A stretch of 64,000 bases of DNA from K189A clade bacterium. Lineage in GTDB: Bacteria > Pseudomonadota > Gammaproteobacteria > Pseudomonadales > Azotimanducaceae. The notes below the pieces were generated by a model that saw only the letters and a list, made by a program, of their open reading frames with translations, was not told the origin of the DNA and did no database searches. Location: contig QXZU01000186.1 in the NCBI GenBank assembly GCA_009886205.1, positions 24,043-88,042 on the forward strand. The letters run 5' to 3'. The translations under genes and the position numbers were made by a program. This document shows, in pieces, positions 1-64,000 of this stretch (positions are counted from its first letter, which is position 1; every line of letters begins with the position of its first letter).

Positions 1-642
1 ATTGATACCGTTTTTTTAGATATGGACGGCACGTTATTAGACCTTAACTATGACAATCAGGTATGGAGTCATATCGTGCCCGCGGCTTGGGCTGAGGCAC
101 AACAGATTTCATTTACTCAAGCGCAGCAGCTGCTCGGTCAGCACATGTCTAGTTTGCTCGGCACCATGCCCTTTTACAGCTTTAACTATTGGAGCGAATT
201 TACCGGCTTAGACATTATGCAATTGCACCAATCTGCCACTTCGCATATCGACTACCTTCCCGGCGCTGAGGATTTTCTCACCTGGCTACAGAACAGTGGT
301 AAGCAAACCTATATCGCAACTAATGCGGACCGTAAGGGCTTTGATTTAAAACACCAGACCACCGGCCTTGGCGATTATGTGCAGGGAATAGTTTCTAGCC
401 ACGACTTTGCTGCACCTAAAGAGCAGCAAGCATTTTGGCTGGCCCTGCAGCAGCAACACCCATTCGACCCAGCGCGCACTTTGTTTCTGGATGACACTGC
501 CCGGGTTTTAGATGCCGCGGCTAAATTTGGAATTCGCGAAAACTGGGCCATTCTCAATCCGGACTCCCGCAAACCTCCTCGCGAAAAAACACTACACCCT
601 GCGGTCAGCAATTGTGCCGATCTTATTATGGGGTTGTCGTGA
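1..642 (+). CDS. yrfG: HAD-family GMP/IMP nucleotidase (YrfG-like), 5'-partial
   Basis: Frame is open from base 1 (IDTVFLDMDGTLLDL, HAD motif I). Has FLDD motif IV and lies upstream of hslR-hslO as in the conserved yrfG-hslR-hslO operon. Confidence 0.85.
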   Translation: MDTVFLDMDGTLLDLNYDNQVWSHIVPAAWAEAQQISFTQAQQLLGQHMSSLLGTMPFYSFNYWSEFTGLDIMQLHQSATSHIDYLPGAEDFLTWLQNSGKQTYIATNADRKGFDLKHQTTGLGDYVQGIVSSHDFAAPKEQQAFWLALQQQHPFDPARTLFLDDTARVLDAAAKFGIRENWAILNPDSRKPPREKTLHPAVSNCADLIMGLS

Positions 643-1043
643 GCGGTGTACGCGTAGACCGCTGGCTTTGGGCCGCGAGATTTTTTAAGACTCGCTCCTT
701 GGCTAAAACCGCCGTTGAGGGCGGTAAAGTCCACGTCGATGACCAGCGCACAAAACCCGCGAAAGAACTACGTATCGGTCAGGTGCTGACCATTCGCAAA
801 GGCATTTTGCTGCAAACGGTCATTGTGGATGCATTGTCTGAGCAGCGTGGCCCAGCAACTGTAGCCCAGACCCTATATACGGAAACTCCAGAGAGCATAG
901 AGTTACGAGAGATTTCTGTTAGCAGACGCCGCATGGAGCGCGCTGGATTAACAGTGCCCAGTGGCCGTCCCAACAAAAAGGACAGGCGCGCGTTAACCCA
1001 GCTCAAATCATTGGATCAAGATTGGCATAACGAAGATGAATAG
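639..1043 (+). CDS. hslR: Ribosome-associated heat shock protein Hsp15 (S4 domain)
   Basis: VRVDRWLWAARFFKTRSLAK and GRPNKKDRR motifs. GTG start at 639 overlaps the yrfG TGA (GTGA). Confidence 0.95.
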   Translation: MSGVRVDRWLWAARFFKTRSLAKTAVEGGKVHVDDQRTKPAKELRIGQVLTIRKGILLQTVIVDALSEQRGPATVAQTLYTETPESIELREISVSRRRMERAGLTVPSGRPNKKDRRALTQLKSLDQDWHNEDE

Positions 1044-1170
1044 ATCCTCATTTTAATACTCGCTTTTATGAACGAGAGGTTTATTGACAAAATGCCTAGC
1101 CCCCAATGCTTGGCTGTTGAATAATGAAGCTTGGCGAGACAATTCCCACTTTAAAGCAGCACTACCCCGT

Positions 1171-2121
1171 ATGGACGTATTACACCGATTTAGTTTTATT
1201 GACCTACCCATAAGAGGCCAGTGGGTGCGTTTGGAAAACTCCCTCGCAGAGGCCACCCAATTTAGAGTTTATCCAAAGCCCATCCATGAAATGCTGGGCC
1301 AAATGCTGGCAGCGGTGGCAATGGTTGCTGACAACATTAAATTCTCTGGCGCGGTGACTCTGCAATCTCGCGGTGACGGCGACTTACTGAGGTCGCTGGC
1401 GGAATGCAAAGACCAGTCTTTCTTGCGTGGCATTATGCATCTGCAAAATCCAGACAACCACGCAATCGACGAACAACCCTTAGCGCAATGGTTGGGCAAT
1501 GGCCAACTGGCGTTATCTTTAATTCCAGATAAAGAGAGCGGTATGCAGCCCTACCAAGGTTTTGTCTCGCTGGAATACGACACTCTGGCTCAATGCTTAG
1601 AGCACTACTTCGTCACCTCGGAACAGCTCGAAACCTGTCTTAATTTTGCCAGTGATTCATCTGCAAAAGCACCTAGCGTGACCGGACTGCTGCTGCAGCG
1701 ACTACCCAATAATCCCCAGGCCACAGAAATTGAAATAGATGCTGCGCGTGACGCTTGGCATACGCTGACTACGCTGGCTGCCACAGTCACCGACGAGGAG
1801 CTCAGCCAACTAGACGCGCAAACCCTGCTCTACCGACTTTTCCACGAACACCCTTGCCGTCTGCACGAACCTCGAGCGTTGTCCTATCGGTGCTCATGTA
1901 GCCGAGAAAAGACCGACACCACGTTAATGATGCTGGGTAGCGAGGACCTCAGCGCACTGATTGAAGAGCAAAGCGAAATTACCGTGGATTGCGAATTTTG
2001 CGGTAATCGTTATACCTATGACCGAGACAGCGCTACCAAGGTGCTCACCGACCTCGAAGAGCAAACTACCGCTGCAAACCCAGCCGGTGCTTCATCAGAC
2101 GACCCAAAAACTCTGCACTGA
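1171..2121 (+). CDS. hslO: Hsp33 redox-regulated chaperone
   Basis: MDVLHRFSF...PIRGQWVRL N-terminus and CSC...CEFC zinc motif. Start placed at ATG 1171 rather than the track's 1084. Confidence 0.95.
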   Translation: MDVLHRFSFIDLPIRGQWVRLENSLAEATQFRVYPKPIHEMLGQMLAAVAMVADNIKFSGAVTLQSRGDGDLLRSLAECKDQSFLRGIMHLQNPDNHAIDEQPLAQWLGNGQLALSLIPDKESGMQPYQGFVSLEYDTLAQCLEHYFVTSEQLETCLNFASDSSAKAPSVTGLLLQRLPNNPQATEIEIDAARDAWHTLTTLAATVTDEELSQLDAQTLLYRLFHEHPCRLHEPRALSYRCSCSREKTDTTLMMLGSEDLSALIEEQSEITVDCEFCGNRYTYDRDSATKVLTDLEEQTTAANPAGASSDDPKTLH

Positions 2122-2287
2122 AACATTCACCTAGCCCTTACTCCTTCATGACTTAGTATTACTAAGCAGTACTTGGTCTGGCGACATCAAACAGAAGAAA
2201 AGGCATCAAATACCTACAAAAGCCAATAATCGGCTGTTCCCCACCCCATATCCTCTGGCATAATTTGCAACCTTTTTCGCCAAGTAC

Positions 2288-3853
2288 ATGAATATTATGT
2301 CCCAAGAACACGGATCCAGCGGTCAAACTAATAACCACAATAATCTGACTACAGCCGACCTCGCAGAACGCGCAGTCATTCGAGGTGAGGGAAGATTCGC
2401 AAGCAACGGCGCAATAGTTGTCGAAACCGGCGCTCGCACAGGTCGCTCACCAAAAGACCGTTTTATTGTCGAGGAGCCTTCAACTTCAGAATCTATCGAC
2501 TGGGGCAATGTCAACTTGCCTATCGCAACTGAGGTATTTGACCAGCTTTGGGATCGTGTTCAAGTACATCTTGGAGAAACCGAAACCTTTACCACTAGTT
2601 TGCATGTTGGTGCAGACCCAGAGCATTACTTACCCATTGAAGTAACAACCCAATACGCTTGGCACAGCTTGTTTGGCCGGGCCATGTTCATTGACCCAGA
2701 ACACTACAACCCGCACAACAAAGAAATTTGGCAGGTGGTTAACGCGCCATTATTTGAGTGCCAGCCTGAGCGCGACGGCACTCATAGCGATGGCACTGTG
2801 ATGATTAACTTTGCCCAGCGCAAAGTGCTAATTGCAGGCATGCGATACGCCGGAGAGATGAAAAAATCTATGTTCTCCGTACAGAATTTTTTGCTGCCTG
2901 AAAAAGATGTGCTACCGATGCACTGCTCAGCAAATATGGGTGAAGCCAAGGACGTTACTTTATTCTTTGGCTTGTCTGGAACGGGTAAAACCACCCTGTC
3001 AGCAGATCCATCTCGCTTATTGATTGGCGACGATGAACACGGCTGGGGCAAAGGTACCGTGTTCAATCTTGAAGGCGGCTGCTATGCCAAGTGCATCGAC
3101 CTAACACGGAAAAACGAGCCTGTGATCTTTGACGCAATTCGCTTTGGCGCAATTGTAGAAAATGTTGTCATTGACGAAAATCGCGACCCAGATTACACCG
3201 ACAGCTCGCTTACAGAAAATACTCGCGCCTGCTACCCGCGTAGCAATATCGAAGAGAAGGTGCCGGAAAACAGAGCCGGCGAGCCCAGCAACATTATCTT
3301 TTTGACCTGTGACGTGAGTGGTGTAATCCCACCCGTGTCACTGCTCAGTAAAGAGGCTGCGGCCTATCACTTTCTATCAGGCTATACAGCCCAGGTAGGT
3401 TCTACCGAAATTGGTTCTACAGAAGCCTACAAAGCAACCTTCTCTACTTGCTTTGGTGCACCATTTTTTCCGCGACCAGCCGGCGTTTACGCGGATCTTT
3501 TGATCAAGCGTATTGAAGAGTTTGGTTCGCGGGTTTATCTGGTGAATACCGGTTGGACCGGCGGTGGCTACGGCGTTGGTGAGCGTTTTAGCATTCCAAT
3601 CACCAGAGCGGTCATTGCAGCTATTCAAAGTGGTGAACTGGAAAATGCTGAAACCCAAACATTGGCGGGCTTCAATTTAGATATACCACTGAAAGTCGCG
3701 GGTATTGACGATAAGCTTCTGAACCCACGCGACGCTTGGGCAGACAAAGCAGCCTACGACGCGGCTGCTAGCTCGCTTGTTGAAAAATTTGTAGAGAACT
3801 TCAAGAAGTTCGAGGTCGACCCAGCAATTGTAGCAGCAGGTCCGACTAACTAA
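2288..3853 (+). CDS. pckA: Phosphoenolpyruvate carboxykinase (ATP)
   Basis: [31 protein letters not shown] and EGGCYAK motifs. Confidence 0.97.
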
Positions 3854-3862
3854 CGGCCCGAT

Positions 3863-3893
3863 CCGACTGAGGGCTAAAGCTGCGCTCAGTCGG
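3863..3893. other. 9-bp-stem hairpin after pckA, possible terminator or stabilising stem
   Basis: CCGACTGAG-N13-CTCAGTCGG; no U-tract follows. Confidence 0.4.
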
Positions 3894-3995
3894 CACAAGC
3901 TAGCTGCTTTGTTAGAGCTGGGTTTTAAGAATTTTAGATTCAGAAATTTTGGGCATTTTGCAAAGTCTTTCTGGATCGGAGGGGCGGCGTAAGAT

Positions 3996-5537
3996 ATGAG
4001 TCTAAATTCAGAAAAACTACAGCTGCTCAGCGGCGTCAAGTCAGGTTTAAGTCAGCTGACTCGAGGCATTGAAAAAGAGAGCCTGCGTATATCGTTAGAT
4101 GGCAGGCTAGCCCAAACCCCTCACCCCCAAGCGCTCGGCTCGGCGCTCACCCACAAAAATATCACTACGGATTTTTCTGAAGCGCAGCTTGAGTTGATCA
4201 CTGGCGTCCACGCCAGCCCAGAAGAATGTTTGGCGGAACTAGAGCGCGTACATACATATATCCACCAAAATATTGGCAACGAACACCTGTGGCCAAGCAG
4301 CATGCCCTGCATCTTCCCGAGCGATCAGGCCACTATTCCCCTCGGACAATATGGCAGTTCTAACATCGGTCAGGCGAAAACAGTTTATCGACGCGGCCTT
4401 GGGCACAGGTACGGTCGCTTAATGCAGACTATTTCTGGCATTCACTACAATTTCTCGCTGCCCGATGAGTTATGGAGTGCATTGGGCGTGCACGACCAAG
4501 AGCAACGCACCCAAGCCTATTTTGGTTTGATCAGAAATTTTCGCCGCTGGTCTTGGCTGCTGATTTATTTGTTCGGCGCTTCGCCCGCAGTGTGTAGGTC
4601 GTTTATTCAGAATCTTGATCACCGCCTAGACCCTTTCAATGAAGGCACATATTACCTGCCCTACGCGACTAGCTTGCGTATGGGTCGGCTGGGGTATCAA
4701 AGCGACGCTCAAAGCGAGATGCATGTCTCGTATAATTCGTTGGACGCCTACTCAAAATCCATGCGCGAGGGCCTGACCAAAAGTCACCCGGAGTACGCGC
4801 AATTTCAGCCCACTGCTGAGGGTGAACACCAGCAGCTGAACGACTCTATTCTGCAAATTGAGAATGAGTTTTACGGCACCATTAGACCCAAACGTACTGC
4901 CCGGTCGGGTGAGCGTCCATTACTGGCCCTAAACAATTGGGGTGTTGAGTACGTAGAGGTGCGCTGTATTGACCTAAACCCCTTTGAACCAATGGGCATC
5001 AACTTAGAGCAAATACGCTTTATTGATACCTTCTTACTGTTGTGTTTATTGGCAGACAGCCCAGAGGACAGCCGGGAAGAAACTGCGCGCATGGACCGCA
5101 ATCAGGCCACAGTTGTTGAAAAAGGCCGAGAGCCCGAGTTGACCTTAGAGCGTGACGGCAAAATGGTCACGCTAACTGACTGGGCCAATGAGTTGTTAAC
5201 TCAATGTGGGCCCATCAGCCAGTTGCTTGATAATGCACATCGTGGCGAAAACTATCGCCAAAGTTTGAGCAAGCAAGTGCGTAAAATTGCTTCTGCACAA
5301 CAAACGCCGTCGGCAAAAATTCTTGCGGCATTGAGTATGAAAGGTTCTTTTTCCAAGTTTTCATTGGAGCACGCAGAAAAGCATCACACGCATTTTCTCA
5401 AAACTGCTTTGCCTGCCGAGGAAGCACAGGCTCTGAAGCTGGAAGCCGAGGATTCAATCAAGCGCCAAGCAGCCATTGAAGCCGGCGAAAGCCTGTCATT
5501 TAACGAGTTTCTCAAAGATTACATAAAGCTGGCATAA
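3996..5537 (+). CDS. gshA: Glutamate--cysteine ligase
   Basis: RGIEKESLR, ITTDFSEAQLELIT, QTISGIHYNFS, ATSLRMGRLGY, QIENEFYGTIRPK and EYVEVRCIDLNPF motifs. Confidence 0.96.
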   Translation: MSLNSEKLQLLSGVKSGLSQLTRGIEKESLRISLDGRLAQTPHPQALGSALTHKNITTDFSEAQLELITGVHASPEECLAELERVHTYIHQNIGNEHLWPSSMPCIFPSDQATIPLGQYGSSNIGQAKTVYRRGLGHRYGRLMQTISGIHYNFSLPDELWSALGVHDQEQRTQAYFGLIRNFRRWSWLLIYLFGASPAVCRSFIQNLDHRLDPFNEGTYYLPYATSLRMGRLGYQSDAQSEMHVSYNSLDAYSKSMREGLTKSHPEYAQFQPTAEGEHQQLNDSILQIENEFYGTIRPKRTARSGERPLLALNNWGVEYVEVRCIDLNPFEPMGINLEQIRFIDTFLLLCLLADSPEDSREETARMDRNQATVVEKGREPELTLERDGKMVTLTDWANELLTQCGPISQLLDNAHRGENYRQSLSKQVRKIASAQQTPSAKILAALSMKGSFSKFSLEHAEKHHTHFLKTALPAEEAQALKLEAEDSIKRQAAIEAGESLSFNEFLKDYIKLA

Positions 5538-5596
5538 GCTTAGGCTTATCATTGTGCAAGCCATCGCTCAGCAACAGCTCATCAAGCCACTCTAGT

Positions 5597-6217
5597 ATGA
5601 ATTTTTTAGCTCACTGCGTTTTAGCGGACCATGCCGCCAGCCACTGGCAAACAGACCCGCAAACTCACCAAGGATTACTGGCCGGCGCTGTTATCGCTGA
5701 CTTCACCAAAGGCCCAGTGAACCCAACATGGCCCCAATCATTACAAGCCGGTGTGCGCCTGCACCGCAGAATTGACGCGTTTTCAAATAATCAGCAAGCC
5801 ATCAAAACCACCTGCGATAGGTTTCCCGCAAACTATAGGCGCTACGCCCCCATCTTCGTTGACCTACTCGCCGACTATTTTCTTTCTCTTAGTTGGGACA
5901 GTTGGCACAGCGAACCGAGGGCTGTTTTTTCCGCACGGTGCTACGCGGCACTGACCACCTTTGAGGGTTTTCTCCCTGCTCATGGCAAAAGATTTTTGCA
6001 CTACGCCCAGCAACAGGATCTTTTTGCAAATTACGACCAATGGGAAAATATTGAACTTGGCCTAGGTTCAGTTTTACGACGCCTCAACAAGGAAGACTGG
6101 TTTGAGGAGGTCAATGAGTGCGCTAAATCCTTACAAACATCGGCTCAACCAGACTTTCACCTGTATTTCGCGGAACTTGAGCAACAGCTGCCTGACTGGC
6201 GCGAGCTTTTGCAATAG
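5597..6217 (+). CDS. acpH: ACP phosphodiesterase (AcpH/DUF479)
   Basis: MNFLAH start, ADFTKG, GVRLHRRIDAF and IFVDLLADYFL motifs. Start set to ATG 5597. Confidence 0.85.
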   Translation: MNFLAHCVLADHAASHWQTDPQTHQGLLAGAVIADFTKGPVNPTWPQSLQAGVRLHRRIDAFSNNQQAIKTTCDRFPANYRRYAPIFVDLLADYFLSLSWDSWHSEPRAVFSARCYAALTTFEGFLPAHGKRFLHYAQQQDLFANYDQWENIELGLGSVLRRLNKEDWFEEVNECAKSLQTSAQPDFHLYFAELEQQLPDWRELLQ

Positions 6218-6390
6218 ATGGCCCGCCCACTGACGTATAAACCTTCGATTTGCGCGGTTTTGCGCTGACTGAAGGCAATCTGACGCAAACTTCGGTCCAC
6301 ATTTAGCCCCTCTTAGACTACCCTACGCACCCAGAAAATTATTTTTTGAGCGGCAGCCTTAATTGCCCCTCCTGAAACCAAGGAATTAAA

Positions 6391-7365
6391 TTGAAAGCGG
6401 TATTGTGTAAATCCTACGGCCCAGCCGAAAACCTCACATTTGAGGAAGTTAACGAACCCGAATTGAAGCCAGGCCAGGTAATAGTTGACGTTAAAGCCAG
6501 TGCACTCAACTTTCCTGACGTACTTATGATTGAAGGAAAGTACCAATCCCAACCAGAATTTCCATTTTCCCCCGGCGGCGAAATCGCCGGCATTATCAGC
6601 GCCGTGGCGTCTGATGTAGATGGATGGAAAGTTGGCGACGCTGTATTTGGCGGGTCAGGCCATGGCGGTTTTGCAGAAAAACTGGCCATCTCTGCAAAAG
6701 GCCTAAAGCCAAAACCAGAATCCATGAGCTTCGCACAAGCCTCAGGTATCAGCACCACCTATGGCACCTCTTATTACGCACTGAAGCAAAGGGCCAATTT
6801 ACAGCCCGGTGAAACGCTCTTAGTACTTGGCGCCGCTGGCGGCGTAGGCCTAGCTGCGGTTGAACTTGGCAAAGCCATGGGTGCCCGAGTAATTGCAGCG
6901 GCATCCACAGATGAAAAGTTGGCAGTGGCAAAAACCGCTGGCGCTGATGAGTTGATTAACTACAGTGACGGCGATTTAAAAGATAAGGTCAAAGCATTGA
7001 CCGGCGGCAAGGGCGCCGACGTCATTTACGATCCAGTGGGCGGACCGCTATTTGATCAGTGCATGCGCTCTATCAATTGGTACGGCCGAGTTTTAGTCGT
7101 TGGTTTCGTTGGCGGTGATATCCCTCGGGTACCTACCAACCTCGTTTTGTTAAAGAGTTGCCAAGTAGTCGGCGTCTTTTACGGCGCATTTTCAGCTCGC
7201 TTCCCAGAAGACAACGCTCAAAACTTCGCTGAAATTATGTCTATGTTTGAGGCTGGCAAAATCAGCCCACTTATCGGTGCAGAGTATCCTCTAGAAGAAT
7301 ACGCCCAAGCACTTAATTGTCTGGCCGAAAGAAGGGCCGTTGGAAAAGTAGTGGTTAATATCTGA
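6391..7365 (+). CDS. NADPH:quinone oxidoreductase (MDR/zeta-crystallin family)
   Basis: MKAVLCKSYGP, LNFPDVLMIEGKYQ and LVLGAAGGVGLAAV motifs; TTG start with AGGA upstream. Confidence 0.9.
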   Translation: MKAVLCKSYGPAENLTFEEVNEPELKPGQVIVDVKASALNFPDVLMIEGKYQSQPEFPFSPGGEIAGIISAVASDVDGWKVGDAVFGGSGHGGFAEKLAISAKGLKPKPESMSFAQASGISTTYGTSYYALKQRANLQPGETLLVLGAAGGVGLAAVELGKAMGARVIAAASTDEKLAVAKTAGADELINYSDGDLKDKVKALTGGKGADVIYDPVGGPLFDQCMRSINWYGRVLVVGFVGGDIPRVPTNLVLLKSCQVVGVFYGAFSARFPEDNAQNFAEIMSMFEAGKISPLIGAEYPLEEYAQALNCLAERRAVGKVVVNI

Positions 7366-7853
7366 TGTTGGAATCTTGGAAATCTGAACAGTGGGCTTTA
7401 GCAATTTGCATCCTTAGTGGCGGTCTACTGTGCATTGGCTTAGTCATGGAACATGCCATGGGCCTCAGCCCTTGCCCGTTATGCATGATGCAAAGAATTT
7501 GGTTGGCGTTAGTCGGCTTAACCGCTTACGCAAGCCTAGCGCATAGCCCTCGTTGGGGTATTTATCCTTTGGTGGGCGGCGTTTTTGCAATTATCGGCAG
7601 TGGCTTTTCACTGCGCCAAATTTGGCTACAAAACTTGCCAAAGGACCAGGTGCCAAGTTGTGGTCCTGATCTGGCATATATGATTCAGTCGTTTCCACTG
7701 AGTGACTTACTTGCCGCCATGACATCAGGCACTGGCGACTGCGCCGAGGTCAGCTGGTCGCTACTTGGACTGAGCATTCCGGCTTGGTTGTTTGCTGGCT
7801 TTATGGTTCTACTCTTTGGCTGTGTCATGCAAATTCGCCAAGGTATTAAGTAG
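7365..7853 (+). CDS. dsbB: Disulfide bond formation protein B
   Basis: PCPLCMMQR, PSCGP and GTGDCA cysteine pairs with four hydrophobic segments. Confidence 0.92.
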   Translation: MLESWKSEQWALAICILSGGLLCIGLVMEHAMGLSPCPLCMMQRIWLALVGLTAYASLAHSPRWGIYPLVGGVFAIIGSGFSLRQIWLQNLPKDQVPSCGPDLAYMIQSFPLSDLLAAMTSGTGDCAEVSWSLLGLSIPAWLFAGFMVLLFGCVMQIRQGIK

Positions 7854-7944
7854 CGCTTTAAAGCGGCTCTTTAGCCGATGGCTTTAGATCATAAGAGACA
7901 GAAAAATAACCCGAACGTTAGAGTCGAGTACGCAAGGATTAAGT

Positions 7945-8694
7945 ATGAGCGCAACCACGAAAAAGATATTGGTGGTCAATAGCAAAGGCGGCAGTGGTAA
8001 AACAACCATTGCTACAAACCTTGCTGTGGCGTTTGCCAATCAAGGCCTAAAAGTTTCGCTACTGGACTGCGACAGACAGGCCAGCTGCCTACATTGGGCG
8101 GAAGAGAGAAATGCCCAAGCACCAAAAGTAACGACTGTTGCCAACTATCATTCCGCCGACAAACTTACTGCGCAAATCGACCACGAACTTGATCACGGCA
8201 CAGACGTTATTGTGATGGATGTTACTGGTCGGCATACCGATGCGGCATTGTTTGAAGCGGCTTTGAAAATCTGCGACCTAGTCCTAATACCTATGTTGTC
8301 ATCTTCATTGGATATAAAGGCGGGCGAGCGTTTTGTCGCCGACCTAATGACCCATAGAGTCATGCGCGCGACCCCGAAGCCAATGGGCGTGATTTATAAT
8401 CGAGCGAACACTAGTTCAGCCAATCAACAAAGGTTAGAAACTCTTCTGCGCTGCCTTGATGTGCCAGTGATTGCAGAATTAAGAGACTCGACCGTGTACG
8501 CAAACGCTGCGGAAAAGGGTGCCGGTATAATGGAAATGCGAGAGAATGCTGCAGCCAGTAAAGAGTACTCTGCATGGCGCGATATTATGCTTTGGATCGA
8601 CAGAAGAACCGCCGTTAGACGCGAGCTACCGCGCCCCATACAAGCTGGCAGAAAAACCACTGGCAGCAACCCCAAGCAAACTAGAGTTTCTTGA
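7945..8694 (+). CDS. Orphan ParA/MinD-family ATPase
   Basis: Deviant Walker A KGGSGKTT, LLDCDRQ, VMDV and DLVLIP motifs; no parB neighbour. Confidence 0.85.
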   Translation: MSATTKKILVVNSKGGSGKTTIATNLAVAFANQGLKVSLLDCDRQASCLHWAEERNAQAPKVTTVANYHSADKLTAQIDHELDHGTDVIVMDVTGRHTDAALFEAALKICDLVLIPMLSSSLDIKAGERFVADLMTHRVMRATPKPMGVIYNRANTSSANQQRLETLLRCLDVPVIAELRDSTVYANAAEKGAGIMEMRENAAASKEYSAWRDIMLWIDRRTAVRRELPRPIQAGRKTTGSNPKQTRVS

Positions 8695-8845
8695 TCGCGC
8701 CAATGCTATAGCCGTTTTGCTGGCTCTTTGAGTTTCAGCAAAAACCCAGATGTAACAATAGCGCGCTCAAAGATGTGTCTCGGCGATCTCGCCCCAAAAC
8801 TTTTTTATGCCCGAAACTCCAACTAGGAAAGAAGAAAATTAGCTA

Positions 8846-10711
8846 ATGCTGCGTGTACAAGATCTTAAATTCGAGCGCGGTGATGACGTGCTTTTTGATG
8901 GTGTAAACCTTGTCGTCTACCCCGGTCAAAGGGTGGCCGTGGTCGGTCGCAATGGTGTTGGCAAATCAACATTCTTTAACTTGGTGCTAAAAAAGCTAGA
9001 GGCCAGTGGCGGCGAAGTAGATTTTCCTGAAGATTGGGAAGTGGGTTATATGGCCCAGGAAGTGGAGATCAATGATCGTCCAGCCATAGAATTTGTGATC
9101 GACGGGCACAAAGAACTGCGAAAAACAGAAAAGGCCATTGCCGAAACTGAAGACCCCGTAAAGCTGGCTAACCTTTATACGCAATACGACGACCAAGGCG
9201 GTTATCAGTCTGAAGCTCGGGCGGGTGAAATTTTATACGGCCTGGGTTTTAACGACGAAGAAACCACAAAACCTTATCGTGCTTTTTCGGGCGGTTGGCG
9301 TATTCGCCTAAACCTAGCACAAGCGCTTATGGCCCCCAGCGATATGCTGCTGTTGGACGAACCGACTAACCACTTAGATCTTGAGGCCATATTGTGGCTT
9401 GAGAATTGGTTGAAGCGCTTCCAAGGCGCGCTCCTCATTATTGCTCACGACAGGGCTTTTCTTGATGCCACTGTCACCCAAGTACTTTACCTTGCTGGTG
9501 CTGAAGGCAAATTCTATAAAGGTAATTATTCGTCATTTGAGCGCCAACGCAGCGATGAGTTAGAACGCGAACAAGCAATGGCGGTTAAACACCAAGCTCA
9601 GGTTAGCCACATACAGCAGTTTGTTGACCGCTTTCGCGCAACCGCGAGTAAAGCGAAACAGGTACAGAGCCGGATAAAGGCATTGGAGCGAATGCAAACT
9701 CAAGCGGCCCTGCATGTTGATTCCGATTATCGAGTTAACTTCAGCAACCCGGATAAGGTCTCCAACCCACTGTTCAGCTTTCGCAAAATGGACCTTGGCT
9801 ACGGCGATTCAGTGATTCTTAAGCAGGTTGGCCAAACCGTATTACCCGGTGCAAGGATTGGCGTGCTGGGTGCCAACGGTGCCGGCAAATCAACACTGCT
9901 CAAAGCCATCGTTGGCGACCTAGAGCCACTCAAAGGGCAGCTCGAAAAAGGCACCCATTCGCATATTGGTTACTTTGCTCAACATCAACTGGAATCATTG
10001 GATGTATCTGCTACCGCCTATGAATCCATGATGGAGATCAGACCCGACTTTAGAGAGCAACAATGCCGGGACTACCTTGGTGGCTGGGGCTTCAACCTAC
10101 CAATGATACAACGACCCATTAAGAGCCTTTCTGGAGGCGAAAAAGCCCGCTTTGTTATGGCAATTTTGGCCTCAGAAAAACCCGCAGTGTTGGTGTTGGA
10201 CGAGCCTACAAACCACCTTGATTTAGATATGCGCGACGCCCTAGCGCTGGCGCTGCAAGCCTACACTGGCGCGGTCATTATTGTGGCTCACGACCGAAGT
10301 CTACTGGCGAAAATTGTGGATGAGCTTTGGTTGGTGGAAAATGGCACATTGACTACTTACCATGGCGACCTTGAAGACTACACTGCCGCTAGAATTGAAA
10401 ACGGCTCCGCCAGCGTTGGTAGCAAGGACACTGCCGGGTCGAAAAAAGCCCAACGCCAAGAGCGCGCGGCTGCAAGAGCTTCGCTTACCGAGCTACGTAA
10501 GAGTGTGCGTAACTTTGAGAAGGAAATGGAGCGCAGCAACACAAAGCTAAAAGCCATTGAGGATATTTTGGCCGACCAAAAGACCTACGATGAAATGCCA
10601 GCCGATGAATTGAATGATCTATTGGCAAAAGCAGCAAATTTGCGCAAGCAAGTGGATAAGTCTGAGGAAGGCTGGTTAGCTGCCAGCGCAGAATTAGAGA
10701 GTATTGGCTAA
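8846..10711 (+). CDS. ABC-F family ATP-binding protein (YheS-like)
   Basis: Two ABC cassettes (GRNGVGKST/SGGWRIRL/DEPTNHLD and GANGAGKST/SGGEKAR/DEPTNHLD), no TM segments, C-terminal coiled coil. Confidence 0.93.
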   Translation: MLRVQDLKFERGDDVLFDGVNLVVYPGQRVAVVGRNGVGKSTFFNLVLKKLEASGGEVDFPEDWEVGYMAQEVEINDRPAIEFVIDGHKELRKTEKAIAETEDPVKLANLYTQYDDQGGYQSEARAGEILYGLGFNDEETTKPYRAFSGGWRIRLNLAQALMAPSDMLLLDEPTNHLDLEAILWLENWLKRFQGALLIIAHDRAFLDATVTQVLYLAGAEGKFYKGNYSSFERQRSDELEREQAMAVKHQAQVSHIQQFVDRFRATASKAKQVQSRIKALERMQTQAALHVDSDYRVNFSNPDKVSNPLFSFRKMDLGYGDSVILKQVGQTVLPGARIGVLGANGAGKSTLLKAIVGDLEPLKGQLEKGTHSHIGYFAQHQLESLDVSATAYESMMEIRPDFREQQCRDYLGGWGFNLPMIQRPIKSLSGGEKARFVMAILASEKPAVLVLDEPTNHLDLDMRDALALALQAYTGAVIIVAHDRSLLAKIVDELWLVENGTLTTYHGDLEDYTAARIENGSASVGSKDTAGSKKAQRQERAAARASLTELRKSVRNFEKEMERSNTKLKAIEDILADQKTYDEMPADELNDLLAKAANLRKQVDKSEEGWLAASAELESIG

Positions 10712-10772
10712 CATTTGACGAACCCGCAGAACTGCTGCCTTACGCAACTGCGCTAACTAGCCAATGGGCTAG

Positions 10773-11786
<1,014 letters not shown>

Positions 11787-11925
11787 ACGCGGATTTGACA
11801 GCCCGGATTTGAGAAGCGTCAAATATAGGTTCAAGCTAACTCAGCTAAAGCACCGCACAGACAACAATTTATGCGACCATTTATCCGCCAGTAGCGGCTT
11901 TATGGGGACACGTATAGTTTATCGG

Positions 11926-11958
11926 TGCTACAATTTTCTTTTCCAAAATATTAGGAGG
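11926..11958 (+). promoter_or_regulatory. Extended -10 (TGcTACAAT) and Shine-Dalgarno (AGGAGG) of trxA
   Basis: TG-N-TACAAT at 11926-11934 and AGGAGG at 11953-11958, 5 nt before ATG 11964. Confidence 0.5.
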
Positions 11959-11963
11959 CTCAG

Positions 11964-12290
11964 ATGAGCGACAATATCGTTCATACCAGTGACGACGGCT
12001 TTCAAGAAGACGTTCTTAACTCAGATAAACCGGTACTAGTAGACTACTGGGCTGAATGGTGCGGACCATGCAAAATGATTGCACCCATCTTGAGTGAAGT
12101 TGCCGGTGAATACGCTGATCGGATTAAGGTATGTAAGTTGGATATTGATTCCAACCAAGCTACGCCACCAAAGTACGGCATCAGAGGCATTCCTACGCTT
12201 ATGCTCTTCAAAAACGGCGAAGTAGAAGCCACCAAAGTAGGTGCACTTTCCAAGTCTCAGCTACAGGCTTTCTTGGACAGCAATATCTAA
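11964..12290 (+). CDS. trxA: Thioredoxin
   Basis: WAEWCGPCK active site; upstream of rho as usual. Confidence 0.98.
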
Positions 12291-12704
12291 AATTGGCACC
12301 GTTGATAAGTGATTACAGCCATGGGCCTAGCTTAGGCCCGCCCTAAAAACACTTTATGTCTGAATAGAGCCTTGCATTCAGGCTTCAAAAAACGGCAACC
12401 TATGAGCAAACTTTTCCAAAAAAGCGGTTGTCAGAGGTAAAAAATCATACCATTTAGATTGTTTTTACTCCTTGACCCCCAGCCTGAAGTCACTAGACTA
12501 AGGGATGAGAGATACAGCAAATTTCAAAAGTTTAGAGCTTTTGCGCTTTTGTGAAAAAAGGCTTCGAAAAAAAACGGAATAATCCTCGAACCCCATCTCC
12601 CACAGACCCCCTTTATTTTGATCACGCCTAATTTCCCTGTGCATACTTTGTAGCACTGCGGAGAATTCAAACAACACCACTACTACTACGGTTTTCATAC
12701 TAAT

Positions 12705-13967
<1,263 letters not shown>

Positions 13968-13992
13968 AACACCAGCCCTGGGGGCGACGCGC

Positions 13993-14017
13993 AAAAGCTG
14001 AGCGCTACGCCCAGCTT
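13993..14017 (-). terminator. Probable intrinsic terminator of the hem operon
   Basis: Minus strand AAGCUGGGCG-UAG-CGCUCAGCUU-UU (one G-U pair) in the convergent rho/hemY spacer; the U-tract is short. Confidence 0.5.
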
Positions 14018-14074
14018 CTATGCAAGTAGAAAATCTCTCCCCGATGAGCGAGAGACACACTTTGTTGTAACCGT

Positions 14075-14119
14075 AATCAGCGAATCAGCGAATCAGCGAA
14101 TCAGCGAATCAGCGAATCA
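14075..14119. repeat. Perfect 8-bp tandem repeat (AATCAGCG)x5 plus AATCA
   Basis: Directly visible at 14075-14119, 20 nt from the hemY stop codon. Confidence 0.95.
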
Positions 14120-14139
14120 AATAGGTAATAGCCAACATA

Positions 14140-15297
14140 TTAGGCCTTCAACAGATATTGTAACGCGCGTTGAGAGTCGCCCAAGCTGTGACAAGCTCGA
14201 CCTAGTTCACGATAAATCTCGCTGCGCACTGGATCACTCTCAGCAGTTTGCGCCAGCGCATTTTCAAAATAGTCTCTAGCCGAAGATACCTGGCGCTTAA
14301 CAATTGCAAGATGTCCCAGGGTCATCAGCAAGGCAACATCGTTGGTGTTTTTCTTCAACCATTTCTTTGCCTGTACAAGTTGAGCATCAATATCGGAGCC
14401 ATGGGTTGTACCGTAGCGACGCACCAATTGCTCATCCCAATCCGCTGCTAATGCAACCTCAATAACGGCGACTGCATCGTCTTCCTTACCCTCAAGCAAA
14501 AGAAGATCGACCCACTGAGTTAACATAGCGGCATCGCTTTTAAGCGCTTTGGGCAGCATTTTCAGGGCATCGGCAATATTTGCCTCAGCTAAAAGCCGCG
14601 CGGCCCAGAGGTGTTCAAAGTCTTTGTCGAACAATTCTTTTTTCAACAACTTTTGCTTCTCTAACGAAGGCCATAGCGCCTTAACATCTAGCCAGCGCTG
14701 TTGGCTTAGGTAAGCTCGAGCTAGAACTATATGCATTTGGTGAGTACATTCACCGGCCGCATGCAGTGGCTCAAGAATTTCAATGACTTCCTCGCTTTCA
14801 TCTTGCGCGACTTGCCAAGCCATAGCCAAATTACTAATAGATTGACTGTTGTCCGGGGATAACGTTTTTGCCGAGGTCAATGCGTTGATCTGCACGTCCT
14901 TGTGACCCAATTCATAGGCTGCGCGAGCCAGTCCAAGATTACCGGCGAATCCGATATCGCCAAGTTTTTGAGCTTTTATAAAGTGTTGCTGGGCGAGTAA
15001 CCATTTGCCTTGGACCAATGCGATAGTTGCCTTTTCTGAGTGGGCATGAAGGCCCTTGGCTTTGCGCTGACCACTCCAACCTAACAGCCAACTACTACCG
15101 CGCAAGAACGCACGTAGGGTCACGTAAAATAGACGTAGCACTACCAAGGCAGCCGTAAGTATTAGGAACCCGCCCCAAAGCGTGGTCTCCGCAGCAATAT
15201 CACCGAGACGCACCAACACGTAGCCGGGGTCGTTCAGCCAATAGCCCGCGCCTAGGACAGCAAGCAAAAAAACAAACAGCGCTATTAGCAATCTCAT
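14140..15297 (-). CDS. hemY: HemY-like TPR membrane protein
   Basis: N-terminal DPGYVLVR...ETTLW HemY_N pattern and TPR-like helices; last gene of hemCDXY. Confidence 0.85.
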   Translation of the reverse strand: MRLLIALFVFLLAVLGAGYWLNDPGYVLVRLGDIAAETTLWGGFLILTAALVVLRLFYVTLRAFLRGSSWLLGWSGQRKAKGLHAHSEKATIALVQGKWLLAQQHFIKAQKLGDIGFAGNLGLARAAYELGHKDVQINALTSAKTLSPDNSQSISNLAMAWQVAQDESEEVIEILEPLHAAGECTHQMHIVLARAYLSQQRWLDVKALWPSLEKQKLLKKELFDKDFEHLWAARLLAEANIADALKMLPKALKSDAAMLTQWVDLLLLEGKEDDAVAVIEVALAADWDEQLVRRYGTTHGSDIDAQLVQAKKWLKKNTNDVALLMTLGHLAIVKRQVSSARDYFENALAQTAESDPVRSEIYRELGRACHSLGDSQRALQYLLKA

Positions 15298-16388
15298 TCC
15301 GCGTCAGCCTCGGCTTTGCTCAACATTTCTAACGAACCAGTAATGTCAGTTAGATCTGGCGTTAGGTCTATCGCTAGGAGTGCCTGAATATTGGCCAGAA
15401 GCTTCATTTCGAGCAGGCCATTGGCGTCGAAGTATTCCAACGTTGTTGCCTTAGCCCGAAGCAAGCTGGTTTTATAAATCTGCTCTTGTTCTTGCAGCAG
15501 CCCTAGCTGCGCCTGTTCTATGGCCAATCTAATTCTAAGGCTGGCAAGCGTAGCCACCTCTTGGGTGGGCAGAACTTTTGCAAGTTCTTGGCTTTCCGCT
15601 TGTTCAACTAGCGTCCTAATCCGAATAAGCCCTTTAATTCTATCAAGTATCTGCTGCCACCAGACTTGAGCCTGTGGGGCGCTAACCGGCGCGGCGGCAG
15701 CAATACCAGCCTGCTTAGGCAGGCCGTTAGGAACATCATCCTTTAGCGTTTCTAGGCGGATAAAAACCGCTTCTATATCAACAACCTTTATGCGCTTGAG
15801 CGACGCTATATCATCCGCCAGCTTTGCACGGAGTGGAAAGGGTGCCAAGTCGCCAAGGTCTTGCAAAATTTCTTCTGCGCTGGTTAATGCACGTAAAGCG
15901 AAAACAGTATCTCGCTGCATTACTAGTCGACGGTTTGCCTCGCGCAGCAAATAGCCCGCTTCCGCTAGTCGCCATTTGTTCGGTGTTGTTGGCTTACTTG
16001 CTGTAACCAATTCTAATCCGGTTTGTAGGTCTGCCTCAGCGTTACTTAAACGCTGTTCAATTTGTCCTTCTAAATCACCCTTCAGCTCACGCTGACTTTT
16101 TTCCAAAATACTTTGTGCAGAGGACAACTGATCTGTCACCTTGGCCGAAAAAATTTGGCGGGCCTTGTCATTTTCGACCATTGCCTTTTCTAGCGGGCTG
16201 TCCTGTATCAACTGAAGGTAAAGGAAACCTGCTAACGTCAAGCCACAACCTGCTAGCACGAAGGTCAAAAATAAAAAAAATCGACCCGAGGCGCTCATTC
16301 TGTTTTTACTCAATGATGCCTCTTTTGGCTGAGGATTTGGCTGCGCCCGCCGCTTTGGATCGTTGGGGTCGACGTTTTCTTCATGCAT
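15294..16388 (-). CDS. hemX: HemX family protein
   Basis: Single TM helix, coiled coil and WRLAEAGYLLREANRRL motif; position in the hem operon. Confidence 0.85.
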   Translation of the reverse strand: MHEENVDPNDPKRRAQPNPQPKEASLSKNRMSASGRFFLFLTFVLAGCGLTLAGFLYLQLIQDSPLEKAMVENDKARQIFSAKVTDQLSSAQSILEKSQRELKGDLEGQIEQRLSNAEADLQTGLELVTASKPTTPNKWRLAEAGYLLREANRRLVMQRDTVFALRALTSAEEILQDLGDLAPFPLRAKLADDIASLKRIKVVDIEAVFIRLETLKDDVPNGLPKQAGIAAAAPVSAPQAQVWWQQILDRIKGLIRIRTLVEQAESQELAKVLPTQEVATLASLRIRLAIEQAQLGLLQEQEQIYKTSLLRAKATTLEYFDANGLLEMKLLANIQALLAIDLTPDLTDITGSLEMLSKAEADAE

Positions 16389-17088
16389 TTTCTATTCTCG
16401 CAAGTGCGTTCAACAAAGATTGAGCGTCCATACCTTTGGCATTAACCACTCCGGAGAAACCTAATTCTAAACTAAGATCGGCCACTCGGTCAGACGGGAC
16501 TATAAATTTGACCGACGCGCTGCCACCAAGTGCTCGCCAGGTGTTGGCGGCAGCTATAAAGCCGTGGGTAGAACCAACAAGAATTACGTTCGCGTTGGCA
16601 ATGGACGGGTTCTCTATGGACCGAACGATACGGCGATAGAGTGTTACCACATTGAGGTGACAGCGCTGCATAAGTGACTTGTGAAGAATGTCGCGTCCGT
16701 CTTCGCCGCAGAAAATCCAAACATGCTCATCCGCTTTTATGTTTTGCACCGTCGGGCAAGCTAACAAGCCTTCGGAGCTCGCGTGTTTAGGTTCAATGAC
16801 ACTGAGTCCACTGGCCTTAAGAATATCTGCAGTACTCGGACCAATAGCTAGAAATGTGCAGGTTCTGTGCGCTTCACAATAGACTTCATTCAAATATTGT
16901 CTGGCCGCGTGTTGGGATAAAAAGATACACAAATCCGGCGCGTCAATTTTTTGCGATGGATTGAGTTTCGGCGGCAGAAACTGAATTTCGGTAACCGACT
17001 CACAAATGCTTTTGTAGCCCTCAGGAATTAGCTGAGCGGCGATACGCGATGCACTTGGTTCTGTCAGTGTTATCCAGACCTTAGTCAC
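16381..17088 (-). CDS. hemD: Uroporphyrinogen-III synthase
   Basis: IFLSQHA, AIGPSTA, ASSEGLL, GEDGRDIL and LYRR motifs; follows hemC. Confidence 0.88.
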   Translation of the reverse strand: MTKVWITLTEPSASRIAAQLIPEGYKSICESVTEIQFLPPKLNPSQKIDAPDLCIFLSQHAARQYLNEVYCEAHRTCTFLAIGPSTADILKASGLSVIEPKHASSEGLLACPTVQNIKADEHVWIFCGEDGRDILHKSLMQRCHLNVVTLYRRIVRSIENPSIANANVILVGSTHGFIAAANTWRALGGSASVKFIVPSDRVADLSLELGFSGVVNAKGMDAQSLLNALARIENA

Positions 17089-17106
17089 GTTTGCGGCCTT
17101 TGTTGA

Positions 17107-18027
17107 TCAGTGCTTATCTTGCCTTATGCGATCCAAAATCTCACCTGCGCCATTGGCTAGAAGCTGTGCCACAGCCTCGTCCGCTAAAGTGAGAGGATCA
17201 CTGCCGGTCACTGTACTGCGGACGATTTTTGCACCGTCAGCATCGGCCACTAACGCCGAAAGTTGTATTTGCTGTGACGAAGTGAAATGAGCTGAAGCGG
17301 CTACTGGTAAGGCACAGTCTGCGCCAAGACCAGCGCTGATACCTCGCTCAGCCCTCACGCACGCGCTGGTTTGCGAGTCCAGCAGTGGCGCAAGAAGTTC
17401 TTCTAAGGGGCTATCCTGCAGTATTTCCACGCCTAGAGCGCCCTGGCCCGGCGCTGGTAAGCACTCTTCTACCGAGAGGGGGTGCAGGTCATCACGGTGC
17501 AGTTCTAGGCGGGCTAAGCCGGCTGCGGCTAGAACAATGCCGTCGAACTCGCCGGAATCGAGTTTTTCCAGTCGCGTGCCAACATTGCCGCGAATTGGTA
17601 GTACCTCTAAATCTGGACGAATTGCCAAAATTTGAGATTTGCGACGCAAACTGGATGATCCTATTCGCGCACCTACGGGCAGCGCTTCAAGGGGACCTTT
17701 AGCGCTGACTAGAACATCGCGAATATCGTCCCTGAAAGCAATCAGGGGGAGGCTGAACCCCTCTGGCATAACCGCAGGTAAATCCTTTACGGAATGTACG
17801 GCCATATCCGCGCGCCCATCGAGCATTGCGACTTCAAGTTCCTTAATGAAAAGACCTTTGCCGCCTATCTCACTCAGCGGTGCATCCAACCACCGGTCAC
17901 CTTTAGTACTCATGCCAACCAGTGTTACTTCAATGTCAGGGTGCGCTGCAAGCAATTGTGCGCGCAAAAACCTAGCCTGCCACAAAGCGAGTTTACTCTC
18001 GCGAGTAGCAATTCTAATATGTTTCAT
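17107..18027 (-). CDS. hemC: Hydroxymethylbilane synthase
   Basis: IRIATRESKLALWQ, GGKGLFIKELE, AVHSVKD, GSSSLRR and RGNVGTRL motifs. Confidence 0.97.
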   Translation of the reverse strand: MKHIRIATRESKLALWQARFLRAQLLAAHPDIEVTLVGMSTKGDRWLDAPLSEIGGKGLFIKELEVAMLDGRADMAVHSVKDLPAVMPEGFSLPLIAFRDDIRDVLVSAKGPLEALPVGARIGSSSLRRKSQILAIRPDLEVLPIRGNVGTRLEKLDSGEFDGIVLAAAGLARLELHRDDLHPLSVEECLPAPGQGALGVEILQDSPLEELLAPLLDSQTSACVRAERGISAGLGADCALPVAASAHFTSSQQIQLSALVADADGAKIVRSTVTGSDPLTLADEAVAQLLANGAGEILDRIRQDKH

Positions 18028-18042
18028 AAGGTCCTAATAAAA

Positions 18043-18777
18043 TTAGAGCCGCCTTATAACTTTGCGGACTCCAGGTAAATGTCGTCGGCTAATGTCCACA
18101 GTCTCTTCAATATCGTTCAATCTGACACCTATTTGCCCAGATACACTTTTTTCAAGACCCAAAATATGGTGCTTAGCCACCAGCGCATTACGATGGATAC
18201 GAAGAAAAATATCAGCGAATTCTTTTTCTAGCTCGCGCAGCGTCTCGTCAATGATAACCTCTCCGCCGGCATGACGCACCGATACATACTTTTGATCTGC
18301 TCTCAGATAGCGAATATCGCTGACATTTACCAGCTCCACGCCTTTGTACGTGCGGGCACAAATGTGGGCTCGACGAGTTTCATCAACGCCATGAAGTGAC
18401 GCCAATTGCAGGCGATTCAAGCGAGTAGATTTGTCCAATGCTGCAATTAGATGCTCTTTCCTGACCGGCTTTAATAAATAGCCTACCGCCTGTAACTCAA
18501 ATGCCTTAATCGCGTGCTCTTCAAATGCGGTACAAAAAACCACCGCGGGAGAGTCCTTTTGACCAAGGAAATGCCTAGCTGTTTCAATGCCGTCCATGCC
18601 AGGCATTCTGATATCGAGTAATACGAGATCAGGGCGTAAATCTTCACTTATCCGCAAAGCTTCTAAGCCTGTTCCCACATCACCTATAATTTCGTGACGG
18701 CCGTCGCTCTCAAGCATGCGCCGCAACCTGTCTCGAGCAAGAGTTTCGTCATCTACAATTAGAATTCGCATAGCCAT
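18043..18777 (-). CDS. algR: LytTR response regulator AlgR
   Basis: REC domain (VDDE, LLDIRMPGMDG) plus LytTR domain (ADQKYV, RIHRNALV, SRRH); upstream of hemC. Confidence 0.9.
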   Translation of the reverse strand: MAMRILIVDDETLARDRLRRMLESDGRHEIIGDVGTGLEALRISEDLRPDLVLLDIRMPGMDGIETARHFLGQKDSPAVVFCTAFEEHAIKAFELQAVGYLLKPVRKEHLIAALDKSTRLNRLQLASLHGVDETRRAHICARTYKGVELVNVSDIRYLRADQKYVSVRHAGGEVIIDETLRELEKEFADIFLRIHRNALVAKHHILGLEKSVSGQIGVRLNDIEETVDISRRHLPGVRKVIRRL

Positions 18778-18786
18778 TGGCCTCTT

Positions 18787-19863
18787 TTACTGAGCTACCG
18801 GCACTTTGGGGCACCGCAGTTTTGTCAAAAATATATTTCCTTGCAGCGAGGTTTTAAGCTGAGCTTTCGCTCCATATAAAACCTCCAATCGGGTACGAAT
18901 ATTAGCTATCGCCAAGTTATTACTTTTGCCCGCCGATTTGGAGTCATTTCGCGCCATATGGTCATCTGAGCCATACACCGAATCGTACTGTGGCACCGGG
19001 TTTGTAATAGTAATCTGCATATCGGCTCCCAGATATTCAAGATTAAAGTCTATTGTTCCGCCTTCGGGAATTGGCTGCACACCATGATAAATTGCGTTTT
19101 CTAATAAGGGTTGCAGCAGTAGCAGCGGAATTTTGGGCGAATCTTTTGTCTCGCTGATTGTCCAATTCATGATCAAACGCTCACCTAAACGCAGGCCCTC
19201 AATACGAACATATCGCTTACATAAATCCAGCTCGTCCTCAAGCCGCACAAAACTACCTTCCTCCTGCAAACTGGCACGAAAAAGCTCAGACAAATCCTCT
19301 ACGACCTGTTCGGCGGTTTCAGCGTCAGAAGGGATCAAACTGGCAATAATATTCATACTATTGAATAGAAAATGCGGACGGATCCGTGATTGAAGCGCCT
19401 GTATTTTGGAATGCAGCTCTGACTCTTCTTGGCGCAGTAAGCGGTGTCGAAGCACCACGTATCTTAGGTAAATACCGATACAAAGAATGACAATAGCAAT
19501 GCGCCTTGGTAACAGATATTCGGGGCTGGGCTCATTGGAGAAAACCATATTCATAATGAAGTGCACACAGACAGTCGTTGCAACGCCTATTGCGAATACA
19601 CAGATCACCGAAATTAAGATAGGGGTTTGGGCCATAAAGCCGCTAAAACTCTGGACCAATATGCTGAAGAGCAATACGACCCAAAGCGCAAACAGCGAGG
19701 TGTATATAAAATGATGCCAAGTCATTTCAATGCTCAATGCCCAGCCGAACAAACCAAGTAATAGCCCAACGACTACTATGAACATGAGCATTCTAGGTGT
19801 CAGCAGATCTGGTATGACTAAGCGCCCAGTCCCAGATGCGGACTCTTTAAGCTTAGTCATCAA
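18787..19863 (-). CDS. algZ: LytS/YehU-type sensor kinase AlgZ (FimS)
   Basis: ALQSRIRPHFLFNSMN, RLGERL and QPLLENAIYHG motifs; N-terminal TM helices; paired with algR. Confidence 0.88.
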   Translation of the reverse strand: MMTKLKESASGTGRLVIPDLLTPRMLMFIVVVGLLLGLFGWALSIEMTWHHFIYTSLFALWVVLLFSILVQSFSGFMAQTPILISVICVFAIGVATTVCVHFIMNMVFSNEPSPEYLLPRRIAIVILCIGIYLRYVVLRHRLLRQEESELHSKIQALQSRIRPHFLFNSMNIIASLIPSDAETAEQVVEDLSELFRASLQEEGSFVRLEDELDLCKRYVRIEGLRLGERLIMNWTISETKDSPKIPLLLLQPLLENAIYHGVQPIPEGGTIDFNLEYLGADMQITITNPVPQYDSVYGSDDHMARNDSKSAGKSNNLAIANIRTRLEVLYGAKAQLKTSLQGNIFLTKLRCPKVPVAQ

Positions 19864-19984
19864 AATTTATCACCGAATGACATTTTTCTAACCTCTAGCC
19901 AACAACCTGACTACTAAATCCTCATTGCTTGGTATACTGCGCCTCCGAAATTCATAAAATTCCAGACGGAAGCAGAATAGCATA

Positions 19985-21394
19985 ATGGTAAACAAAGCCG
20001 ATCATTCAGAAAATACAACCGATCAGGGTTTACTGAGAGGACGATTTAGCGAAGCTACCGATGAGTTCGTTGAAATTTTCACCGCATCAATTAGCTTTGA
20101 CCAACGCCTATATGAAGAAGATATACGCGGTTCCCTTGCACATGCTCAGATGCTATTGAAAATCAAAATGCTGACCTCCGGTGAATTTGATCAGATAAAA
20201 GGTGGTTTGGACGCGATAAAAGGCGAAATTGAAAGCGGGAAAATGACATGGAGCGTCGCGCTTGAAGATGTTCATATGAATATTGAACACCGCCTGATCC
20301 AACTAATTGGTGATACAGGGAAAAAACTGCACACTGGTAGGTCTCGAAATGACCAAGTTGCCACGGATATAAGGCTGTATTTACGCGATGCAATCGATGA
20401 AATTTTGGACCTTGAGTCCGCTTTATTACACCGTTTGGCTGACCTAGCAGAACAACACCACGACACGATCTTACCGGGCTTTACCCACCTACAAGCGGCT
20501 CAACCAATTACTTTTGGCCATCACCTCATGGCTTGGTTCGCCATGCTCACTAGAGATCGAAGTCGGTTAATAGACTGTCGCAAGCGCACCAATCAACTGC
20601 CCCTGGGCGCGGCAGCACTTGCTGGCACACCTTATAAGCCGGACAGGGAGTACATGGCAGAACTTTTAGATTTTGAAGGTGTCTGCGAAAACTCACTTGA
20701 TGCGGTCAGTGACAGAGATTTTGCAATTGAGTTTTGCTCAGTAGCAGCACTTACCCTGACCCATATGTCACGTTGGTGCGAGGAGCTGATTTTGTGGTCC
20801 AGCCAGCAATTTAGCTTTATAGAATTACCCGATAGATTCTGTACGGGCTCCAGCATTATGCCGCAGAAGAAGAATCCAGATGTACCCGAACTTATTCGCG
20901 GCAAAACTGGGCGTGTTAATGGCAACCTCATTTCTATGCTGACTCTTATGAAAAGCCAGCCTTTGGCTTACAACAAAGATAACCAAGAAGACAAAGAGCC
21001 TCTTTTTGATTCGGTAGACACGTTGAGAGATTGCCTCACGGCGCTAAATGGATTGGTTCCCAATATCATTCCCAATAAGGAAAATATGCGCCAAGCTGCG
21101 CTGTCAGGTTTTACGACCGCTACAGATCTAGCTGACTATCTGGTCAGAAAGGGGCTACCCTTTAGGGATGCTCATGAGGTGGTCGGCGAAGCAGTTCAAA
21201 GAGCAGTAGAGTTAGGTAAACCGCTTGAGGCGCTATCTATTGAAGAGCTAGCCGGTGGCACCTCAGACATTATTGATGAAGATGTCTACGAGGTACTCAC
21301 CCTCACGGGCTCTGTGGCTGCACGTGATCACTTGGGTGGCACCGCGCCCCGCCAAGTTCTTAAAGCAATAGCCAAAGCGCGAACGCTTATATAG
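19985..21394 (+). CDS. argH: Argininosuccinate lyase
   Basis: [34 protein letters not shown] and [10 protein letters not shown] motifs. Confidence 0.97.
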
Positions 21395-21584
21395 AAAGGT
21401 GGCGCAACCGCGTAAAAGTTTTTTCAAAATTCCATGCAATAATACAACGGTTGCGAGAAAAACTTTATGGGTAGGCGCCCTATCTGAAACAAATCTCTTG
21501 TCGAGGCTCAGCCCTCAGAGGCCGGTACAACATTCACTTACAGCTTGCTAGTGCGAGCGTGAGTGAAAATTAGGAATAGCAGAT

Positions 21585-21761
21585 ATGAAGTGGATCATTT
21601 TGGCCTACATTTCCAGCCTTGTTGTGACTTGCGGACAAAAAGGTCCCCTGCAGTTACCCGACTACGAAGAGACCGGACCAAGTGTTGGACATGTGATAAC
21701 CCAACCAACTCTTCATTCTTTACCCCCTCTTGGGCAAACAGCAAGGACTATGACTCCGTGA
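21585..21761 (+). CDS. lptM: Small lipoprotein LptM/LppL (YifL family), 58 aa, absent from the ORF track
   Basis: Manual translation MKWIILAYISSLVVTCGQKGPLQLPD...MTP*. CGQKGPL lipoprotein signature, AGGA upstream, TGA overlapping the lysA GTG, canonical position before lysA. Confidence 0.85.
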   Translation: MKWIILAYISSLVVTCGQKGPLQLPDYEETGPSVGHVITQPTLHSLPPLGQTARTMTP

Positions 21762-23059
21762 CTTTAGGCAACGTTGAAAAAGAATTTACCGCAGCAAAGT
21801 ATCAGCAAGATGAGCTGCACATTGAGCAAACTGCGCTTAGCAAAATCGCTGACGCCGTTGGCACGCCTGCTTATGTTTACTCGAAAAGTTATCTGACCGA
21901 TCAGTATAATTTGTTGAGCGAGGCCCTGAGTAGCACACCACACCAGATACACTATTCGGTTAAAGCCAATTCTAATTTGGCCATACTGGCCTTGTTCAAA
22001 TCATTAGGCGCAGGTTTCGACATAGTTTCTGCCGGCGAACTCAGTCGCGTACTGGCGGTTGGCGGCGATCCTAAGTCGGTCATTTTTTCCGGCGTAGGGA
22101 AATCTGTTGAAGAAATCAACTTTGCGCTTAAAGCAGGAATTGGCTGTTTCAACGTTGAAAGTCGCGGCGAACTTTTACGCATTATGGCTCAAGCAGAATT
22201 GTTGGGGTGCGTCGCCAATGTTGCAATTCGCGTAAATCCCAACGTAGATGCAAAGACTCACCCCTACATTGCAACTGGACTAAAAGAGAATAAATTCGGT
22301 GTAACAAAGGAAGAGGCTTTTGCCCTTTATTTGTTGGCAGCAGACCACCCAGCCATCAACCTCACCGGTATTGACTGTCACATCGGTTCTCAAATTAATG
22401 AGCCAGAGCCGCTCTTACAAGCGCTGACAAGTATTTTAGAACTGCGCGATACACTGGAAAAGGAAGGTATTTCGCTTCAGCACATAGATCTCGGTGGCGG
22501 CTTCGGAGTCCGGTATCAAGACGAGACACCCTTAGATATAAACGATTGGGGCGCGAGTGTGGGTCAAATTTTGGGCGGCAGAGATTTACAGCTGCGCATT
22601 GAGCCAGGTCGGTTTCTAACTGCAAACGCTGGCGTCTTACTGACGCGGGTAGAATACCTAAAGATCGCCGACGAGCCTGATCATAAAAATTTCGCCGTAG
22701 TGGATGCTGCAATGAATGACTTGCTGCGACCCTCGCTGTATCAGGCTTGGCACGAGGTATTACCCGTTGAAAAATCGTCTAATGCGCAACCATTGGAGTG
22801 GGACATAGTCGGACCAATTTGTGAATCAGGGGATTTTCTTGCTAAGCAACGATCACTCGCGTTGGCAGAAAAAGATTTAGTCGCTGTACTATCAATAGGC
22901 GCATACGGCTCTGTACTCGCATCGAACTACAATACGCGAGGCCGAGCACCAGAGGTGTTGGTGGACGGCGCAGAGTTTAAAGTGGTTAGGCGACGCGAAA
23001 CAATTCAAGACCAATTACGTCTAGAACTAAAACTAGAACTCGACCAAGCAGGCCACTAG
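21758..23059 (+). CDS. lysA: Diaminopimelate decarboxylase
   Basis: YSVKANSN, FDIVSAGEL, HIGSQI, DLGGGFG, IEPGR and VGPICESGD motifs. Start GTG 21758; the upstream extension in the track overlaps lptM. Confidence 0.96.
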   Translation: MTLGNVEKEFTAAKYQQDELHIEQTALSKIADAVGTPAYVYSKSYLTDQYNLLSEALSSTPHQIHYSVKANSNLAILALFKSLGAGFDIVSAGELSRVLAVGGDPKSVIFSGVGKSVEEINFALKAGIGCFNVESRGELLRIMAQAELLGCVANVAIRVNPNVDAKTHPYIATGLKENKFGVTKEEAFALYLLAADHPAINLTGIDCHIGSQINEPEPLLQALTSILELRDTLEKEGISLQHIDLGGGFGVRYQDETPLDINDWGASVGQILGGRDLQLRIEPGRFLTANAGVLLTRVEYLKIADEPDHKNFAVVDAAMNDLLRPSLYQAWHEVLPVEKSSNAQPLEWDIVGPICESGDFLAKQRSLALAEKDLVAVLSIGAYGSVLASNYNTRGRAPEVLVDGAEFKVVRRRETIQDQLRLELKLELDQAGH

Positions 23060-23112
23060 ACTAGCTGCATGAAGACAATCACACCCAATTTGTATTTATC
23101 GAGCTATAGGCT

Positions 23113-23955
23113 GTGAGTACCACGCGTATTTTTCACAAAATGCATAGCCTGGGTAATGACTTCATGGTGTTAGATTGCGTAAGCAATCCGCAAAGCATTG
23201 ATGCTGACCTAGTACGCTCTTGGTCAGATAGAAAACTGGGTATCGGCTTCGATCAATTGCTGGTGATAGCGCCCCCAACGTTAGCCACCGCTGATTTCGA
23301 TTATCAAATTTTCAATGCGGACGGCACGCAGGCTCAACAATGTGGCAACGGTACACGTTGTGTGGCGTATCTAGCTAATCATCTGGGACTGAGTAAAAAC
23401 AACCACCTACTATGGAACTCCGCTGGGGGCATGATTGAAACCACCCTGCACAATGCAAAGCAAATTCAAACATTGATGCCAGCGCCAATCCTTGAGCACA
23501 AACACATACCATTTGTTGGCAAGTCCGAACAGCTGACAGAAGACATGACCGTATGCGAGCAGACCTTCTGTGTCACCCCGGTATCAATGGGCAATCCTCA
23601 TGGGGTGATTTTTGTCGAAAGTTTAGTAGACCTAGATGTAGAAAAAATAGGCGGAGAGATGACCGCTCACGAATTTTTTCCAGAGCGCGCGAACATCGGC
23701 TTTTGCCAAGTAGTAGATGAACACTTTGTGCGCCTGCGCGTTTATGAACGCGGCGTTGGCGAAACATTGGCGTGTGGCACAGGTGCTTGTGCAGCGGTTG
23801 TGGCAGCACACCTTAACGGTCATGTTAATGGCCGAGTAAAAGTATCTTTGCCGGGCGGTAAGCTTCGCATACAGTGGTCTGGAAAAGGGCATCAAGTTGT
23901 CATGACTGGCGATGCGAACCTTGTCCACCGCGGCGAACTAGTAATGGAGAGCTAA
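23113..23955 (+). CDS. dapF: Diaminopimelate epimerase
   Basis: KMHSLGNDF, QCGNGTRC, SMGNPH and ERGVGETLACGTGACA motifs. Confidence 0.97.
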   Translation: MSTTRIFHKMHSLGNDFMVLDCVSNPQSIDADLVRSWSDRKLGIGFDQLLVIAPPTLATADFDYQIFNADGTQAQQCGNGTRCVAYLANHLGLSKNNHLLWNSAGGMIETTLHNAKQIQTLMPAPILEHKHIPFVGKSEQLTEDMTVCEQTFCVTPVSMGNPHGVIFVESLVDLDVEKIGGEMTAHEFFPERANIGFCQVVDEHFVRLRVYERGVGETLACGTGACAAVVAAHLNGHVNGRVKVSLPGGKLRIQWSGKGHQVVMTGDANLVHRGELVMES

Positions 23956-23958
23956 CTC

Positions 23959-24648
23959 GTGCACTTACACAATGATAACGAAGACGCAGATAACAAAGTT
24001 AATGAGCAAGAAATTCTCGATTACCTGCGCAAACATCCGGATTTTTTTCAACGGCATGTAACAGCGCTATCAGAGCTTACCTTGCCTCATGAATCTGGCG
24101 GCACCGTGTCACTGGTAGAACGGCAAATAGATATTCTTCGGGATCGGAATGTGGCCATGCGACGACGCATGAATGAACTGCTGCACGCCGCCCGAATCAA
24201 CGACGAGATTTTTGCGAAGACGCGTTCACTGAACCTAGCATTGCTTGAAGTGAGTTCTTGGCATGAGCTTAATGAGGTTTTGGCAACTCACGTTCTAGTG
24301 GATTTCGAGGCAGATTTTGTTTGTACTCACATGTTAGATGCAGATCTCGCATTATCGTTAGATCATATTCAACATCACCTCAATGAACTGCCCTTCCAGC
24401 ACCTACAAAACAGCACCGATGCCGCTTGTACTGCGTTGCGTCAAAGCGAGTTAGAACAAATGTTTCCCATGTCTGATCACGATGAGTCGGGCAGCGCTGT
24501 GATCTTAGCCGTCACCCTGAACAAGGGCACTGGGGCTTTGTGTATAGGTAGCCGCGATGCCAATCGTTTTGCAAAAAATATGGATACGCTTTTCGTTAAA
24601 TATATTGCAGACATCTTGGGCAAAGTCATGAATCGACTCGCCGACTGA
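23959..24648 (+). CDS. DUF484 (YigA) family protein
   Basis: YLRKHPDFF, PHESGGTVSLVERQ and LCIGSRDANRF motifs; sits between dapF and xerC. Confidence 0.88.
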   Translation: MHLHNDNEDADNKVNEQEILDYLRKHPDFFQRHVTALSELTLPHESGGTVSLVERQIDILRDRNVAMRRRMNELLHAARINDEIFAKTRSLNLALLEVSSWHELNEVLATHVLVDFEADFVCTHMLDADLALSLDHIQHHLNELPFQHLQNSTDAACTALRQSELEQMFPMSDHDESGSAVILAVTLNKGTGALCIGSRDANRFAKNMDTLFVKYIADILGKVMNRLAD

Positions 24649-25538
24649 TGTCTGATCCACAGATTTTGGTTGAGCAATATCTGCGCTACCTTACTGTTGT
24701 GCGAAGTTGTTCTGGGCACACGCTGAGTGCCTACAAAAGAGAAATCCTCAGATTCGCTGACTTTTTGCACAAACCTCTTGCGCAGGCTACCCCACAAGAC
24801 GTGACAGCTTTCATTTCGAAATTGCGCCACAAGGATCTAAGTAGCAAGAGTATCCAGCGTAACCTTTCCGCGATAAGAAGCTTCTACAGCTATCTACTAG
24901 ATCAGGAAATTATAACAACCAACCCCGCGACTATCGCCAAGTCACCTAAGGTTAAACGTCGCCTACCAAAAGTTTTAGACACAGACCAAGCCGCTCGGCT
25001 GTTAGATTTTCAGCCACAGAATGCCAAGGAAAAACGTGACAAAGCGATTATAGAATTACTTTACGGCAGCGGCTTACGTCTCATGGAAGTTGTCGGGCTA
25101 TCTATCAAAGATTTAGATTTAGCCGCCGGCTTTGTCACCGTGTTGGGCAAAGGCAATAAGGTGCGCCAAGTACCACTTGGGCGGCTATGTATTAAGGCGC
25201 TGGATGAGTGGTTAGCCGAGCACCCGTCTATTGCCACTGATGCACCGCTGTTCCCTAGCAAAAACGGCCAACCGATTAGTCCGCGCACAATACAAAAGCG
25301 ACTCAAGGATATTGCGGTAATTCAATTGGGCGACAACAGCCTGCACCCGCACATGCTGCGCCACAGCTATGCCACTCACATGCTTGAGTCGTCCGGCGAC
25401 TTGCGCGGAATTCAAGAACTGCTTGGTCACAACGACATTTCTACCACCCAAATTTATACCCATCTAGACTTTCAACATTTGGCCAACGTTTACGATAAGG
25501 CTCACCCAAGAGCGAAGTCCCGACCTGATAAAGATTAG
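24648..25538 (+). CDS. xerC: Tyrosine recombinase XerC
   Basis: GSGLRLME, GKGNK, HPHMLRHSYATH and LLGH...TTQIY give an intact R-K-H-R-H-Y set; dapF operon context. Confidence 0.95.
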   Translation: MSDPQILVEQYLRYLTVVRSCSGHTLSAYKREILRFADFLHKPLAQATPQDVTAFISKLRHKDLSSKSIQRNLSAIRSFYSYLLDQEIITTNPATIAKSPKVKRRLPKVLDTDQAARLLDFQPQNAKEKRDKAIIELLYGSGLRLMEVVGLSIKDLDLAAGFVTVLGKGNKVRQVPLGRLCIKALDEWLAEHPSIATDAPLFPSKNGQPISPRTIQKRLKDIAVIQLGDNSLHPHMLRHSYATHMLESSGDLRGIQELLGHNDISTTQIYTHLDFQHLANVYDKAHPRAKSRPDKD

Positions 25539-25579
25539 ATGATTGGATTGATCATCCGCCCTAAAAACATAAGAGAAAA

Positions 25580-26305
25580 ATGAGCGCACAGAATAATAAG
25601 ATAAAAGTTATAACTTTAGATTTGGACAACACGCTGTGGGATGTTGAAGCCACTATCATTGTTGCAGAGAAAAACATGCGCCTATGGATGCAGGACAATG
25701 TCCCCGACGCATTAGCCATTTATAAATCAGATGCAACAGCGGAAATTCGTAGCAAAGTTGTGGCCGACAACCCAACGCAAATCCATGACCTAACCTTTCT
25801 TCGCATTGAAGTCTTATTCAGGATCATTACGGCGACTGGTGTCGCTAGTGAACAAGCTCGAAGCCTGGCCGAAGAGGCTTTTGCCGTCTTCTTCAAAGGT
25901 AGAAATGACGTTGCTTTTTTTCCTGGCGCGCTAGAGATGTTGGACTTTTTGTCGCAACGTTACGCTCTCTTTTCCCTGACAAATGGCAACGCTGATGTGG
26001 AGCAAGTAGGGATCGCAAAATTTCTCACAGGCGCGGTGTCCAGCGCTGACGTTGGTGCCAGCAAACCTAGCCGTCAGATGTTCGAGGCTGTGCTAGATAG
26101 GGCAGGCGTTAGCGCCGATCAGTGTATACACGTTGGCGATCACTTAACTGACGATATTGAAGGCGCTAATAACGCGGGCATGCACACCCTCTGGGTAAAC
26201 CTCACAGAACAGGTGCGCTCCGAGGACCAAGCTAAGGCAAACATTGAAGTGACGAATCTTGAGGAACTGCCCGCGGCACTGGAAGCTTATCAAGGCAGTC
26301 TATAG
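25580..26305 (+). CDS. HAD hydrolase (YigB-like)
   Basis: LDLDNTLW, LTNGNAD, SKP and HVGDHLTDD motifs; follows xerC. Confidence 0.88.
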   Translation: MSAQNNKIKVITLDLDNTLWDVEATIIVAEKNMRLWMQDNVPDALAIYKSDATAEIRSKVVADNPTQIHDLTFLRIEVLFRIITATGVASEQARSLAEEAFAVFFKGRNDVAFFPGALEMLDFLSQRYALFSLTNGNADVEQVGIAKFLTGAVSSADVGASKPSRQMFEAVLDRAGVSADQCIHVGDHLTDDIEGANNAGMHTLWVNLTEQVRSEDQAKANIEVTNLEELPAALEAYQGSL

Positions 26306-26418
26306 TAAATTGGCATCCACTCAGACGATGCCTGCACCTAATGGCAGGCGCTCGCGCCTAAAAATTCTCTAGGTTTTTTGCTGCAAATCTAGCGCACTGA
26401 AATTCAGACCAACCCCGT

Positions 26419-27777
26419 TTAAACCCGCGCCGCCAAATAGTCCTTAACCGCGTCTATATTTGCATCAATATGCCCTTTGCGAACGGGTAGACCAGATAAC
26501 GCTTCTAGCGAGGGGTGAGTGGGCGTCACGCCTGTTGCCTCGATAACCGCGTCCGGAAATTTCGCTGGATGGGCTGTTGCAACACAGATCCTTGGCGTAC
26601 TCAAACCACCGCCCTGAGCCTTTGTTGCCGCATAACCAACGGCAGTATGGGGGTCTAATATGTAGTCGTAATTGGCCTGCGCTTCCGCCATAGATTTAAG
26701 GGTCTCGCCGCGTCCCACTGCCACTGCTGTAAACAACTCATCGGTCGGTGCTCCGCCAATACTAGCATTACCCGTTTCGTTGAATTCTGCCATGAACGCA
26801 CAAAGACGATTGCTGTCCTGGTCAAAATAGTAATAAAGAAAGCGTTCAAAATTACTGGCAACCTGAATGTCCATTGCTGGGGATAGGGTTTGGTGAACCT
26901 CGCCTCGTGAATACTCGCCCGTTTGGAAGAAGCGAGCCAAAATATCGTTTTCGTTTGTCGCTAACAGTAGATTGGCGATGGGAAAGCCCATTTGGTGCGC
27001 AAGATAAGCTGCGAACACATTACCAAAATTCCCTGTAGGTACCGCAAAGTTTGCCGGTTGGTCCGTGCGTAGGCTTGCATAGGCGTAATAAACGATTTGA
27101 GCCATGACCCGCGCCCAGTTCACCGAATTCACAGCGCCCAAATCATATTTAGCTTTGAAGTCGGCATCTGCAAAAATTGTTTTCATTAGATTTTGGCAAT
27201 CGTCAAAACTACCGTCTACCGAAATACAGTGCACGTTGTCGTCTGCAACAGTAGTCATCTGTAACTCTTGCAGAGGGCTAATGCGTCCATGAGGATACAT
27301 AATAAAAATATCTACATTCTTCTGCCCGCGTACACCTGCAATGGCCGCACTGCCGGTGTCGCCACTGGTGGCGCCCAAGATATTCAGTTTTTGCCCGCGC
27401 TCACCTAAGACATGCTCAAAAAGTTTACCTAGCAATTGCAAAGCGACATCTTTAAACGCCAGCGTTGGGCCATGAAATAGTTCCAACACCACCATATCGT
27501 CCAACTGTTTCCAGCCAACAACATCAGGATGATCAAAAGATGCATAAGATTCTTGGATAAGCCGGTGCAGGATATCCGGTTTAATATCGTCAATGAACAT
27601 GGGCAAGATTTTTTGCGCCAGTTCGACAAAACCTAACGCTCGCCATTCTTGCAAATGCGGCCGAACATCTGGGATTGATTCAGGTACAAGTAGGCCGCTG
27701 TCGGAAGCCAAACCCATTAGCAGCGCATCGGTAAATCCAATGCCACTGACTTGTCCTCTGGTGCTCTTATATTTCAT
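26419..27777 (-). CDS. thrC: Threonine synthase
   Basis: MKYKSTRG, ELFHGPTLAFKD, ATSGDTG, VNSVNWAR, VPTGNFGN and ATAHPAKF motifs. Confidence 0.96.
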   Translation of the reverse strand: MKYKSTRGQVSGIGFTDALLMGLASDSGLLVPESIPDVRPHLQEWRALGFVELAQKILPMFIDDIKPDILHRLIQESYASFDHPDVVGWKQLDDMVVLELFHGPTLAFKDVALQLLGKLFEHVLGERGQKLNILGATSGDTGSAAIAGVRGQKNVDIFIMYPHGRISPLQELQMTTVADDNVHCISVDGSFDDCQNLMKTIFADADFKAKYDLGAVNSVNWARVMAQIVYYAYASLRTDQPANFAVPTGNFGNVFAAYLAHQMGFPIANLLLATNENDILARFFQTGEYSRGEVHQTLSPAMDIQVASNFERFLYYYFDQDSNRLCAFMAEFNETGNASIGGAPTDELFTAVAVGRGETLKSMAEAQANYDYILDPHTAVGYAATKAQGGGLSTPRICVATAHPAKFPDAVIEATGVTPTHPSLEALSGLPVRKGHIDANIDAVKDYLAARV

Positions 27778-27855
27778 GACGCTGTGTATTAGTGAACGAA
27801 GTGTCTATCTTAAACCCTCGCTAGACTTATGGAACCTTTTGCTTAACTAACAGAC

Positions 27856-27883
27856 AAAAAAAAGCCGCCCGTAGGCGGCTTTT
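27856..27883 (-). terminator. Intrinsic terminator of glnK-amtB
   Basis: Minus strand AAAAGCCGCC-UACG-GGCGGC-UUUUUUUU. Confidence 0.85.
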
Positions 27884-27909
27884 CCAAGCTTTCGCTTCAA
27901 GTTTAAAAC

Positions 27910-29130
27910 TTATTTATTAAACTCTGGGTACGCTACGATACCAATCTCTGCTTTGTCAGCGCCAATCAGTTCGTCTTCCTCAGAGAGGCGAATACCGATC
28001 ACAAGTTTGATAATGAACCAAACAACTAACGCTGCTACGAAGGTAAAGCCAAAGATTGCACCTAGTCCAGTTAGCTGGCCGGTTAGCGTTGCGTCATCAG
28101 AGGTGATCAATACAGCCATCAGACCCCAGATACCGCAGGTACCGTGAACTGATATGGCACCTACTGGGTCATCAATTTTAATCTTGTCTAAGCCAACAAT
28201 GGATAAGACCACTAGTACGCCACCTACAGCACCGATCAGCATTGACTCCAAATTAGTACCGGACAGTGGTTCAGCCGTAATGGATACCAAACCTGCCAAA
28301 GCGCCGTTAAGTGCCATGGTCAAGTCAGCCTTGCCGAAGATAACAGTTGCTAGAATCAGCGCTGCAACCAATCCGCCCGCTGCTGCCATGTTCGTGTTTA
28401 CAAACACTTGTGCTACTGCATTGGCTTCATCGATATTACTTAACTTCAATTCTGATCCACCGTTGAATCCGAACCAACCGAACCAAAGGATAAACATACC
28501 CAGTGTTGCTAAAGGCATATTTGATCCTGGGATAGGCGTGATCTCGCCGTTGGGACCGTACTTACCGCTACGTGGTCCAAGTAAAATTACACCGGCTAAC
28601 GCTGCTGCTGCACCGCACATGTGCACAATACCCGAGCCAGCAAAGTCTACGAAACCTGCTTCTGAAAGGAATCCACCACCCCAGCTCCAGCTACCCTGCA
28701 ATGGGTAAATGAAACCAGTCATCACTACTGCGAACAGTAAGAAGGACCAGAGCTTCATTCTTTCTGCAACGGCGCCCGAGATAATGGACATTGCAGTTGC
28801 GACAAAGACAACCTGAAAGAAGAAATCTGAACGTGCGGAGTAGTAAGTATCACCACCCGAAGCAAGCACATCATCTACTGTGTTTTCTGCGCCTAAGAAC
28901 AAGCCTTCGCCACCGTACATAATGTTATAGCCAATGACTAAGTACATGATGCAAGCGATGGAAAACAGCGCTACGTTTTTGGTTAAAATTTCAGAGGTGT
29001 TTTTCGAACGCACCATGCCAGCCTCTAACATGGCAAAGCCCGGCGCCATGAACATTACCATGGCACCCATTACTAAGAAGTAGAACGTGTCTACCGCGTA
29101 TGCTAATTGAACTAGATCTTCCACAATCAT
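27910..29130 (-). CDS. amtB: Ammonium transporter
   Basis: GFAMLEAG, DFAGSGIVH, WFGWFGFNGGS and DDPVGAISVHG motifs; twin His retained. Confidence 0.97.
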   Translation of the reverse strand: MIVEDLVQLAYAVDTFYFLVMGAMVMFMAPGFAMLEAGMVRSKNTSEILTKNVALFSIACIMYLVIGYNIMYGGEGLFLGAENTVDDVLASGGDTYYSARSDFFFQVVFVATAMSIISGAVAERMKLWSFLLFAVVMTGFIYPLQGSWSWGGGFLSEAGFVDFAGSGIVHMCGAAAALAGVILLGPRSGKYGPNGEITPIPGSNMPLATLGMFILWFGWFGFNGGSELKLSNIDEANAVAQVFVNTNMAAAGGLVAALILATVIFGKADLTMALNGALAGLVSITAEPLSGTNLESMLIGAVGGVLVVLSIVGLDKIKIDDPVGAISVHGTCGIWGLMAVLITSDDATLTGQLTGLGAIFGFTFVAALVVWFIIKLVIGIRLSEEDELIGADKAEIGIVAYPEFNK

Positions 29131-29151
29131 TTCTCCAAATATGGTTTAAAG

Positions 29152-29499
<348 letters not shown>

Positions 29500-29680
29500 C
29501 TAAGCTTCTGGGACACGCCTGTTGTATTCGTCAACCGGCAGAGCGATCTGTTGTGGAAGATCAAATGCGTTAAACGCATCCCTGAATTTTCTACGAATCA
29601 GAACTATTTAGATACCTTCTCTGCGCACAGAAATGACATCTGATTTTTTATTTCCTTAACTTCGATCTTGTTCTGGTAAT

Positions 29681-29697
29681 AGCAAGATGCGTGCCTA
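29681..29697 (-). promoter_or_regulatory. sigma54 -24/-12 promoter of glnK-amtB
   Basis: Minus strand TAGGCACGCATCTTGCT: GG-N10-GC with GGCAC and TTGC cores. Confidence 0.75.
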
Positions 29698-29836
29698 GTT
29701 CAGAATTTTTTTATTTGAAGAGGAAATTATGCGGGGAAACATTGAATTCCAGGCCACCAGACACACTGAGACATAAGCAGGACGAAGGTTTGCGCAACAT
29801 CGCCACCTCAGGGCAATTTTCAACACTCAACGCATA

Positions 29837-29896
29837 TGCACCGCTATCGCTCACTCAATTAGGTACCAAAGAGATTTGGCGCACCGTTCTAGTGCG
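29837..29896. promoter_or_regulatory. Paired NtrC-like boxes upstream of glnK
   Basis: CGCACC-GTTCT-AGTGCG (29880-29896) and a weaker TGCACC-GCTAT-CGCTCA (29837-29853), against consensus TGCACC-N5-GGTGCA. Confidence 0.6.
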
Positions 29897-30327
29897 CAAT
29901 TTGCGCGGGGGCGTCAATGACGCACTCCAATTAGGCGAAAGTCTTATATGCGATAAAAGCAAAATGCGCTTAGATAGAAGAAGATAGATACAAGACAAGC
30001 AAAAGACGAGCAAAAGACAGCTAGCCAAACACAAAACAAAATTGCTGGCCCAGTATCTATGCACGCACTTAGTGCATTTTGGTGGATCTGAGTGCATTGG
30101 GCGCAATGAATCTGCGCGGCCAATGCAATGGAGATCGGATATTTGCACTATCATTCGGATAAAATGCATGCACGGGATAAATCTATAAACCTTTAAATCT
30201 ATGAACCTTTAAAGCGACAAGGCGACAAAGCGATAGATATAAGTACAAAGAAACGGGCCCGAGTAAATGTTCCACCGAATATTTCAACCTCGGTCAGAAT
30301 AAGACAGCGACAAATGAGTAAACAAAT

Positions 30328-30561
30328 ATGACAGCCAAAGATCCACTAGGTGCTTTATTCGAGATATTGAGTAGCCAACTGCCTCAAGCCTCTCTTGTGC
30401 AAGTAAAGGAAAAGGTTAACCAATTATTTAGCCAGCTAGAGTTAGTGCCAAAAAAAGATTTCGAAGCGCATCGCGACGTTGTAGAAACGCTAAAACAGCA
30501 AGTTGAGGATTTGGAACAGCGACTAAAAACCCTCGAACAATCAGACGCTAATAGTCAGTAA
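30328..30561 (+). CDS. ubiK: Accessory factor UbiK (YqiC/BMFP family)
   Basis: 77 aa with FSQLELVPKKDFEAHRDVV...LEQRLKTLE coiled coil; divergent from glnK and upstream of comM. Confidence 0.85.
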   Translation: MTAKDPLGALFEILSSQLPQASLVQVKEKVNQLFSQLELVPKKDFEAHRDVVETLKQQVEDLEQRLKTLEQSDANSQ

Positions 30562-32093
30562 TGGCAATGAAGTCAGTGGGACCCATATTCAGCCGCATAC
30601 CCATCGGCCTGAATGCTCACTGCATATCTATTGAATGTCATATTGCCCCCGGACTTCCTGGCACAACCATCGTTGGACTTGCCGAGGGCGCAGTCAAAGA
30701 ATCCAGAGACCGAGTAAAGAGCGCGCTTAGAAACAACGGTTTCAATTATCCAAATGGTCACGTCATCATTAATTTGGCCCCCGGTAATTTGGCAAAAAGT
30801 GGCACCGGTTTTGACTTGCCTATTGCTTTGGCAATTCTTCAGGCCAGCGGTCAGGTCAATATACCCAACAGAGAAAACACAGAATTCATTGGCGAACTGG
30901 GATTATTTGGTGAGCTACGCCCTATCAACGGCATTCTTACTTGCGCCCTAGCCAGCAGCAAAGCAAATAAACGTTTGGTAATGCCTGCCCAAAACGAGCA
31001 AGAGGCAAGCCTAGTTAAAGGCGGCGACTTATTGGTAGCACCCAATCTCAGTGAACTGATTAAACATCTCAGCGCCCATGAGCCCAACGACGTTCGTTGC
31101 CCAGCGCCGCAAAAAGGTGCGGTTAGACCCGTTCAACAGTCCACTTACGGGCAAATTATTGGTCAACTGGGTGCCAAAAAAGGGCTTTTAGTGGCAGCGG
31201 CGGGCGGTCATCACCTTATTATGTTGGGCCCCCCCGGCGCAGGTAAGACCATGCTGGCGCGAAGTTTTATAGACCTATTACCCACCCTAAGCGATCAATC
31301 GTCCTTAGAAGTTGCCACCATCTATTCAAGTATTGGATTGGAACGCTCTGATCATACCAAGGTGCCGTTTCGCGACCCCCATCATTCTATTAGCAGTGCC
31401 GCCATGGTGGGGGGTGGTCAACAACCGCAACCGGGGGAGGTGGCGTTGGCACATAAAGGGGTACTGTTTCTGGATGAACTACCGCACTTCAAACCGGCCA
31501 CTCTTGATTTACTGCGAGAACCCATCGAGACCGGCCATGCGGTTATCGCTCGAGCAAAATACCGCGTTTCATTTCCTTGTGACTTTCAGCTAATCGCAGC
31601 AATGAACCCCTGCCCTGCTGGACGCTCATGTAAGGAAGACGGCTGTCGCTGCGGGCCTAGCCAGGTGCAAAAGTATAGGGGCCGTGTATCCGGGCCATTG
31701 CTGGACAGAATTGATCTACACGTGCAGGTACCGGAGCTAGATCAGCTACTACTGGCAAAACTGCAAAAGCAAAATGTCAGTACAATTGACCCTTTGCCAC
31801 AACTTAAGGAAAAGGTTATCACTGCAATGAACGCACAACTAAAACGGCAGGGTTGCCTTAATGTGAAACTTTCAGGCAAAGCGTTGGACGCGGAAGTTGC
31901 TAGCGCGCATATCTCAGAGGCCTTCTTAGAAAAAGCTATTGAGCAATTTCACCTATCAGCCAGGAGTTACCACAAGATATGGCGTATTGCTCGAACGCTG
32001 GCAGATTTAGATCAGCAAAGCACTATTAGTGAAGCGAACTTTTTGCAGGCACTGAATTTTAGAAGCATCAACTGGGAAGCCGACAGCGTCTAA
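30561..32093 (+). CDS. comM: YifB/ComM Mg-chelatase-like AAA+ ATPase
   Basis: IVGLAEGAVKESRDRV, GPPGAGKTMLA, FRDPHHS, GVLFLDELP and SGPLLDRIDL motifs. Confidence 0.93.
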   Translation: MAMKSVGPIFSRIPIGLNAHCISIECHIAPGLPGTTIVGLAEGAVKESRDRVKSALRNNGFNYPNGHVIINLAPGNLAKSGTGFDLPIALAILQASGQVNIPNRENTEFIGELGLFGELRPINGILTCALASSKANKRLVMPAQNEQEASLVKGGDLLVAPNLSELIKHLSAHEPNDVRCPAPQKGAVRPVQQSTYGQIIGQLGAKKGLLVAAAGGHHLIMLGPPGAGKTMLARSFIDLLPTLSDQSSLEVATIYSSIGLERSDHTKVPFRDPHHSISSAAMVGGGQQPQPGEVALAHKGVLFLDELPHFKPATLDLLREPIETGHAVIARAKYRVSFPCDFQLIAAMNPCPAGRSCKEDGCRCGPSQVQKYRGRVSGPLLDRIDLHVQVPELDQLLLAKLQKQNVSTIDPLPQLKEKVITAMNAQLKRQGCLNVKLSGKALDAEVASAHISEAFLEKAIEQFHLSARSYHKIWRIARTLADLDQQSTISEANFLQALNFRSINWEADSV

Positions 32094-32192
32094 CAACGCG
32101 TTTATGTTTAGTGGCGAAGCCGTTGTTACTTGTCTCAGTTTTTGCGCTCAGCCCGTGGATTTGTCAGAGCGAAATGCTTAAGTGAGACAGCT

Positions 32193-32222
32193 GCATAATT
32201 GGGTCACGCATAATTGGGTCAC
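32193..32222. repeat. Perfect 15-bp direct duplication GCATAATTGGGTCAC x2
   Basis: Visible at 32193-32207 and 32208-32222. Confidence 0.95.
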
Positions 32223-32232
32223 ACTGTCGCAC

Positions 32233-32258
32233 AAAAAAAGGCTCCCGAAGGAGCCTTT
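32233..32258 (-). terminator. Intrinsic terminator of the TorF-family porin gene
   Basis: Minus strand AAAGGCUCC-UUCG-GGAGCC-UUUUUUU with a C(UUCG)G tetraloop. Confidence 0.88.
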
Positions 32259-32296
32259 AATACTTAAATCCTAAGCCCTAAGCGGCTTTGAAGGAT

Positions 32297-32926
32297 TTAG
32301 AAGCTTTTGCCGATAGACAGCGTGATGCCTTCACCCGCTGCGTTGTCTGTGCCTTCTAGCTCGTCACTTGGGAAGATCAGCGCTACGCCAAGGTCGATCT
32401 CTGAAACAGTTGTGCCGTAACCAAGTTCAAAGTAGTCACCGTCAAACTCGTCACCGAAAGAACCATAGAGGCCATAGAATCCTGCGCCTAGATCAATAGA
32501 TACTTCGAGGAAGTCATAGTCGGTACCGCCGTCGCCGTCCCATTCACCGATGGAGTAGCCAATGCTCACGGGGCCATAACCAGCGCTTAAATTGACCTCT
32601 TCGTAAGTTTCGTCGAAATCACCTGTGTAGTAGTAGCCGGTAAAACCAACACCATAGGAAAAATCACCTACTTCGCCACCGTAGCCTAAGTAACCGTCCA
32701 CTTCCAAACCGTCACCTACATCAGCAGTCCACGCGCCCGCATAGAAGCCGCTTTGCTCGTAGTCAATTCCAGCACTTGCAGAAGCGTTCTTTTGGTAGAT
32801 ACCTCTGTAATAGTATTCTGATACAAATCCAACGTTATAAGAAACGTCAGCGCTTGCTACTGATGACGTTAACAACGAACCTGAAACGATGGCGCCTACT
32901 GATAAGATTTTTGCTAATGTTTTCAT
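32297..32926 (-). CDS. TorF-family putative porin (TIGR02001-like)
   Basis: Signal peptide ending ASA, then DVSYNVGFVSEYYYRGIYQ, ASAGIDYE..GFYAGAW, EVDGYLGY and a C-terminal Phe (IGKSF). Confidence 0.82.
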   Translation of the reverse strand: MKTLAKILSVGAIVSGSLLTSSVASADVSYNVGFVSEYYYRGIYQKNASASAGIDYEQSGFYAGAWTADVGDGLEVDGYLGYGGEVGDFSYGVGFTGYYYTGDFDETYEEVNLSAGYGPVSIGYSIGEWDGDGGTDYDFLEVSIDLGAGFYGLYGSFGDEFDGDYFELGYGTTVSEIDLGVALIFPSDELEGTDNAAGEGITLSIGKSF

Positions 32927-32997
32927 TGTCTCTCCAGACTGATTAAATTCATGAGTTTAAAATTGTTCTCATTGAGAACCATTATGTTTAGACCTTT

Positions 32998-33013
32998 TGC
33001 AATATGAGGGCCA
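32998..33013 (-). promoter_or_regulatory. sigma54 -24/-12 promoter of the TorF-family porin
   Basis: Minus strand TGGCCCTCATATTGCA: GG-N10-GC about 70 nt upstream of ATG 32926. Confidence 0.7.
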
Positions 33014-33122
33014 ACTTTACAAAAACAATGTTCAGCGGATAGAAAGCCCGTCACAGCGTGCACTTTTGTGCCTTGTTCGCGATGTTGTTCAACCTGCACA
33101 CATCGAAGCACGACTAACCGCT

Positions 33123-33180
33123 TGCACCAGAACGGTGCGATATGGGAAGACTGCATGCAGGTGCGCACAGCAACTGTGCG
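33123..33180. promoter_or_regulatory. Paired NtrC-like boxes upstream of the porin
   Basis: TGCACC-AGAAC-GGTGCG (33123-33139, 11/12 consensus) and CGCACA-GCAAC-TGTGCG (33164-33180). Confidence 0.7.
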
Positions 33181-33389
33181 AATAATCTTTTTCTGCGCTC
33201 AGAAATGACGCTCTTGAGATAAGGGGGCTAACTAAAAACTGAAAAAGAGCGCAAGAGGCGCAAAAGAGGCGCGGAAGCAAGAATGGAACTAAAGAGGCCG
33301 GGGAATCGCAAACGCAGCAACGCTTGCGCCAAATGTCCAAACCTCCTTGGCTTCCTCCCACCTAAATCAGTGGGAAGATCTAACGGTCT

Positions 33390-33803
33390 CTAGCGTGCAG
33401 CGTCTAAAATATAGGTTACCGCGTCAGCCAGTTCATCGTCTGAACAACTCATGCATGTGCCTTTCGCTGGCATAGCACCAATACCGTTCAGCGTGCTCAC
33501 CATTAATGCGTCCATGCCCTTGGCCGCACGTGGTGCCCAAGCATCAGTATCAGCAAACAAAGGTGATCCGCCTACGCCATTAGCGTGGCATACCGAGCAA
33601 TATTGTCCATACACCTCTTCACCGGTCAGAGGCATTTTGGCTACCACTTCGCCAGTATCAGCTGCTGCGTCAACCCTACTCAATGTGCCATAGGGTTTTA
33701 AACGCTCACTAATTTCGTCATCGGTGCCCGGCGGCAAAGCCACTGCGGTCAGTCCGAAGGATACAAGGGCAGTTAAAATCACTGTTGAAAAACTCAGTCT
33801 CAA
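33390..33803 (-). CDS. Cytochrome c5 family protein
   Basis: Signal peptide, ISERLKPYG, CSVCH heme motif, AWAPR and MPAKGTCMSCSDDEL; TTG start with AGGAG. Confidence 0.9.
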   Translation of the reverse strand: MRLSFSTVILTALVSFGLTAVALPPGTDDEISERLKPYGTLSRVDAAADTGEVVAKMPLTGEEVYGQYCSVCHANGVGGSPLFADTDAWAPRAAKGMDALMVSTLNGIGAMPAKGTCMSCSDDELADAVTYILDAAR

Positions 33804-33895
33804 AGGAGGTCTCCTAATTACTTTTTATTACGTTGTAGTTACTTTCGAATTACTTTTAAAAATTTGCAGCGATGCCAAACCCGCGCAGTATATCC

Positions 33896-35065
33896 CTATG
33901 GGCGGGTCGCGTCGAACAACTCACGGCCGATCAACATGCGCCGAATTTCACTGGTACCCGCACCAATTTCGTAGAGCTTAGCGTCGCGCAATAACCTTGC
34001 CGCAGGATAATCATTAATGTAGCCGTTTCCGCCAAGAGCCTGCACTGCCTGCAAAGCATGCTGGGTAGCTTTTTCAGCTGCAAACAATATACATCCCGCA
34101 GCGTCAAAACGAGTCGTGCGTTGATCGTCGCAAGCCACTGCAACGGCATAGACATAAGATCTTGCCGCGTTCATTTCGGTATACATATCTGCAACCTTGC
34201 CCTGCATCAGCTGGAACTCGCCAATAGAGTGACCAAATTGCTTACGCTCGTGCATGTAGGGCATAACGACATCTAGACAATTACGCATAATGCCCAGCGG
34301 ACCGCCCGCAAGTACTACGCGCTCGTAGTCTAATCCGCTCATCAAAATACCTACGCCTTGGCCGACATTGCCAAGTACCTGAGTTTTTGGTACTCGGCAG
34401 TCTTCAAATATCAATTCTGCAGTATCGGAGCCGCGCATGCCCATTTTGTCGAGTTTGGTACCGGTGCTGAAGCCCTGCATGGATTTTTCAATCAGAAAGG
34501 CGGTTATGCCTTTAGAGCCGGCGTCCGGATTAACTGTGGCATAGACCACCAGTACATCAGCGCCAGGTCCATTGGTAATCCACATTTTGGTGCCGTTCAA
34601 AATATAATCGTCGCCGTCTTCCACGGCGCGTAAGCCTAAACTCACAACGTCGGAGCCTGAGTTATGTTCGCTCATGGCTAACGCACCGAGAAACTCGCCG
34701 GATACCAACTTGGGCAGGTAAGCATTTTTTTGCACTTCACTACCAAAGCGTGAAATTTGGTTTACACAAAGATTTGAGTGCGCGCCGTAGGAGAGCCCTA
34801 CGGAGGCCGAGGCCCTACTAATTTCCTCCATGACAACAGTATGCGCCAGATAACCCATATCAACGCCGCCGTACGCAGGATCTACCGTCATGCCAAGGAC
34901 ACCGAGGTCGCCGAACTTAGTCCAAAGGTCCCGAGGAAATTCATTATCTTTGTCTATCTGGGCAGCGCGTGGCGCTAACTCTTTGGCACAGAAATGCGCG
35001 ACGCTGTCACGCAACTGTTGCACGGTCTCGCCGAAACCAAAGTCAAAATCAGGCAATGTGCTCAT
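33896..35065 (-). CDS. ivd: Isovaleryl-CoA dehydrogenase
   Basis: [51 protein letters not shown] and [12 protein letters not shown] motifs. Confidence 0.93.
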
Positions 35066-35280
35066 GAACAAAAACTCCCTCGCATTTTGAGGGAATAATA
35101 ACTTAATCGCCGCCTCATTAACTCTAATTGACGTAAATTACTCTGGAAAATGCCTTCGACAAAGACGAAAATTCGGCAAAACTTGCCGCGGTGTAGTGAG
35201 CAAAAGTCCAGCGAAGCTGGGTCGTAAGCATTACACTGCGCTGCGCTGCGCAACTTGTGTGATAAGAAAAGAGGATCCGT

Positions 35281-35907
35281 ATGGCTGGAAATTTGGACAG
35301 TTTGCTAGACAACAACAAGGCTTGGGCACAACGCGTATCAGAAGAGGATCCTGAATTCTTTGCGCGGCTGGCTAAACAACAACAACCTGAATATCTATGG
35401 ATAGGTTGTTCGGACAGCCGCGTGCCCGCTAACCAGATCAGTGGCTTATTACCGGGTGAGGTTTTTGTGCACCGCAATGTGGGCAACATTGTTATGCATA
35501 CCGACCTTAACTGTGTCAGCGTTATTGAATATGCCGTTAAAGTGTTAAAAGTACGGCACATTATCGTCTGCGGTCACTATCAATGCGGAGGCGTTAAAGC
35601 TGCTATGGAGGGCAACGCTGAAGGCAATGTCCACCAATGGCTTACTGGCCTCAGGGCGCTATGGAGTAACCACAAAGAGCGCTTGCAAAGCCTCTCTGCC
35701 GAGCAGGCTTTAGAGCAGTTATGCGAACTCAATGTAGCCCACCAAATGACCAGCGTATGTAAGACGGATGCGGTTCAGGAGGCCTGGAAAAATGACCAAC
35801 CGCTCAGTGTTCACGGCTGGATCTACGCCATTGAAGACGGTTTGCTTAAAGATTTGGGTACAAGCGTTAGCAACCGATCGGAATATACCCAGTTAATAGA
35901 CAGTTAA
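35281..35907 (+). CDS. can: Beta-class carbonic anhydrase
   Basis: WIGCSDSRVP, VFVHRNVGN and VCGHYQCGG zinc ligands. Confidence 0.95.
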   Translation: MAGNLDSLLDNNKAWAQRVSEEDPEFFARLAKQQQPEYLWIGCSDSRVPANQISGLLPGEVFVHRNVGNIVMHTDLNCVSVIEYAVKVLKVRHIIVCGHYQCGGVKAAMEGNAEGNVHQWLTGLRALWSNHKERLQSLSAEQALEQLCELNVAHQMTSVCKTDAVQEAWKNDQPLSVHGWIYAIEDGLLKDLGTSVSNRSEYTQLIDS

Positions 35908-36407
35908 TCTGCTGATTGCGGCTCTGTCTTCGCCTCCGGTGCTACAGGTAACGCAGGTGCCACAGATGCCACAGAGGTACCGGCAATAAGGTCATGCAAA
36001 CAACATCTGTCTTTGCCAAATAGAAACACCCAATCTATTAGCACCAGATACCAAAAACCGATCAACGCAGCATGGGGTAAACCAAAGAACAGGGCCCGGA
36101 GAAAAATCAGTTTCCACAAGGCGGGGGTTTTCCCATCTTGGCTGTTAACAATTTTCAGCTTTAACCAGTACTTGCCTAATGTCTGACCTCTTTGCCACAA
36201 CAGCCACCCATTAAGTATGAGGTAACTGGTCACGCCGAGAAAAAACACGCGCAAATAGGGGAATCCGCCGGTGTAGGCTTCAGCACTCTCCAGCAAACCT
36301 GTGACCAACATCAATAGCAGCGCAAAGGCCGGCACTAGGCAAAAATCTATCCCCCCAGCAAGGGCTCTGCGCCAAATCTTTGCATTGGGCTGCCTTATCT
36401 CACTCAC
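35904..36407 (-). CDS. RDD family membrane protein
   Basis: WRRALAGGIDF, GQTLGKYWLKLKIV and LHDLIAGT motifs. Probable GTG start at 36407 overlaps the upstream stop. Confidence 0.88.
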   Translation of the reverse strand: MSEIRQPNAKIWRRALAGGIDFCLVPAFALLLMLVTGLLESAEAYTGGFPYLRVFFLGVTSYLILNGWLLWQRGQTLGKYWLKLKIVNSQDGKTPALWKLIFLRALFFGLPHAALIGFWYLVLIDWVFLFGKDRCCLHDLIAGTSVASVAPALPVAPEAKTEPQSAD

Positions 36408-38073
36408 TAGCAACGCCCTCCAAACTATTGGTTTGAGAGGCGTCAACGCTGTCTTCAACTAGCTGAAAAACCAACAGCGCGTTGCCTGGCTGCATACTTA
36501 CGCCGCCATAACCCGAGGCAACAATGAGCAAATCATCAACGAGCAATGGGCCGTGAGAATCAATACTTGCACCCGTAGCTGGCACGCCGTTTACCGTTGT
36601 AAAGGTTTTAGCCGTATCAAACTGCCAAAGCACAGATCCGTCTTGTGCACTGTACGCTGCAATACCTCCTGCCAAATCTCCTGCAACCACCAGTCCTTGC
36701 GCCGCGACAATGCCCGCAGATAAACCGGGCCAAAAGCCAGCAACGGAGTCAGTGTCTTGGAGGTTTTTCCAGCGTATGGTGCCATCCGATAAATTCAGCG
36801 CAAACATACCAGGAACAGCAGGCAAATCGGAATGCCCACCGCTGGGGAAATCACTGATGGGTACATACAAAAGCCCCGCTTGCTCATCCGCTGCAATACC
36901 CCAGTGAATACCGCCAAGGTAACCACCGCGACTCAAATGCTTACTCCAGTACACGTCACCTGTACGCGGGTTCATGGCGTGCACATGACCGGATTTTTGC
37001 CCGGCGTATAAAACCGTTTCACCACGGCCATTATTCGCAAGAACAGGTGGCGCGCCAAAGTCTAAGTCTGGGCCGGGGGAGTCGGGACAATTCGGACCAC
37101 CAATCACGCAACCCATATTGAAAGTATCTCCTGCGGTAAATTGTTTGACCCAACGGCGTTGACCGGTCGCGGCATCCACAGCAAAAATAGCGTCGCTTGT
37201 GAGCGTGGCAGGCTCCGTATAGTTCTCACCCGTGCCATAAAATAACAAACCACTCTCGGCATCAAAGGTTGGCGCGCTCCACACCGGCACACCACTGGGC
37301 CCCCACTCTTCAACAAAGAAAAAATGCCTGCCAATCACCTGGGCCGGCTCTTCAATCGTCGGCAGATACCAAAGCTGCTCGCCGGTGGTGGCGTCAAATG
37401 CAGCCATGCCGCCACTGGTGGTACAGCAGCCATAAAATGGATTCAGGCTGAGGCCTATTTCCTCACTAGAAATAGGCACAAAAATTTTGCCCTGCGCTAA
37501 CAGCGGCGTGCCGGAATAAAGGGGTACAGGTTCATCATCTATGGACGCCTTCCACAGAGTTTTACCGGTTGCGGCATCTACAGCAAAAACGCCTTCGCGA
37601 CGACTGGTGAAATACAAAGTCAAACCAGACTCTGTAACTCTGCTCAAAATCGCACTGGCAACATCCGCTTCACTGTCTTCGTGCCGCCATCTGACACAAC
37701 CCGTCTCACGATCCAAGGCCAGTAACCCTGCACCGCTGTCACCAAAAAAGATCGTGTCTTTAGTTACCAGTGGATAAGAGCGGGGAGAATTGGACTCCAG
37801 CCCATAGGCCCATTTCAGTTTTAGTTGGTGAACATTTGTTGCATTAATGGTGGTGTGTTCAGCCGGCACAAATCGAGTACTGTGCTCGTCAATGCCCCAA
37901 TACTGAGGGAACGCACCGGCTAGATCTGCCTGAGATTCTTCGCAGTCCGCCGCATGCACTTGAACAAATATAGATTGGAAAAATATGGAGAGAACCAATA
38001 CAGACAGAACAAGCACAACTTGCACCTTAGAAAAGAAGGTCAGACCGCGCATAACACTTGAGCTAGATTTCAC
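36400..38073 (-). CDS. Exported PQQ-type beta-propeller dehydrogenase (polyvinyl-alcohol-dehydrogenase-like), no heme c domain
   Basis: LKLKWAY, repeated A.DA.TG...W docking motifs, vicinal CC (YGCCTTSGG), VWSAPT, DLDFGAPP and GGIHWG; no CxxCH. Confidence 0.8.
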   Translation of the reverse strand: MKSSSSVMRGLTFFSKVQVVLVLSVLVLSIFFQSIFVQVHAADCEESQADLAGAFPQYWGIDEHSTRFVPAEHTTINATNVHQLKLKWAYGLESNSPRSYPLVTKDTIFFGDSGAGLLALDRETGCVRWRHEDSEADVASAILSRVTESGLTLYFTSRREGVFAVDAATGKTLWKASIDDEPVPLYSGTPLLAQGKIFVPISSEEIGLSLNPFYGCCTTSGGMAAFDATTGEQLWYLPTIEEPAQVIGRHFFFVEEWGPSGVPVWSAPTFDAESGLLFYGTGENYTEPATLTSDAIFAVDAATGQRRWVKQFTAGDTFNMGCVIGGPNCPDSPGPDLDFGAPPVLANNGRGETVLYAGQKSGHVHAMNPRTGDVYWSKHLSRGGYLGGIHWGIAADEQAGLLYVPISDFPSGGHSDLPAVPGMFALNLSDGTIRWKNLQDTDSVAGFWPGLSAGIVAAQGLVVAGDLAGGIAAYSAQDGSVLWQFDTAKTFTTVNGVPATGASIDSHGPLLVDDLLIVASGYGGVSMQPGNALLVFQLVEDSVDASQTNSLEGVASE

Positions 38074-38134
38074 AAAGTCTCTCCTCTAGTGAGCTCACCA
38101 AAAATAGAAGTTAATGGCGGCCAAATTCTAGCCG

Positions 38135-39553
38135 CTAAGTTAATCCGCTTTGCTTTGCCCAAGACTGTGTCTTGGCAAGGCCCACTGCAAATTTATCGAC
38201 CATTTCATGTACTTGATCTTCGGAGATAATCAACGGTGGGCAAAATGCGACAGAATCACCAAGGTTGCGCAAAATAACGCCCGCGTCTTGACAGGCTGCG
38301 GAACAGAATGCCCCCACACCGTCAGATGCTTGAAACGGCAGGCGCGGCTGAGTTTGTTTCACTAGCTCAACTGCCGCTATCAGCCCAGCGCCCCGAACTT
38401 CACCCACCAACGGCTGACCAACGAATTGTTGCAGTCGCGCTTGGAATATTTCACCCATTTTTTGCGCATGCTCGAACAAATTGGTTTCTTGCATAATCTC
38501 CAAATTGCGCAGCGCAACAGCCGCGCAAACTGGATGCCCTGAATAAGTAAAACCATGACCAAAGTTGCCAAGCTCATCGGACTTGGCGGCAAATGCTTCA
38601 TACATAAATTCAGGAATAAGCACTGCGCTGATGGGCAAGTATGCGGAAGACAATGCTTTGGCAACGCTCATTGTTGTGGGCTTAATGCCAAAAGTTTCAG
38701 CGCCAAACGCGTTTCCAGTACGGCCAAAACCGCAAATAACTTCATCATCGATAAAAAAAATATCGTACTTTTCTAAAACCGCTTGAATCTTTTGATAGTA
38801 ATTTTCTGGCGGCACAATGACACCACCAGCGCCTAGTATCGGCTCAGCAATAAAGGCTGCCACGGTTTCTGGCCCCTCATGCAGAATCATCTGCTCTAAG
38901 TCGTTAGCCACTCGGTCAACAAATGCCGCTTCGCTTTCACCTTCAAGACCCTCGCTGTAGTAATGAGGACTGGTGGTGTGCAGTACGCCTGCAATCGGCA
39001 GATCAAATGCGTTGTGGAACGCTGGCAGGCCGGTTAAAGACCCGCTGGCCACGGTGACGCCGTGATAGCCGCGCTTACGGCTGATGATTTTTTTCTTCTC
39101 CGGTCGCCCAACTGCATTGTTGTAATACCAAATGAGTTTCATCTGGGTATCGTTTGCATCACTACCAGAAGAACCAAAAAACACCCTACCCGCATCGAAA
39201 GGCACCATGGCCTTTAGTTTTTCCGCCAGCAATACAGAAGGCTCATTCGTCCGTCCGGCAAAGAGCTGGGAGTAGCTCATTTTGCGAATTTGTTGGGCTG
39301 CAACATCTGCCAGTTCTTCGTTACCGTAACCAATAGCCGTACACCAAAGCCCAGCCATGCCTTCCAAATACTGATTGCCCTGATTGTCCCAAATGTACAC
39401 ACCCTCTGCGCGCTCATGGACCTTAGGGCCTGATTCGCCATGTTGTTTCAGATTGGTGGAGGGATGAAGTAGGTGCTGAAGATCTTTCCCTTCAATTGAA
39501 TCCGCTGAGAACTCATTATGTAAGGCCAAGCCAGACTGTTTTGTCGGTTGCAT
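38135..39553 (-). CDS. Class III PLP aminotransferase (omega-amine transaminase-like)
   Basis: GMAGLWC, SGSDANDT, GYHG, FIAEPILGAGG, DEVICGFGRTG, catalytic K in SVAKALS and HGFTYSGHP. Confidence 0.92.
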   Translation of the reverse strand: MQPTKQSGLALHNEFSADSIEGKDLQHLLHPSTNLKQHGESGPKVHERAEGVYIWDNQGNQYLEGMAGLWCTAIGYGNEELADVAAQQIRKMSYSQLFAGRTNEPSVLLAEKLKAMVPFDAGRVFFGSSGSDANDTQMKLIWYYNNAVGRPEKKKIISRKRGYHGVTVASGSLTGLPAFHNAFDLPIAGVLHTTSPHYYSEGLEGESEAAFVDRVANDLEQMILHEGPETVAAFIAEPILGAGGVIVPPENYYQKIQAVLEKYDIFFIDDEVICGFGRTGNAFGAETFGIKPTTMSVAKALSSAYLPISAVLIPEFMYEAFAAKSDELGNFGHGFTYSGHPVCAAVALRNLEIMQETNLFEHAQKMGEIFQARLQQFVGQPLVGEVRGAGLIAAVELVKQTQPRLPFQASDGVGAFCSAACQDAGVILRNLGDSVAFCPPLIISEDQVHEMVDKFAVGLAKTQSWAKQSGLT

Positions 39554-39609
39554 AATAGGTACCTAAACTCTCTCTATATTTGATTGCGCGAAGTAGCGAA
39601 GCCCCTGCG

Positions 39610-40422
39610 TTAGATTAGATCAGCCGGGTCTAAGTTGAATTCTTCAATGACCGCATCAGCATAATCAATGCGTCCGGTTAGCGCTTTAGGGTCGCCGTTA
39701 CACAGTCGTAGGCAGGCTTCCGCCATATGCTCTACCGGAGTTACTCGATCCTTGCTTTCCTCGGTGATTAACTTGTGGTGAATAACGCCAGGGGTGGCGA
39801 CTAACCCAGGAGAAATCACGTTAACGCCCACACCATAGTCATAAAGCTCTGAGGCTAAGCCGGTGGTGAATCTTTCTAACGCAGCTTTGCACATGCCATA
39901 CACGGTACTACCACGCCCCGATAATTTTTTGTCAGGATGGAGTGCAGCATGAGATGAAATATTTAGGATCCAACCCGAGCCGCGCTCCTGCATTTGCGGT
40001 GCGACCAATTGGGCAAGCTCAAATGGTGCCCAAACTTGCACATCCATCATGAGTCGAAAACGTTTTTCGGGAAAATCTACTACGGGAATGAAGTAGGTTA
40101 TTGCAGCGTTGTTGATCAAAATATCTATCGCGCCGTAAGCGTCCATAGTAGCGGCAACCAAATTGGCTCGATCTTCCGCTATCGCTAAATCGGCTTTCAC
40201 CGCTAGTGCTTCACCACCGGCAGCTTTTATTTCGCTGACAGTTTGATTAATGCTGCCAGGCAGAAAGTGTTCACCACTCTCCACGGTGCGGGCAGACACC
40301 ACCACTTTTGCACCTTCCATAGCAAAGCGGCGCGCTATGGCGTCACCAATACCTCTACTGGCGCCAGTGATAACTGCTACTTTACCCGCCAGAAGACCGT
40401 TTTTATTGATTGCTGCTGTCAT
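39610..40422 (-). CDS. Short-chain dehydrogenase/reductase
   Basis: VITGASRGIG, LINNAA, NISS and YGMCK (YxxxK) motifs. Start set to ATG 40422 after GAGG. Confidence 0.9.
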   Translation of the reverse strand: MTAAINKNGLLAGKVAVITGASRGIGDAIARRFAMEGAKVVVSARTVESGEHFLPGSINQTVSEIKAAGGEALAVKADLAIAEDRANLVAATMDAYGAIDILINNAAITYFIPVVDFPEKRFRLMMDVQVWAPFELAQLVAPQMQERGSGWILNISSHAALHPDKKLSGRGSTVYGMCKAALERFTTGLASELYDYGVGVNVISPGLVATPGVIHHKLITEESKDRVTPVEHMAEACLRLCNGDPKALTGRIDYADAVIEEFNLDPADLI

Positions 40423-40431
40423 ATCCCACCC

Positions 40432-40467
40432 CTCTTTACCTAGATCTTTACCTAACTCTTTATCTAA
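40432..40467. repeat. Degenerate 12-bp tandem repeat x3
   Basis: CTCTTTACCTAG / ATCTTTACCTAA / CTCTTTATCTAA immediately upstream of the SDR ribosome-binding site. Confidence 0.8.
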
Positions 40468-40589
40468 CAATTTGTCTCATGCATTGTACTTGATGCTCAT
40501 TGCGCTGTTTTAGACGCAAGCCCTTTTACAGAACACATCGCGCACCTGGGTCACCCCCATGACTCAGCCGCGATTGGGACCCTGCAAAT

Positions 40590-41690
40590 TTAGTCCTCAA
40601 TATAGACTTTGGTCAACCGCCGACTTAGACCCGTGAGAATTTCGAAGGTAATGGTTTGCGCTTGGCTTGCTACTTCATCTACAGAGATCTGCGCGCCCAT
40701 CAGCTCAAACCAGTCGCCTTCGGCGACCTCAAGATCACCTACGTCTACGATAGTCGCGTCCATACTGATGCGGCCGACGATTGCGCAATATTCACCGGCA
40801 AAATAAGCCCGCCCGTTATTGGACAAAAGGCGGGGTAGGCCATCGGCATACCCCACATCCAGTACCGCTAAACGGCTGGCCTTAGGCATTATGTGGGTGC
40901 TGCCGTACCCCACCGGCGTACCCGCTGCGACCTGGCGGACCTGAAGCACTTGGCCATACAAACCCACTACGGGTTTTAGCGCCTTATTGTGTTGCGAACC
41001 GCCTGCGGAAAATGGATGGCCTCCGTAGAGGCCAATACCTACCCTGTCTAGATGACTGAGCCCGTCACCCTGAATCTTTAATGCTTGGTTCGCTTGTAAG
41101 GTGAGAGAGCCCGCTGAATTGGCCAGACTTAGGCGGAGCGTAGGGTAGTGTGCTCGCAAAGCACTGTAAGCGGCATTTAGGCGCTGGGATTGCAGGGCAT
41201 TAAAACTATGCTCAAACTCATCTGCACGCGCATAGTGGCTAACAAGCAAGTCTATATTCAGATTAAGCCCGCTGATGTCTTGAGCAACACTGTCTACCGC
41301 CATACCTAATCGGGACATACCGGTATCAACATGCAAAGCCGCAGGCGCTTGCGTATTTGCCCAATAGCGACACTGCTCTAGGGTATTGAGAACAGGTATT
41401 AGTCTGTCGGCAAGCAGTGCTTGGACCGCTTCTTCGCTCTTTGGGCTTACGCCAGCCAGCACATAAATCTTCGCCTCACCTAACACTCTGCGCAGCGCAC
41501 TACCTTCACTGGTAAAGGCAACAAAAAACTCGCGACAGCCTTCGTCCCAAAGTTTTTTTGCAACCGCTTCAACGCCCAATCCATAACTGTCTGCCTTGAC
41601 CACCGCCGCAAACTGAGCCGGGCTGCCACGGTGAAACTGCGCATAGTTATGCGCAAGGGCACTCAGATTAATCGTCAGGCGACCAGTCAT
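40590..41690 (-). CDS. alr: Alanine racemase
   Basis: AVVKADSYGLG (PLP Lys), HVDTGMSRLG, SLANSAG, VGYG, GYADGLPR and GRISMD motifs. Confidence 0.93.
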   Translation of the reverse strand: MTGRLTINLSALAHNYAQFHRGSPAQFAAVVKADSYGLGVEAVAKKLWDEGCREFFVAFTSEGSALRRVLGEAKIYVLAGVSPKSEEAVQALLADRLIPVLNTLEQCRYWANTQAPAALHVDTGMSRLGMAVDSVAQDISGLNLNIDLLVSHYARADEFEHSFNALQSQRLNAAYSALRAHYPTLRLSLANSAGSLTLQANQALKIQGDGLSHLDRVGIGLYGGHPFSAGGSQHNKALKPVVGLYGQVLQVRQVAAGTPVGYGSTHIMPKASRLAVLDVGYADGLPRLLSNNGRAYFAGEYCAIVGRISMDATIVDVGDLEVAEGDWFELMGAQISVDEVASQAQTITFEILTGLSRRLTKVYIED

Positions 41691-41698
41691 AGATATCT

Positions 41699-42346
41699 TT
41701 AGTTAAGGCTATTGATGTACGCTACAACGTCGTTCATCGACTCATCTGTCGTCAATGTCGCCGTCATTGCACGCATTTGGCGGCCGCCATGGTCTGCGTT
41801 GTGATAACCACGCTGACCTTTCTTAAACTTTTTCAATTGCGCAACTAAGTACCAATCGCTTTGTCCGGTTAAACGCGGTGCGGCCATTGCCTCATTGCCT
41901 TCACCTTGAGCGCCATGACAAGCTGCGCAAACGGGATAAGCGGACTTACCTTTGCTCGCATCCCCTTGAATAGTCGGCGTGATGCTCTCATCCGGCAGCG
42001 AAGAAACATAAGCAACCAAATTGGCCAATGCTTCAGGCGACTTTAGCCGTGGTCCCTTAGACATGGCGGCCATTTGCATACCTTTCATGTCGCCAGCAAC
42101 CGTTCCACGCAGGCCATTTTGAAAATGTTGCAGTTGCTTAAGCGTATAGAAGGCCAGTTGCCCAGAAATTTTAGGCGCGCCCATGGCTTGGCTACCACTG
42201 CCATTAACGCCATGACAGGAGGTACATAACGGGTACATAGATTTTCCTGCGGCGGCGTCACCGGGAACCGTCTGCGCCAGAACATTCACAATTTGACCAC
42301 TCGCCAAAATCAACCCGGCCATAACTACAGTTTTTAGAAACCTCAT
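41699..42346 (-). CDS. Diheme c-type cytochrome (c4/c553-like)
   Basis: Signal peptide, CTSCH and CAACH heme motifs, AP(K/R)(I/L).GQ...Y...QL repeats. Confidence 0.9.
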   Translation of the reverse strand: MRFLKTVVMAGLILASGQIVNVLAQTVPGDAAAGKSMYPLCTSCHGVNGSGSQAMGAPKISGQLAFYTLKQLQHFQNGLRGTVAGDMKGMQMAAMSKGPRLKSPEALANLVAYVSSLPDESITPTIQGDASKGKSAYPVCAACHGAQGEGNEAMAAPRLTGQSDWYLVAQLKKFKKGQRGYHNADHGGRQMRAMTATLTTDESMNDVVAYINSLN

Positions 42347-42558
42347 AACTACTCCTAATGTGTCTCAATAACCCTTCACTTAACAAACGCTCAACACGCA
42401 GACTACTCGCTGGGCAAGGTAACTATGCATGCAAAATGTTGCGCAATAATAACGCCAAAACTCTATCAGGTTGGAAAAATCGGCTGCGCATAGCAAGCCG
42501 CAAAATGGACATAATGCTAGATTGTACTGGTAAGCTTAATTTTATTAACTGACAAGGA

Positions 42559-43734
42559 ATGCTCAACATCATGAGTAAGAGCAAACGCACCGCCGAGCGC
42601 GCGACTGACCCTGCCCAAAAGCATGCCAAAACAGGGCACAAAGCCTCCGCCAAGAAAGGCCGAATTGTCGCGCTAGAACACACCTCAACGGTGCTGAAAG
42701 ATAACCCTTTAGGGGATCCATTCGAGCGTCCCGTGAACGTTTATTTACCAGCCGCCTATGACACGCAACCGAACAAGCGCTTCCCAGTGCTATTTGATCT
42801 AGCCGGCTTTACGGGCAGCGGGCTTGGGCATCTGAACTGGCGTAATTTTGATGAAAACCTGCCAGAGAAACTGGATCGACTCATTGCCACTAAGGCCATG
42901 ACTCCGGTGATTGTAGTCTTCCCAGATTGTTTTACTTGTTTAGGCGGCAACCAGTACATTAATTCAAGCGCCATAGGGCAGTACGCAGATTATCTGAACC
43001 TGGAACTTATTCCTTTTGTAGACGAACAACTCAGAACCCTTGCCTCAAGAGAACATCGCGGTTGTTTTGGTAAATCATCTGGCGGCTACGGTGCACTGCG
43101 AATGGCTATGGACTACCCGCAATATTGGGGCGGTATCGCCAACCACTCTGGCGATGCCTACTTCGATTTTGTCTACAAAGCCGAATGGCCTGAGGTACTC
43201 ACTCATTTACAAAAGTACGCACAACCTCAGCTCAAAGAAGGTCTACGTAAAAGTGTCTCTGGCCAAGCCCACCCGGGGCAAGATGACGGTCGTATTAGGC
43301 GCTTTCTTGAAGACATTTGGTCACGCAATCCGAACGGACACGACCCACTGGCAGGCAAGGACATAATGGCGTTGATGTTGGTGGCCATGGCCGCAAGCTA
43401 TGACACTGATCCAACCTTGCCCAATGGGTTTGGCCTACCCTTCGACCTTGAAAACGGCAAGTTTTTGCAAACTCGCTGGCGCAATTGGCTACGCAACGAT
43501 CCTATCCACATGAATGCGCGGCAGAAGAAAAACTTAAAAACCCTGAAAGGTATTTTTATCGACTGCGGTTGGCGCGACCAATTTCACATCCACTATGGCA
43601 GCCGTCAGCTCTCTGAGGTTTTGCAGGAAGCCGGGGTAGAACATCGCTACGAGGAATTCAATGGCACCCACTCCGGGGTAGACCATAGATTAGACACCAG
43701 CCTGGCGTTTTTGGCTAAGAAGCTGAAAGGTTAG
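42559..43734 (+). CDS. Alpha/beta hydrolase, Fes/enterochelin-esterase-like
   Basis: VYLPAAY, RFPVLFDLAGFTG, GGNQYINS, nucleophile elbow GKSSGGYG, IDCGWRD and EEFNGTH. Start may be 42570. Confidence 0.85.
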   Translation: MLNIMSKSKRTAERATDPAQKHAKTGHKASAKKGRIVALEHTSTVLKDNPLGDPFERPVNVYLPAAYDTQPNKRFPVLFDLAGFTGSGLGHLNWRNFDENLPEKLDRLIATKAMTPVIVVFPDCFTCLGGNQYINSSAIGQYADYLNLELIPFVDEQLRTLASREHRGCFGKSSGGYGALRMAMDYPQYWGGIANHSGDAYFDFVYKAEWPEVLTHLQKYAQPQLKEGLRKSVSGQAHPGQDDGRIRRFLEDIWSRNPNGHDPLAGKDIMALMLVAMAASYDTDPTLPNGFGLPFDLENGKFLQTRWRNWLRNDPIHMNARQKKNLKTLKGIFIDCGWRDQFHIHYGSRQLSEVLQEAGVEHRYEEFNGTHSGVDHRLDTSLAFLAKKLKG

Positions 43735-43853
43735 GAGGCTGGAAAAAGACTCGAAAATGGCTAACAAGCCAAAATAGCCCGAGGCAATGTTGCAAGAATT
43801 GCGAAAGTTGCGAGAATTAATCTATCTACACGCCCCCAAACCGTCTCGCGGTG

Positions 43854-44798
43854 TTAGTCAGCCACTAAAACCGCCTTTAGCATGTCGTCTAGCGGGGTCA
43901 ATTTTTCCATACCCAAATGCTTCATGGTCGGCTCTGGATCAATGTTGTCGTCATGATCGAGTACACCCAACATGGCCGTAGTGATGGGCGGATTGCCGAG
44001 AAATTGCTCTAATGCACCCGCCACTAGGTAGCCTAGGCCAATAGGCAGCGAGACAAAAATTGGCGTATTCGCAAAAAGATCTGCACCGCGTTGGTAAAGC
44101 TCCTTGCGGGTCAGGCATTCTGGCCCGCCCAAGTCATACCCGCCCTCTAACTGCTGTGTTGACGCCGCACATATCGCACTGACCACATCCCCAGCGTATA
44201 TAGGCTGCTCCAGGCTTTCGCCGCGGAAAACAAAGCCATTCTTACCGGACGCCCGACGCCGCAATGCGCCGCTTGCATAATCACCTTCGCCCAACACCAT
44301 AGGCACCCGCAACGTGCAGGCACCGGGGCCACCAGCAGCAAGAATGGCTTCGGCTTGGCCTTTTGAGGCTAAGCAAGCATTTGCCGCATCGGGTTTAGAC
44401 CCGACAATAGAAAGGTAAGTTATATGTTTTACGCTGGACGTGGCTAGCGCTTCAACAAGCGCAGCACAGCTGTCTTCGTGGGCCGCCTGATAGGTGGCAA
44501 AGGCAGTTGCTTTCAAAATACCAACAAGGTGCACGGCTCTATCACAACCCTGAGCCGCAGCTTGGAGTTGCGCAACGTTGGTGTAGTCCGCCACCACCAA
44601 AGACAATCGCGCACTATCTGCCTCAGACAAGTCTCCTTCAGGGGATGTCAGCTGCCGCAACGTTTGCAATGCACTCTCACTACGCACTACCGCCACAATG
44701 TTGTCCCTAGTAGACTGCAACAAATGCACAATTAGACGCCGGCCTAAGTTACCATTGGCGCCTGTTATCAACCATTTACCTAATACTTCTGAGACCAT
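43854..44798 (-). CDS. NAD(P)-binding Rossmann protein (atypical SDR, NDUFA9/epimerase-like)
   Basis: LITGANGNLG, VHLVGIL, YLSIVG, SKGQAE and QPIYAGDV motifs. Confidence 0.82.
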   Translation of the reverse strand: MVSEVLGKWLITGANGNLGRRLIVHLLQSTRDNIVAVVRSESALQTLRQLTSPEGDLSEADSARLSLVVADYTNVAQLQAAAQGCDRAVHLVGILKATAFATYQAAHEDSCAALVEALATSSVKHITYLSIVGSKPDAANACLASKGQAEAILAAGGPGACTLRVPMVLGEGDYASGALRRRASGKNGFVFRGESLEQPIYAGDVVSAICAASTQQLEGGYDLGGPECLTRKELYQRGADLFANTPIFVSLPIGLGYLVAGALEQFLGNPPITTAMLGVLDHDDNIDPEPTMKHLGMEKLTPLDDMLKAVLVAD

Positions 44799-44829
44799 GC
44801 TTTTTCTAAACCTTAATGCAATTTCAAGT

Positions 44830-45327
44830 ATGAACAGCCAATTTGATGCAACACCTTACAGCGAGCCAGCCAAAATACGCAATTACCCAAATGGGGTCAT
44901 GGCGCTATTGTGCACGCTTTTGCTCAGCGCATGTGGGTCACCCATTGGCCCTATCGCTGGCGGCAGCCTAGAGGGCGAGCTAATGCCTTGGCCAACAGAT
45001 TGGGCCATTGCGGAAGACTGTGAAAATGTTTTGTTAGAAACCAACCCTGCCAAACCCTACTCAGTGACCATCTGGGGTGTGGGCGATGAGCAAAATTTTT
45101 ATGTTGCTGCAGGCAAACAAAGCAACCGTTGGGCTCAGAATATTGAAAAGAACCCCCAAGTTCTTTTAGACGTAGACGGCAAACTTTATGCGGCTAACGC
45201 ACAGCGCGTAGTAGAGCGCGCCGAGTTTGAAAAAATCAGACAGGCTTTCGTTGCAAAATACGATTTCGACCCAGACCCTGACTTTAAGGCAGAGGGCGCA
45301 CTTTACCGCTTAGTTCCGGCCCAGTAG
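44830..45327 (+). CDS. Lipoprotein with split beta-barrel (DUF385/DUF2255, FDOR-like) domain
   Basis: Lipobox LLSAC and RWAQNIEKNPQVLLDVDGKLYAANAQRV, resembling deazaflavin/flavin split barrels. Start uncertain (44830 or 44898). Confidence 0.55.
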   Translation: MNSQFDATPYSEPAKIRNYPNGVMALLCTLLLSACGSPIGPIAGGSLEGELMPWPTDWAIAEDCENVLLETNPAKPYSVTIWGVGDEQNFYVAAGKQSNRWAQNIEKNPQVLLDVDGKLYAANAQRVVERAEFEKIRQAFVAKYDFDPDPDFKAEGALYRLVPAQ

Positions 45328-45338
45328 CCCTAACATCT

Positions 45339-45863
45339 ATGTTGCGCTCATGGGCCAATTTATTAACACTATTGCGGCTTTTAGCCGCCCCATTGCTGGT
45401 TTGGCTACTTCTCAATGAAGACTGGTGGCTGGCAGCGATCACATTATTCATCGCCATTCTTAGCGACATCTTCGATGGCAAAATAGCCCGCAAAATGAAT
45501 CAAGCGACCGCCTTTGGTGGATTGTTTGATCACGCCACAGATGCAATCTTTGTCAGTTCCGCCGCCTGGGCATTAGCTCAGCTTGGCTTCATAAATGATT
45601 TTTTGTGGGCGTTGATTGTGCTCGCCTTCGTGCAGTACACCCTAGATTCCAAAGCTTTGAGCGGACAAGTACTGCGCAGCAGCAAACTTGGCAGATATAA
45701 CGGCATCGCTTACTTTGTTTTAATCTGTGTTTGTGTGGGCTTCCAGTGCTTGCCCCTACAGCTGCTTAACCCAGTGCTGCCCTGGGCAGCTTGGGCACTT
45801 GTTGCAACGTCGCTGCTTTCAATGAGCGATCGCTTCTACAGCTTGGTTAGACGAAACGCTTAA
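45339..45863 (+). CDS. CDP-alcohol phosphatidyltransferase family
   Basis: ANLLTLLRL and SDIFDGKIARKMNQATAFGGLFDHATD (DGxxAR...G...D...D) motifs. Confidence 0.92.
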   Translation: MLRSWANLLTLLRLLAAPLLVWLLLNEDWWLAAITLFIAILSDIFDGKIARKMNQATAFGGLFDHATDAIFVSSAAWALAQLGFINDFLWALIVLAFVQYTLDSKALSGQVLRSSKLGRYNGIAYFVLICVCVGFQCLPLQLLNPVLPWAAWALVATSLLSMSDRFYSLVRRNA

Positions 45864-45900
45864 CCGCAATAGATAGTTACGGTTAGTATTCGTCAGCCAT

Positions 45901-47112
45901 TTATTGTTTGCCGGCTATGGCGTAAGCATGGGCCTTAAACTCGTGACTGAACGGGTGCCAAAATCCTGGCATACGCTGAGTCAAGCAAAAGCCAGTAAGG
46001 TCAGCTTCCGGCGCCATCCAGCTGTGGGTACCGGCCATGCCGCCCCAGTGATACTCACCTTGCGCACCAGCCGGGTCACCTGCCTGCAAATTCTCTTTCA
46101 GCGCAAAGCCCAGACCAAAAACCGTGCCCGGCATGGCCCACATGGGAAATGCAACACTCACCCCTTCTGCTAATTGATTGGTTCGCATCAAAGCCAATGT
46201 TTCATCCTTTAGAATCCGCTGACCGTTCCATTCACCACCGTTCACTAGCATCTGCAAAAATGCAACGTAGTCGGATACTGTAGACGCCAAACCGCCACCG
46301 CCACTTAACCATTTGCGCTGCTGATTATATTGGCCCGCAATAGGGTCATCGACTTTCACCAATCCTGGAGCCATAGGTTTAAAGATATCTGTTGGCGCGT
46401 ACATTGTGGTGAATCGAGAGGTTTTTTCTGGCGGTACCCAGAAATCGGTATCGACCATGGCTAAAGGAGTAAATATGTTGTCACGCAAAAATTCATCAAA
46501 CTTTTGTCCAGACAGCACCTCAACCAAACGCGCGCATACATCGGTGGCCACGGAGTAGCGCCAGCTGGTGCCTGGCTCATAAGCCAACGGCAGTTTTGCA
46601 ATCTCTGCGCAAAATTCTTCTAGATCGAGACTGAAGTCACCCAGTACGTTAATAGTCTTGTTATAGGCTTGATCGACTACTGAGTCTGGCTCAATGAAGC
46701 CGTAACTTAAGCCCGCGCTGTGACTTAAAATGTGCTTTATTAGGATAGGGTTTTTCGCCGCGACAACATCGCCGGCTGAACTGGCGTTTGCGGTGAGTAC
46801 TTGCATGTCGGCAAAATCTGGCATGAACTTACCTAACGGATCATCTAACTTAAAATGACCTTGTTCGTAAAGCATCATCAGAGCCACTGATGTGACCAAC
46901 TTAGTGCTGGAGTACATGCGATAAATCGCATCTTCCTGCAGCGGCGATTTGTCCTCTAGATTCATGTACCCAAACGTTTTGTAGTCAACGATCTTGGTAC
47001 CCTGCATGACCAATGTGGCGCAACATGACAGAATATTTTCGTCCACATAAAAACGCATGCGGTCATACATCGGGGAAAAATCTAGCCCAGTACTTTCTAT
47101 AGTTAACGCCAT
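45901..47112 (-). CDS. Serine hydrolase of beta-lactamase fold (EstB/class C-like)
   Basis: IYRMYSSTKL (SxxK), LLSH-type segment ILSHSAGL, WRYSVATD and SGGGGLASTVSDY; no signal peptide. Confidence 0.9.
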   Translation of the reverse strand: MALTIESTGLDFSPMYDRMRFYVDENILSCCATLVMQGTKIVDYKTFGYMNLEDKSPLQEDAIYRMYSSTKLVTSVALMMLYEQGHFKLDDPLGKFMPDFADMQVLTANASSAGDVVAAKNPILIKHILSHSAGLSYGFIEPDSVVDQAYNKTINVLGDFSLDLEEFCAEIAKLPLAYEPGTSWRYSVATDVCARLVEVLSGQKFDEFLRDNIFTPLAMVDTDFWVPPEKTSRFTTMYAPTDIFKPMAPGLVKVDDPIAGQYNQQRKWLSGGGGLASTVSDYVAFLQMLVNGGEWNGQRILKDETLALMRTNQLAEGVSVAFPMWAMPGTVFGLGFALKENLQAGDPAGAQGEYHWGGMAGTHSWMAPEADLTGFCLTQRMPGFWHPFSHEFKAHAYAIAGKQ

Positions 47113-47189
47113 AAGGTAGCCCTCTATCTCTTTCTTTAACTTTATCCTGCAAGCCCAAAGCTTACCACGGGCAATTTTTCTAATCGCCT

Positions 47190-47221
47190 AGTCAGCTCAG
47201 TCTTAACAACTGAGTCTGACT
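47190..47221. terminator. 12-bp bulged hairpin, possible terminator of the M20 gene
   Basis: AGTCAG-CTCAGT-N7-ACTGAG-T-CTGACT; no clear U-tract. Confidence 0.4.
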
Positions 47222-47275
47222 GGCTAAAACGCGTTGAATATACCGTGGCCAATTGGCCCGCACAGCTAAATGTCA

Positions 47276-48688
47276 CTACGGTTGCGCAGCAAAATCTACT
47301 AACAGTTGATATAATGTGCGAACGCCTTTCTTGAGGTTTTCTACCCCTAAACGTTCATCGTTGCCGTGCACCCCAGAGAATTCTCCCGGCGCATAAACAA
47401 AGGGCGAATAGCCATAACTGGTAATGCCCAGATCACGGAAAAAGTGCGAGTCGGTAAAGCCGCCCGCGACGGTGGGAATAACTGGCGCGCCAAATGCTTG
47501 CTCGGATACCTTAACAATGGCCTTGTACAGTGACGTGTCTGTGCGGCTGATCGCCGGAGTGAAGCCCATGATGCGCTCAATAGTTATCTGCTTGTCGTTG
47601 ATAATATTATTCAAATCAACAAGAAAGGCCTCGGGGTCTTGATCTGGCAGAAGTCGGCAATCTAACTCTGCATGGGCTTGTGCTGGCACAACATTGATCT
47701 TGCTGCTGCCTTCTAAGGTGGTTATTGAGCAAGTGTTACGCAACAACGCATGACCACCGGGATTATTCAATTTCAGGCCCAGCAGATAATCAGGATTTTC
47801 TACCGCCTTAGATAAGTTGGCAAAATTGGAGCGATCGGCGCCAGATTGATAGGGCGCTAAGCCTTCAAACATTTGCGCTACTGGAGCAATCACATTCACC
47901 GGGAATTCGGTTTCACTAACGCGTTTCAAACCACGGATAAGGCGCGTAACTGACGTTTGCATTTGTGGCGCAGAACCATGACCGGGCTTACCCAATGCGG
48001 TTAACCGCAACCAGAGGGGCACCTTTTGTGTGACCTCTACCATGACCGCAATGTCCTCACCAAAGCTGCGTCCTGAACCGCCTTCATTGAGTACGTAGCC
48101 AACATTGGCAAAAATGTCAGGCCGATTTTCAATGAGCCAGCCAGCGCCAAAAAAACCACCCGCCTCTTCGTCTGCGGTAGCGACAAAAAGAATGTCTCTA
48201 TTGAGTTTTAGCCCACTATCCGCCAATGCCAAGAAAGCCTGCAAATGTGCAATGCCTAAACCTTTGGTATCAATGGCCCCACGCCCATATATATAGCCGT
48301 TGGCGACGTCGCCAGATAACGGATCTACAGTCCAAAAATTTAGATCCGCTGGCACCACATCAATATGGTGAAGCAGCACTAGTGCAGGTTTCTTGTTGCC
48401 GTCCTTATCTGCAGTGCCTTCCAACTTGGCCCAGAGATTGCCTCGCCCCTTGGCTGATTCAGCGGATTCATAGGCAATGCCGGCATCATCGAGCAACTTA
48501 GATAAGTAGGCTACTCCTCGATATTCATTACCCGGTGGATTAACGGTGTCAATTTTTAGGTACTGGGAAAGTCGAGGCACTGCCTCCTCAGCATAAGTTG
48601 CAACATCTGCTTTGACGCCTTGCATAAGGCCTAAAGACACCGCTAAAACCATCAAACTCTTCAACATCACGCTAATTTTGCGCCTCAT
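47276..48688 (-). CDS. Exported M20/M25/M40 family metallopeptidase/amidohydrolase
   Basis: Signal peptide, DTVNPPGNE, HHIDVVP, GRGAIDTKG, DEEAGG, GFTDSH and HGNDER motifs. Start set to ATG 48688. Confidence 0.9.
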   Translation of the reverse strand: MRRKISVMLKSLMVLAVSLGLMQGVKADVATYAEEAVPRLSQYLKIDTVNPPGNEYRGVAYLSKLLDDAGIAYESAESAKGRGNLWAKLEGTADKDGNKKPALVLLHHIDVVPADLNFWTVDPLSGDVANGYIYGRGAIDTKGLGIAHLQAFLALADSGLKLNRDILFVATADEEAGGFFGAGWLIENRPDIFANVGYVLNEGGSGRSFGEDIAVMVEVTQKVPLWLRLTALGKPGHGSAPQMQTSVTRLIRGLKRVSETEFPVNVIAPVAQMFEGLAPYQSGADRSNFANLSKAVENPDYLLGLKLNNPGGHALLRNTCSITTLEGSSKINVVPAQAHAELDCRLLPDQDPEAFLVDLNNIINDKQITIERIMGFTPAISRTDTSLYKAIVKVSEQAFGAPVIPTVAGGFTDSHFFRDLGITSYGYSPFVYAPGEFSGVHGNDERLGVENLKKGVRTLYQLLVDFAAQP

Positions 48689-48770
48689 ACTTATTCCTAA
48701 TGAAAAAATGACTACCAATTAAGATGCACAAGTCTCCATAATCTGGCAACAAAAATTACCGGGGAGAAAT

Positions 48771-49817
48771 ATGCGGATCTCTACATTGATGAGTTATGCA
48801 GGTGGGTTTAAAGAGGCGGTTGCAGAAATAAAGGCGCTAGAGAAGGCTGGGCTAGACGTTGTATGGGTGCCAGAAGCCTATTCCTTTGATGCGCCAACAG
48901 CCATGGGTTATCTGGCTGCGGAAACTGAGCGCGTGATTATTGCCTCTGGCATTCTGCCAATTTACACACGCACACCAAGCCTGTTAGCGATGACCGCCGC
49001 AGGGCTAGATTATTTGTCTGATGGCCGCGCAATGCTGGGCCTGGGCGCTTCAGGCCCCCAAGTGATTGAGGGTTTTCACGGCGTACCCTACAACGCACCA
49101 GTTGCTAGAACCCGTGAAGTGATAGAAATTTGCCGCAAAGTCTGGAAGCGCGAAAAAGTTCAGCACCTTGGCAAGCACTACCAAATTCCACTGCCTCAAA
49201 ATGAAGGCACAGGATTAGGCAAACCATTGAAGCTGATTAACCACCCTGTGAAAGACGACATTCCAATTGCCATTGCATCCTTAGGGCCTACCAGTGTTGC
49301 GGCTACTGCCGAACTGGCCGACGCTTGGTTGCCAGCGTTCTACACGCCTGAAGCCGCTCGCGCTGTTTGGGGCGAGTCATTAGACCAAGGTAATGCCAAA
49401 AGAGACGGTGGCAGAGCGCCGCTAGACATTTTTGCCGGCGGCAGTGTGGCCATTGGCGACGGTATGGAAGAACTAAGAGAGCGTGCTCGTCCTGGCGCAG
49501 CGTTATATATCGGCGGCATGGGCGCTCGGTCAAAGAACTTCTATAACGACATTTTTGCCAAGAGTGGTTACGTGGATGAAGCGAAGGTCATTCAAGACCT
49601 TTACTTGGCCGGTGATAAGAAAGCTGCTGAAGAGGCCATTCCGGCTGACTATCTTGCCAAGAGTTCATTGATCGGACCTGAGGGGTTTGTTAAAGAGCGC
49701 CTTTACGCGTTAAGAGAATCTGGCGTGACGTCACTGAACGTCAACTTTGCAGGGCAAAGTGCTGAAGAACGCGTGGCCCAGTGTGAGAAGCTGCGCAACC
49801 TTGTCGACTCTATGTAG
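48771..49817 (+). CDS. LLM-class oxidoreductase, F420-dependent Rv3520c-like family
   Basis: WVPEAYSFDA, ASGILPIYTRTP, AMTAAGLDYLSDGR and LGLGASGPQVIEGFHG match the motif pattern I associate with that family. Confidence 0.8.
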   Translation: MRISTLMSYAGGFKEAVAEIKALEKAGLDVVWVPEAYSFDAPTAMGYLAAETERVIIASGILPIYTRTPSLLAMTAAGLDYLSDGRAMLGLGASGPQVIEGFHGVPYNAPVARTREVIEICRKVWKREKVQHLGKHYQIPLPQNEGTGLGKPLKLINHPVKDDIPIAIASLGPTSVAATAELADAWLPAFYTPEAARAVWGESLDQGNAKRDGGRAPLDIFAGGSVAIGDGMEELRERARPGAALYIGGMGARSKNFYNDIFAKSGYVDEAKVIQDLYLAGDKKAAEEAIPADYLAKSSLIGPEGFVKERLYALRESGVTSLNVNFAGQSAEERVAQCEKLRNLVDSM

Positions 49818-49865
49818 GTTCAAACGGTAGGTTAAAGCGACAGGTTAGAGCTGTAGGTAAGGCTT
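49814..49865. repeat. Degenerate 13-bp tandem repeat x4 starting at the LLM stop codon
   Basis: GTAGGTTCAAACG / GTAGGTTAAAGCG / ACAGGTTAGAGCT / GTAGGTAAGGCTT. Confidence 0.7.
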
Positions 49866-49890
49866 GCCAGCCAGGCCGATAAAAAACGAT

Positions 49891-50694
49891 TCAATGAAGG
49901 CGAATCAAGCCCTCTTGAACCGTTGACGCCACCAGCTCTCCCTGCTCAGTGAAAATATTCCCTCGGGTATATCCTCTGGCTTCCGACGTACTGGGGGTAT
50001 CGATGGCATAAAGCAGCCATTGATTCACATCTACTGGCCGATGAAACCACATGGCGTGGTCAAGGCTTGCTACCTGCATTGCCTCGCGCTTGAAGCGTCC
50101 TCTATGCGGCAGGCGCGCAGTACCCAACAATACGTTATCTGACTCATAAACCAACAAACATGCCGCTAACGCGGGGTCTTCAGGCACAGGCCCAGTACTT
50201 TTAAACCAAACAAACTGCTCTGGCGGCTGTGGCGTTTCTGATTGCAAGCGGCGAAATTCATGACGCCAAGTAACAAATGGCGCGTCAAATAAGGCCTTAG
50301 GGATTTTTGCCTCTAACGGCGGCTGCAAATCCGGCATGGCGATCTGATGACTTAAGCCAGATTCCGGCACTTGAAAAGACGCATCCATATTAAATATGGC
50401 TTCCCCGCGCTGGGTCACCAATATGCGCCGAGCTGAAAACGAACCGCCATCTCGAGTGCGTTCCACGCGAATAATCGCTGGCACAGACGGATCTCCCGGG
50501 CGCAAAAAATATCCATGCAGCGAATGCACAAAGCGGTCGGAGGCTACCGTTTTTATGCCCGCCATGAGTGCCTGAGACAAAATCTGGCCGCCAAACAACC
50601 TTTTGGTTCTGGTTGGCGGGTGTTGCGCGCGAAATATGTCTTCCTCAATTCGCTCAATGTCGAGCAAGTGCAAGAGTTCAGCTAACTTGTTGAT
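49891..50694 (-). CDS. tesB: Acyl-CoA thioesterase II
   Basis: RLFGGQILSQAL, HSLHGYFLRPGD, RDGGSFSAR, ASLDHAMWFH and VASTVQEG motifs. Start is ATC 50694 (good SD) or TTG 50673. Confidence 0.93.
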   Translation of the reverse strand: MNKLAELLHLLDIERIEEDIFRAQHPPTRTKRLFGGQILSQALMAGIKTVASDRFVHSLHGYFLRPGDPSVPAIIRVERTRDGGSFSARRILVTQRGEAIFNMDASFQVPESGLSHQIAMPDLQPPLEAKIPKALFDAPFVTWRHEFRRLQSETPQPPEQFVWFKSTGPVPEDPALAACLLVYESDNVLLGTARLPHRGRFKREAMQVASLDHAMWFHRPVDVNQWLLYAIDTPSTSEARGYTRGNIFTEQGELVASTVQEGLIRLH

Positions 50695-50784
50695 GAATTA
50701 TTCCTCTTCTTCGCGAACACTTAGCCCCGTTAACTCGTACTGACAACTCGTACTAGCTGTTAATCCTGACCTTTAGTCCTGCTT

Positions 50785-51180
50785 TTAGTCCTGGCAATAA
50801 GGGCCGTAAAATGGGTCTTGGGCTAACGTGGTTCTGCGCCCTCTGGTGTCAATCATATCAAGATAGTTCCACAGCAAATTACAGGACAAATCTGTCTGAT
50901 CTTCTGGATTACCTAGCGCGTCAAAAATAACCTCGGTGTCTTCACTGATCAGCAGGTCTTCAGGAATTGAGCACAACATGTCTAAAGCATCACGCACGGC
51001 GGCGTCCACCACCTGCATTTCGGCTTTTGCTTGCAGAGACCAAAGCCACATTGCTTCGCTGTCGATACTGCCCTGTCGCCATAATTCTACTTGTTGCAAC
51101 ATTTTTACTCGATCCAGCACTTCCATAACTTGTCTCCACAAGGCTGTTGTCCCAGCGGATGCCAGAACGTTATTATCCAA
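50785..51180 (-). CDS. Hypothetical acidic helical protein, 131 aa
   Basis: Fills an otherwise empty gap; AGG 7 nt upstream of a TTG start; no family recognised. Confidence 0.6.
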   Translation of the reverse strand: MDNNVLASAGTTALWRQVMEVLDRVKMLQQVELWRQGSIDSEAMWLWSLQAKAEMQVVDAAVRDALDMLCSIPEDLLISEDTEVIFDALGNPEDQTDLSCNLLWNYLDMIDTRGRRTTLAQDPFYGPYCQD

Positions 51181-51212
51181 GCCTATTCTAAAACGATATT
51201 GGCGGAGAACCT

Positions 51213-53213
51213 ATGCAAAGACTGAGAAATACTCCAGCGTCTTTACCATTGATGCCGATGATACGGGTGAGCCTGCTTGCGCTGGCTTCACTTTGGGTGC
51301 TCACAGGGTGCCAAAAACATGAGTCCGCAAGCCCAGAGTCTATAGTTGAAGTTGAGGGCGACGTAGCAATAGTCGGTGACTGGCAAACTTTATTTCCAGA
51401 GGGCGAAACCACCTGCTCCGATGGCTCTCCCTACAAATTTTTCGTTCGCCAAGGCGCGTCCGACAAGCTTCTAATATATCTCCAAGGCGGTGGCGCCTGC
51501 TGGTTTAGGCAGACCTGCGATCCGGAAATGACACCCAGTTACACCCTTAATGTGGCAAACACCTCTTACCCCTATTTTGGCATTTTCAATTTCGCAAAAG
51601 CGGATAACCCATTTAAAGATCACACTGTAGTGTACGCGCCCTATTGCACCGGCGATGTGCATATCGGGGCCAGCGATACAATATATCCGCCTGTTGAAGA
51701 GGGACAAAAAGATTTAGTGATTCGCCACCAAGGCCGAGCCAATATGCAAGCGGTGTTAGAGTGGACTTACGCCAACGTTAAAAGCCCCAAAAACATATTT
51801 GTCACTGGCTCATCTGCCGGCGCTATACCCTCGCCCTTTTATGCTTCTCTGATAGCCGACCATTACCCAGATGCCCGAGTGGGTCAATTGGGCGATGGCG
51901 CCGGTGGCTACCGGCGCATGAATCAAGCAACTCGGCCCCACGAACAATGGGGCATGTTTAATTTCATTAAGGACGAAAAGGGCTTCGAACATCTGAATTC
52001 ACATGACATGAATTACGAGTCCTTATATATCGCTGCAGCCCAACAGCACCCAGAAATTCTTTTCGCTGAATACGATGCCGCAGAAGACGCCGTACAAAAA
52101 AGGTACCTTGCCCTAAGCGGACAGAAGAATGTTCAGCTTTTGGACTCGCTGAAAGCAAATCATCAGGACATCCGCGCAGAGGCGGATAATTTTCGCAGCT
52201 TTATAGGCGGCGGCACTTCCCACACTGTATTGCAGAAACCGGAATTCTATACGTGGGCTGCAAATGGCACAGGTATTAGGGACTGGGTGGCTCATCTTGA
52301 AAACTTTACGGATGTAGAAGATGTGTTGTGTGTTGATTGCACTCGTGAAGGCTATGTTGGCGTAACCATTGACCCTGCACTACAAGCCCTTTGGGATAGC
52401 TGGGAAGACCCAGCGACCCAATATGTAAAGCCCTTCAAGATTTTCGACAACGTTTACTATGTTGGCATCGACTGGGTTTCCGCCTATCTGATAGATACCG
52501 GCGATGGCCTAGTACTCATTGATAGCCTGTATGGAAAGTGGGTGCCGCTGTTGATGAACAACATTCGAGCAGTGGGCTTTAATCCAAGTGACATCAAGTA
52601 TGTCATTAACACCCATGGACACTTTGACCATGCTGGCGGCTCGGCCTACTTACAAAAAGTCCATGGCGCAGAAATAGTCATGACCGCAGAGGACTGGGCA
52701 ATAGCCAGAGCAGAACCGGAGCTGCCACAGTTTTACATGCCTCAACCCAATGTGGATATTGTCGCTAAAGATGGCGACACAATTACCTTAGGTGATAATA
52801 CCTTCGAACTTTTCAATACCCCGGGTCACACCACCGGTGTGTTATCTATTCGTTATACGGTGCGCGAAGGCGACAACGAATATACCGCTATGACACTGGG
52901 CGGTGTTGGTCTGAATTTCTCCGGTGTGGCGCGCACTGAGACCTACATAAAGAGCTACGAGCGCCTGCAATCTATTCAAAACGGCACTTCCGTGAGCCTG
53001 CCAAATCACCAAGAGATGGGCAAAGTGTTTGCACGTCGGGACTTAGCGGCCGCTCAGCCAAGTGGGGCGGCAAATCCATTCGTTAACCCAGATAGTTATA
53101 AACAAGATCTGAGCGCTTTCTTAACTGCGGCAAAGGTTAAGTTGGCACAGGAAAAAGCCGGCACCGCGCCAACAGAACTCGAAGCTTTGAAAAATGCCAT
53201 AACGGACTCTTAG
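51213..53213 (+). CDS. Lipoprotein fusion: pectin-acetylesterase/Notum-like esterase plus subclass B3 metallo-beta-lactamase-fold domain
   Basis: Lipobox VLTGC; esterase motifs CSDGS, GGGACW, PYCTGDVH, GSSAG, ED and SHT; MBL motifs PFKIFDNVYYVG, THGHFDHAGG, PGHT, PNH and NPFV. Confidence 0.85.
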   Translation: MQRLRNTPASLPLMPMIRVSLLALASLWVLTGCQKHESASPESIVEVEGDVAIVGDWQTLFPEGETTCSDGSPYKFFVRQGASDKLLIYLQGGGACWFRQTCDPEMTPSYTLNVANTSYPYFGIFNFAKADNPFKDHTVVYAPYCTGDVHIGASDTIYPPVEEGQKDLVIRHQGRANMQAVLEWTYANVKSPKNIFVTGSSAGAIPSPFYASLIADHYPDARVGQLGDGAGGYRRMNQATRPHEQWGMFNFIKDEKGFEHLNSHDMNYESLYIAAAQQHPEILFAEYDAAEDAVQKRYLALSGQKNVQLLDSLKANHQDIRAEADNFRSFIGGGTSHTVLQKPEFYTWAANGTGIRDWVAHLENFTDVEDVLCVDCTREGYVGVTIDPALQALWDSWEDPATQYVKPFKIFDNVYYVGIDWVSAYLIDTGDGLVLIDSLYGKWVPLLMNNIRAVGFNPSDIKYVINTHGHFDHAGGSAYLQKVHGAEIVMTAEDWAIARAEPELPQFYMPQPNVDIVAKDGDTITLGDNTFELFNTPGHTTGVLSIRYTVREGDNEYTAMTLGGVGLNFSGVARTETYIKSYERLQSIQNGTSVSLPNHQEMGKVFARRDLAAAQPSGAANPFVNPDSYKQDLSAFLTAAKVKLAQEKAGTAPTELEALKNAITDS

Positions 53214-53265
53214 GGAATTACACTGAACGCTATATGGAACAACGACTCAGCAGCGGAACATACAC

Positions 53266-53838
53266 ATGAAGCTTAGGTATTTTGCCTTAATCACTTGGCT
53301 TGTCCTGTTCAGTGGCAACACTATTATTGCTTCAACTATTGCAGCAACGAACGATGTTGCAGAAAAATATGCAGGTGACTGGGTCGTTAATGTAGAAGAA
53401 ACAGATTTGTTACGCGAAGAACTTGATGAAAAGCCGACTGTTCTCGGCGGGCCGGGCAAGGTCAGCATCTCCGTTTTGGGCCTGCCCATTCCCACCGGGC
53501 GCTCTAAAGTTGGCCCGCAGTCACCCTTAAGTGCAGCAGATCCTGCACTTTTACGCTCGCGCACAATGTCCATATCTGTTGCTGCAAACAAGATTAGTAT
53601 TCAATACCCAGAAGTCGGTGGTAAAGACGCAAAAGAGGTTCTGCGTAAAGGCCACTATCGCGGACGAGACAGTAAATGGTCGCAAAAAAAGATTGAGCAA
53701 AAATATAAGACCACTGAACGCAAAGTGACTAAAACTTGGTCCATACGTGGCGATGGCAGACTATTAGCCGTGGTGACGATTAAAAATCCAGGCTCAAAAA
53801 AGCGTACTTTCAGCCGCGTGTTTGATAGATCCCAATAG
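53266..53838 (+). CDS. Secreted hypothetical protein
   Basis: Signal-peptide-like N-terminus, AGDWVVN.. lipocalin-like start and a basic beta-rich C-terminal half. Confidence 0.7.
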   Translation: MKLRYFALITWLVLFSGNTIIASTIAATNDVAEKYAGDWVVNVEETDLLREELDEKPTVLGGPGKVSISVLGLPIPTGRSKVGPQSPLSAADPALLRSRTMSISVAANKISIQYPEVGGKDAKEVLRKGHYRGRDSKWSQKKIEQKYKTTERKVTKTWSIRGDGRLLAVVTIKNPGSKKRTFSRVFDRSQ

Positions 53839-54024
53839 TCAGCCAACTGTCTTTATTGGCGCAGCGAGAAGTCGCTGCTCGCGAATATCCTATTCGAGAT
53901 CCAGCGACGGTGGAACATAAGCGCTGCGGCATTTAGCCATACGCTTGGGCAGATATTACGCAAAATACCCCTGAAGGCATTGAACTTGGGCGGCGAGGCT
54001 TTTAAGGTCACTCTCCCGTTCAAT

Positions 54025-54438
54025 ATGCATCAATTGATCATGGCTTTTAAATTGCCCCCTGAAATTTGCGAGTTCCGATTTATTCTGGGATCAGGCCCAG
54101 GAGGTCAGCATGTCAATAAAACAGCCAGCACTGTAGAACTTAGGGTTACTGTCAGTAAGCTGCAACTACCACCGGCACCTTTAGCACGACTTAAAGAACA
54201 GCAGGCCAAGCGCATTAATAAACTTGGAGAGCTGGTTATTCAATCTGGCAATCACCGATCTCAACTGATGAACCGCCAGGAAGCTGTATCGAGAGTAGAA
54301 AAATTCATAGACGAGGCATTGATCCGGCCCAAGTCACGGGTAGCAACGCGGCCGACACTCGCTTCAAAGAGACGGCGGCTAGAAGGCAAGAAAGTACGCG
54401 GCAGCGTGAAAAGCCAGCGGAAGAAGCCTAGTTGGTAA
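54025..54438 (+). CDS. arfB: Alternative ribosome rescue peptidyl-tRNA hydrolase ArfB
   Basis: GSGPGGQHVNKTAS, HRSQLMNR and basic tail RVATRPTLASKRRRLEGKK. Start 54025 or 54040. Confidence 0.93.
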   Translation: MHQLIMAFKLPPEICEFRFILGSGPGGQHVNKTASTVELRVTVSKLQLPPAPLARLKEQQAKRINKLGELVIQSGNHRSQLMNRQEAVSRVEKFIDEALIRPKSRVATRPTLASKRRRLEGKKVRGSVKSQRKKPSW

Positions 54439-54576
54439 GCTTGGCGGGCAGGTTAGATAGATTGGATGGAATAGATGAGTAGTTAGGCAGTGGGCGTAAT
54501 AGCCAACAAGAACCGTTAGAAAAAGGTGAGTCCCAAATTGAACCCACCCAATAGGGTGTTAAATTGAATGCGTTGT

Positions 54577-55251
54577 CTAAAGGGCTGCTTTTTCCTTCGC
54601 AACCAAAAAGTCTACAACCTTCAGCATATCTTCATTAGAGCCAGCCATACGCCCATCTACTCGATACTTACCATTCACAACCATAGTTGGCACACCCGTA
54701 ATACCGTAAGCGCTGCCTTTGGCTCGAGCCTGCTGCACTCTACTTTTCACCGAAAAAGCAGAATATGCTTTGCTGAAATCCAGTGCGCTTACATTCGCAT
54801 GCTCAGCAAAGAGCTCCGCTAGCAGCCGCTCATCGCGAATATCTAGCCGATCTATGTGAATGGCTTCAAACAGAGGTTCGTGCATCTGATCGCCAACACC
54901 CAGCGTTTCTGCGGTGTAAAAGGCTTGGGCCATAAGGCTCCAATCCGATGAAAATACCGCCGGGACGCGTTTGAACTCTACACCGGCTGGCTTAGTTTGC
55001 TCCCAACGGCCCAGCATTGGATCAAAGCTATAGCAGTGGATACACAGATAACCGAACACCTCGACCACTTCCACTTGGTCTGTTAACCCGGTGCTCACTG
55101 GCACGCTGATGGCTTCATAGTGAACGCCTTCAACATACGCTTCGCCAGCAATAGTCGCTGGCAGAAAAAACGCTGCCAACAACAACAGACCGGCCTGCAT
55201 AGCACCCATAATTGTCTTCGTTTGCATCTGGAATAAATTACTTATCTGCAT
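54577..55251 (-). CDS. dsbA: Thiol:disulfide interchange protein DsbA
   Basis: EVFGYLCIHCY (CxxC), FKRVPAVF and GVPTMVVNGKY (cis-Pro); next to cytochrome c4. Confidence 0.92.
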   Translation of the reverse strand: MQISNLFQMQTKTIMGAMQAGLLLLAAFFLPATIAGEAYVEGVHYEAISVPVSTGLTDQVEVVEVFGYLCIHCYSFDPMLGRWEQTKPAGVEFKRVPAVFSSDWSLMAQAFYTAETLGVGDQMHEPLFEAIHIDRLDIRDERLLAELFAEHANVSALDFSKAYSAFSVKSRVQQARAKGSAYGITGVPTMVVNGKYRVDGRMAGSNEDMLKVVDFLVAKEKAAL

Positions 55252-55293
55252 ATCTGAACCCCGAAATAGTTAACTAAGGGCCTAAGTAGGCGC

Positions 55294-55929
55294 TTAGTGT
55301 AGGCCGCTAATGTAATCAGCGAGAATAGCAATTTGGCCATCGCTCAAACCTGAAGCAACACCGCGCATCATATTGCCGTATGCGTCACCAGTGCCTCTTC
55401 TGCCTTCTCGATAATCGGTCAATTGCGCAATGGTATAACCCACAGACTGGCCGCTGATAGCTGGGAAACCAGCCTGAGCATTGCCCGCACCGTTTGGTCC
55501 GTGGCACGCCGCACATGCCGCTACACCCTTGGCAATAACGCCGCCTTTGTAGATACCTTCAGCTGCTTTGATGTCTTCATCACTGCCCGTAGCTTCAAAA
55601 TGCTTCGCTGGCAATGACGCGTAGTACGCCCCAAGGTCAGCCAAATCCTGCTCAGACTTACCAATAAGCTGCGCACTCATAAGAGCAACATTACGCTCCC
55701 CTGACTGGAACATCTGCAATTGGCGAGTGAGGTAAACCTCATTTTGTCCGGCCAAATTTGGATAAGTTGGGTCAATGGCTGTTGCGCCGTCTTGTCCGTG
55801 ACACGCGGCACAAGTAACAGCTTGTGCTTGGCCTGCAGCTACATCACCAGCGGCGATAGCTGCGCTGCTGAAAAAGCTTAAAAGAATAGAAATCGTTGTT
55901 ATTTTTGCAATGCTTGTGCGAACACTCAT
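55294..55929 (-). CDS. Cytochrome c4
   Basis: Signal peptide and two CAACH motifs, YPNLAGQ, FPAISGQ; divergent from yihA as is typical. Confidence 0.92.
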   Translation of the reverse strand: MSVRTSIAKITTISILLSFFSSAAIAAGDVAAGQAQAVTCAACHGQDGATAIDPTYPNLAGQNEVYLTRQLQMFQSGERNVALMSAQLIGKSEQDLADLGAYYASLPAKHFEATGSDEDIKAAEGIYKGGVIAKGVAACAACHGPNGAGNAQAGFPAISGQSVGYTIAQLTDYREGRRGTGDAYGNMMRGVASGLSDGQIAILADYISGLH

Positions 55930-56189
55930 GTATTCAAATTCCGTAGTTTACTTAGCGGTACAACCTTTGATGCGGCTAATTCGTGTCATAAACGCGATGT
56001 TCATTAACGCGCCGGCTAAAGGCAGAAATTTAATCTCCAAAGCTTTCACAATTGTTAAGTTCAATTCCAAACGTCCACGCAGTTTAAGGATGTTACACTG
56101 GCGAATGACCGCCAATAGTTGCAACCGACCCTCTTGCGCTGCCGGTCAAAATCAAAACCAAGCTCAGAGACCGCGGATTATATATCAAG

Positions 56190-56894
56190 ATGACAAAAAA
56201 AGAGTCACTACCTGAACGACTTGAAGCCACCTTTCTTACCAGTGCGCCGGATTTAAAGCGATGTCCCCCTGGTTTTGGCGCCGAAGTGGCCTTTGCCGGA
56301 CGATCCAATGCAGGTAAATCTTCTGTTTTGAACCAAATCTCTGGCAATAAAAGGACTGCAAAGGTCAGTAAAACCCCTGGGCGTACCCAATTATTGAACT
56401 TTTTTGACATCAGAACCGGTGGCCGGATTGTCGATTTGCCCGGATATGGCTATGCAAAGGCGGGCAAGGCAGCGCAGAGAACTTGGCAAAAGTCGGTCAA
56501 TCACTACTTGTCCTATCGCAACCACTTAGCCGGCATCATCTTAGTGATGGATATTCGCCATCCAAACCAAGCTTTTGATCTGGAAATGCTGGAATGGAGC
56601 ACAAAAAGCGACATTCCAATTCATATACTTCTCAACAAAGCGGACAAACTGAGCGGCGGCGCGCAAAAACAAATTCTGCAAAAAATTCGCAGCAGTTATA
56701 GCGATTATCCTTATGCCACCGTGCAGTGTTTCTCCGCCATGCGTGGCTTGGGCAAGGAGGAGCTGATTACGAAGCTGCTGGAACTACTGGCCACGCCAAT
56801 AGAGGGCGACGAAATAGGCGCGCTAGACGAATTAGACGAGAACCAAGAGCATCGAATAGAGGATTTGCCTAACGAAACCCAGGAAGAAATTTAG
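56190..56894 (+). CDS. yihA: Ribosome biogenesis GTP-binding protein YihA/EngB
   Basis: GRSNAGKSS, SKTPGRT, DLPGYG and NKADK motifs. Confidence 0.96.
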   Translation: MTKKESLPERLEATFLTSAPDLKRCPPGFGAEVAFAGRSNAGKSSVLNQISGNKRTAKVSKTPGRTQLLNFFDIRTGGRIVDLPGYGYAKAGKAAQRTWQKSVNHYLSYRNHLAGIILVMDIRHPNQAFDLEMLEWSTKSDIPIHILLNKADKLSGGAQKQILQKIRSSYSDYPYATVQCFSAMRGLGKEELITKLLELLATPIEGDEIGALDELDENQEHRIEDLPNETQEEI

Positions 56895-56902
56895 CGCACA
56901 AG

Positions 56903-59659
56903 CTAGTGCGCTTCATCCCAGTTCATACCTACGCCGGTTGCTACAGTTAGAGGAACCGATAGCTCAACCGCCCCGCACATGCGCTGCACTACTTCGTCGG
57001 TGAGTGCCTGCAAATCCTCTTCACTGACTTCAAAAACCAATTCATCGTGCACCTGCAAAATCATGCGCGCATCTAAATCTGCGCCGGCCAACCAGCCTTG
57101 TACAGAGCTCATTGCTAACTTAATGATGTCCGCTGCGGTGCCTTGCATAGGTGCATTAATCGCGGTGCGTTCCGCTGCTTGGCGGCGCGGCACTGCTTTT
57201 GCGTTTATTTCTGGCAGGTACAACCTGCGACCAAAAACTGTTTCAACATAGCCCTGCTCCGCGGCAAGCGCTTTAGTTTCTTCCATGTAGTGCAACACGC
57301 CGGGGTAGCGGGAGAAATATCGGTCAATATAGTCTTGGGCTAAGGTTCTGGAGATACTCAATTGCTTACCTAAACCAAATGCAGACATGCCATAAATCAG
57401 ACCAAAGTTGATGGCCTTGGCGCTGCGCCGCTGATCATCAGACACCGCTTCTGGTGCGACATCAAATACTTCACTGGCGGTTGCTCTATGAATATCTTGG
57501 TCCTCAGCAAATGCCGTAGTCAGACCTTTGTCACCAGACAAATGCGCCATTATCCGCAGCTCAATTTGCGAGTAGTCTGCGGCCATAATTTTGTATCCCG
57601 CTGGGGGCACAAATGCCTGTCGCACGCGCCGCCCCTCTGCATTACGAATAGGAATGTTCTGCAGGTTAGGATCTGAAGAGGACAAACGACCTGTTGCCGT
57701 TACTGCTTGGTGATAGGAGGTGTGAATACGCCCCGTCTGCGCGTTAATGTCTAAGGGCAACTTATCAGTATAGGTAGATTTGAGTTTTGCCAAACCGCGA
57801 TAATTGAGTAAGGTTGCGGGCAACTCATAATCTCGAGCCAAATCTACCAACACGGCCTCAGCCGTAGACGGCTTGCCCCCTGGGGTTTTCTTTAAAATCG
57901 GCAGGCCTAACTTTTCATAGAAAATTGTCTGCAACTGCTTTGGGCTGTCTAGGTTAAAAGTTTCACCCGCTTGCTCCCAAGCTTGCTCAACCAATTCTTT
58001 CAGACGGTCGGCCAACTCAGCGCCATGCTGCTTAAGCATACGTCCATCTACCAGCGCCCCCTGACGCTCTACTTGAGAGAGTATCGGCACCAACGGCATA
58101 TCAATATTGGTGAAGACATGTAGCAGAGTAGGCTCTGCTTGAATTTGCGGATATAGGCATTCATGTAGTTGCAGCGTGATGTCTGCATCTTCAGCAGCAT
58201 ATTCACCAGCGGTTTCTAGAGGTACTTCGTTAAAGGTCAATTGCTTAGCGCCCTTGCCAGCAACATCTTCGAAATGAATGGTTTTTCTATCTAGATAAAA
58301 TTCTGCTAACGCATCCATATTGTGGCGCGTTGCTACACTGTTCAAAACATAGGATTCAAGCATGGTGTCATAAAGTGGTCCGGCGAAGCTGACACCGTAA
58401 CGGGCTAATACGCTCATATCGTATTTGATATTTTGGCCGATCTTGCCAATGTTAGGGTTCTGTAACAGTGGCGTTAATGCGGCTAATGCCTGATCGAGAG
58501 AAAGCTGGTCAGGCGCGCCCGGATAATCATGGGCCACTGGCAAATAGGCTGCTCTTCCAGCCTTGGCGGAAAATGAGAAGCCAACCAGTTCCGCCAGCAT
58601 ATAATTCACGCTGGTGGTTTCTGTATCAAAGGCAAAGGTTTCAGCGGCTGACAGTTCCTCAATCCAAGAATTAAGTGCTTCAACGGTGGTGATGACTTCA
58701 TAGTCTCGGGGATATTCAACCGCCGGTACAGTGGCGGCGGCGGGTTCGGCTTTTGACGTCTTTGTAGCCTTGCTGTCACCGCGCTCTAATTCATCTGACC
58801 AAGCTTTGAACTCAAATTCCTTGAAGTGCTTTTGCAGCGTATCCACATCAGGAGGGGTAGCCTGCAACTGCTCAATGGACAGCTCTAACTCTACATCGCA
58901 CTTAATTGTGGTGAGCGCTTTGGATAAAGGCAACTGCTCTAAGCTGGCCCGTAAATTTTCACCAATCTTGCCTTTGATCTCATCGGCTTTGGCAATGACT
59001 TCATCTAACGTGCCATATTCGTTTAGCCATTTGGTAGCTGTTTTGGGGCCAACTTTCGGCACGCCAGGAATGTTGTCCGCGGTGTCCCCCATTAACGCTA
59101 AGTAATCAATGATCTGTTCGGGCGTGACGCCAAATTTGTCGATCACACCCTGACGGTCCATGGTGGTTTCGGTCATGGTATTTACAAGGGTTACGTGATC
59201 ACTCACCAATTGCGCCATGTCTTTGTCACCTGTGGAGATCACTGTGGCGCGCTTGGCCGCGCTGGCTTGAGTGGCATAAGTGCCAATAACATCATCTGCC
59301 TCTACACCCTCTACACAAATCAACGGCAATCCCATAGCTTTTATCAGCTCATGAATGGGCGCAATTTGCTCACGTAAATCGTCAGGCATGGACGCTCGAT
59401 TAGCCTTGTATTGTGCATACAAGTCATCGCGAAATGTTTTGCCCGGCGCGTCAAAAACCACCGCGACTAAACTGCCGGGGTAATCACGGTCCAACTTACG
59501 GATCATGCTAATAACACCACGAATAGCACCTGTAGGGTGGCCACTAGAATTACTCAAGTCGGGGAGGGCGTAATAGGCTCTAAATAAATAGGAAGAACCA
59601 TCAACTAGCACTAATGGTGCTTGGTGTTCGTTGGGAATAGACGGTAGATTATCCGACAC
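56903..59659 (-). CDS. polA: DNA polymerase I
   Basis: 5'-3' exonuclease (LVDGSSYLFRAY), 3'-5' exonuclease (FDTET) and polymerase motifs (DYSQIELR, AKAINFGLIYG, QVHDEL). Confidence 0.98.
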   Translation of the reverse strand: MSDNLPSIPNEHQAPLVLVDGSSYLFRAYYALPDLSNSSGHPTGAIRGVISMIRKLDRDYPGSLVAVVFDAPGKTFRDDLYAQYKANRASMPDDLREQIAPIHELIKAMGLPLICVEGVEADDVIGTYATQASAAKRATVISTGDKDMAQLVSDHVTLVNTMTETTMDRQGVIDKFGVTPEQIIDYLALMGDTADNIPGVPKVGPKTATKWLNEYGTLDEVIAKADEIKGKIGENLRASLEQLPLSKALTTIKCDVELELSIEQLQATPPDVDTLQKHFKEFEFKAWSDELERGDSKATKTSKAEPAAATVPAVEYPRDYEVITTVEALNSWIEELSAAETFAFDTETTSVNYMLAELVGFSFSAKAGRAAYLPVAHDYPGAPDQLSLDQALAALTPLLQNPNIGKIGQNIKYDMSVLARYGVSFAGPLYDTMLESYVLNSVATRHNMDALAEFYLDRKTIHFEDVAGKGAKQLTFNEVPLETAGEYAAEDADITLQLHECLYPQIQAEPTLLHVFTNIDMPLVPILSQVERQGALVDGRMLKQHGAELADRLKELVEQAWEQAGETFNLDSPKQLQTIFYEKLGLPILKKTPGGKPSTAEAVLVDLARDYELPATLLNYRGLAKLKSTYTDKLPLDINAQTGRIHTSYHQAVTATGRLSSSDPNLQNIPIRNAEGRRVRQAFVPPAGYKIMAADYSQIELRIMAHLSGDKGLTTAFAEDQDIHRATASEVFDVAPEAVSDDQRRSAKAINFGLIYGMSAFGLGKQLSISRTLAQDYIDRYFSRYPGVLHYMEETKALAAEQGYVETVFGRRLYLPEINAKAVPRRQAAERTAINAPMQGTAADIIKLAMSSVQGWLAGADLDARMILQVHDELVFEVSEEDLQALTDEVVQRMCGAVELSVPLTVATGVGMNWDEAH

Positions 59660-59862
59660 TGATTACGTTCCTATAATTTGTAGAGAATTAGACAATGAGC
59701 AGATGCACTTTACCTGTGCTTGGGCAAAAAAGAACAGGCTATTTCTTCACCCAAATACCAGCCCTGAATGTTGACGCAATTTCAGCCAAATGGCCCCAGC
59801 GCCCCCTGTTCAATAAGAGCACTCTAGCTCGGTCGGTTGGCCGATATTTTGGGCTGGCCGGC

Positions 59863-60120
59863 ATGATCTTTGCCAGCTTATTTTTGCTCTCGAATGCAGC
59901 CAGTGCGCAGACCAATAGAGGCCCAGATGTGGTTATTGTGGCGGAAGAAAATCGCATTGTTTACGAGTTTAGACAAAACGGTCAACTCAGATATATCCGT
60001 GTGGTGCCCAAACGAGGCAAGCCCTACTATCTTGTGCCAACAGACGCGACCAAGGGCAATGGTGACTTGGAGCGGGTAGATAGTTTGGTCACCAGTTGGG
60101 TGCTATGGGAATTTGATTAG
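59863..60120 (+). CDS. DUF2782 family exported protein
   Basis: GPDVVI, EFRQNGQLRYIRVVPKRGKPYYL and SWVLWEF motifs; divergent from polA. Start uncertain. Confidence 0.8.
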   Translation: MIFASLFLLSNAASAQTNRGPDVVIVAEENRIVYEFRQNGQLRYIRVVPKRGKPYYLVPTDATKGNGDLERVDSLVTSWVLWEFD

Positions 60121-60150
60121 TACCAGCGATTAGCCCAGGTGGACTGGGCT

Positions 60151-61128
60151 TCAACACGCTCGCAATAAGAAAAGAGAAAACCACTGGTTGCTGTCCTGCC
60201 AACTTTTCAGGCATTCAAACTGAGCAGATTGCGCAAGGGCAATGAATTCTTCCTTAGCATATTTATAGGAATTCTCAGTGTGCAAAAGTTCGCCCTCGGC
60301 AAAAGAAATTACCTTACCGACTAGGTTAACCTGCTGGGCCACCGTGCTCTTTAAGAACATTTGAATACAACCTTGGTCCGCGTTGTAGCGGGAGAAATGC
60401 TCAAAATGGTCCAAATCAAAGTCGGCACCAAGTTTTTCATTCAGGTGCACAAGGGTATTCAGATTGAACTGAGCGGTTACGCCCGCAGCGTCATCATAGG
60501 CCGCCTCCAAAATGCTGATGTCTTTTTTCGCATCCACACCCACCAAAAAGTACCCACCTTGCCCTAGTGTCACATGCACTCTTCGAAGAAAATCTACTGC
60601 TTGAGCCGGCTCAAAATTGCCAATACTCGAACCCGGATAAAAGCCAAGGGGCCGCAATTCATTTACCTGGACGGGTAAGTCAAAACTTTGGGTAATGTCA
60701 GCGCACACTGGAAAAATTTTCAGCGCTGGGAAGTCGTCCAATAAGGCCTGGGCATTGCTGAGCAAGTAGTCCCCGGATATATCCACCGGCACGTAGGCTT
60801 CTGGCTTTAGTACGTCGAGCAAGCGCCGGATCTTTTTGGTCGAGCCGCTACCGTACTCAATGACGCAGATATTCTCTTCTAGAGCGGCGGCTATTTCTTC
60901 CATATGCGCTTCAAACAACGCCATTTCGGTGCGAGTTACATAATATTCAGGAAGCTCAGTAATGGCATCAAACAACTCTGAGCCGCGCTCGTCATAAAAG
61001 AACTTCGGCGATATTGCCTTCGCTTCTAGGCTCAAACCTCGGTGGACTTCGTCCACAATCACACCTACCTCTGGCTTTAGGTCCAAAAACGCAAATTGCT
61101 CATTGGATAAAGAAGAACTGGTTGTCAT
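60151..61128 (-). CDS. egtD: L-histidine N-alpha-methyltransferase
   Basis: SPKFFYDERGSELFDAITELPEYY, IEYGSGS, PGSSIGNF, YDDAAGVTAQFNLN and TENSYKY. ATG 61128 overlaps the egtB TGA. Confidence 0.95.
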   Translation of the reverse strand: MTTSSSLSNEQFAFLDLKPEVGVIVDEVHRGLSLEAKAISPKFFYDERGSELFDAITELPEYYVTRTEMALFEAHMEEIAAALEENICVIEYGSGSTKKIRRLLDVLKPEAYVPVDISGDYLLSNAQALLDDFPALKIFPVCADITQSFDLPVQVNELRPLGFYPGSSIGNFEPAQAVDFLRRVHVTLGQGGYFLVGVDAKKDISILEAAYDDAAGVTAQFNLNTLVHLNEKLGADFDLDHFEHFSRYNADQGCIQMFLKSTVAQQVNLVGKVISFAEGELLHTENSYKYAKEEFIALAQSAQFECLKSWQDSNQWFSLFLLRAC

Positions 61129-62471
61129 AAATCTACCGCCAAACGTATGCCCGAGAACTGCCAACTGTCTGCGGGGTAAAAAAAGTTTCGATAACTGGCA
61201 CGAATATGTGAGGAGTCTGTAACGCATGACCCACCGCGTAACACCAACTGGCTGCTCATGAATTTGCCATTATATTCGCCGAGCACGCCTTCAAGGGGTT
61301 TGTAGCCGGGATAAGGGCCATAGGCACTTGAAGTCCACTCCCAAACATCACCAAAGAATTGTTCATTTGCAGCGTCACAGACCATTGGGTGAAAGCGGTT
61401 TGAGTCAGCAAAATTACCCGCCAGCGCCTTCCCGCTGGCCGCCCACTCCCACTCAAACTCTGTGGGTAGGCGCGCACCAGCCCAACTGGCATAAGCCATT
61501 GCTTCATACCCACTGACATGAGTGACCGGCGCGTCTAATTCCAGCGGGTGCAAACCATCCATACGATATTCAGACCAACCACCATGTCCAGTTTGATGCC
61601 AATAAAGCGGGCGATGCCGAGGGTTTTCTTGCAAAGCGGCCCAACCTTGAGCTAACCATAAATCAGCGCGCTGGTAGCCACCATCGTGCATAAACTGTAA
61701 ATATTCACCGTTGCTGACAAGTCTGTTGGCAATACCAAAAGGCCCTAAGAAGCTTTTATGTCTGGGGTATTCGTTATCGAAGGCGAAATCAGAGACTGCG
61801 CCAATGTCCACTAAACCGGGATTGTGGTCACTAAAAGCTATCTCCCTTAGCGGCCCAGGCGGGTCCATGCAAAGCGGGGTGGAAGATTCTTGATCACTCT
61901 TGTGCAACGTCTCGTGATATTTGGGAAATAAAGGGTTATGGCCCAAGTTATATTTTATATCGGTTAGCAACAGTTCTTGGTGTTGCTGCTCGTGATGCAG
62001 CCCCAGTTCCAAAATTTGCGCAATCTCAGACGCAGCTTGGTCGCCAAACTCCCCTTCATCAATCAGCGTTAAAAGGGCTTCGTCGATGTTTGACCTATAG
62101 GCATAAATTTCTGCAACGGTTGGCCGCGATAAGCTGCCTCTCTTTAGGCGCGGGAAGGGGTTGCCCACGCCATTGTAGTAAGAATTAAAAAGATGCTCGA
62201 AGGCTGGGTTATAGGAAGCGTAGTTAGCTGCGTACGTTTGTAAAAGAAACGTTTCAAAAAACCATGTGATATGGGCCAAATGCCACTTTGGGGGGCTGGC
62301 GTCTGCCATAGGCTGCACGCCAAAGTCTTCTATTTGCAACGGTTGGCATAAATCCAATGATCTGTGCCGGACATCTTTGTAACGCCGGGCCAACGCTTCT
62401 AGCTCGTTATCTAAAGCAGCGCGGTCCAACTTACCTGAATCAGTCTGATAGGACTGGAACCGCGAATGCAT
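61125..62471 (-). CDS. egtB: Ergothioneine biosynthesis sulfoxide synthase EgtB
   Basis: DASPPKWHLAHITWFFE, LFNSYY, HHEQQHQELLLTD (Fe His ligands) and FGE-sulfatase domain RLPTEFEWE...YRNFF...WQFSG. Confidence 0.9.
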   Translation of the reverse strand: MHSRFQSYQTDSGKLDRAALDNELEALARRYKDVRHRSLDLCQPLQIEDFGVQPMADASPPKWHLAHITWFFETFLLQTYAANYASYNPAFEHLFNSYYNGVGNPFPRLKRGSLSRPTVAEIYAYRSNIDEALLTLIDEGEFGDQAASEIAQILELGLHHEQQHQELLLTDIKYNLGHNPLFPKYHETLHKSDQESSTPLCMDPPGPLREIAFSDHNPGLVDIGAVSDFAFDNEYPRHKSFLGPFGIANRLVSNGEYLQFMHDGGYQRADLWLAQGWAALQENPRHRPLYWHQTGHGGWSEYRMDGLHPLELDAPVTHVSGYEAMAYASWAGARLPTEFEWEWAASGKALAGNFADSNRFHPMVCDAANEQFFGDVWEWTSSAYGPYPGYKPLEGVLGEYNGKFMSSQLVLRGGSCVTDSSHIRASYRNFFYPADSWQFSGIRLAVDL

Positions 62472-62478
62472 ATAAATC

Positions 62479-63138
62479 CTAAAATTGAGCGTCTAGCGTC
62501 TGATAGCTAAGCCTAATCGTCTCGGCCTTGTGAGGCAACTTGATGAAACCATGATAGTGGCCACGAGGATTTATAATCACAATGTTGCCAGTGTGGTCCA
62601 CGGTGTAACCTTGCGCGTCTGAACCGGGTACCGGAGAACGTAACGGCACCTTGGCAAATGCTACGTTTACTTGATCAGTGAACTTCACCAAATCAGCTCG
62701 CTCGCCCCGAACACCTAAGAAGCTCGAAGAGAACGCTCCTACATATTGGCCTAAACGCTCTAACGTATCAGCATCGGGATCCACTGACACTAAACGTACT
62801 TTGAAGCGCTCAGCCAATCGGGGGTCTTGTTGTTTTAGCTGATTTTCGACCTGGCCGAGCACCGAAAGTGACGTTGGGCAAACATCAGGGCAATTGGTAA
62901 AACCAAAAAATATAAAACTCCAGTGGCCCTCTAAACTCTGACGGTTAAATACGGCGCCTGTATGGTCAAGCAATTCGAACGGGCCAATGTCTCTAGGCGT
63001 GGGCAGAATGAAAACACCCTGAGTGCGCATCTCATCCGCTGAAAGCTCGGGCACTCGCAGTTTGCTGAAGAAGAACATGACCAATACGATGGAAATAAAG
63101 ACAACACACAAACCAACTGTAGACTTAATACTTTGCAT
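62479..63138 (-). CDS. SCO family copper chaperone
   Basis: FGFTNCPDVCP (CxxxC), SVDPDAD and YTVDHTG motifs; N-terminal TM. Confidence 0.93.
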   Translation of the reverse strand: MQSIKSTVGLCVVFISIVLVMFFFSKLRVPELSADEMRTQGVFILPTPRDIGPFELLDHTGAVFNRQSLEGHWSFIFFGFTNCPDVCPTSLSVLGQVENQLKQQDPRLAERFKVRLVSVDPDADTLERLGQYVGAFSSSFLGVRGERADLVKFTDQVNVAFAKVPLRSPVPGSDAQGYTVDHTGNIVIINPRGHYHGFIKLPHKAETIRLSYQTLDAQF

Positions 63139-64000
63139 TAGACCGTCACTCGTTGCAGTTCTATAGGGGCAATGTCTATGCCTTGCACCAACAAATAGTG
63201 GTCTAGCAATAAAACTAAAAACAGCGCACCCAAATAAACTATTGAGTAACGAAAAGTTTCCATTGGCGCGCGTGGGTTGTTATTGCGCATCAGCACAATA
63301 GCCCAGTACAAAAATCCACCACCTAGAGCTAACGCACCGGCAAGATAAAGTGGCCCTGACATACCAATCAAGTAGGGCAAAATTGTGCAGAGTACTAACA
63401 GAATTGTGTATAGCAAAATGTGCAGCCGAGTGTACGCCTCACCATGCGTTACAGGCAGCATTGGCATACCTACTTCTGCGTATTCGTCCTTGCGCTCAAG
63501 GGCTAAGGCCCAAAAGTGCGGCGGGGTCCAAACAAAAATGATCAGTACTAAGAGCAAACCGCCGGGATCAATACTATTCGTTACAGCAGTCCATCCAAAC
63601 AGCGGGGGTGCTGCGCCAAACAATCCACCAATGACGATATTTTGCGGTGTGGCTCGCTTCAAAAAGAATGTATAAATCAATCCATAGCCAACCCAAGAGG
63701 CAAGGTTAAGCCACGCGGTTAATGGGTTGATCAGGAACCAGAGCATGCCCAGTCCGATTATCCCGGTAACGGCAGAAAAGATGATCGCGTCGCGATTAGA
63801 CACCCTGCCGGTAGCCACGGGGCGACTCTGAGTACGCGCCATGCGTGAATCGATATGGGCATCAGCAATGTGATTAACCACGGCGGCAGAGCCTGCCACC
63901 AGTGCTATTCCGATGTTGCCGTAAATCAAAACGTCTAAAGGTACGACGCTAGATGTAGCAAGGAACATTCCCGCAACTGAACAGATCAACATGAGTAAAA
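63138..64000 (-). CDS. cyoE: Heme o synthase (protoheme IX farnesyltransferase), 5'-partial
   Basis: DSRMARTQSRP, KRATPQNIVIGG, WTPPHFWAL and EYAEVGMPMLPV motifs; frame runs off the window end. Confidence 0.95.
   Translation of the reverse strand, partial: LLMLICSVAGMFLATSSVVPLDVLIYGNIGIALVAGSAAVVNHIADAHIDSRMARTQSRPVATGRVSNRDAIIFSAVTGIIGLGMLWFLINPLTAWLNLASWVGYGLIYTFFLKRATPQNIVIGGLFGAAPPLFGWTAVTNSIDPGGLLLVLIIFVWTPPHFWALALERKDEYAEVGMPMLPVTHGEAYTRLHILLYTILLVLCTILPYLIGMSGPLYLAGALALGGGFLYWAIVLMRNNNPRAPMETFRYSIVYLGALFLVLLLDHYLLVQGIDIAPIELQRVTV

Follow-up and report, generated by a model that had tools for sequence, protein, structure and literature searches.

Notum and the plant pectin acetylesterases (PAEs) belong to one esterase family (PF03283, CE13) and have in common an alpha/beta-hydrolase core, the CxDGS, GGGxC and PYCxxDV motifs, GSSAG, D-x-x-Q, a catalytic His and several conserved cysteines. 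Bacterial members of this family appear uncharacterised, and no characterised bacterial PAE-family enzyme was found in the literature searched. Environmental bacteria are the main source of B3 metallo-beta-lactamases, whose native roles are still debated. Two marine representatives, MIM-1 and SAM-1, have been proposed to have a native role outside resistance (PMC7392888). In the stretch analysed here, 64,000 nucleotides of contig QXZU01000186.1 from a K189A clade bacterium (the window), a PAE/Notum esterase and a B3-like metallo-beta-lactamase-fold (MBL) domain are joined in one lipoprotein gene at 51213-53213; all coordinates are window positions, on the plus strand unless otherwise given. 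Unlike Notum and the plant enzymes, its product is bacterial, lipoprotein-anchored and equipped with a second catalytic domain, and neither Wnt nor pectin is plausible as its substrate. The B3 enzymes nearest to it are BJP-1 (PDB 3LVZ), FEZ-1 (1L9Y) and the CAR family (NF000469), with which it has the alpha-beta/beta-alpha fold and the zinc ligands in common; unlike them, its MBL domain is part of a lipoprotein, is fused to an esterase and lies in a catabolic context. A first-pass annotation of this DNA had named no characterised protein combining the two domains, and our literature search on PAE-MBL fusions likewise found neither such a protein nor a paper on one.

The fused gene is a single open frame of 666 aa, its coordinates including the stop codon, and neither the ORF listing nor the translation contains an internal stop or frameshift, as the first-pass annotation had held; all the motifs that it named are present and in place in the translation. 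A GGAG ribosome-binding site lies 5 nt 5' of the ATG at 51213. The two-domain protein recurs in 364 database clusters, each of which has PF03283 plus PF00753, and in 28 species-representative genomes, closed long-read chromosomes among them; the genomes that carry it belong to OM182, K189A and Ca. Azotimanducaceae. The absence of a stop, together with hundreds of full-length homologues that include closed chromosomes, rules out an assembly artefact or two separate genes, and the fusion is a genuine conserved gene of uncultured marine bacteria. Comparison with an 89%-identical relative gave dN/dS values of 0.12 for the esterase domain and 0.14 for the MBL domain, and both halves are therefore under purifying selection. 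The AF2 model of the fused protein has a mean pLDDT of 81 and a pTM of 0.80. Its junction (residues 381-404; 52353-52424) is ordered, with pLDDT 84-92 and 50% identity, and includes an N-terminal helix that is also present in the free-standing sister MBL P0283 and, among the B3 enzymes, in BJP-1.

The protein begins with a signal peptide ending in the lipobox L-T-G-C (51213-51311), whose Cys33 (51309-51311) is predicted to be lipidated. The lipobox stands in the context SLWVLTGC, VLTGC conforms to the pattern [LVI][ASTG][GAS]C after a signal peptide, and in alignments the lipobox is kept in homologues and Cys33 is invariant in 38 of them, which upholds the earlier description of a single-chain lipoprotein. 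By the E. coli Lol rule, a residue other than Asp at +2 predicts sorting to the outer membrane; the +2 residue after Cys33 is Gln, and by analogy the fused lipoprotein is predicted to be sorted there. Residues 34-54 (51312-51374) would act as a tether, poorly conserved and probably disordered: mean pairwise identity over residues 1-54 is 23%, and the AF2 pLDDT of residues 31-50 is below 50.

Residues 55-380 (51375-52352) make up the PAE/Notum-fold serine esterase domain, which has a mean identity of 66% and scores 59.7 bits against PF03283 (Pfam gathering cut-off 26.6) over residues 66-254. It contains CSDGS at residues 68-72, GGGACW at 92-97, PYCTGDVH at 143-150, AAED at 289-292 and GTSH at 334-337, and six invariant Cys (68, 96, 102, 145, 373 and 376), the last two in an invariant C373-x-x-C376 motif that closes the domain (52329-52340). 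Each of the 50 Foldseek matches listed for the full-length model was to an MBL protein, and esterase relatives of known structure were sought by sequence profile against the PDB; a profile of 60 family sequences matched human Notum at E = 7e-20, in an alignment that passes through the GSSAG nucleophile and is strong over the N-terminal two thirds only. The candidate nucleophile is Ser201 (51813-51815) of GSSAG (residues 199-203; 51807-51821), aligned with the GSSAG of Notum, whose nucleophile is Ser232. The candidate catalytic base, the near-invariant His337 (52221-52223), lies in an SHT motif and aligns weakly with the His of the Notum CLSHEII segment, presumably His389. Asp292 (52086-52088), the candidate catalytic acid, is near-invariant across the wider family and lies in a D-x-x-Q motif (D292-A-V-Q295) of which D292 and Q295 correspond to D340 and Q343 of Notum, the acid motif of plant PAEs being NxayDxxQ (PMC5465549); the His motif likewise agrees with that source. 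In the alignments of homologues the catalytic residues are invariant, as are the zinc ligands described below. The Ser201/Asp292/His337 triad looks intact, and the Pfam score and triad motifs agree with the earlier assignment of a Notum/PAE-type esterase with a GSSAG nucleophile and Asp/His candidates; from its sequence, the domain is predicted to be a carboxylesterase of the Notum/pectin-acetylesterase fold.

The B3-lineage MBL-fold domain spans residues 405-625 (52425-53087) and scores 88.4 bits against Lactamase_B (PF00753; Pfam gathering cut-off 22.7). It contains PFKIFDNVYYVG at residues 407-418, THGHFDH at 467-473 (52611-52631), PGHT at 537-540 and PNH at 597-599. In the alignment with BJP-1, the invariant H468-G-H470-F-D472-H473 (52614-52631) supplies BBL H116, H118, D120 and H121, and His599 (53007-53009) is BBL H263, a Zn2 ligand; His539 (52827-52829) aligns as BBL H196, a Zn1 ligand. 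All six ligands (H468, H470, H539 / D472, H473, H599) align with BJP-1 and are invariant in 38 homologues, so that the HHH/DHH di-zinc set is complete, as had been claimed. The domain is well ordered in the AF2 model (pLDDT mostly 85-96 per 10-residue block) and is followed by C-terminal helices (residues 626-666; 53088-53210) that are also present in the free-standing sister MBLs. The 50 Foldseek PDB matches listed for this model are without exception B3 enzymes or MBL-fold proteins resembling them, and their target-normalised TM reaches 0.86; BJP-1 was matched at E = 4e-24 and a target-normalised TM of 0.85, and identity to the nearest solved B3 structures is 26-30% in the Foldseek alignments. 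The domain is accordingly predicted from its sequence to be a hydrolase of the B3 beta-lactamase lineage with a binuclear zinc centre, and both active sites of the fused protein look intact. The first-pass annotation had gone further and named it a subclass B3 metallo-beta-lactamase. The B3 fold and the full ligand set stand, but the domain falls under the curated NCBIfam cut-offs for B3 (NF033105, 162.6 bits against 240), for CAR, its best-matching curated family (NF000469, 216.6 against 500), and for BJP (121 against 600), and it has Gly for Ser221. Its free-standing relatives likewise score under these cut-offs and are named by NCBI only as 'MBL fold metallo-hydrolase'.

The departure at Ser221 lies in the substrate-binding 'loop 2', T561-L-G-G-V-G-L-N-F-S-G571 (52893-52925), identified by alignment with BJP-1 and FEZ-1/L1, in which L562-F569 and G571 are invariant and T561 is kept at 90% or more. 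In the ungapped FEZ-1/L1 register, BBL 221 is Gly564, 223 is Gly566 and 225 is Asn568, whereas the gapped HMMER register against BJP-1 places Leu562 at 221 and Gly564 at 223. Ser is absent from BBL 221 in both registers; by the same count, position 223 is Gly in FEZ-1 as well, which leaves the loss of Ser221 as the one clear departure. The invariant LGGVGLNF loop, with Gly in place of this Ser, sets the domain apart from BJP-1 and FEZ-1. MIM-1 (6AUF) and SAM-1/MIM-2 (6MFI), likewise environmental marine enzymes of the B3 lineage, are among the Foldseek matches, but these are single-domain proteins that keep Gln157, Ser221 and Thr/Ser223, and the fused protein, which lacks Ser221, matches them less closely (E about 1e-22).

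These features bear on whether the protein is dedicated to beta-lactam inactivation, with natural products of the 3'-acetoxy cephalosporin type deacetylated by the esterase and ring-opened by the B3 domain, so that the envelope would be protected from the beta-lactams of neighbouring organisms. The B3 fold with its full HHH/DHH set, the ranking of CAR as best curated match and the Asn at BBL 225, as in FEZ-1, would all suit such an enzyme, as would a periplasmic site from which penicillin-binding proteins could be protected. Cephalothin and cefotaxime bear a 3'-acetoxymethyl group. Both are, with cefuroxime, the preferred substrates of CAR-1 and CAR-2 (PMC12434095), a coincidence that favours the earlier model of successive deacylation and ring opening. 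MIM-1 and SAM-1 hydrolyse beta-lactams in vitro, and the MBL domain may therefore do so too. Ser221 and Ser/Thr223 on loop 2 are cited as substrate-recognition residues of B3 enzymes (PMC7392888), and the Ser221 position is Gly throughout the clade, a point against dedicated beta-lactam inactivation. The scores far under the curated cut-offs also count against dedicated beta-lactam inactivation, which we consider most unlikely, and sequential action of both domains on one substrate, for example an acetylated beta-lactam, finds no direct support. As judged from sequence, the protein is very likely a real bifunctional hydrolase and not a curated B3 resistance enzyme. We note as a lesson for annotation that a full HHH/DHH motif is by itself no ground for calling a resistance gene.

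The gene context points to a catabolic role, not to resistance, and such catabolic neighbours are a further point against beta-lactam inactivation. Immediately downstream, 52 bp from the fused gene and with no terminator predicted between them, lies hyp190 (53266-53838), encoding a secreted protein of 190 aa that lies downstream in 17 of the 29 fused loci, occurs in 14 of the 15 PAE-positive relatives and is a likely partner of the fused protein. Its AF2 model has a pLDDT of 77, and all 50 of its listed Foldseek matches were barrels of FABP/CRABP/NanoLuc type, with E = 5e-4 to 1e-2 and TM 0.4-0.6; from these weak scores it is predicted to be a FABP/calycin-like beta-barrel. On the minus strand, the small divergent ORF hyp131 (50785-51180) shows conserved synteny with the fused gene at about 17-18 of the 29 loci, and searches of Pfam and NCBIfam gave no significant match for hyp131 or hyp190. 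An acyl-CoA thioesterase II (TesB-like; 49891-50673, minus strand) is a syntenic neighbour in the window's subclade, and a luciferase-like (LLM-class, TIGR03559) oxidoreductase at 48771-49817 is one form of a recurrent association: an LLM oxidoreductase lies on the same strand as the PAE esterase and within 2.5 kb in 41 of 75 loci, in five subfamilies and across Gammaproteobacteria and Acidobacteriota. LLM genes are common in the genome of the window (26 matches in 3 Mb) and many of the loci are from related genomes, and part of this association may therefore be inherited synteny. Any coupling between the cytoplasmic LLM enzymes and the periplasmic fusion would be indirect. No mobile-element or regulator family was matched among the annotated ORFs, which include no LysR/AmpR-type regulator, unlike the loci of CAR, and there is no composition shift.

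Neighbouring genes also bear on the idea that the protein quenches signals, the MBL domain being a lactonase for N-acyl-homoserine lactones (AHLs) or other lactones and the esterase cleaving ester-linked signals or side chains. An envelope location would fit action on incoming signals, the domain matches AiiA-type lactonases weakly in sequence (E about 1e-8), and MIM-1 and SAM-1 cleave homoserine lactones as well as beta-lactams (PMC7392888). In sequence and fold, however, the domain is much nearer to B3 enzymes than to AiiA, no luxI/luxR-type genes are present among the conserved neighbour clusters, the amide bond of AHLs is not cleaved by an esterase, and the association with LLM and hyp190 genes would be left unexplained. 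Quenching is very improbable.

We infer that the role of the fused protein is in nutrient scavenging rather than drug resistance. The explanation as a whole, a lipid-anchored, periplasm-facing two-site hydrolase for nutrient scavenging, has in our estimate a probability of roughly 55%. The AF2 model, with its pTM of 0.80 and ordered junction, suggests two independent hydrolytic sites held on one rigid body and anchored by lipid. The esterase would strip an acyl or acetyl group off an ester-bearing organic compound in the periplasm, and the zinc domain would hydrolyse a second bond, in a lactone, lactam or ester, of that compound or one related to it. Hydrophobic products could be handled by the putatively co-transcribed, FABP-like hyp190, imported, and then oxidised by the neighbouring luciferase-like oxidoreductases. 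Catabolism of small hydrophobic esters in the periplasm is a tentative version of this scenario. It is somewhat more doubtful that the locus represents an unrecognised periplasmic catabolic module of OM182, K189A and Azotimanducaceae, uncultured marine Gammaproteobacteria that are widespread, in which a BJP/CAR-like B3 branch would act on a native non-antibiotic substrate, shared with a Notum-type esterase, a FABP-like protein and LLM oxidoreductases. If true, such a module would reveal the function that this B3 branch had prior to antibiotic resistance or independently of it, and would account for the esterase-LLM gene pair in two phyla. A B3-lineage domain that is built into one chain with an esterase, tethered to the envelope, under selection and placed among catabolic genes offers a cloneable test case for the natural roles of B3 enzymes, and the recurrent pairing of PAE-type esterases with LLM genes in two phyla is a second testable lead.

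PAE-type esterases also occur in other fusions. In a Pseudomonadales MAG, the close relative L068 carries the same esterase fused to a formylglycine glycan-type sulfatase (PF00884 + SGSH_C), and AT3 acyltransferase-PAE and Big_12-PAE proteins are found elsewhere. With the sulfatase fusion in mind we considered whether the MBL domain might be an MBL-fold sulfatase of SulfAtlas family S3, as SdsA1, or S4, as AtsA of P. carrageenovora, an identity that was rejected, with no alkylsulfatase family among the Pfam/NCBIfam matches. The placement of the PAE family as a carbohydrate esterase family, with L068 and the AT3 fusions, points to acetylated glycans and not to small hydrophobic esters as substrates. 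The protein might then remove glycan decorations, as a CE13-type O-acetylesterase acting on acetylated, and also sulfated, algal or bacterial polysaccharides, with the MBL domain removing or opening another decoration; family membership, the sulfatase fusion in a related genome and the AT3 and Big_12 fusions would all be in agreement with this. Against such a role, the neighbour clusters conserved around the 29 annotated fused loci include no glycoside hydrolase, polysaccharide lyase, SusC/D or TonB-dependent receptor, and we know of no glycan-acting MBL-fold enzyme of B3-like lineage. The MBL-fold sulfatases belong to other branches: S4 clusters near RNase Z, S3 clusters with SdsA1, and neither falls with B3 (PMC5066984). 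We regard glycan decoration as an unlikely target.

The evolution of the fusion is informative as to which of its halves is central. In the tree, a clade with 99% support unites the fused MBL domains with free-standing lipoprotein sisters, which is consistent with a single origin of the fused domains from free-standing lipoprotein MBLs in one narrow marine gammaproteobacterial clade. Esterase-only proteins nest inside the fused clade, an arrangement that needs at least 4 changes, and an AU test rejects the fused proteins as one clade (p = 0.0007). These natural esterase-only relatives have genuine stops and terminate 6-9 residues past the C-x-x-C, and in their genomes a search with the whole protein (E <= 1e-20) matched the esterase half only. 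The MBL half has been lost several times while the esterase was retained, and the esterase is therefore the core of the protein, not dependent on the MBL domain, which is a dispensable add-on. Such repeated loss also speaks against dedicated beta-lactam inactivation. The closest free-standing relatives in the tree, P0126, P0283, P0286 and P0305 of uncultured Gammaproteobacteria, are without an esterase domain but have 52-57% identity over the whole MBL domain including the terminal helices, with the same LGGVGLNF loop and a lipobox. A free-standing B3-like MBL gene lay beside an esterase-only gene, the adjacency expected of a 'Rosetta stone' pair, in none of 52 loci, and there is no synteny between the free-standing MBL loci and the window. 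The sister MBL genes sit among CoA-transferase, enoyl-CoA hydratase, MFS, LLM and PF00144 genes, with TPP-enzyme, aminotransferase and alpha/beta-hydrolase genes also among the neighbours of these four, and at one sister-MBL locus an alpha/beta-hydrolase gene lies 4 bp downstream.

The fused lipoprotein appears, from sequence comparison and modelling, to be a single polypeptide with a lipoprotein signal and two hydrolytic centres, both intact and conserved, which are joined rigidly in an architecture whose parts are separable; we give about 0.8 to the general reading that it is a real bifunctional hydrolase and not a curated B3 resistance enzyme. Its gene occupies positions 51213-53213 of the plus strand as one open frame of 666 codons (ORF listing and translation), with GGAG upstream of the ATG at a spacing of 5 nt. 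This bears out the single uninterrupted frame described in the first-pass annotation, all of whose motifs were found in the translated product, among them GSSAG (residues 199-203; 51807-51821, plus strand) and THGHFDH (residues 467-473; 52611-52631, plus strand). Base composition around the gene is flat, and neither a composition shift nor a mobile-element family among the annotated ORFs of the window points to an island of recent acquisition. An N-terminal signal peptide closes with the lipobox L-T-G-C, as the earlier lipoprotein claim required, and the lipobox cysteine is invariant among all aligned homologues, while the 20 residues past it show little conservation (23% identity) and are disordered in the model. 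On these grounds the protein is most likely tethered to a membrane and facing the periplasm; the E. coli +2 rule predicts an outer-membrane destination.

The N-terminal half matches the pectin acetylesterase (PAE) family PF03283 over residues 66-254 (59.7 bits, Pfam cut-off 26.6), and a profile of 60 relatives of this domain matched human Notum (E = 7e-20) from the CxDGS motif to the GSSAG nucleophile. The acid and base can be assigned with the help of the motifs described for PAE/Notum (GxSxG, NxayDxxQ and H; PMC5465549), and motif comparison gives a catalytic triad of Ser201, Asp292 (D292-A-V-Q295) and His337, which alignments show to be invariant within the fused clade and nearly so across the wider family. 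Six cysteines of the domain are also invariant, in keeping with export of the protein. The second half carries a metallo-beta-lactamase (MBL) fold domain (Lactamase_B, PF00753, residues 422-548, 88.4 bits) that is nearest in sequence to BJP-1 (E = 1e-33) and then to other B3 enzymes, with H468/H470/H539 and D472/H473/H599 aligned to the zinc ligands H116/H118/H196 and D120/H121/H263 of standard B3 (BBL) numbering. In an AlphaFold2 model built from 38 homologues (mean pLDDT 81, pTM 0.80) the junction is ordered (pLDDT 84-92), and the best 50 Foldseek matches listed from the PDB are without exception B3 enzymes or MBL-fold proteins resembling them, including BJP-1, Rm3, FEZ-1, SMB-1, L1, AIM-1, MIM-1 and SAM-1 (target-normalised TM at most 0.86).

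The second domain belongs to the B3 lineage, yet it falls below the curated B3 cut-offs and differs in loop 2. It scored 162.6 bits against the NCBI B3 equivalog model (cut-off 240) and 216.6 bits against CAR, the best named B3 family (cut-off 500); ten free-standing relatives are likewise below the curated cut-offs and, where named by NCBI, are called 'MBL fold metallo-hydrolase'. Ser221 and Ser/Thr223 on loop 2 are substrate-recognition residues of B3 enzymes (PMC7392888). The corresponding loop in the fusion reads T-L-G-G-V-G-L-N-F-S-G, with L562-F569 and G571 invariant and T561 conserved in at least 90% of aligned sequences. HMMER alignment to BJP-1, with a two-residue gap inserted, places Leu562 at position 221, whereas the ungapped alignment to FEZ-1, a much better fit, places Gly564 at 221, Gly566 at 223 and Asn568 at 225; the latter register also matches L1. 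No serine occupies position 221 in either register. Counted in this way, FEZ-1 shares Gly at 223 and Asn at 225 with the fusion, and as such these two residues are not departures. The loss of Ser221 is compatible with beta-lactam turnover, and only bars the domain from being classed for now among the B3 beta-lactamases. Of the 'subclass B3 metallo-beta-lactamase' originally proposed, the lineage, fold and full ligand set stand, while the scores fall short of the curated cut-offs and Ser221 is missing. The accompanying proposal of a cephalosporin deacetylase joined to a lactamase gains a little from the preference of the CAR family for cephalothin, cefuroxime and cefotaxime (PMC12434095), but is opposed by the subthreshold B3 and CAR scores, the absence of Ser221, the catabolic gene context and the fact that the MBL half was lost repeatedly. 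The example of MIM-1 and SAM-1 (PMC7392888) makes lactone hydrolysis or quorum quenching by the MBL domain plausible, although gene context lends it no support. An MBL-fold sulfatase was considered and rejected, as the S4 sulfatases lie near RNase Z and not B3 (PMC5066984).

A search of 5.8 billion proteins returned 364 relatives, and all 120 of those listed contain both Pfam domains in 640-672 aa. Full-length fusions have only about two representatives in a 50%-identity library, and so form one narrow clade. Among GTDB species representatives the fusion is found in 28 genomes, some of them closed chromosomes and all from uncultured marine Gammaproteobacteria (OM182, K189A, Ca. Azotimanducaceae and 'Pseudomonadales' MAGs). 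In a set of 41 relatives, only members of the window's own family have it, and these patchily (13 of 29 good genomes). One 4.4-kb fusion contig (L032, JBLHLU010000328.1) is binned as Paraglaciecola psychrophila and is probably mis-binned, since its protein clusters with OM182-clade sequences. Both halves are under purifying selection, with dN/dS against an 89%-identical relative of 0.12 for the esterase and 0.14 for the MBL half (mean pairwise identity 66% and 70%, respectively). Both domain families were already known, and the fused architecture is already in public databases under generic names ('pectin acetylesterase-family hydrolase', 'glyoxylase-like metal-dependent hydrolase'); our literature search found no publication or characterised member with this architecture. 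The points brought out here are a history of one probable origin and multiple losses, the lipoprotein MBLs that are its sisters, the divergent loop 2 and the associations with luciferase-like oxidoreductases and the secreted protein hyp190. In the MBL-domain tree all fused proteins and the free-standing lipoprotein MBLs, their closest stand-alone relatives, form one clade (99% support), which is compatible with a single origin of the fused MBL domains. In the esterase-domain tree, esterase-only proteins sit within the fused ones at least four times, and constraining the fused proteins to one clade was rejected (delta lnL 317, AU p = 0.0007). The esterase-only genes are complete, ending 6-9 residues past an invariant CxxC with unrelated genes next, and whole-protein searches of their genomes (E <= 1e-20) matched the esterase half only. 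In the simplest history a lipoprotein esterase fused once with a lipoprotein MBL and the MBL half then disappeared several times, implying that the esterase works alone and that the MBL domain, though useful, can be dispensed with.

The neighbourhood (45901-59659; ORFs from 54577 onward named by reading their translations) opens with a PF00144 esterase/beta-lactamase-fold gene (45901-47112, minus strand), whose best NCBIfam match, methyl acetate hydrolase AcmB, is far under cut-off at 150 bits. There follow an M20 peptidase, a luciferase-like (LLM) oxidoreductase of type TIGR03559 (48771-49817), acyl-CoA thioesterase II, a small divergent ORF (hyp131; 50785-51180, minus strand), the fusion, a secreted protein (hyp190; 53266-53838) and then ArfB, DsbA, cytochrome c4, EngB and PolA in that order. 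Hyp131 is acidic, with no signal peptide or family match. It is probably a real gene, given its syntenic position upstream of the fusion in about 17-18 of 29 fused loci and an identity of 36-50% across most relatives that rises to 92% for the closest genome. Hyp190 begins 52 bp 3' of the fusion with no terminator predicted in the gap, and lies downstream in 17 of the 29 fused loci; it occurs in 14 of the 15 relatives that have the esterase and in three others. Its 190 residues include a signal peptide and match no Pfam or NCBIfam family, and the 50 Foldseek matches listed for its model (pLDDT 77) are all FABP/CRABP/NanoLuc-type (calycin) barrels at weak E-values (5e-4 to 1e-2).

The most persistent neighbour across the 29 fused loci is an LLM (PF00296) oxidoreductase. 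A 374-aa unclassified type lies 4-100 bp after the fusion in ten loci, TIGR03564 together with an AhpD-like protein comes after it in two (and likewise after the esterase in the esterase-only loci), TIGR03619 sits 32 bp before it in one, and TIGR03620 is directly 5' of the esterase-only gene in about 15 Acidobacteriota loci. Fused or not, PAE-like esterase genes at 41 of 75 loci have a co-directional LLM gene within 2.5 kb (in the window and L025-L041, L015/L016, L050/L051, L039 and L072-L097), although many loci come from related genomes and these counts are not independent events. With 26 LLM matches in the 3 Mb source genome, single adjacencies could be due to chance; a pairing that extends over five subfamilies (TIGR03559, TIGR03564, TIGR03619, TIGR03620 and the 374-aa type) in Gammaproteobacteria and Acidobacteriota is harder to dismiss. 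The sister MBLs also have a conserved neighbourhood (L102, L103, L105), with a CoA-transferase III/TPP-enzyme/aminotransferase/alpha-beta-hydrolase operon on one flank and MFS, enoyl-CoA hydratase, LLM and PF00144 genes on the opposite side; only 4 bp separate the MBL of L105 from the Abhydrolase_1 gene after it. No resistance regulator or mobile-element family is among the annotated window ORFs or the genes recorded around the sister MBLs. In other database proteins this B3-like MBL subfamily is joined to a serine beta-lactamase-fold domain of PF00144 (P0160, 833 aa) or to a cytochrome-c domain (P0351), or is repeated as four tandem MBL domains (P0135, 1208 aa).

Imported organic matter may be the target of the bifunctional hydrolase in the periplasm, where the esterase would remove an acyl or acetyl group and the zinc centre would cleave a second bond (lactone, lactam or ester); hyp190 could bind a hydrophobic product or substrate, and the products would be imported and oxidised by LLM enzymes. 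Small, probably hydrophobic, ester-bearing substrates are favoured by the FABP-like character of hyp190, the presence of acyl-CoA and LLM genes nearby, the resemblance of the esterase to Notum and the lack of polysaccharide-utilisation genes among conserved neighbour clusters of the 29 annotated fused loci. Decorated glycans are suggested instead by a related MAG (L068; JAYPYV010000004.1, about 4300-6990), in which an open frame of ~890 aa joins a formylglycine sulfatase (PF00884 and SGSH_C, with CxPxR) to the same esterase, a sulfatase analogue of the MBL fusion that may point to substrates both sulfated and acetylated, and by AT3 acyltransferase fusions to this esterase in other bacteria. 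These cues are real, and as such the small-molecule scenario is offered tentatively, at rather less than even odds, and the general reading is kept short of certainty. The region is unusually rich in hydrolases, with a PF00756 'putative esterase' (42559-43734, plus strand) also near the PF00144 gene and the fusion. Between them, a 209-aa ORF (44698-45327, plus strand) weakly matches PNPOx and F420H2-dependent quinone reductase split-barrel families (E ~8e-4), near an 'F420-type' LLM in a gammaproteobacterium.
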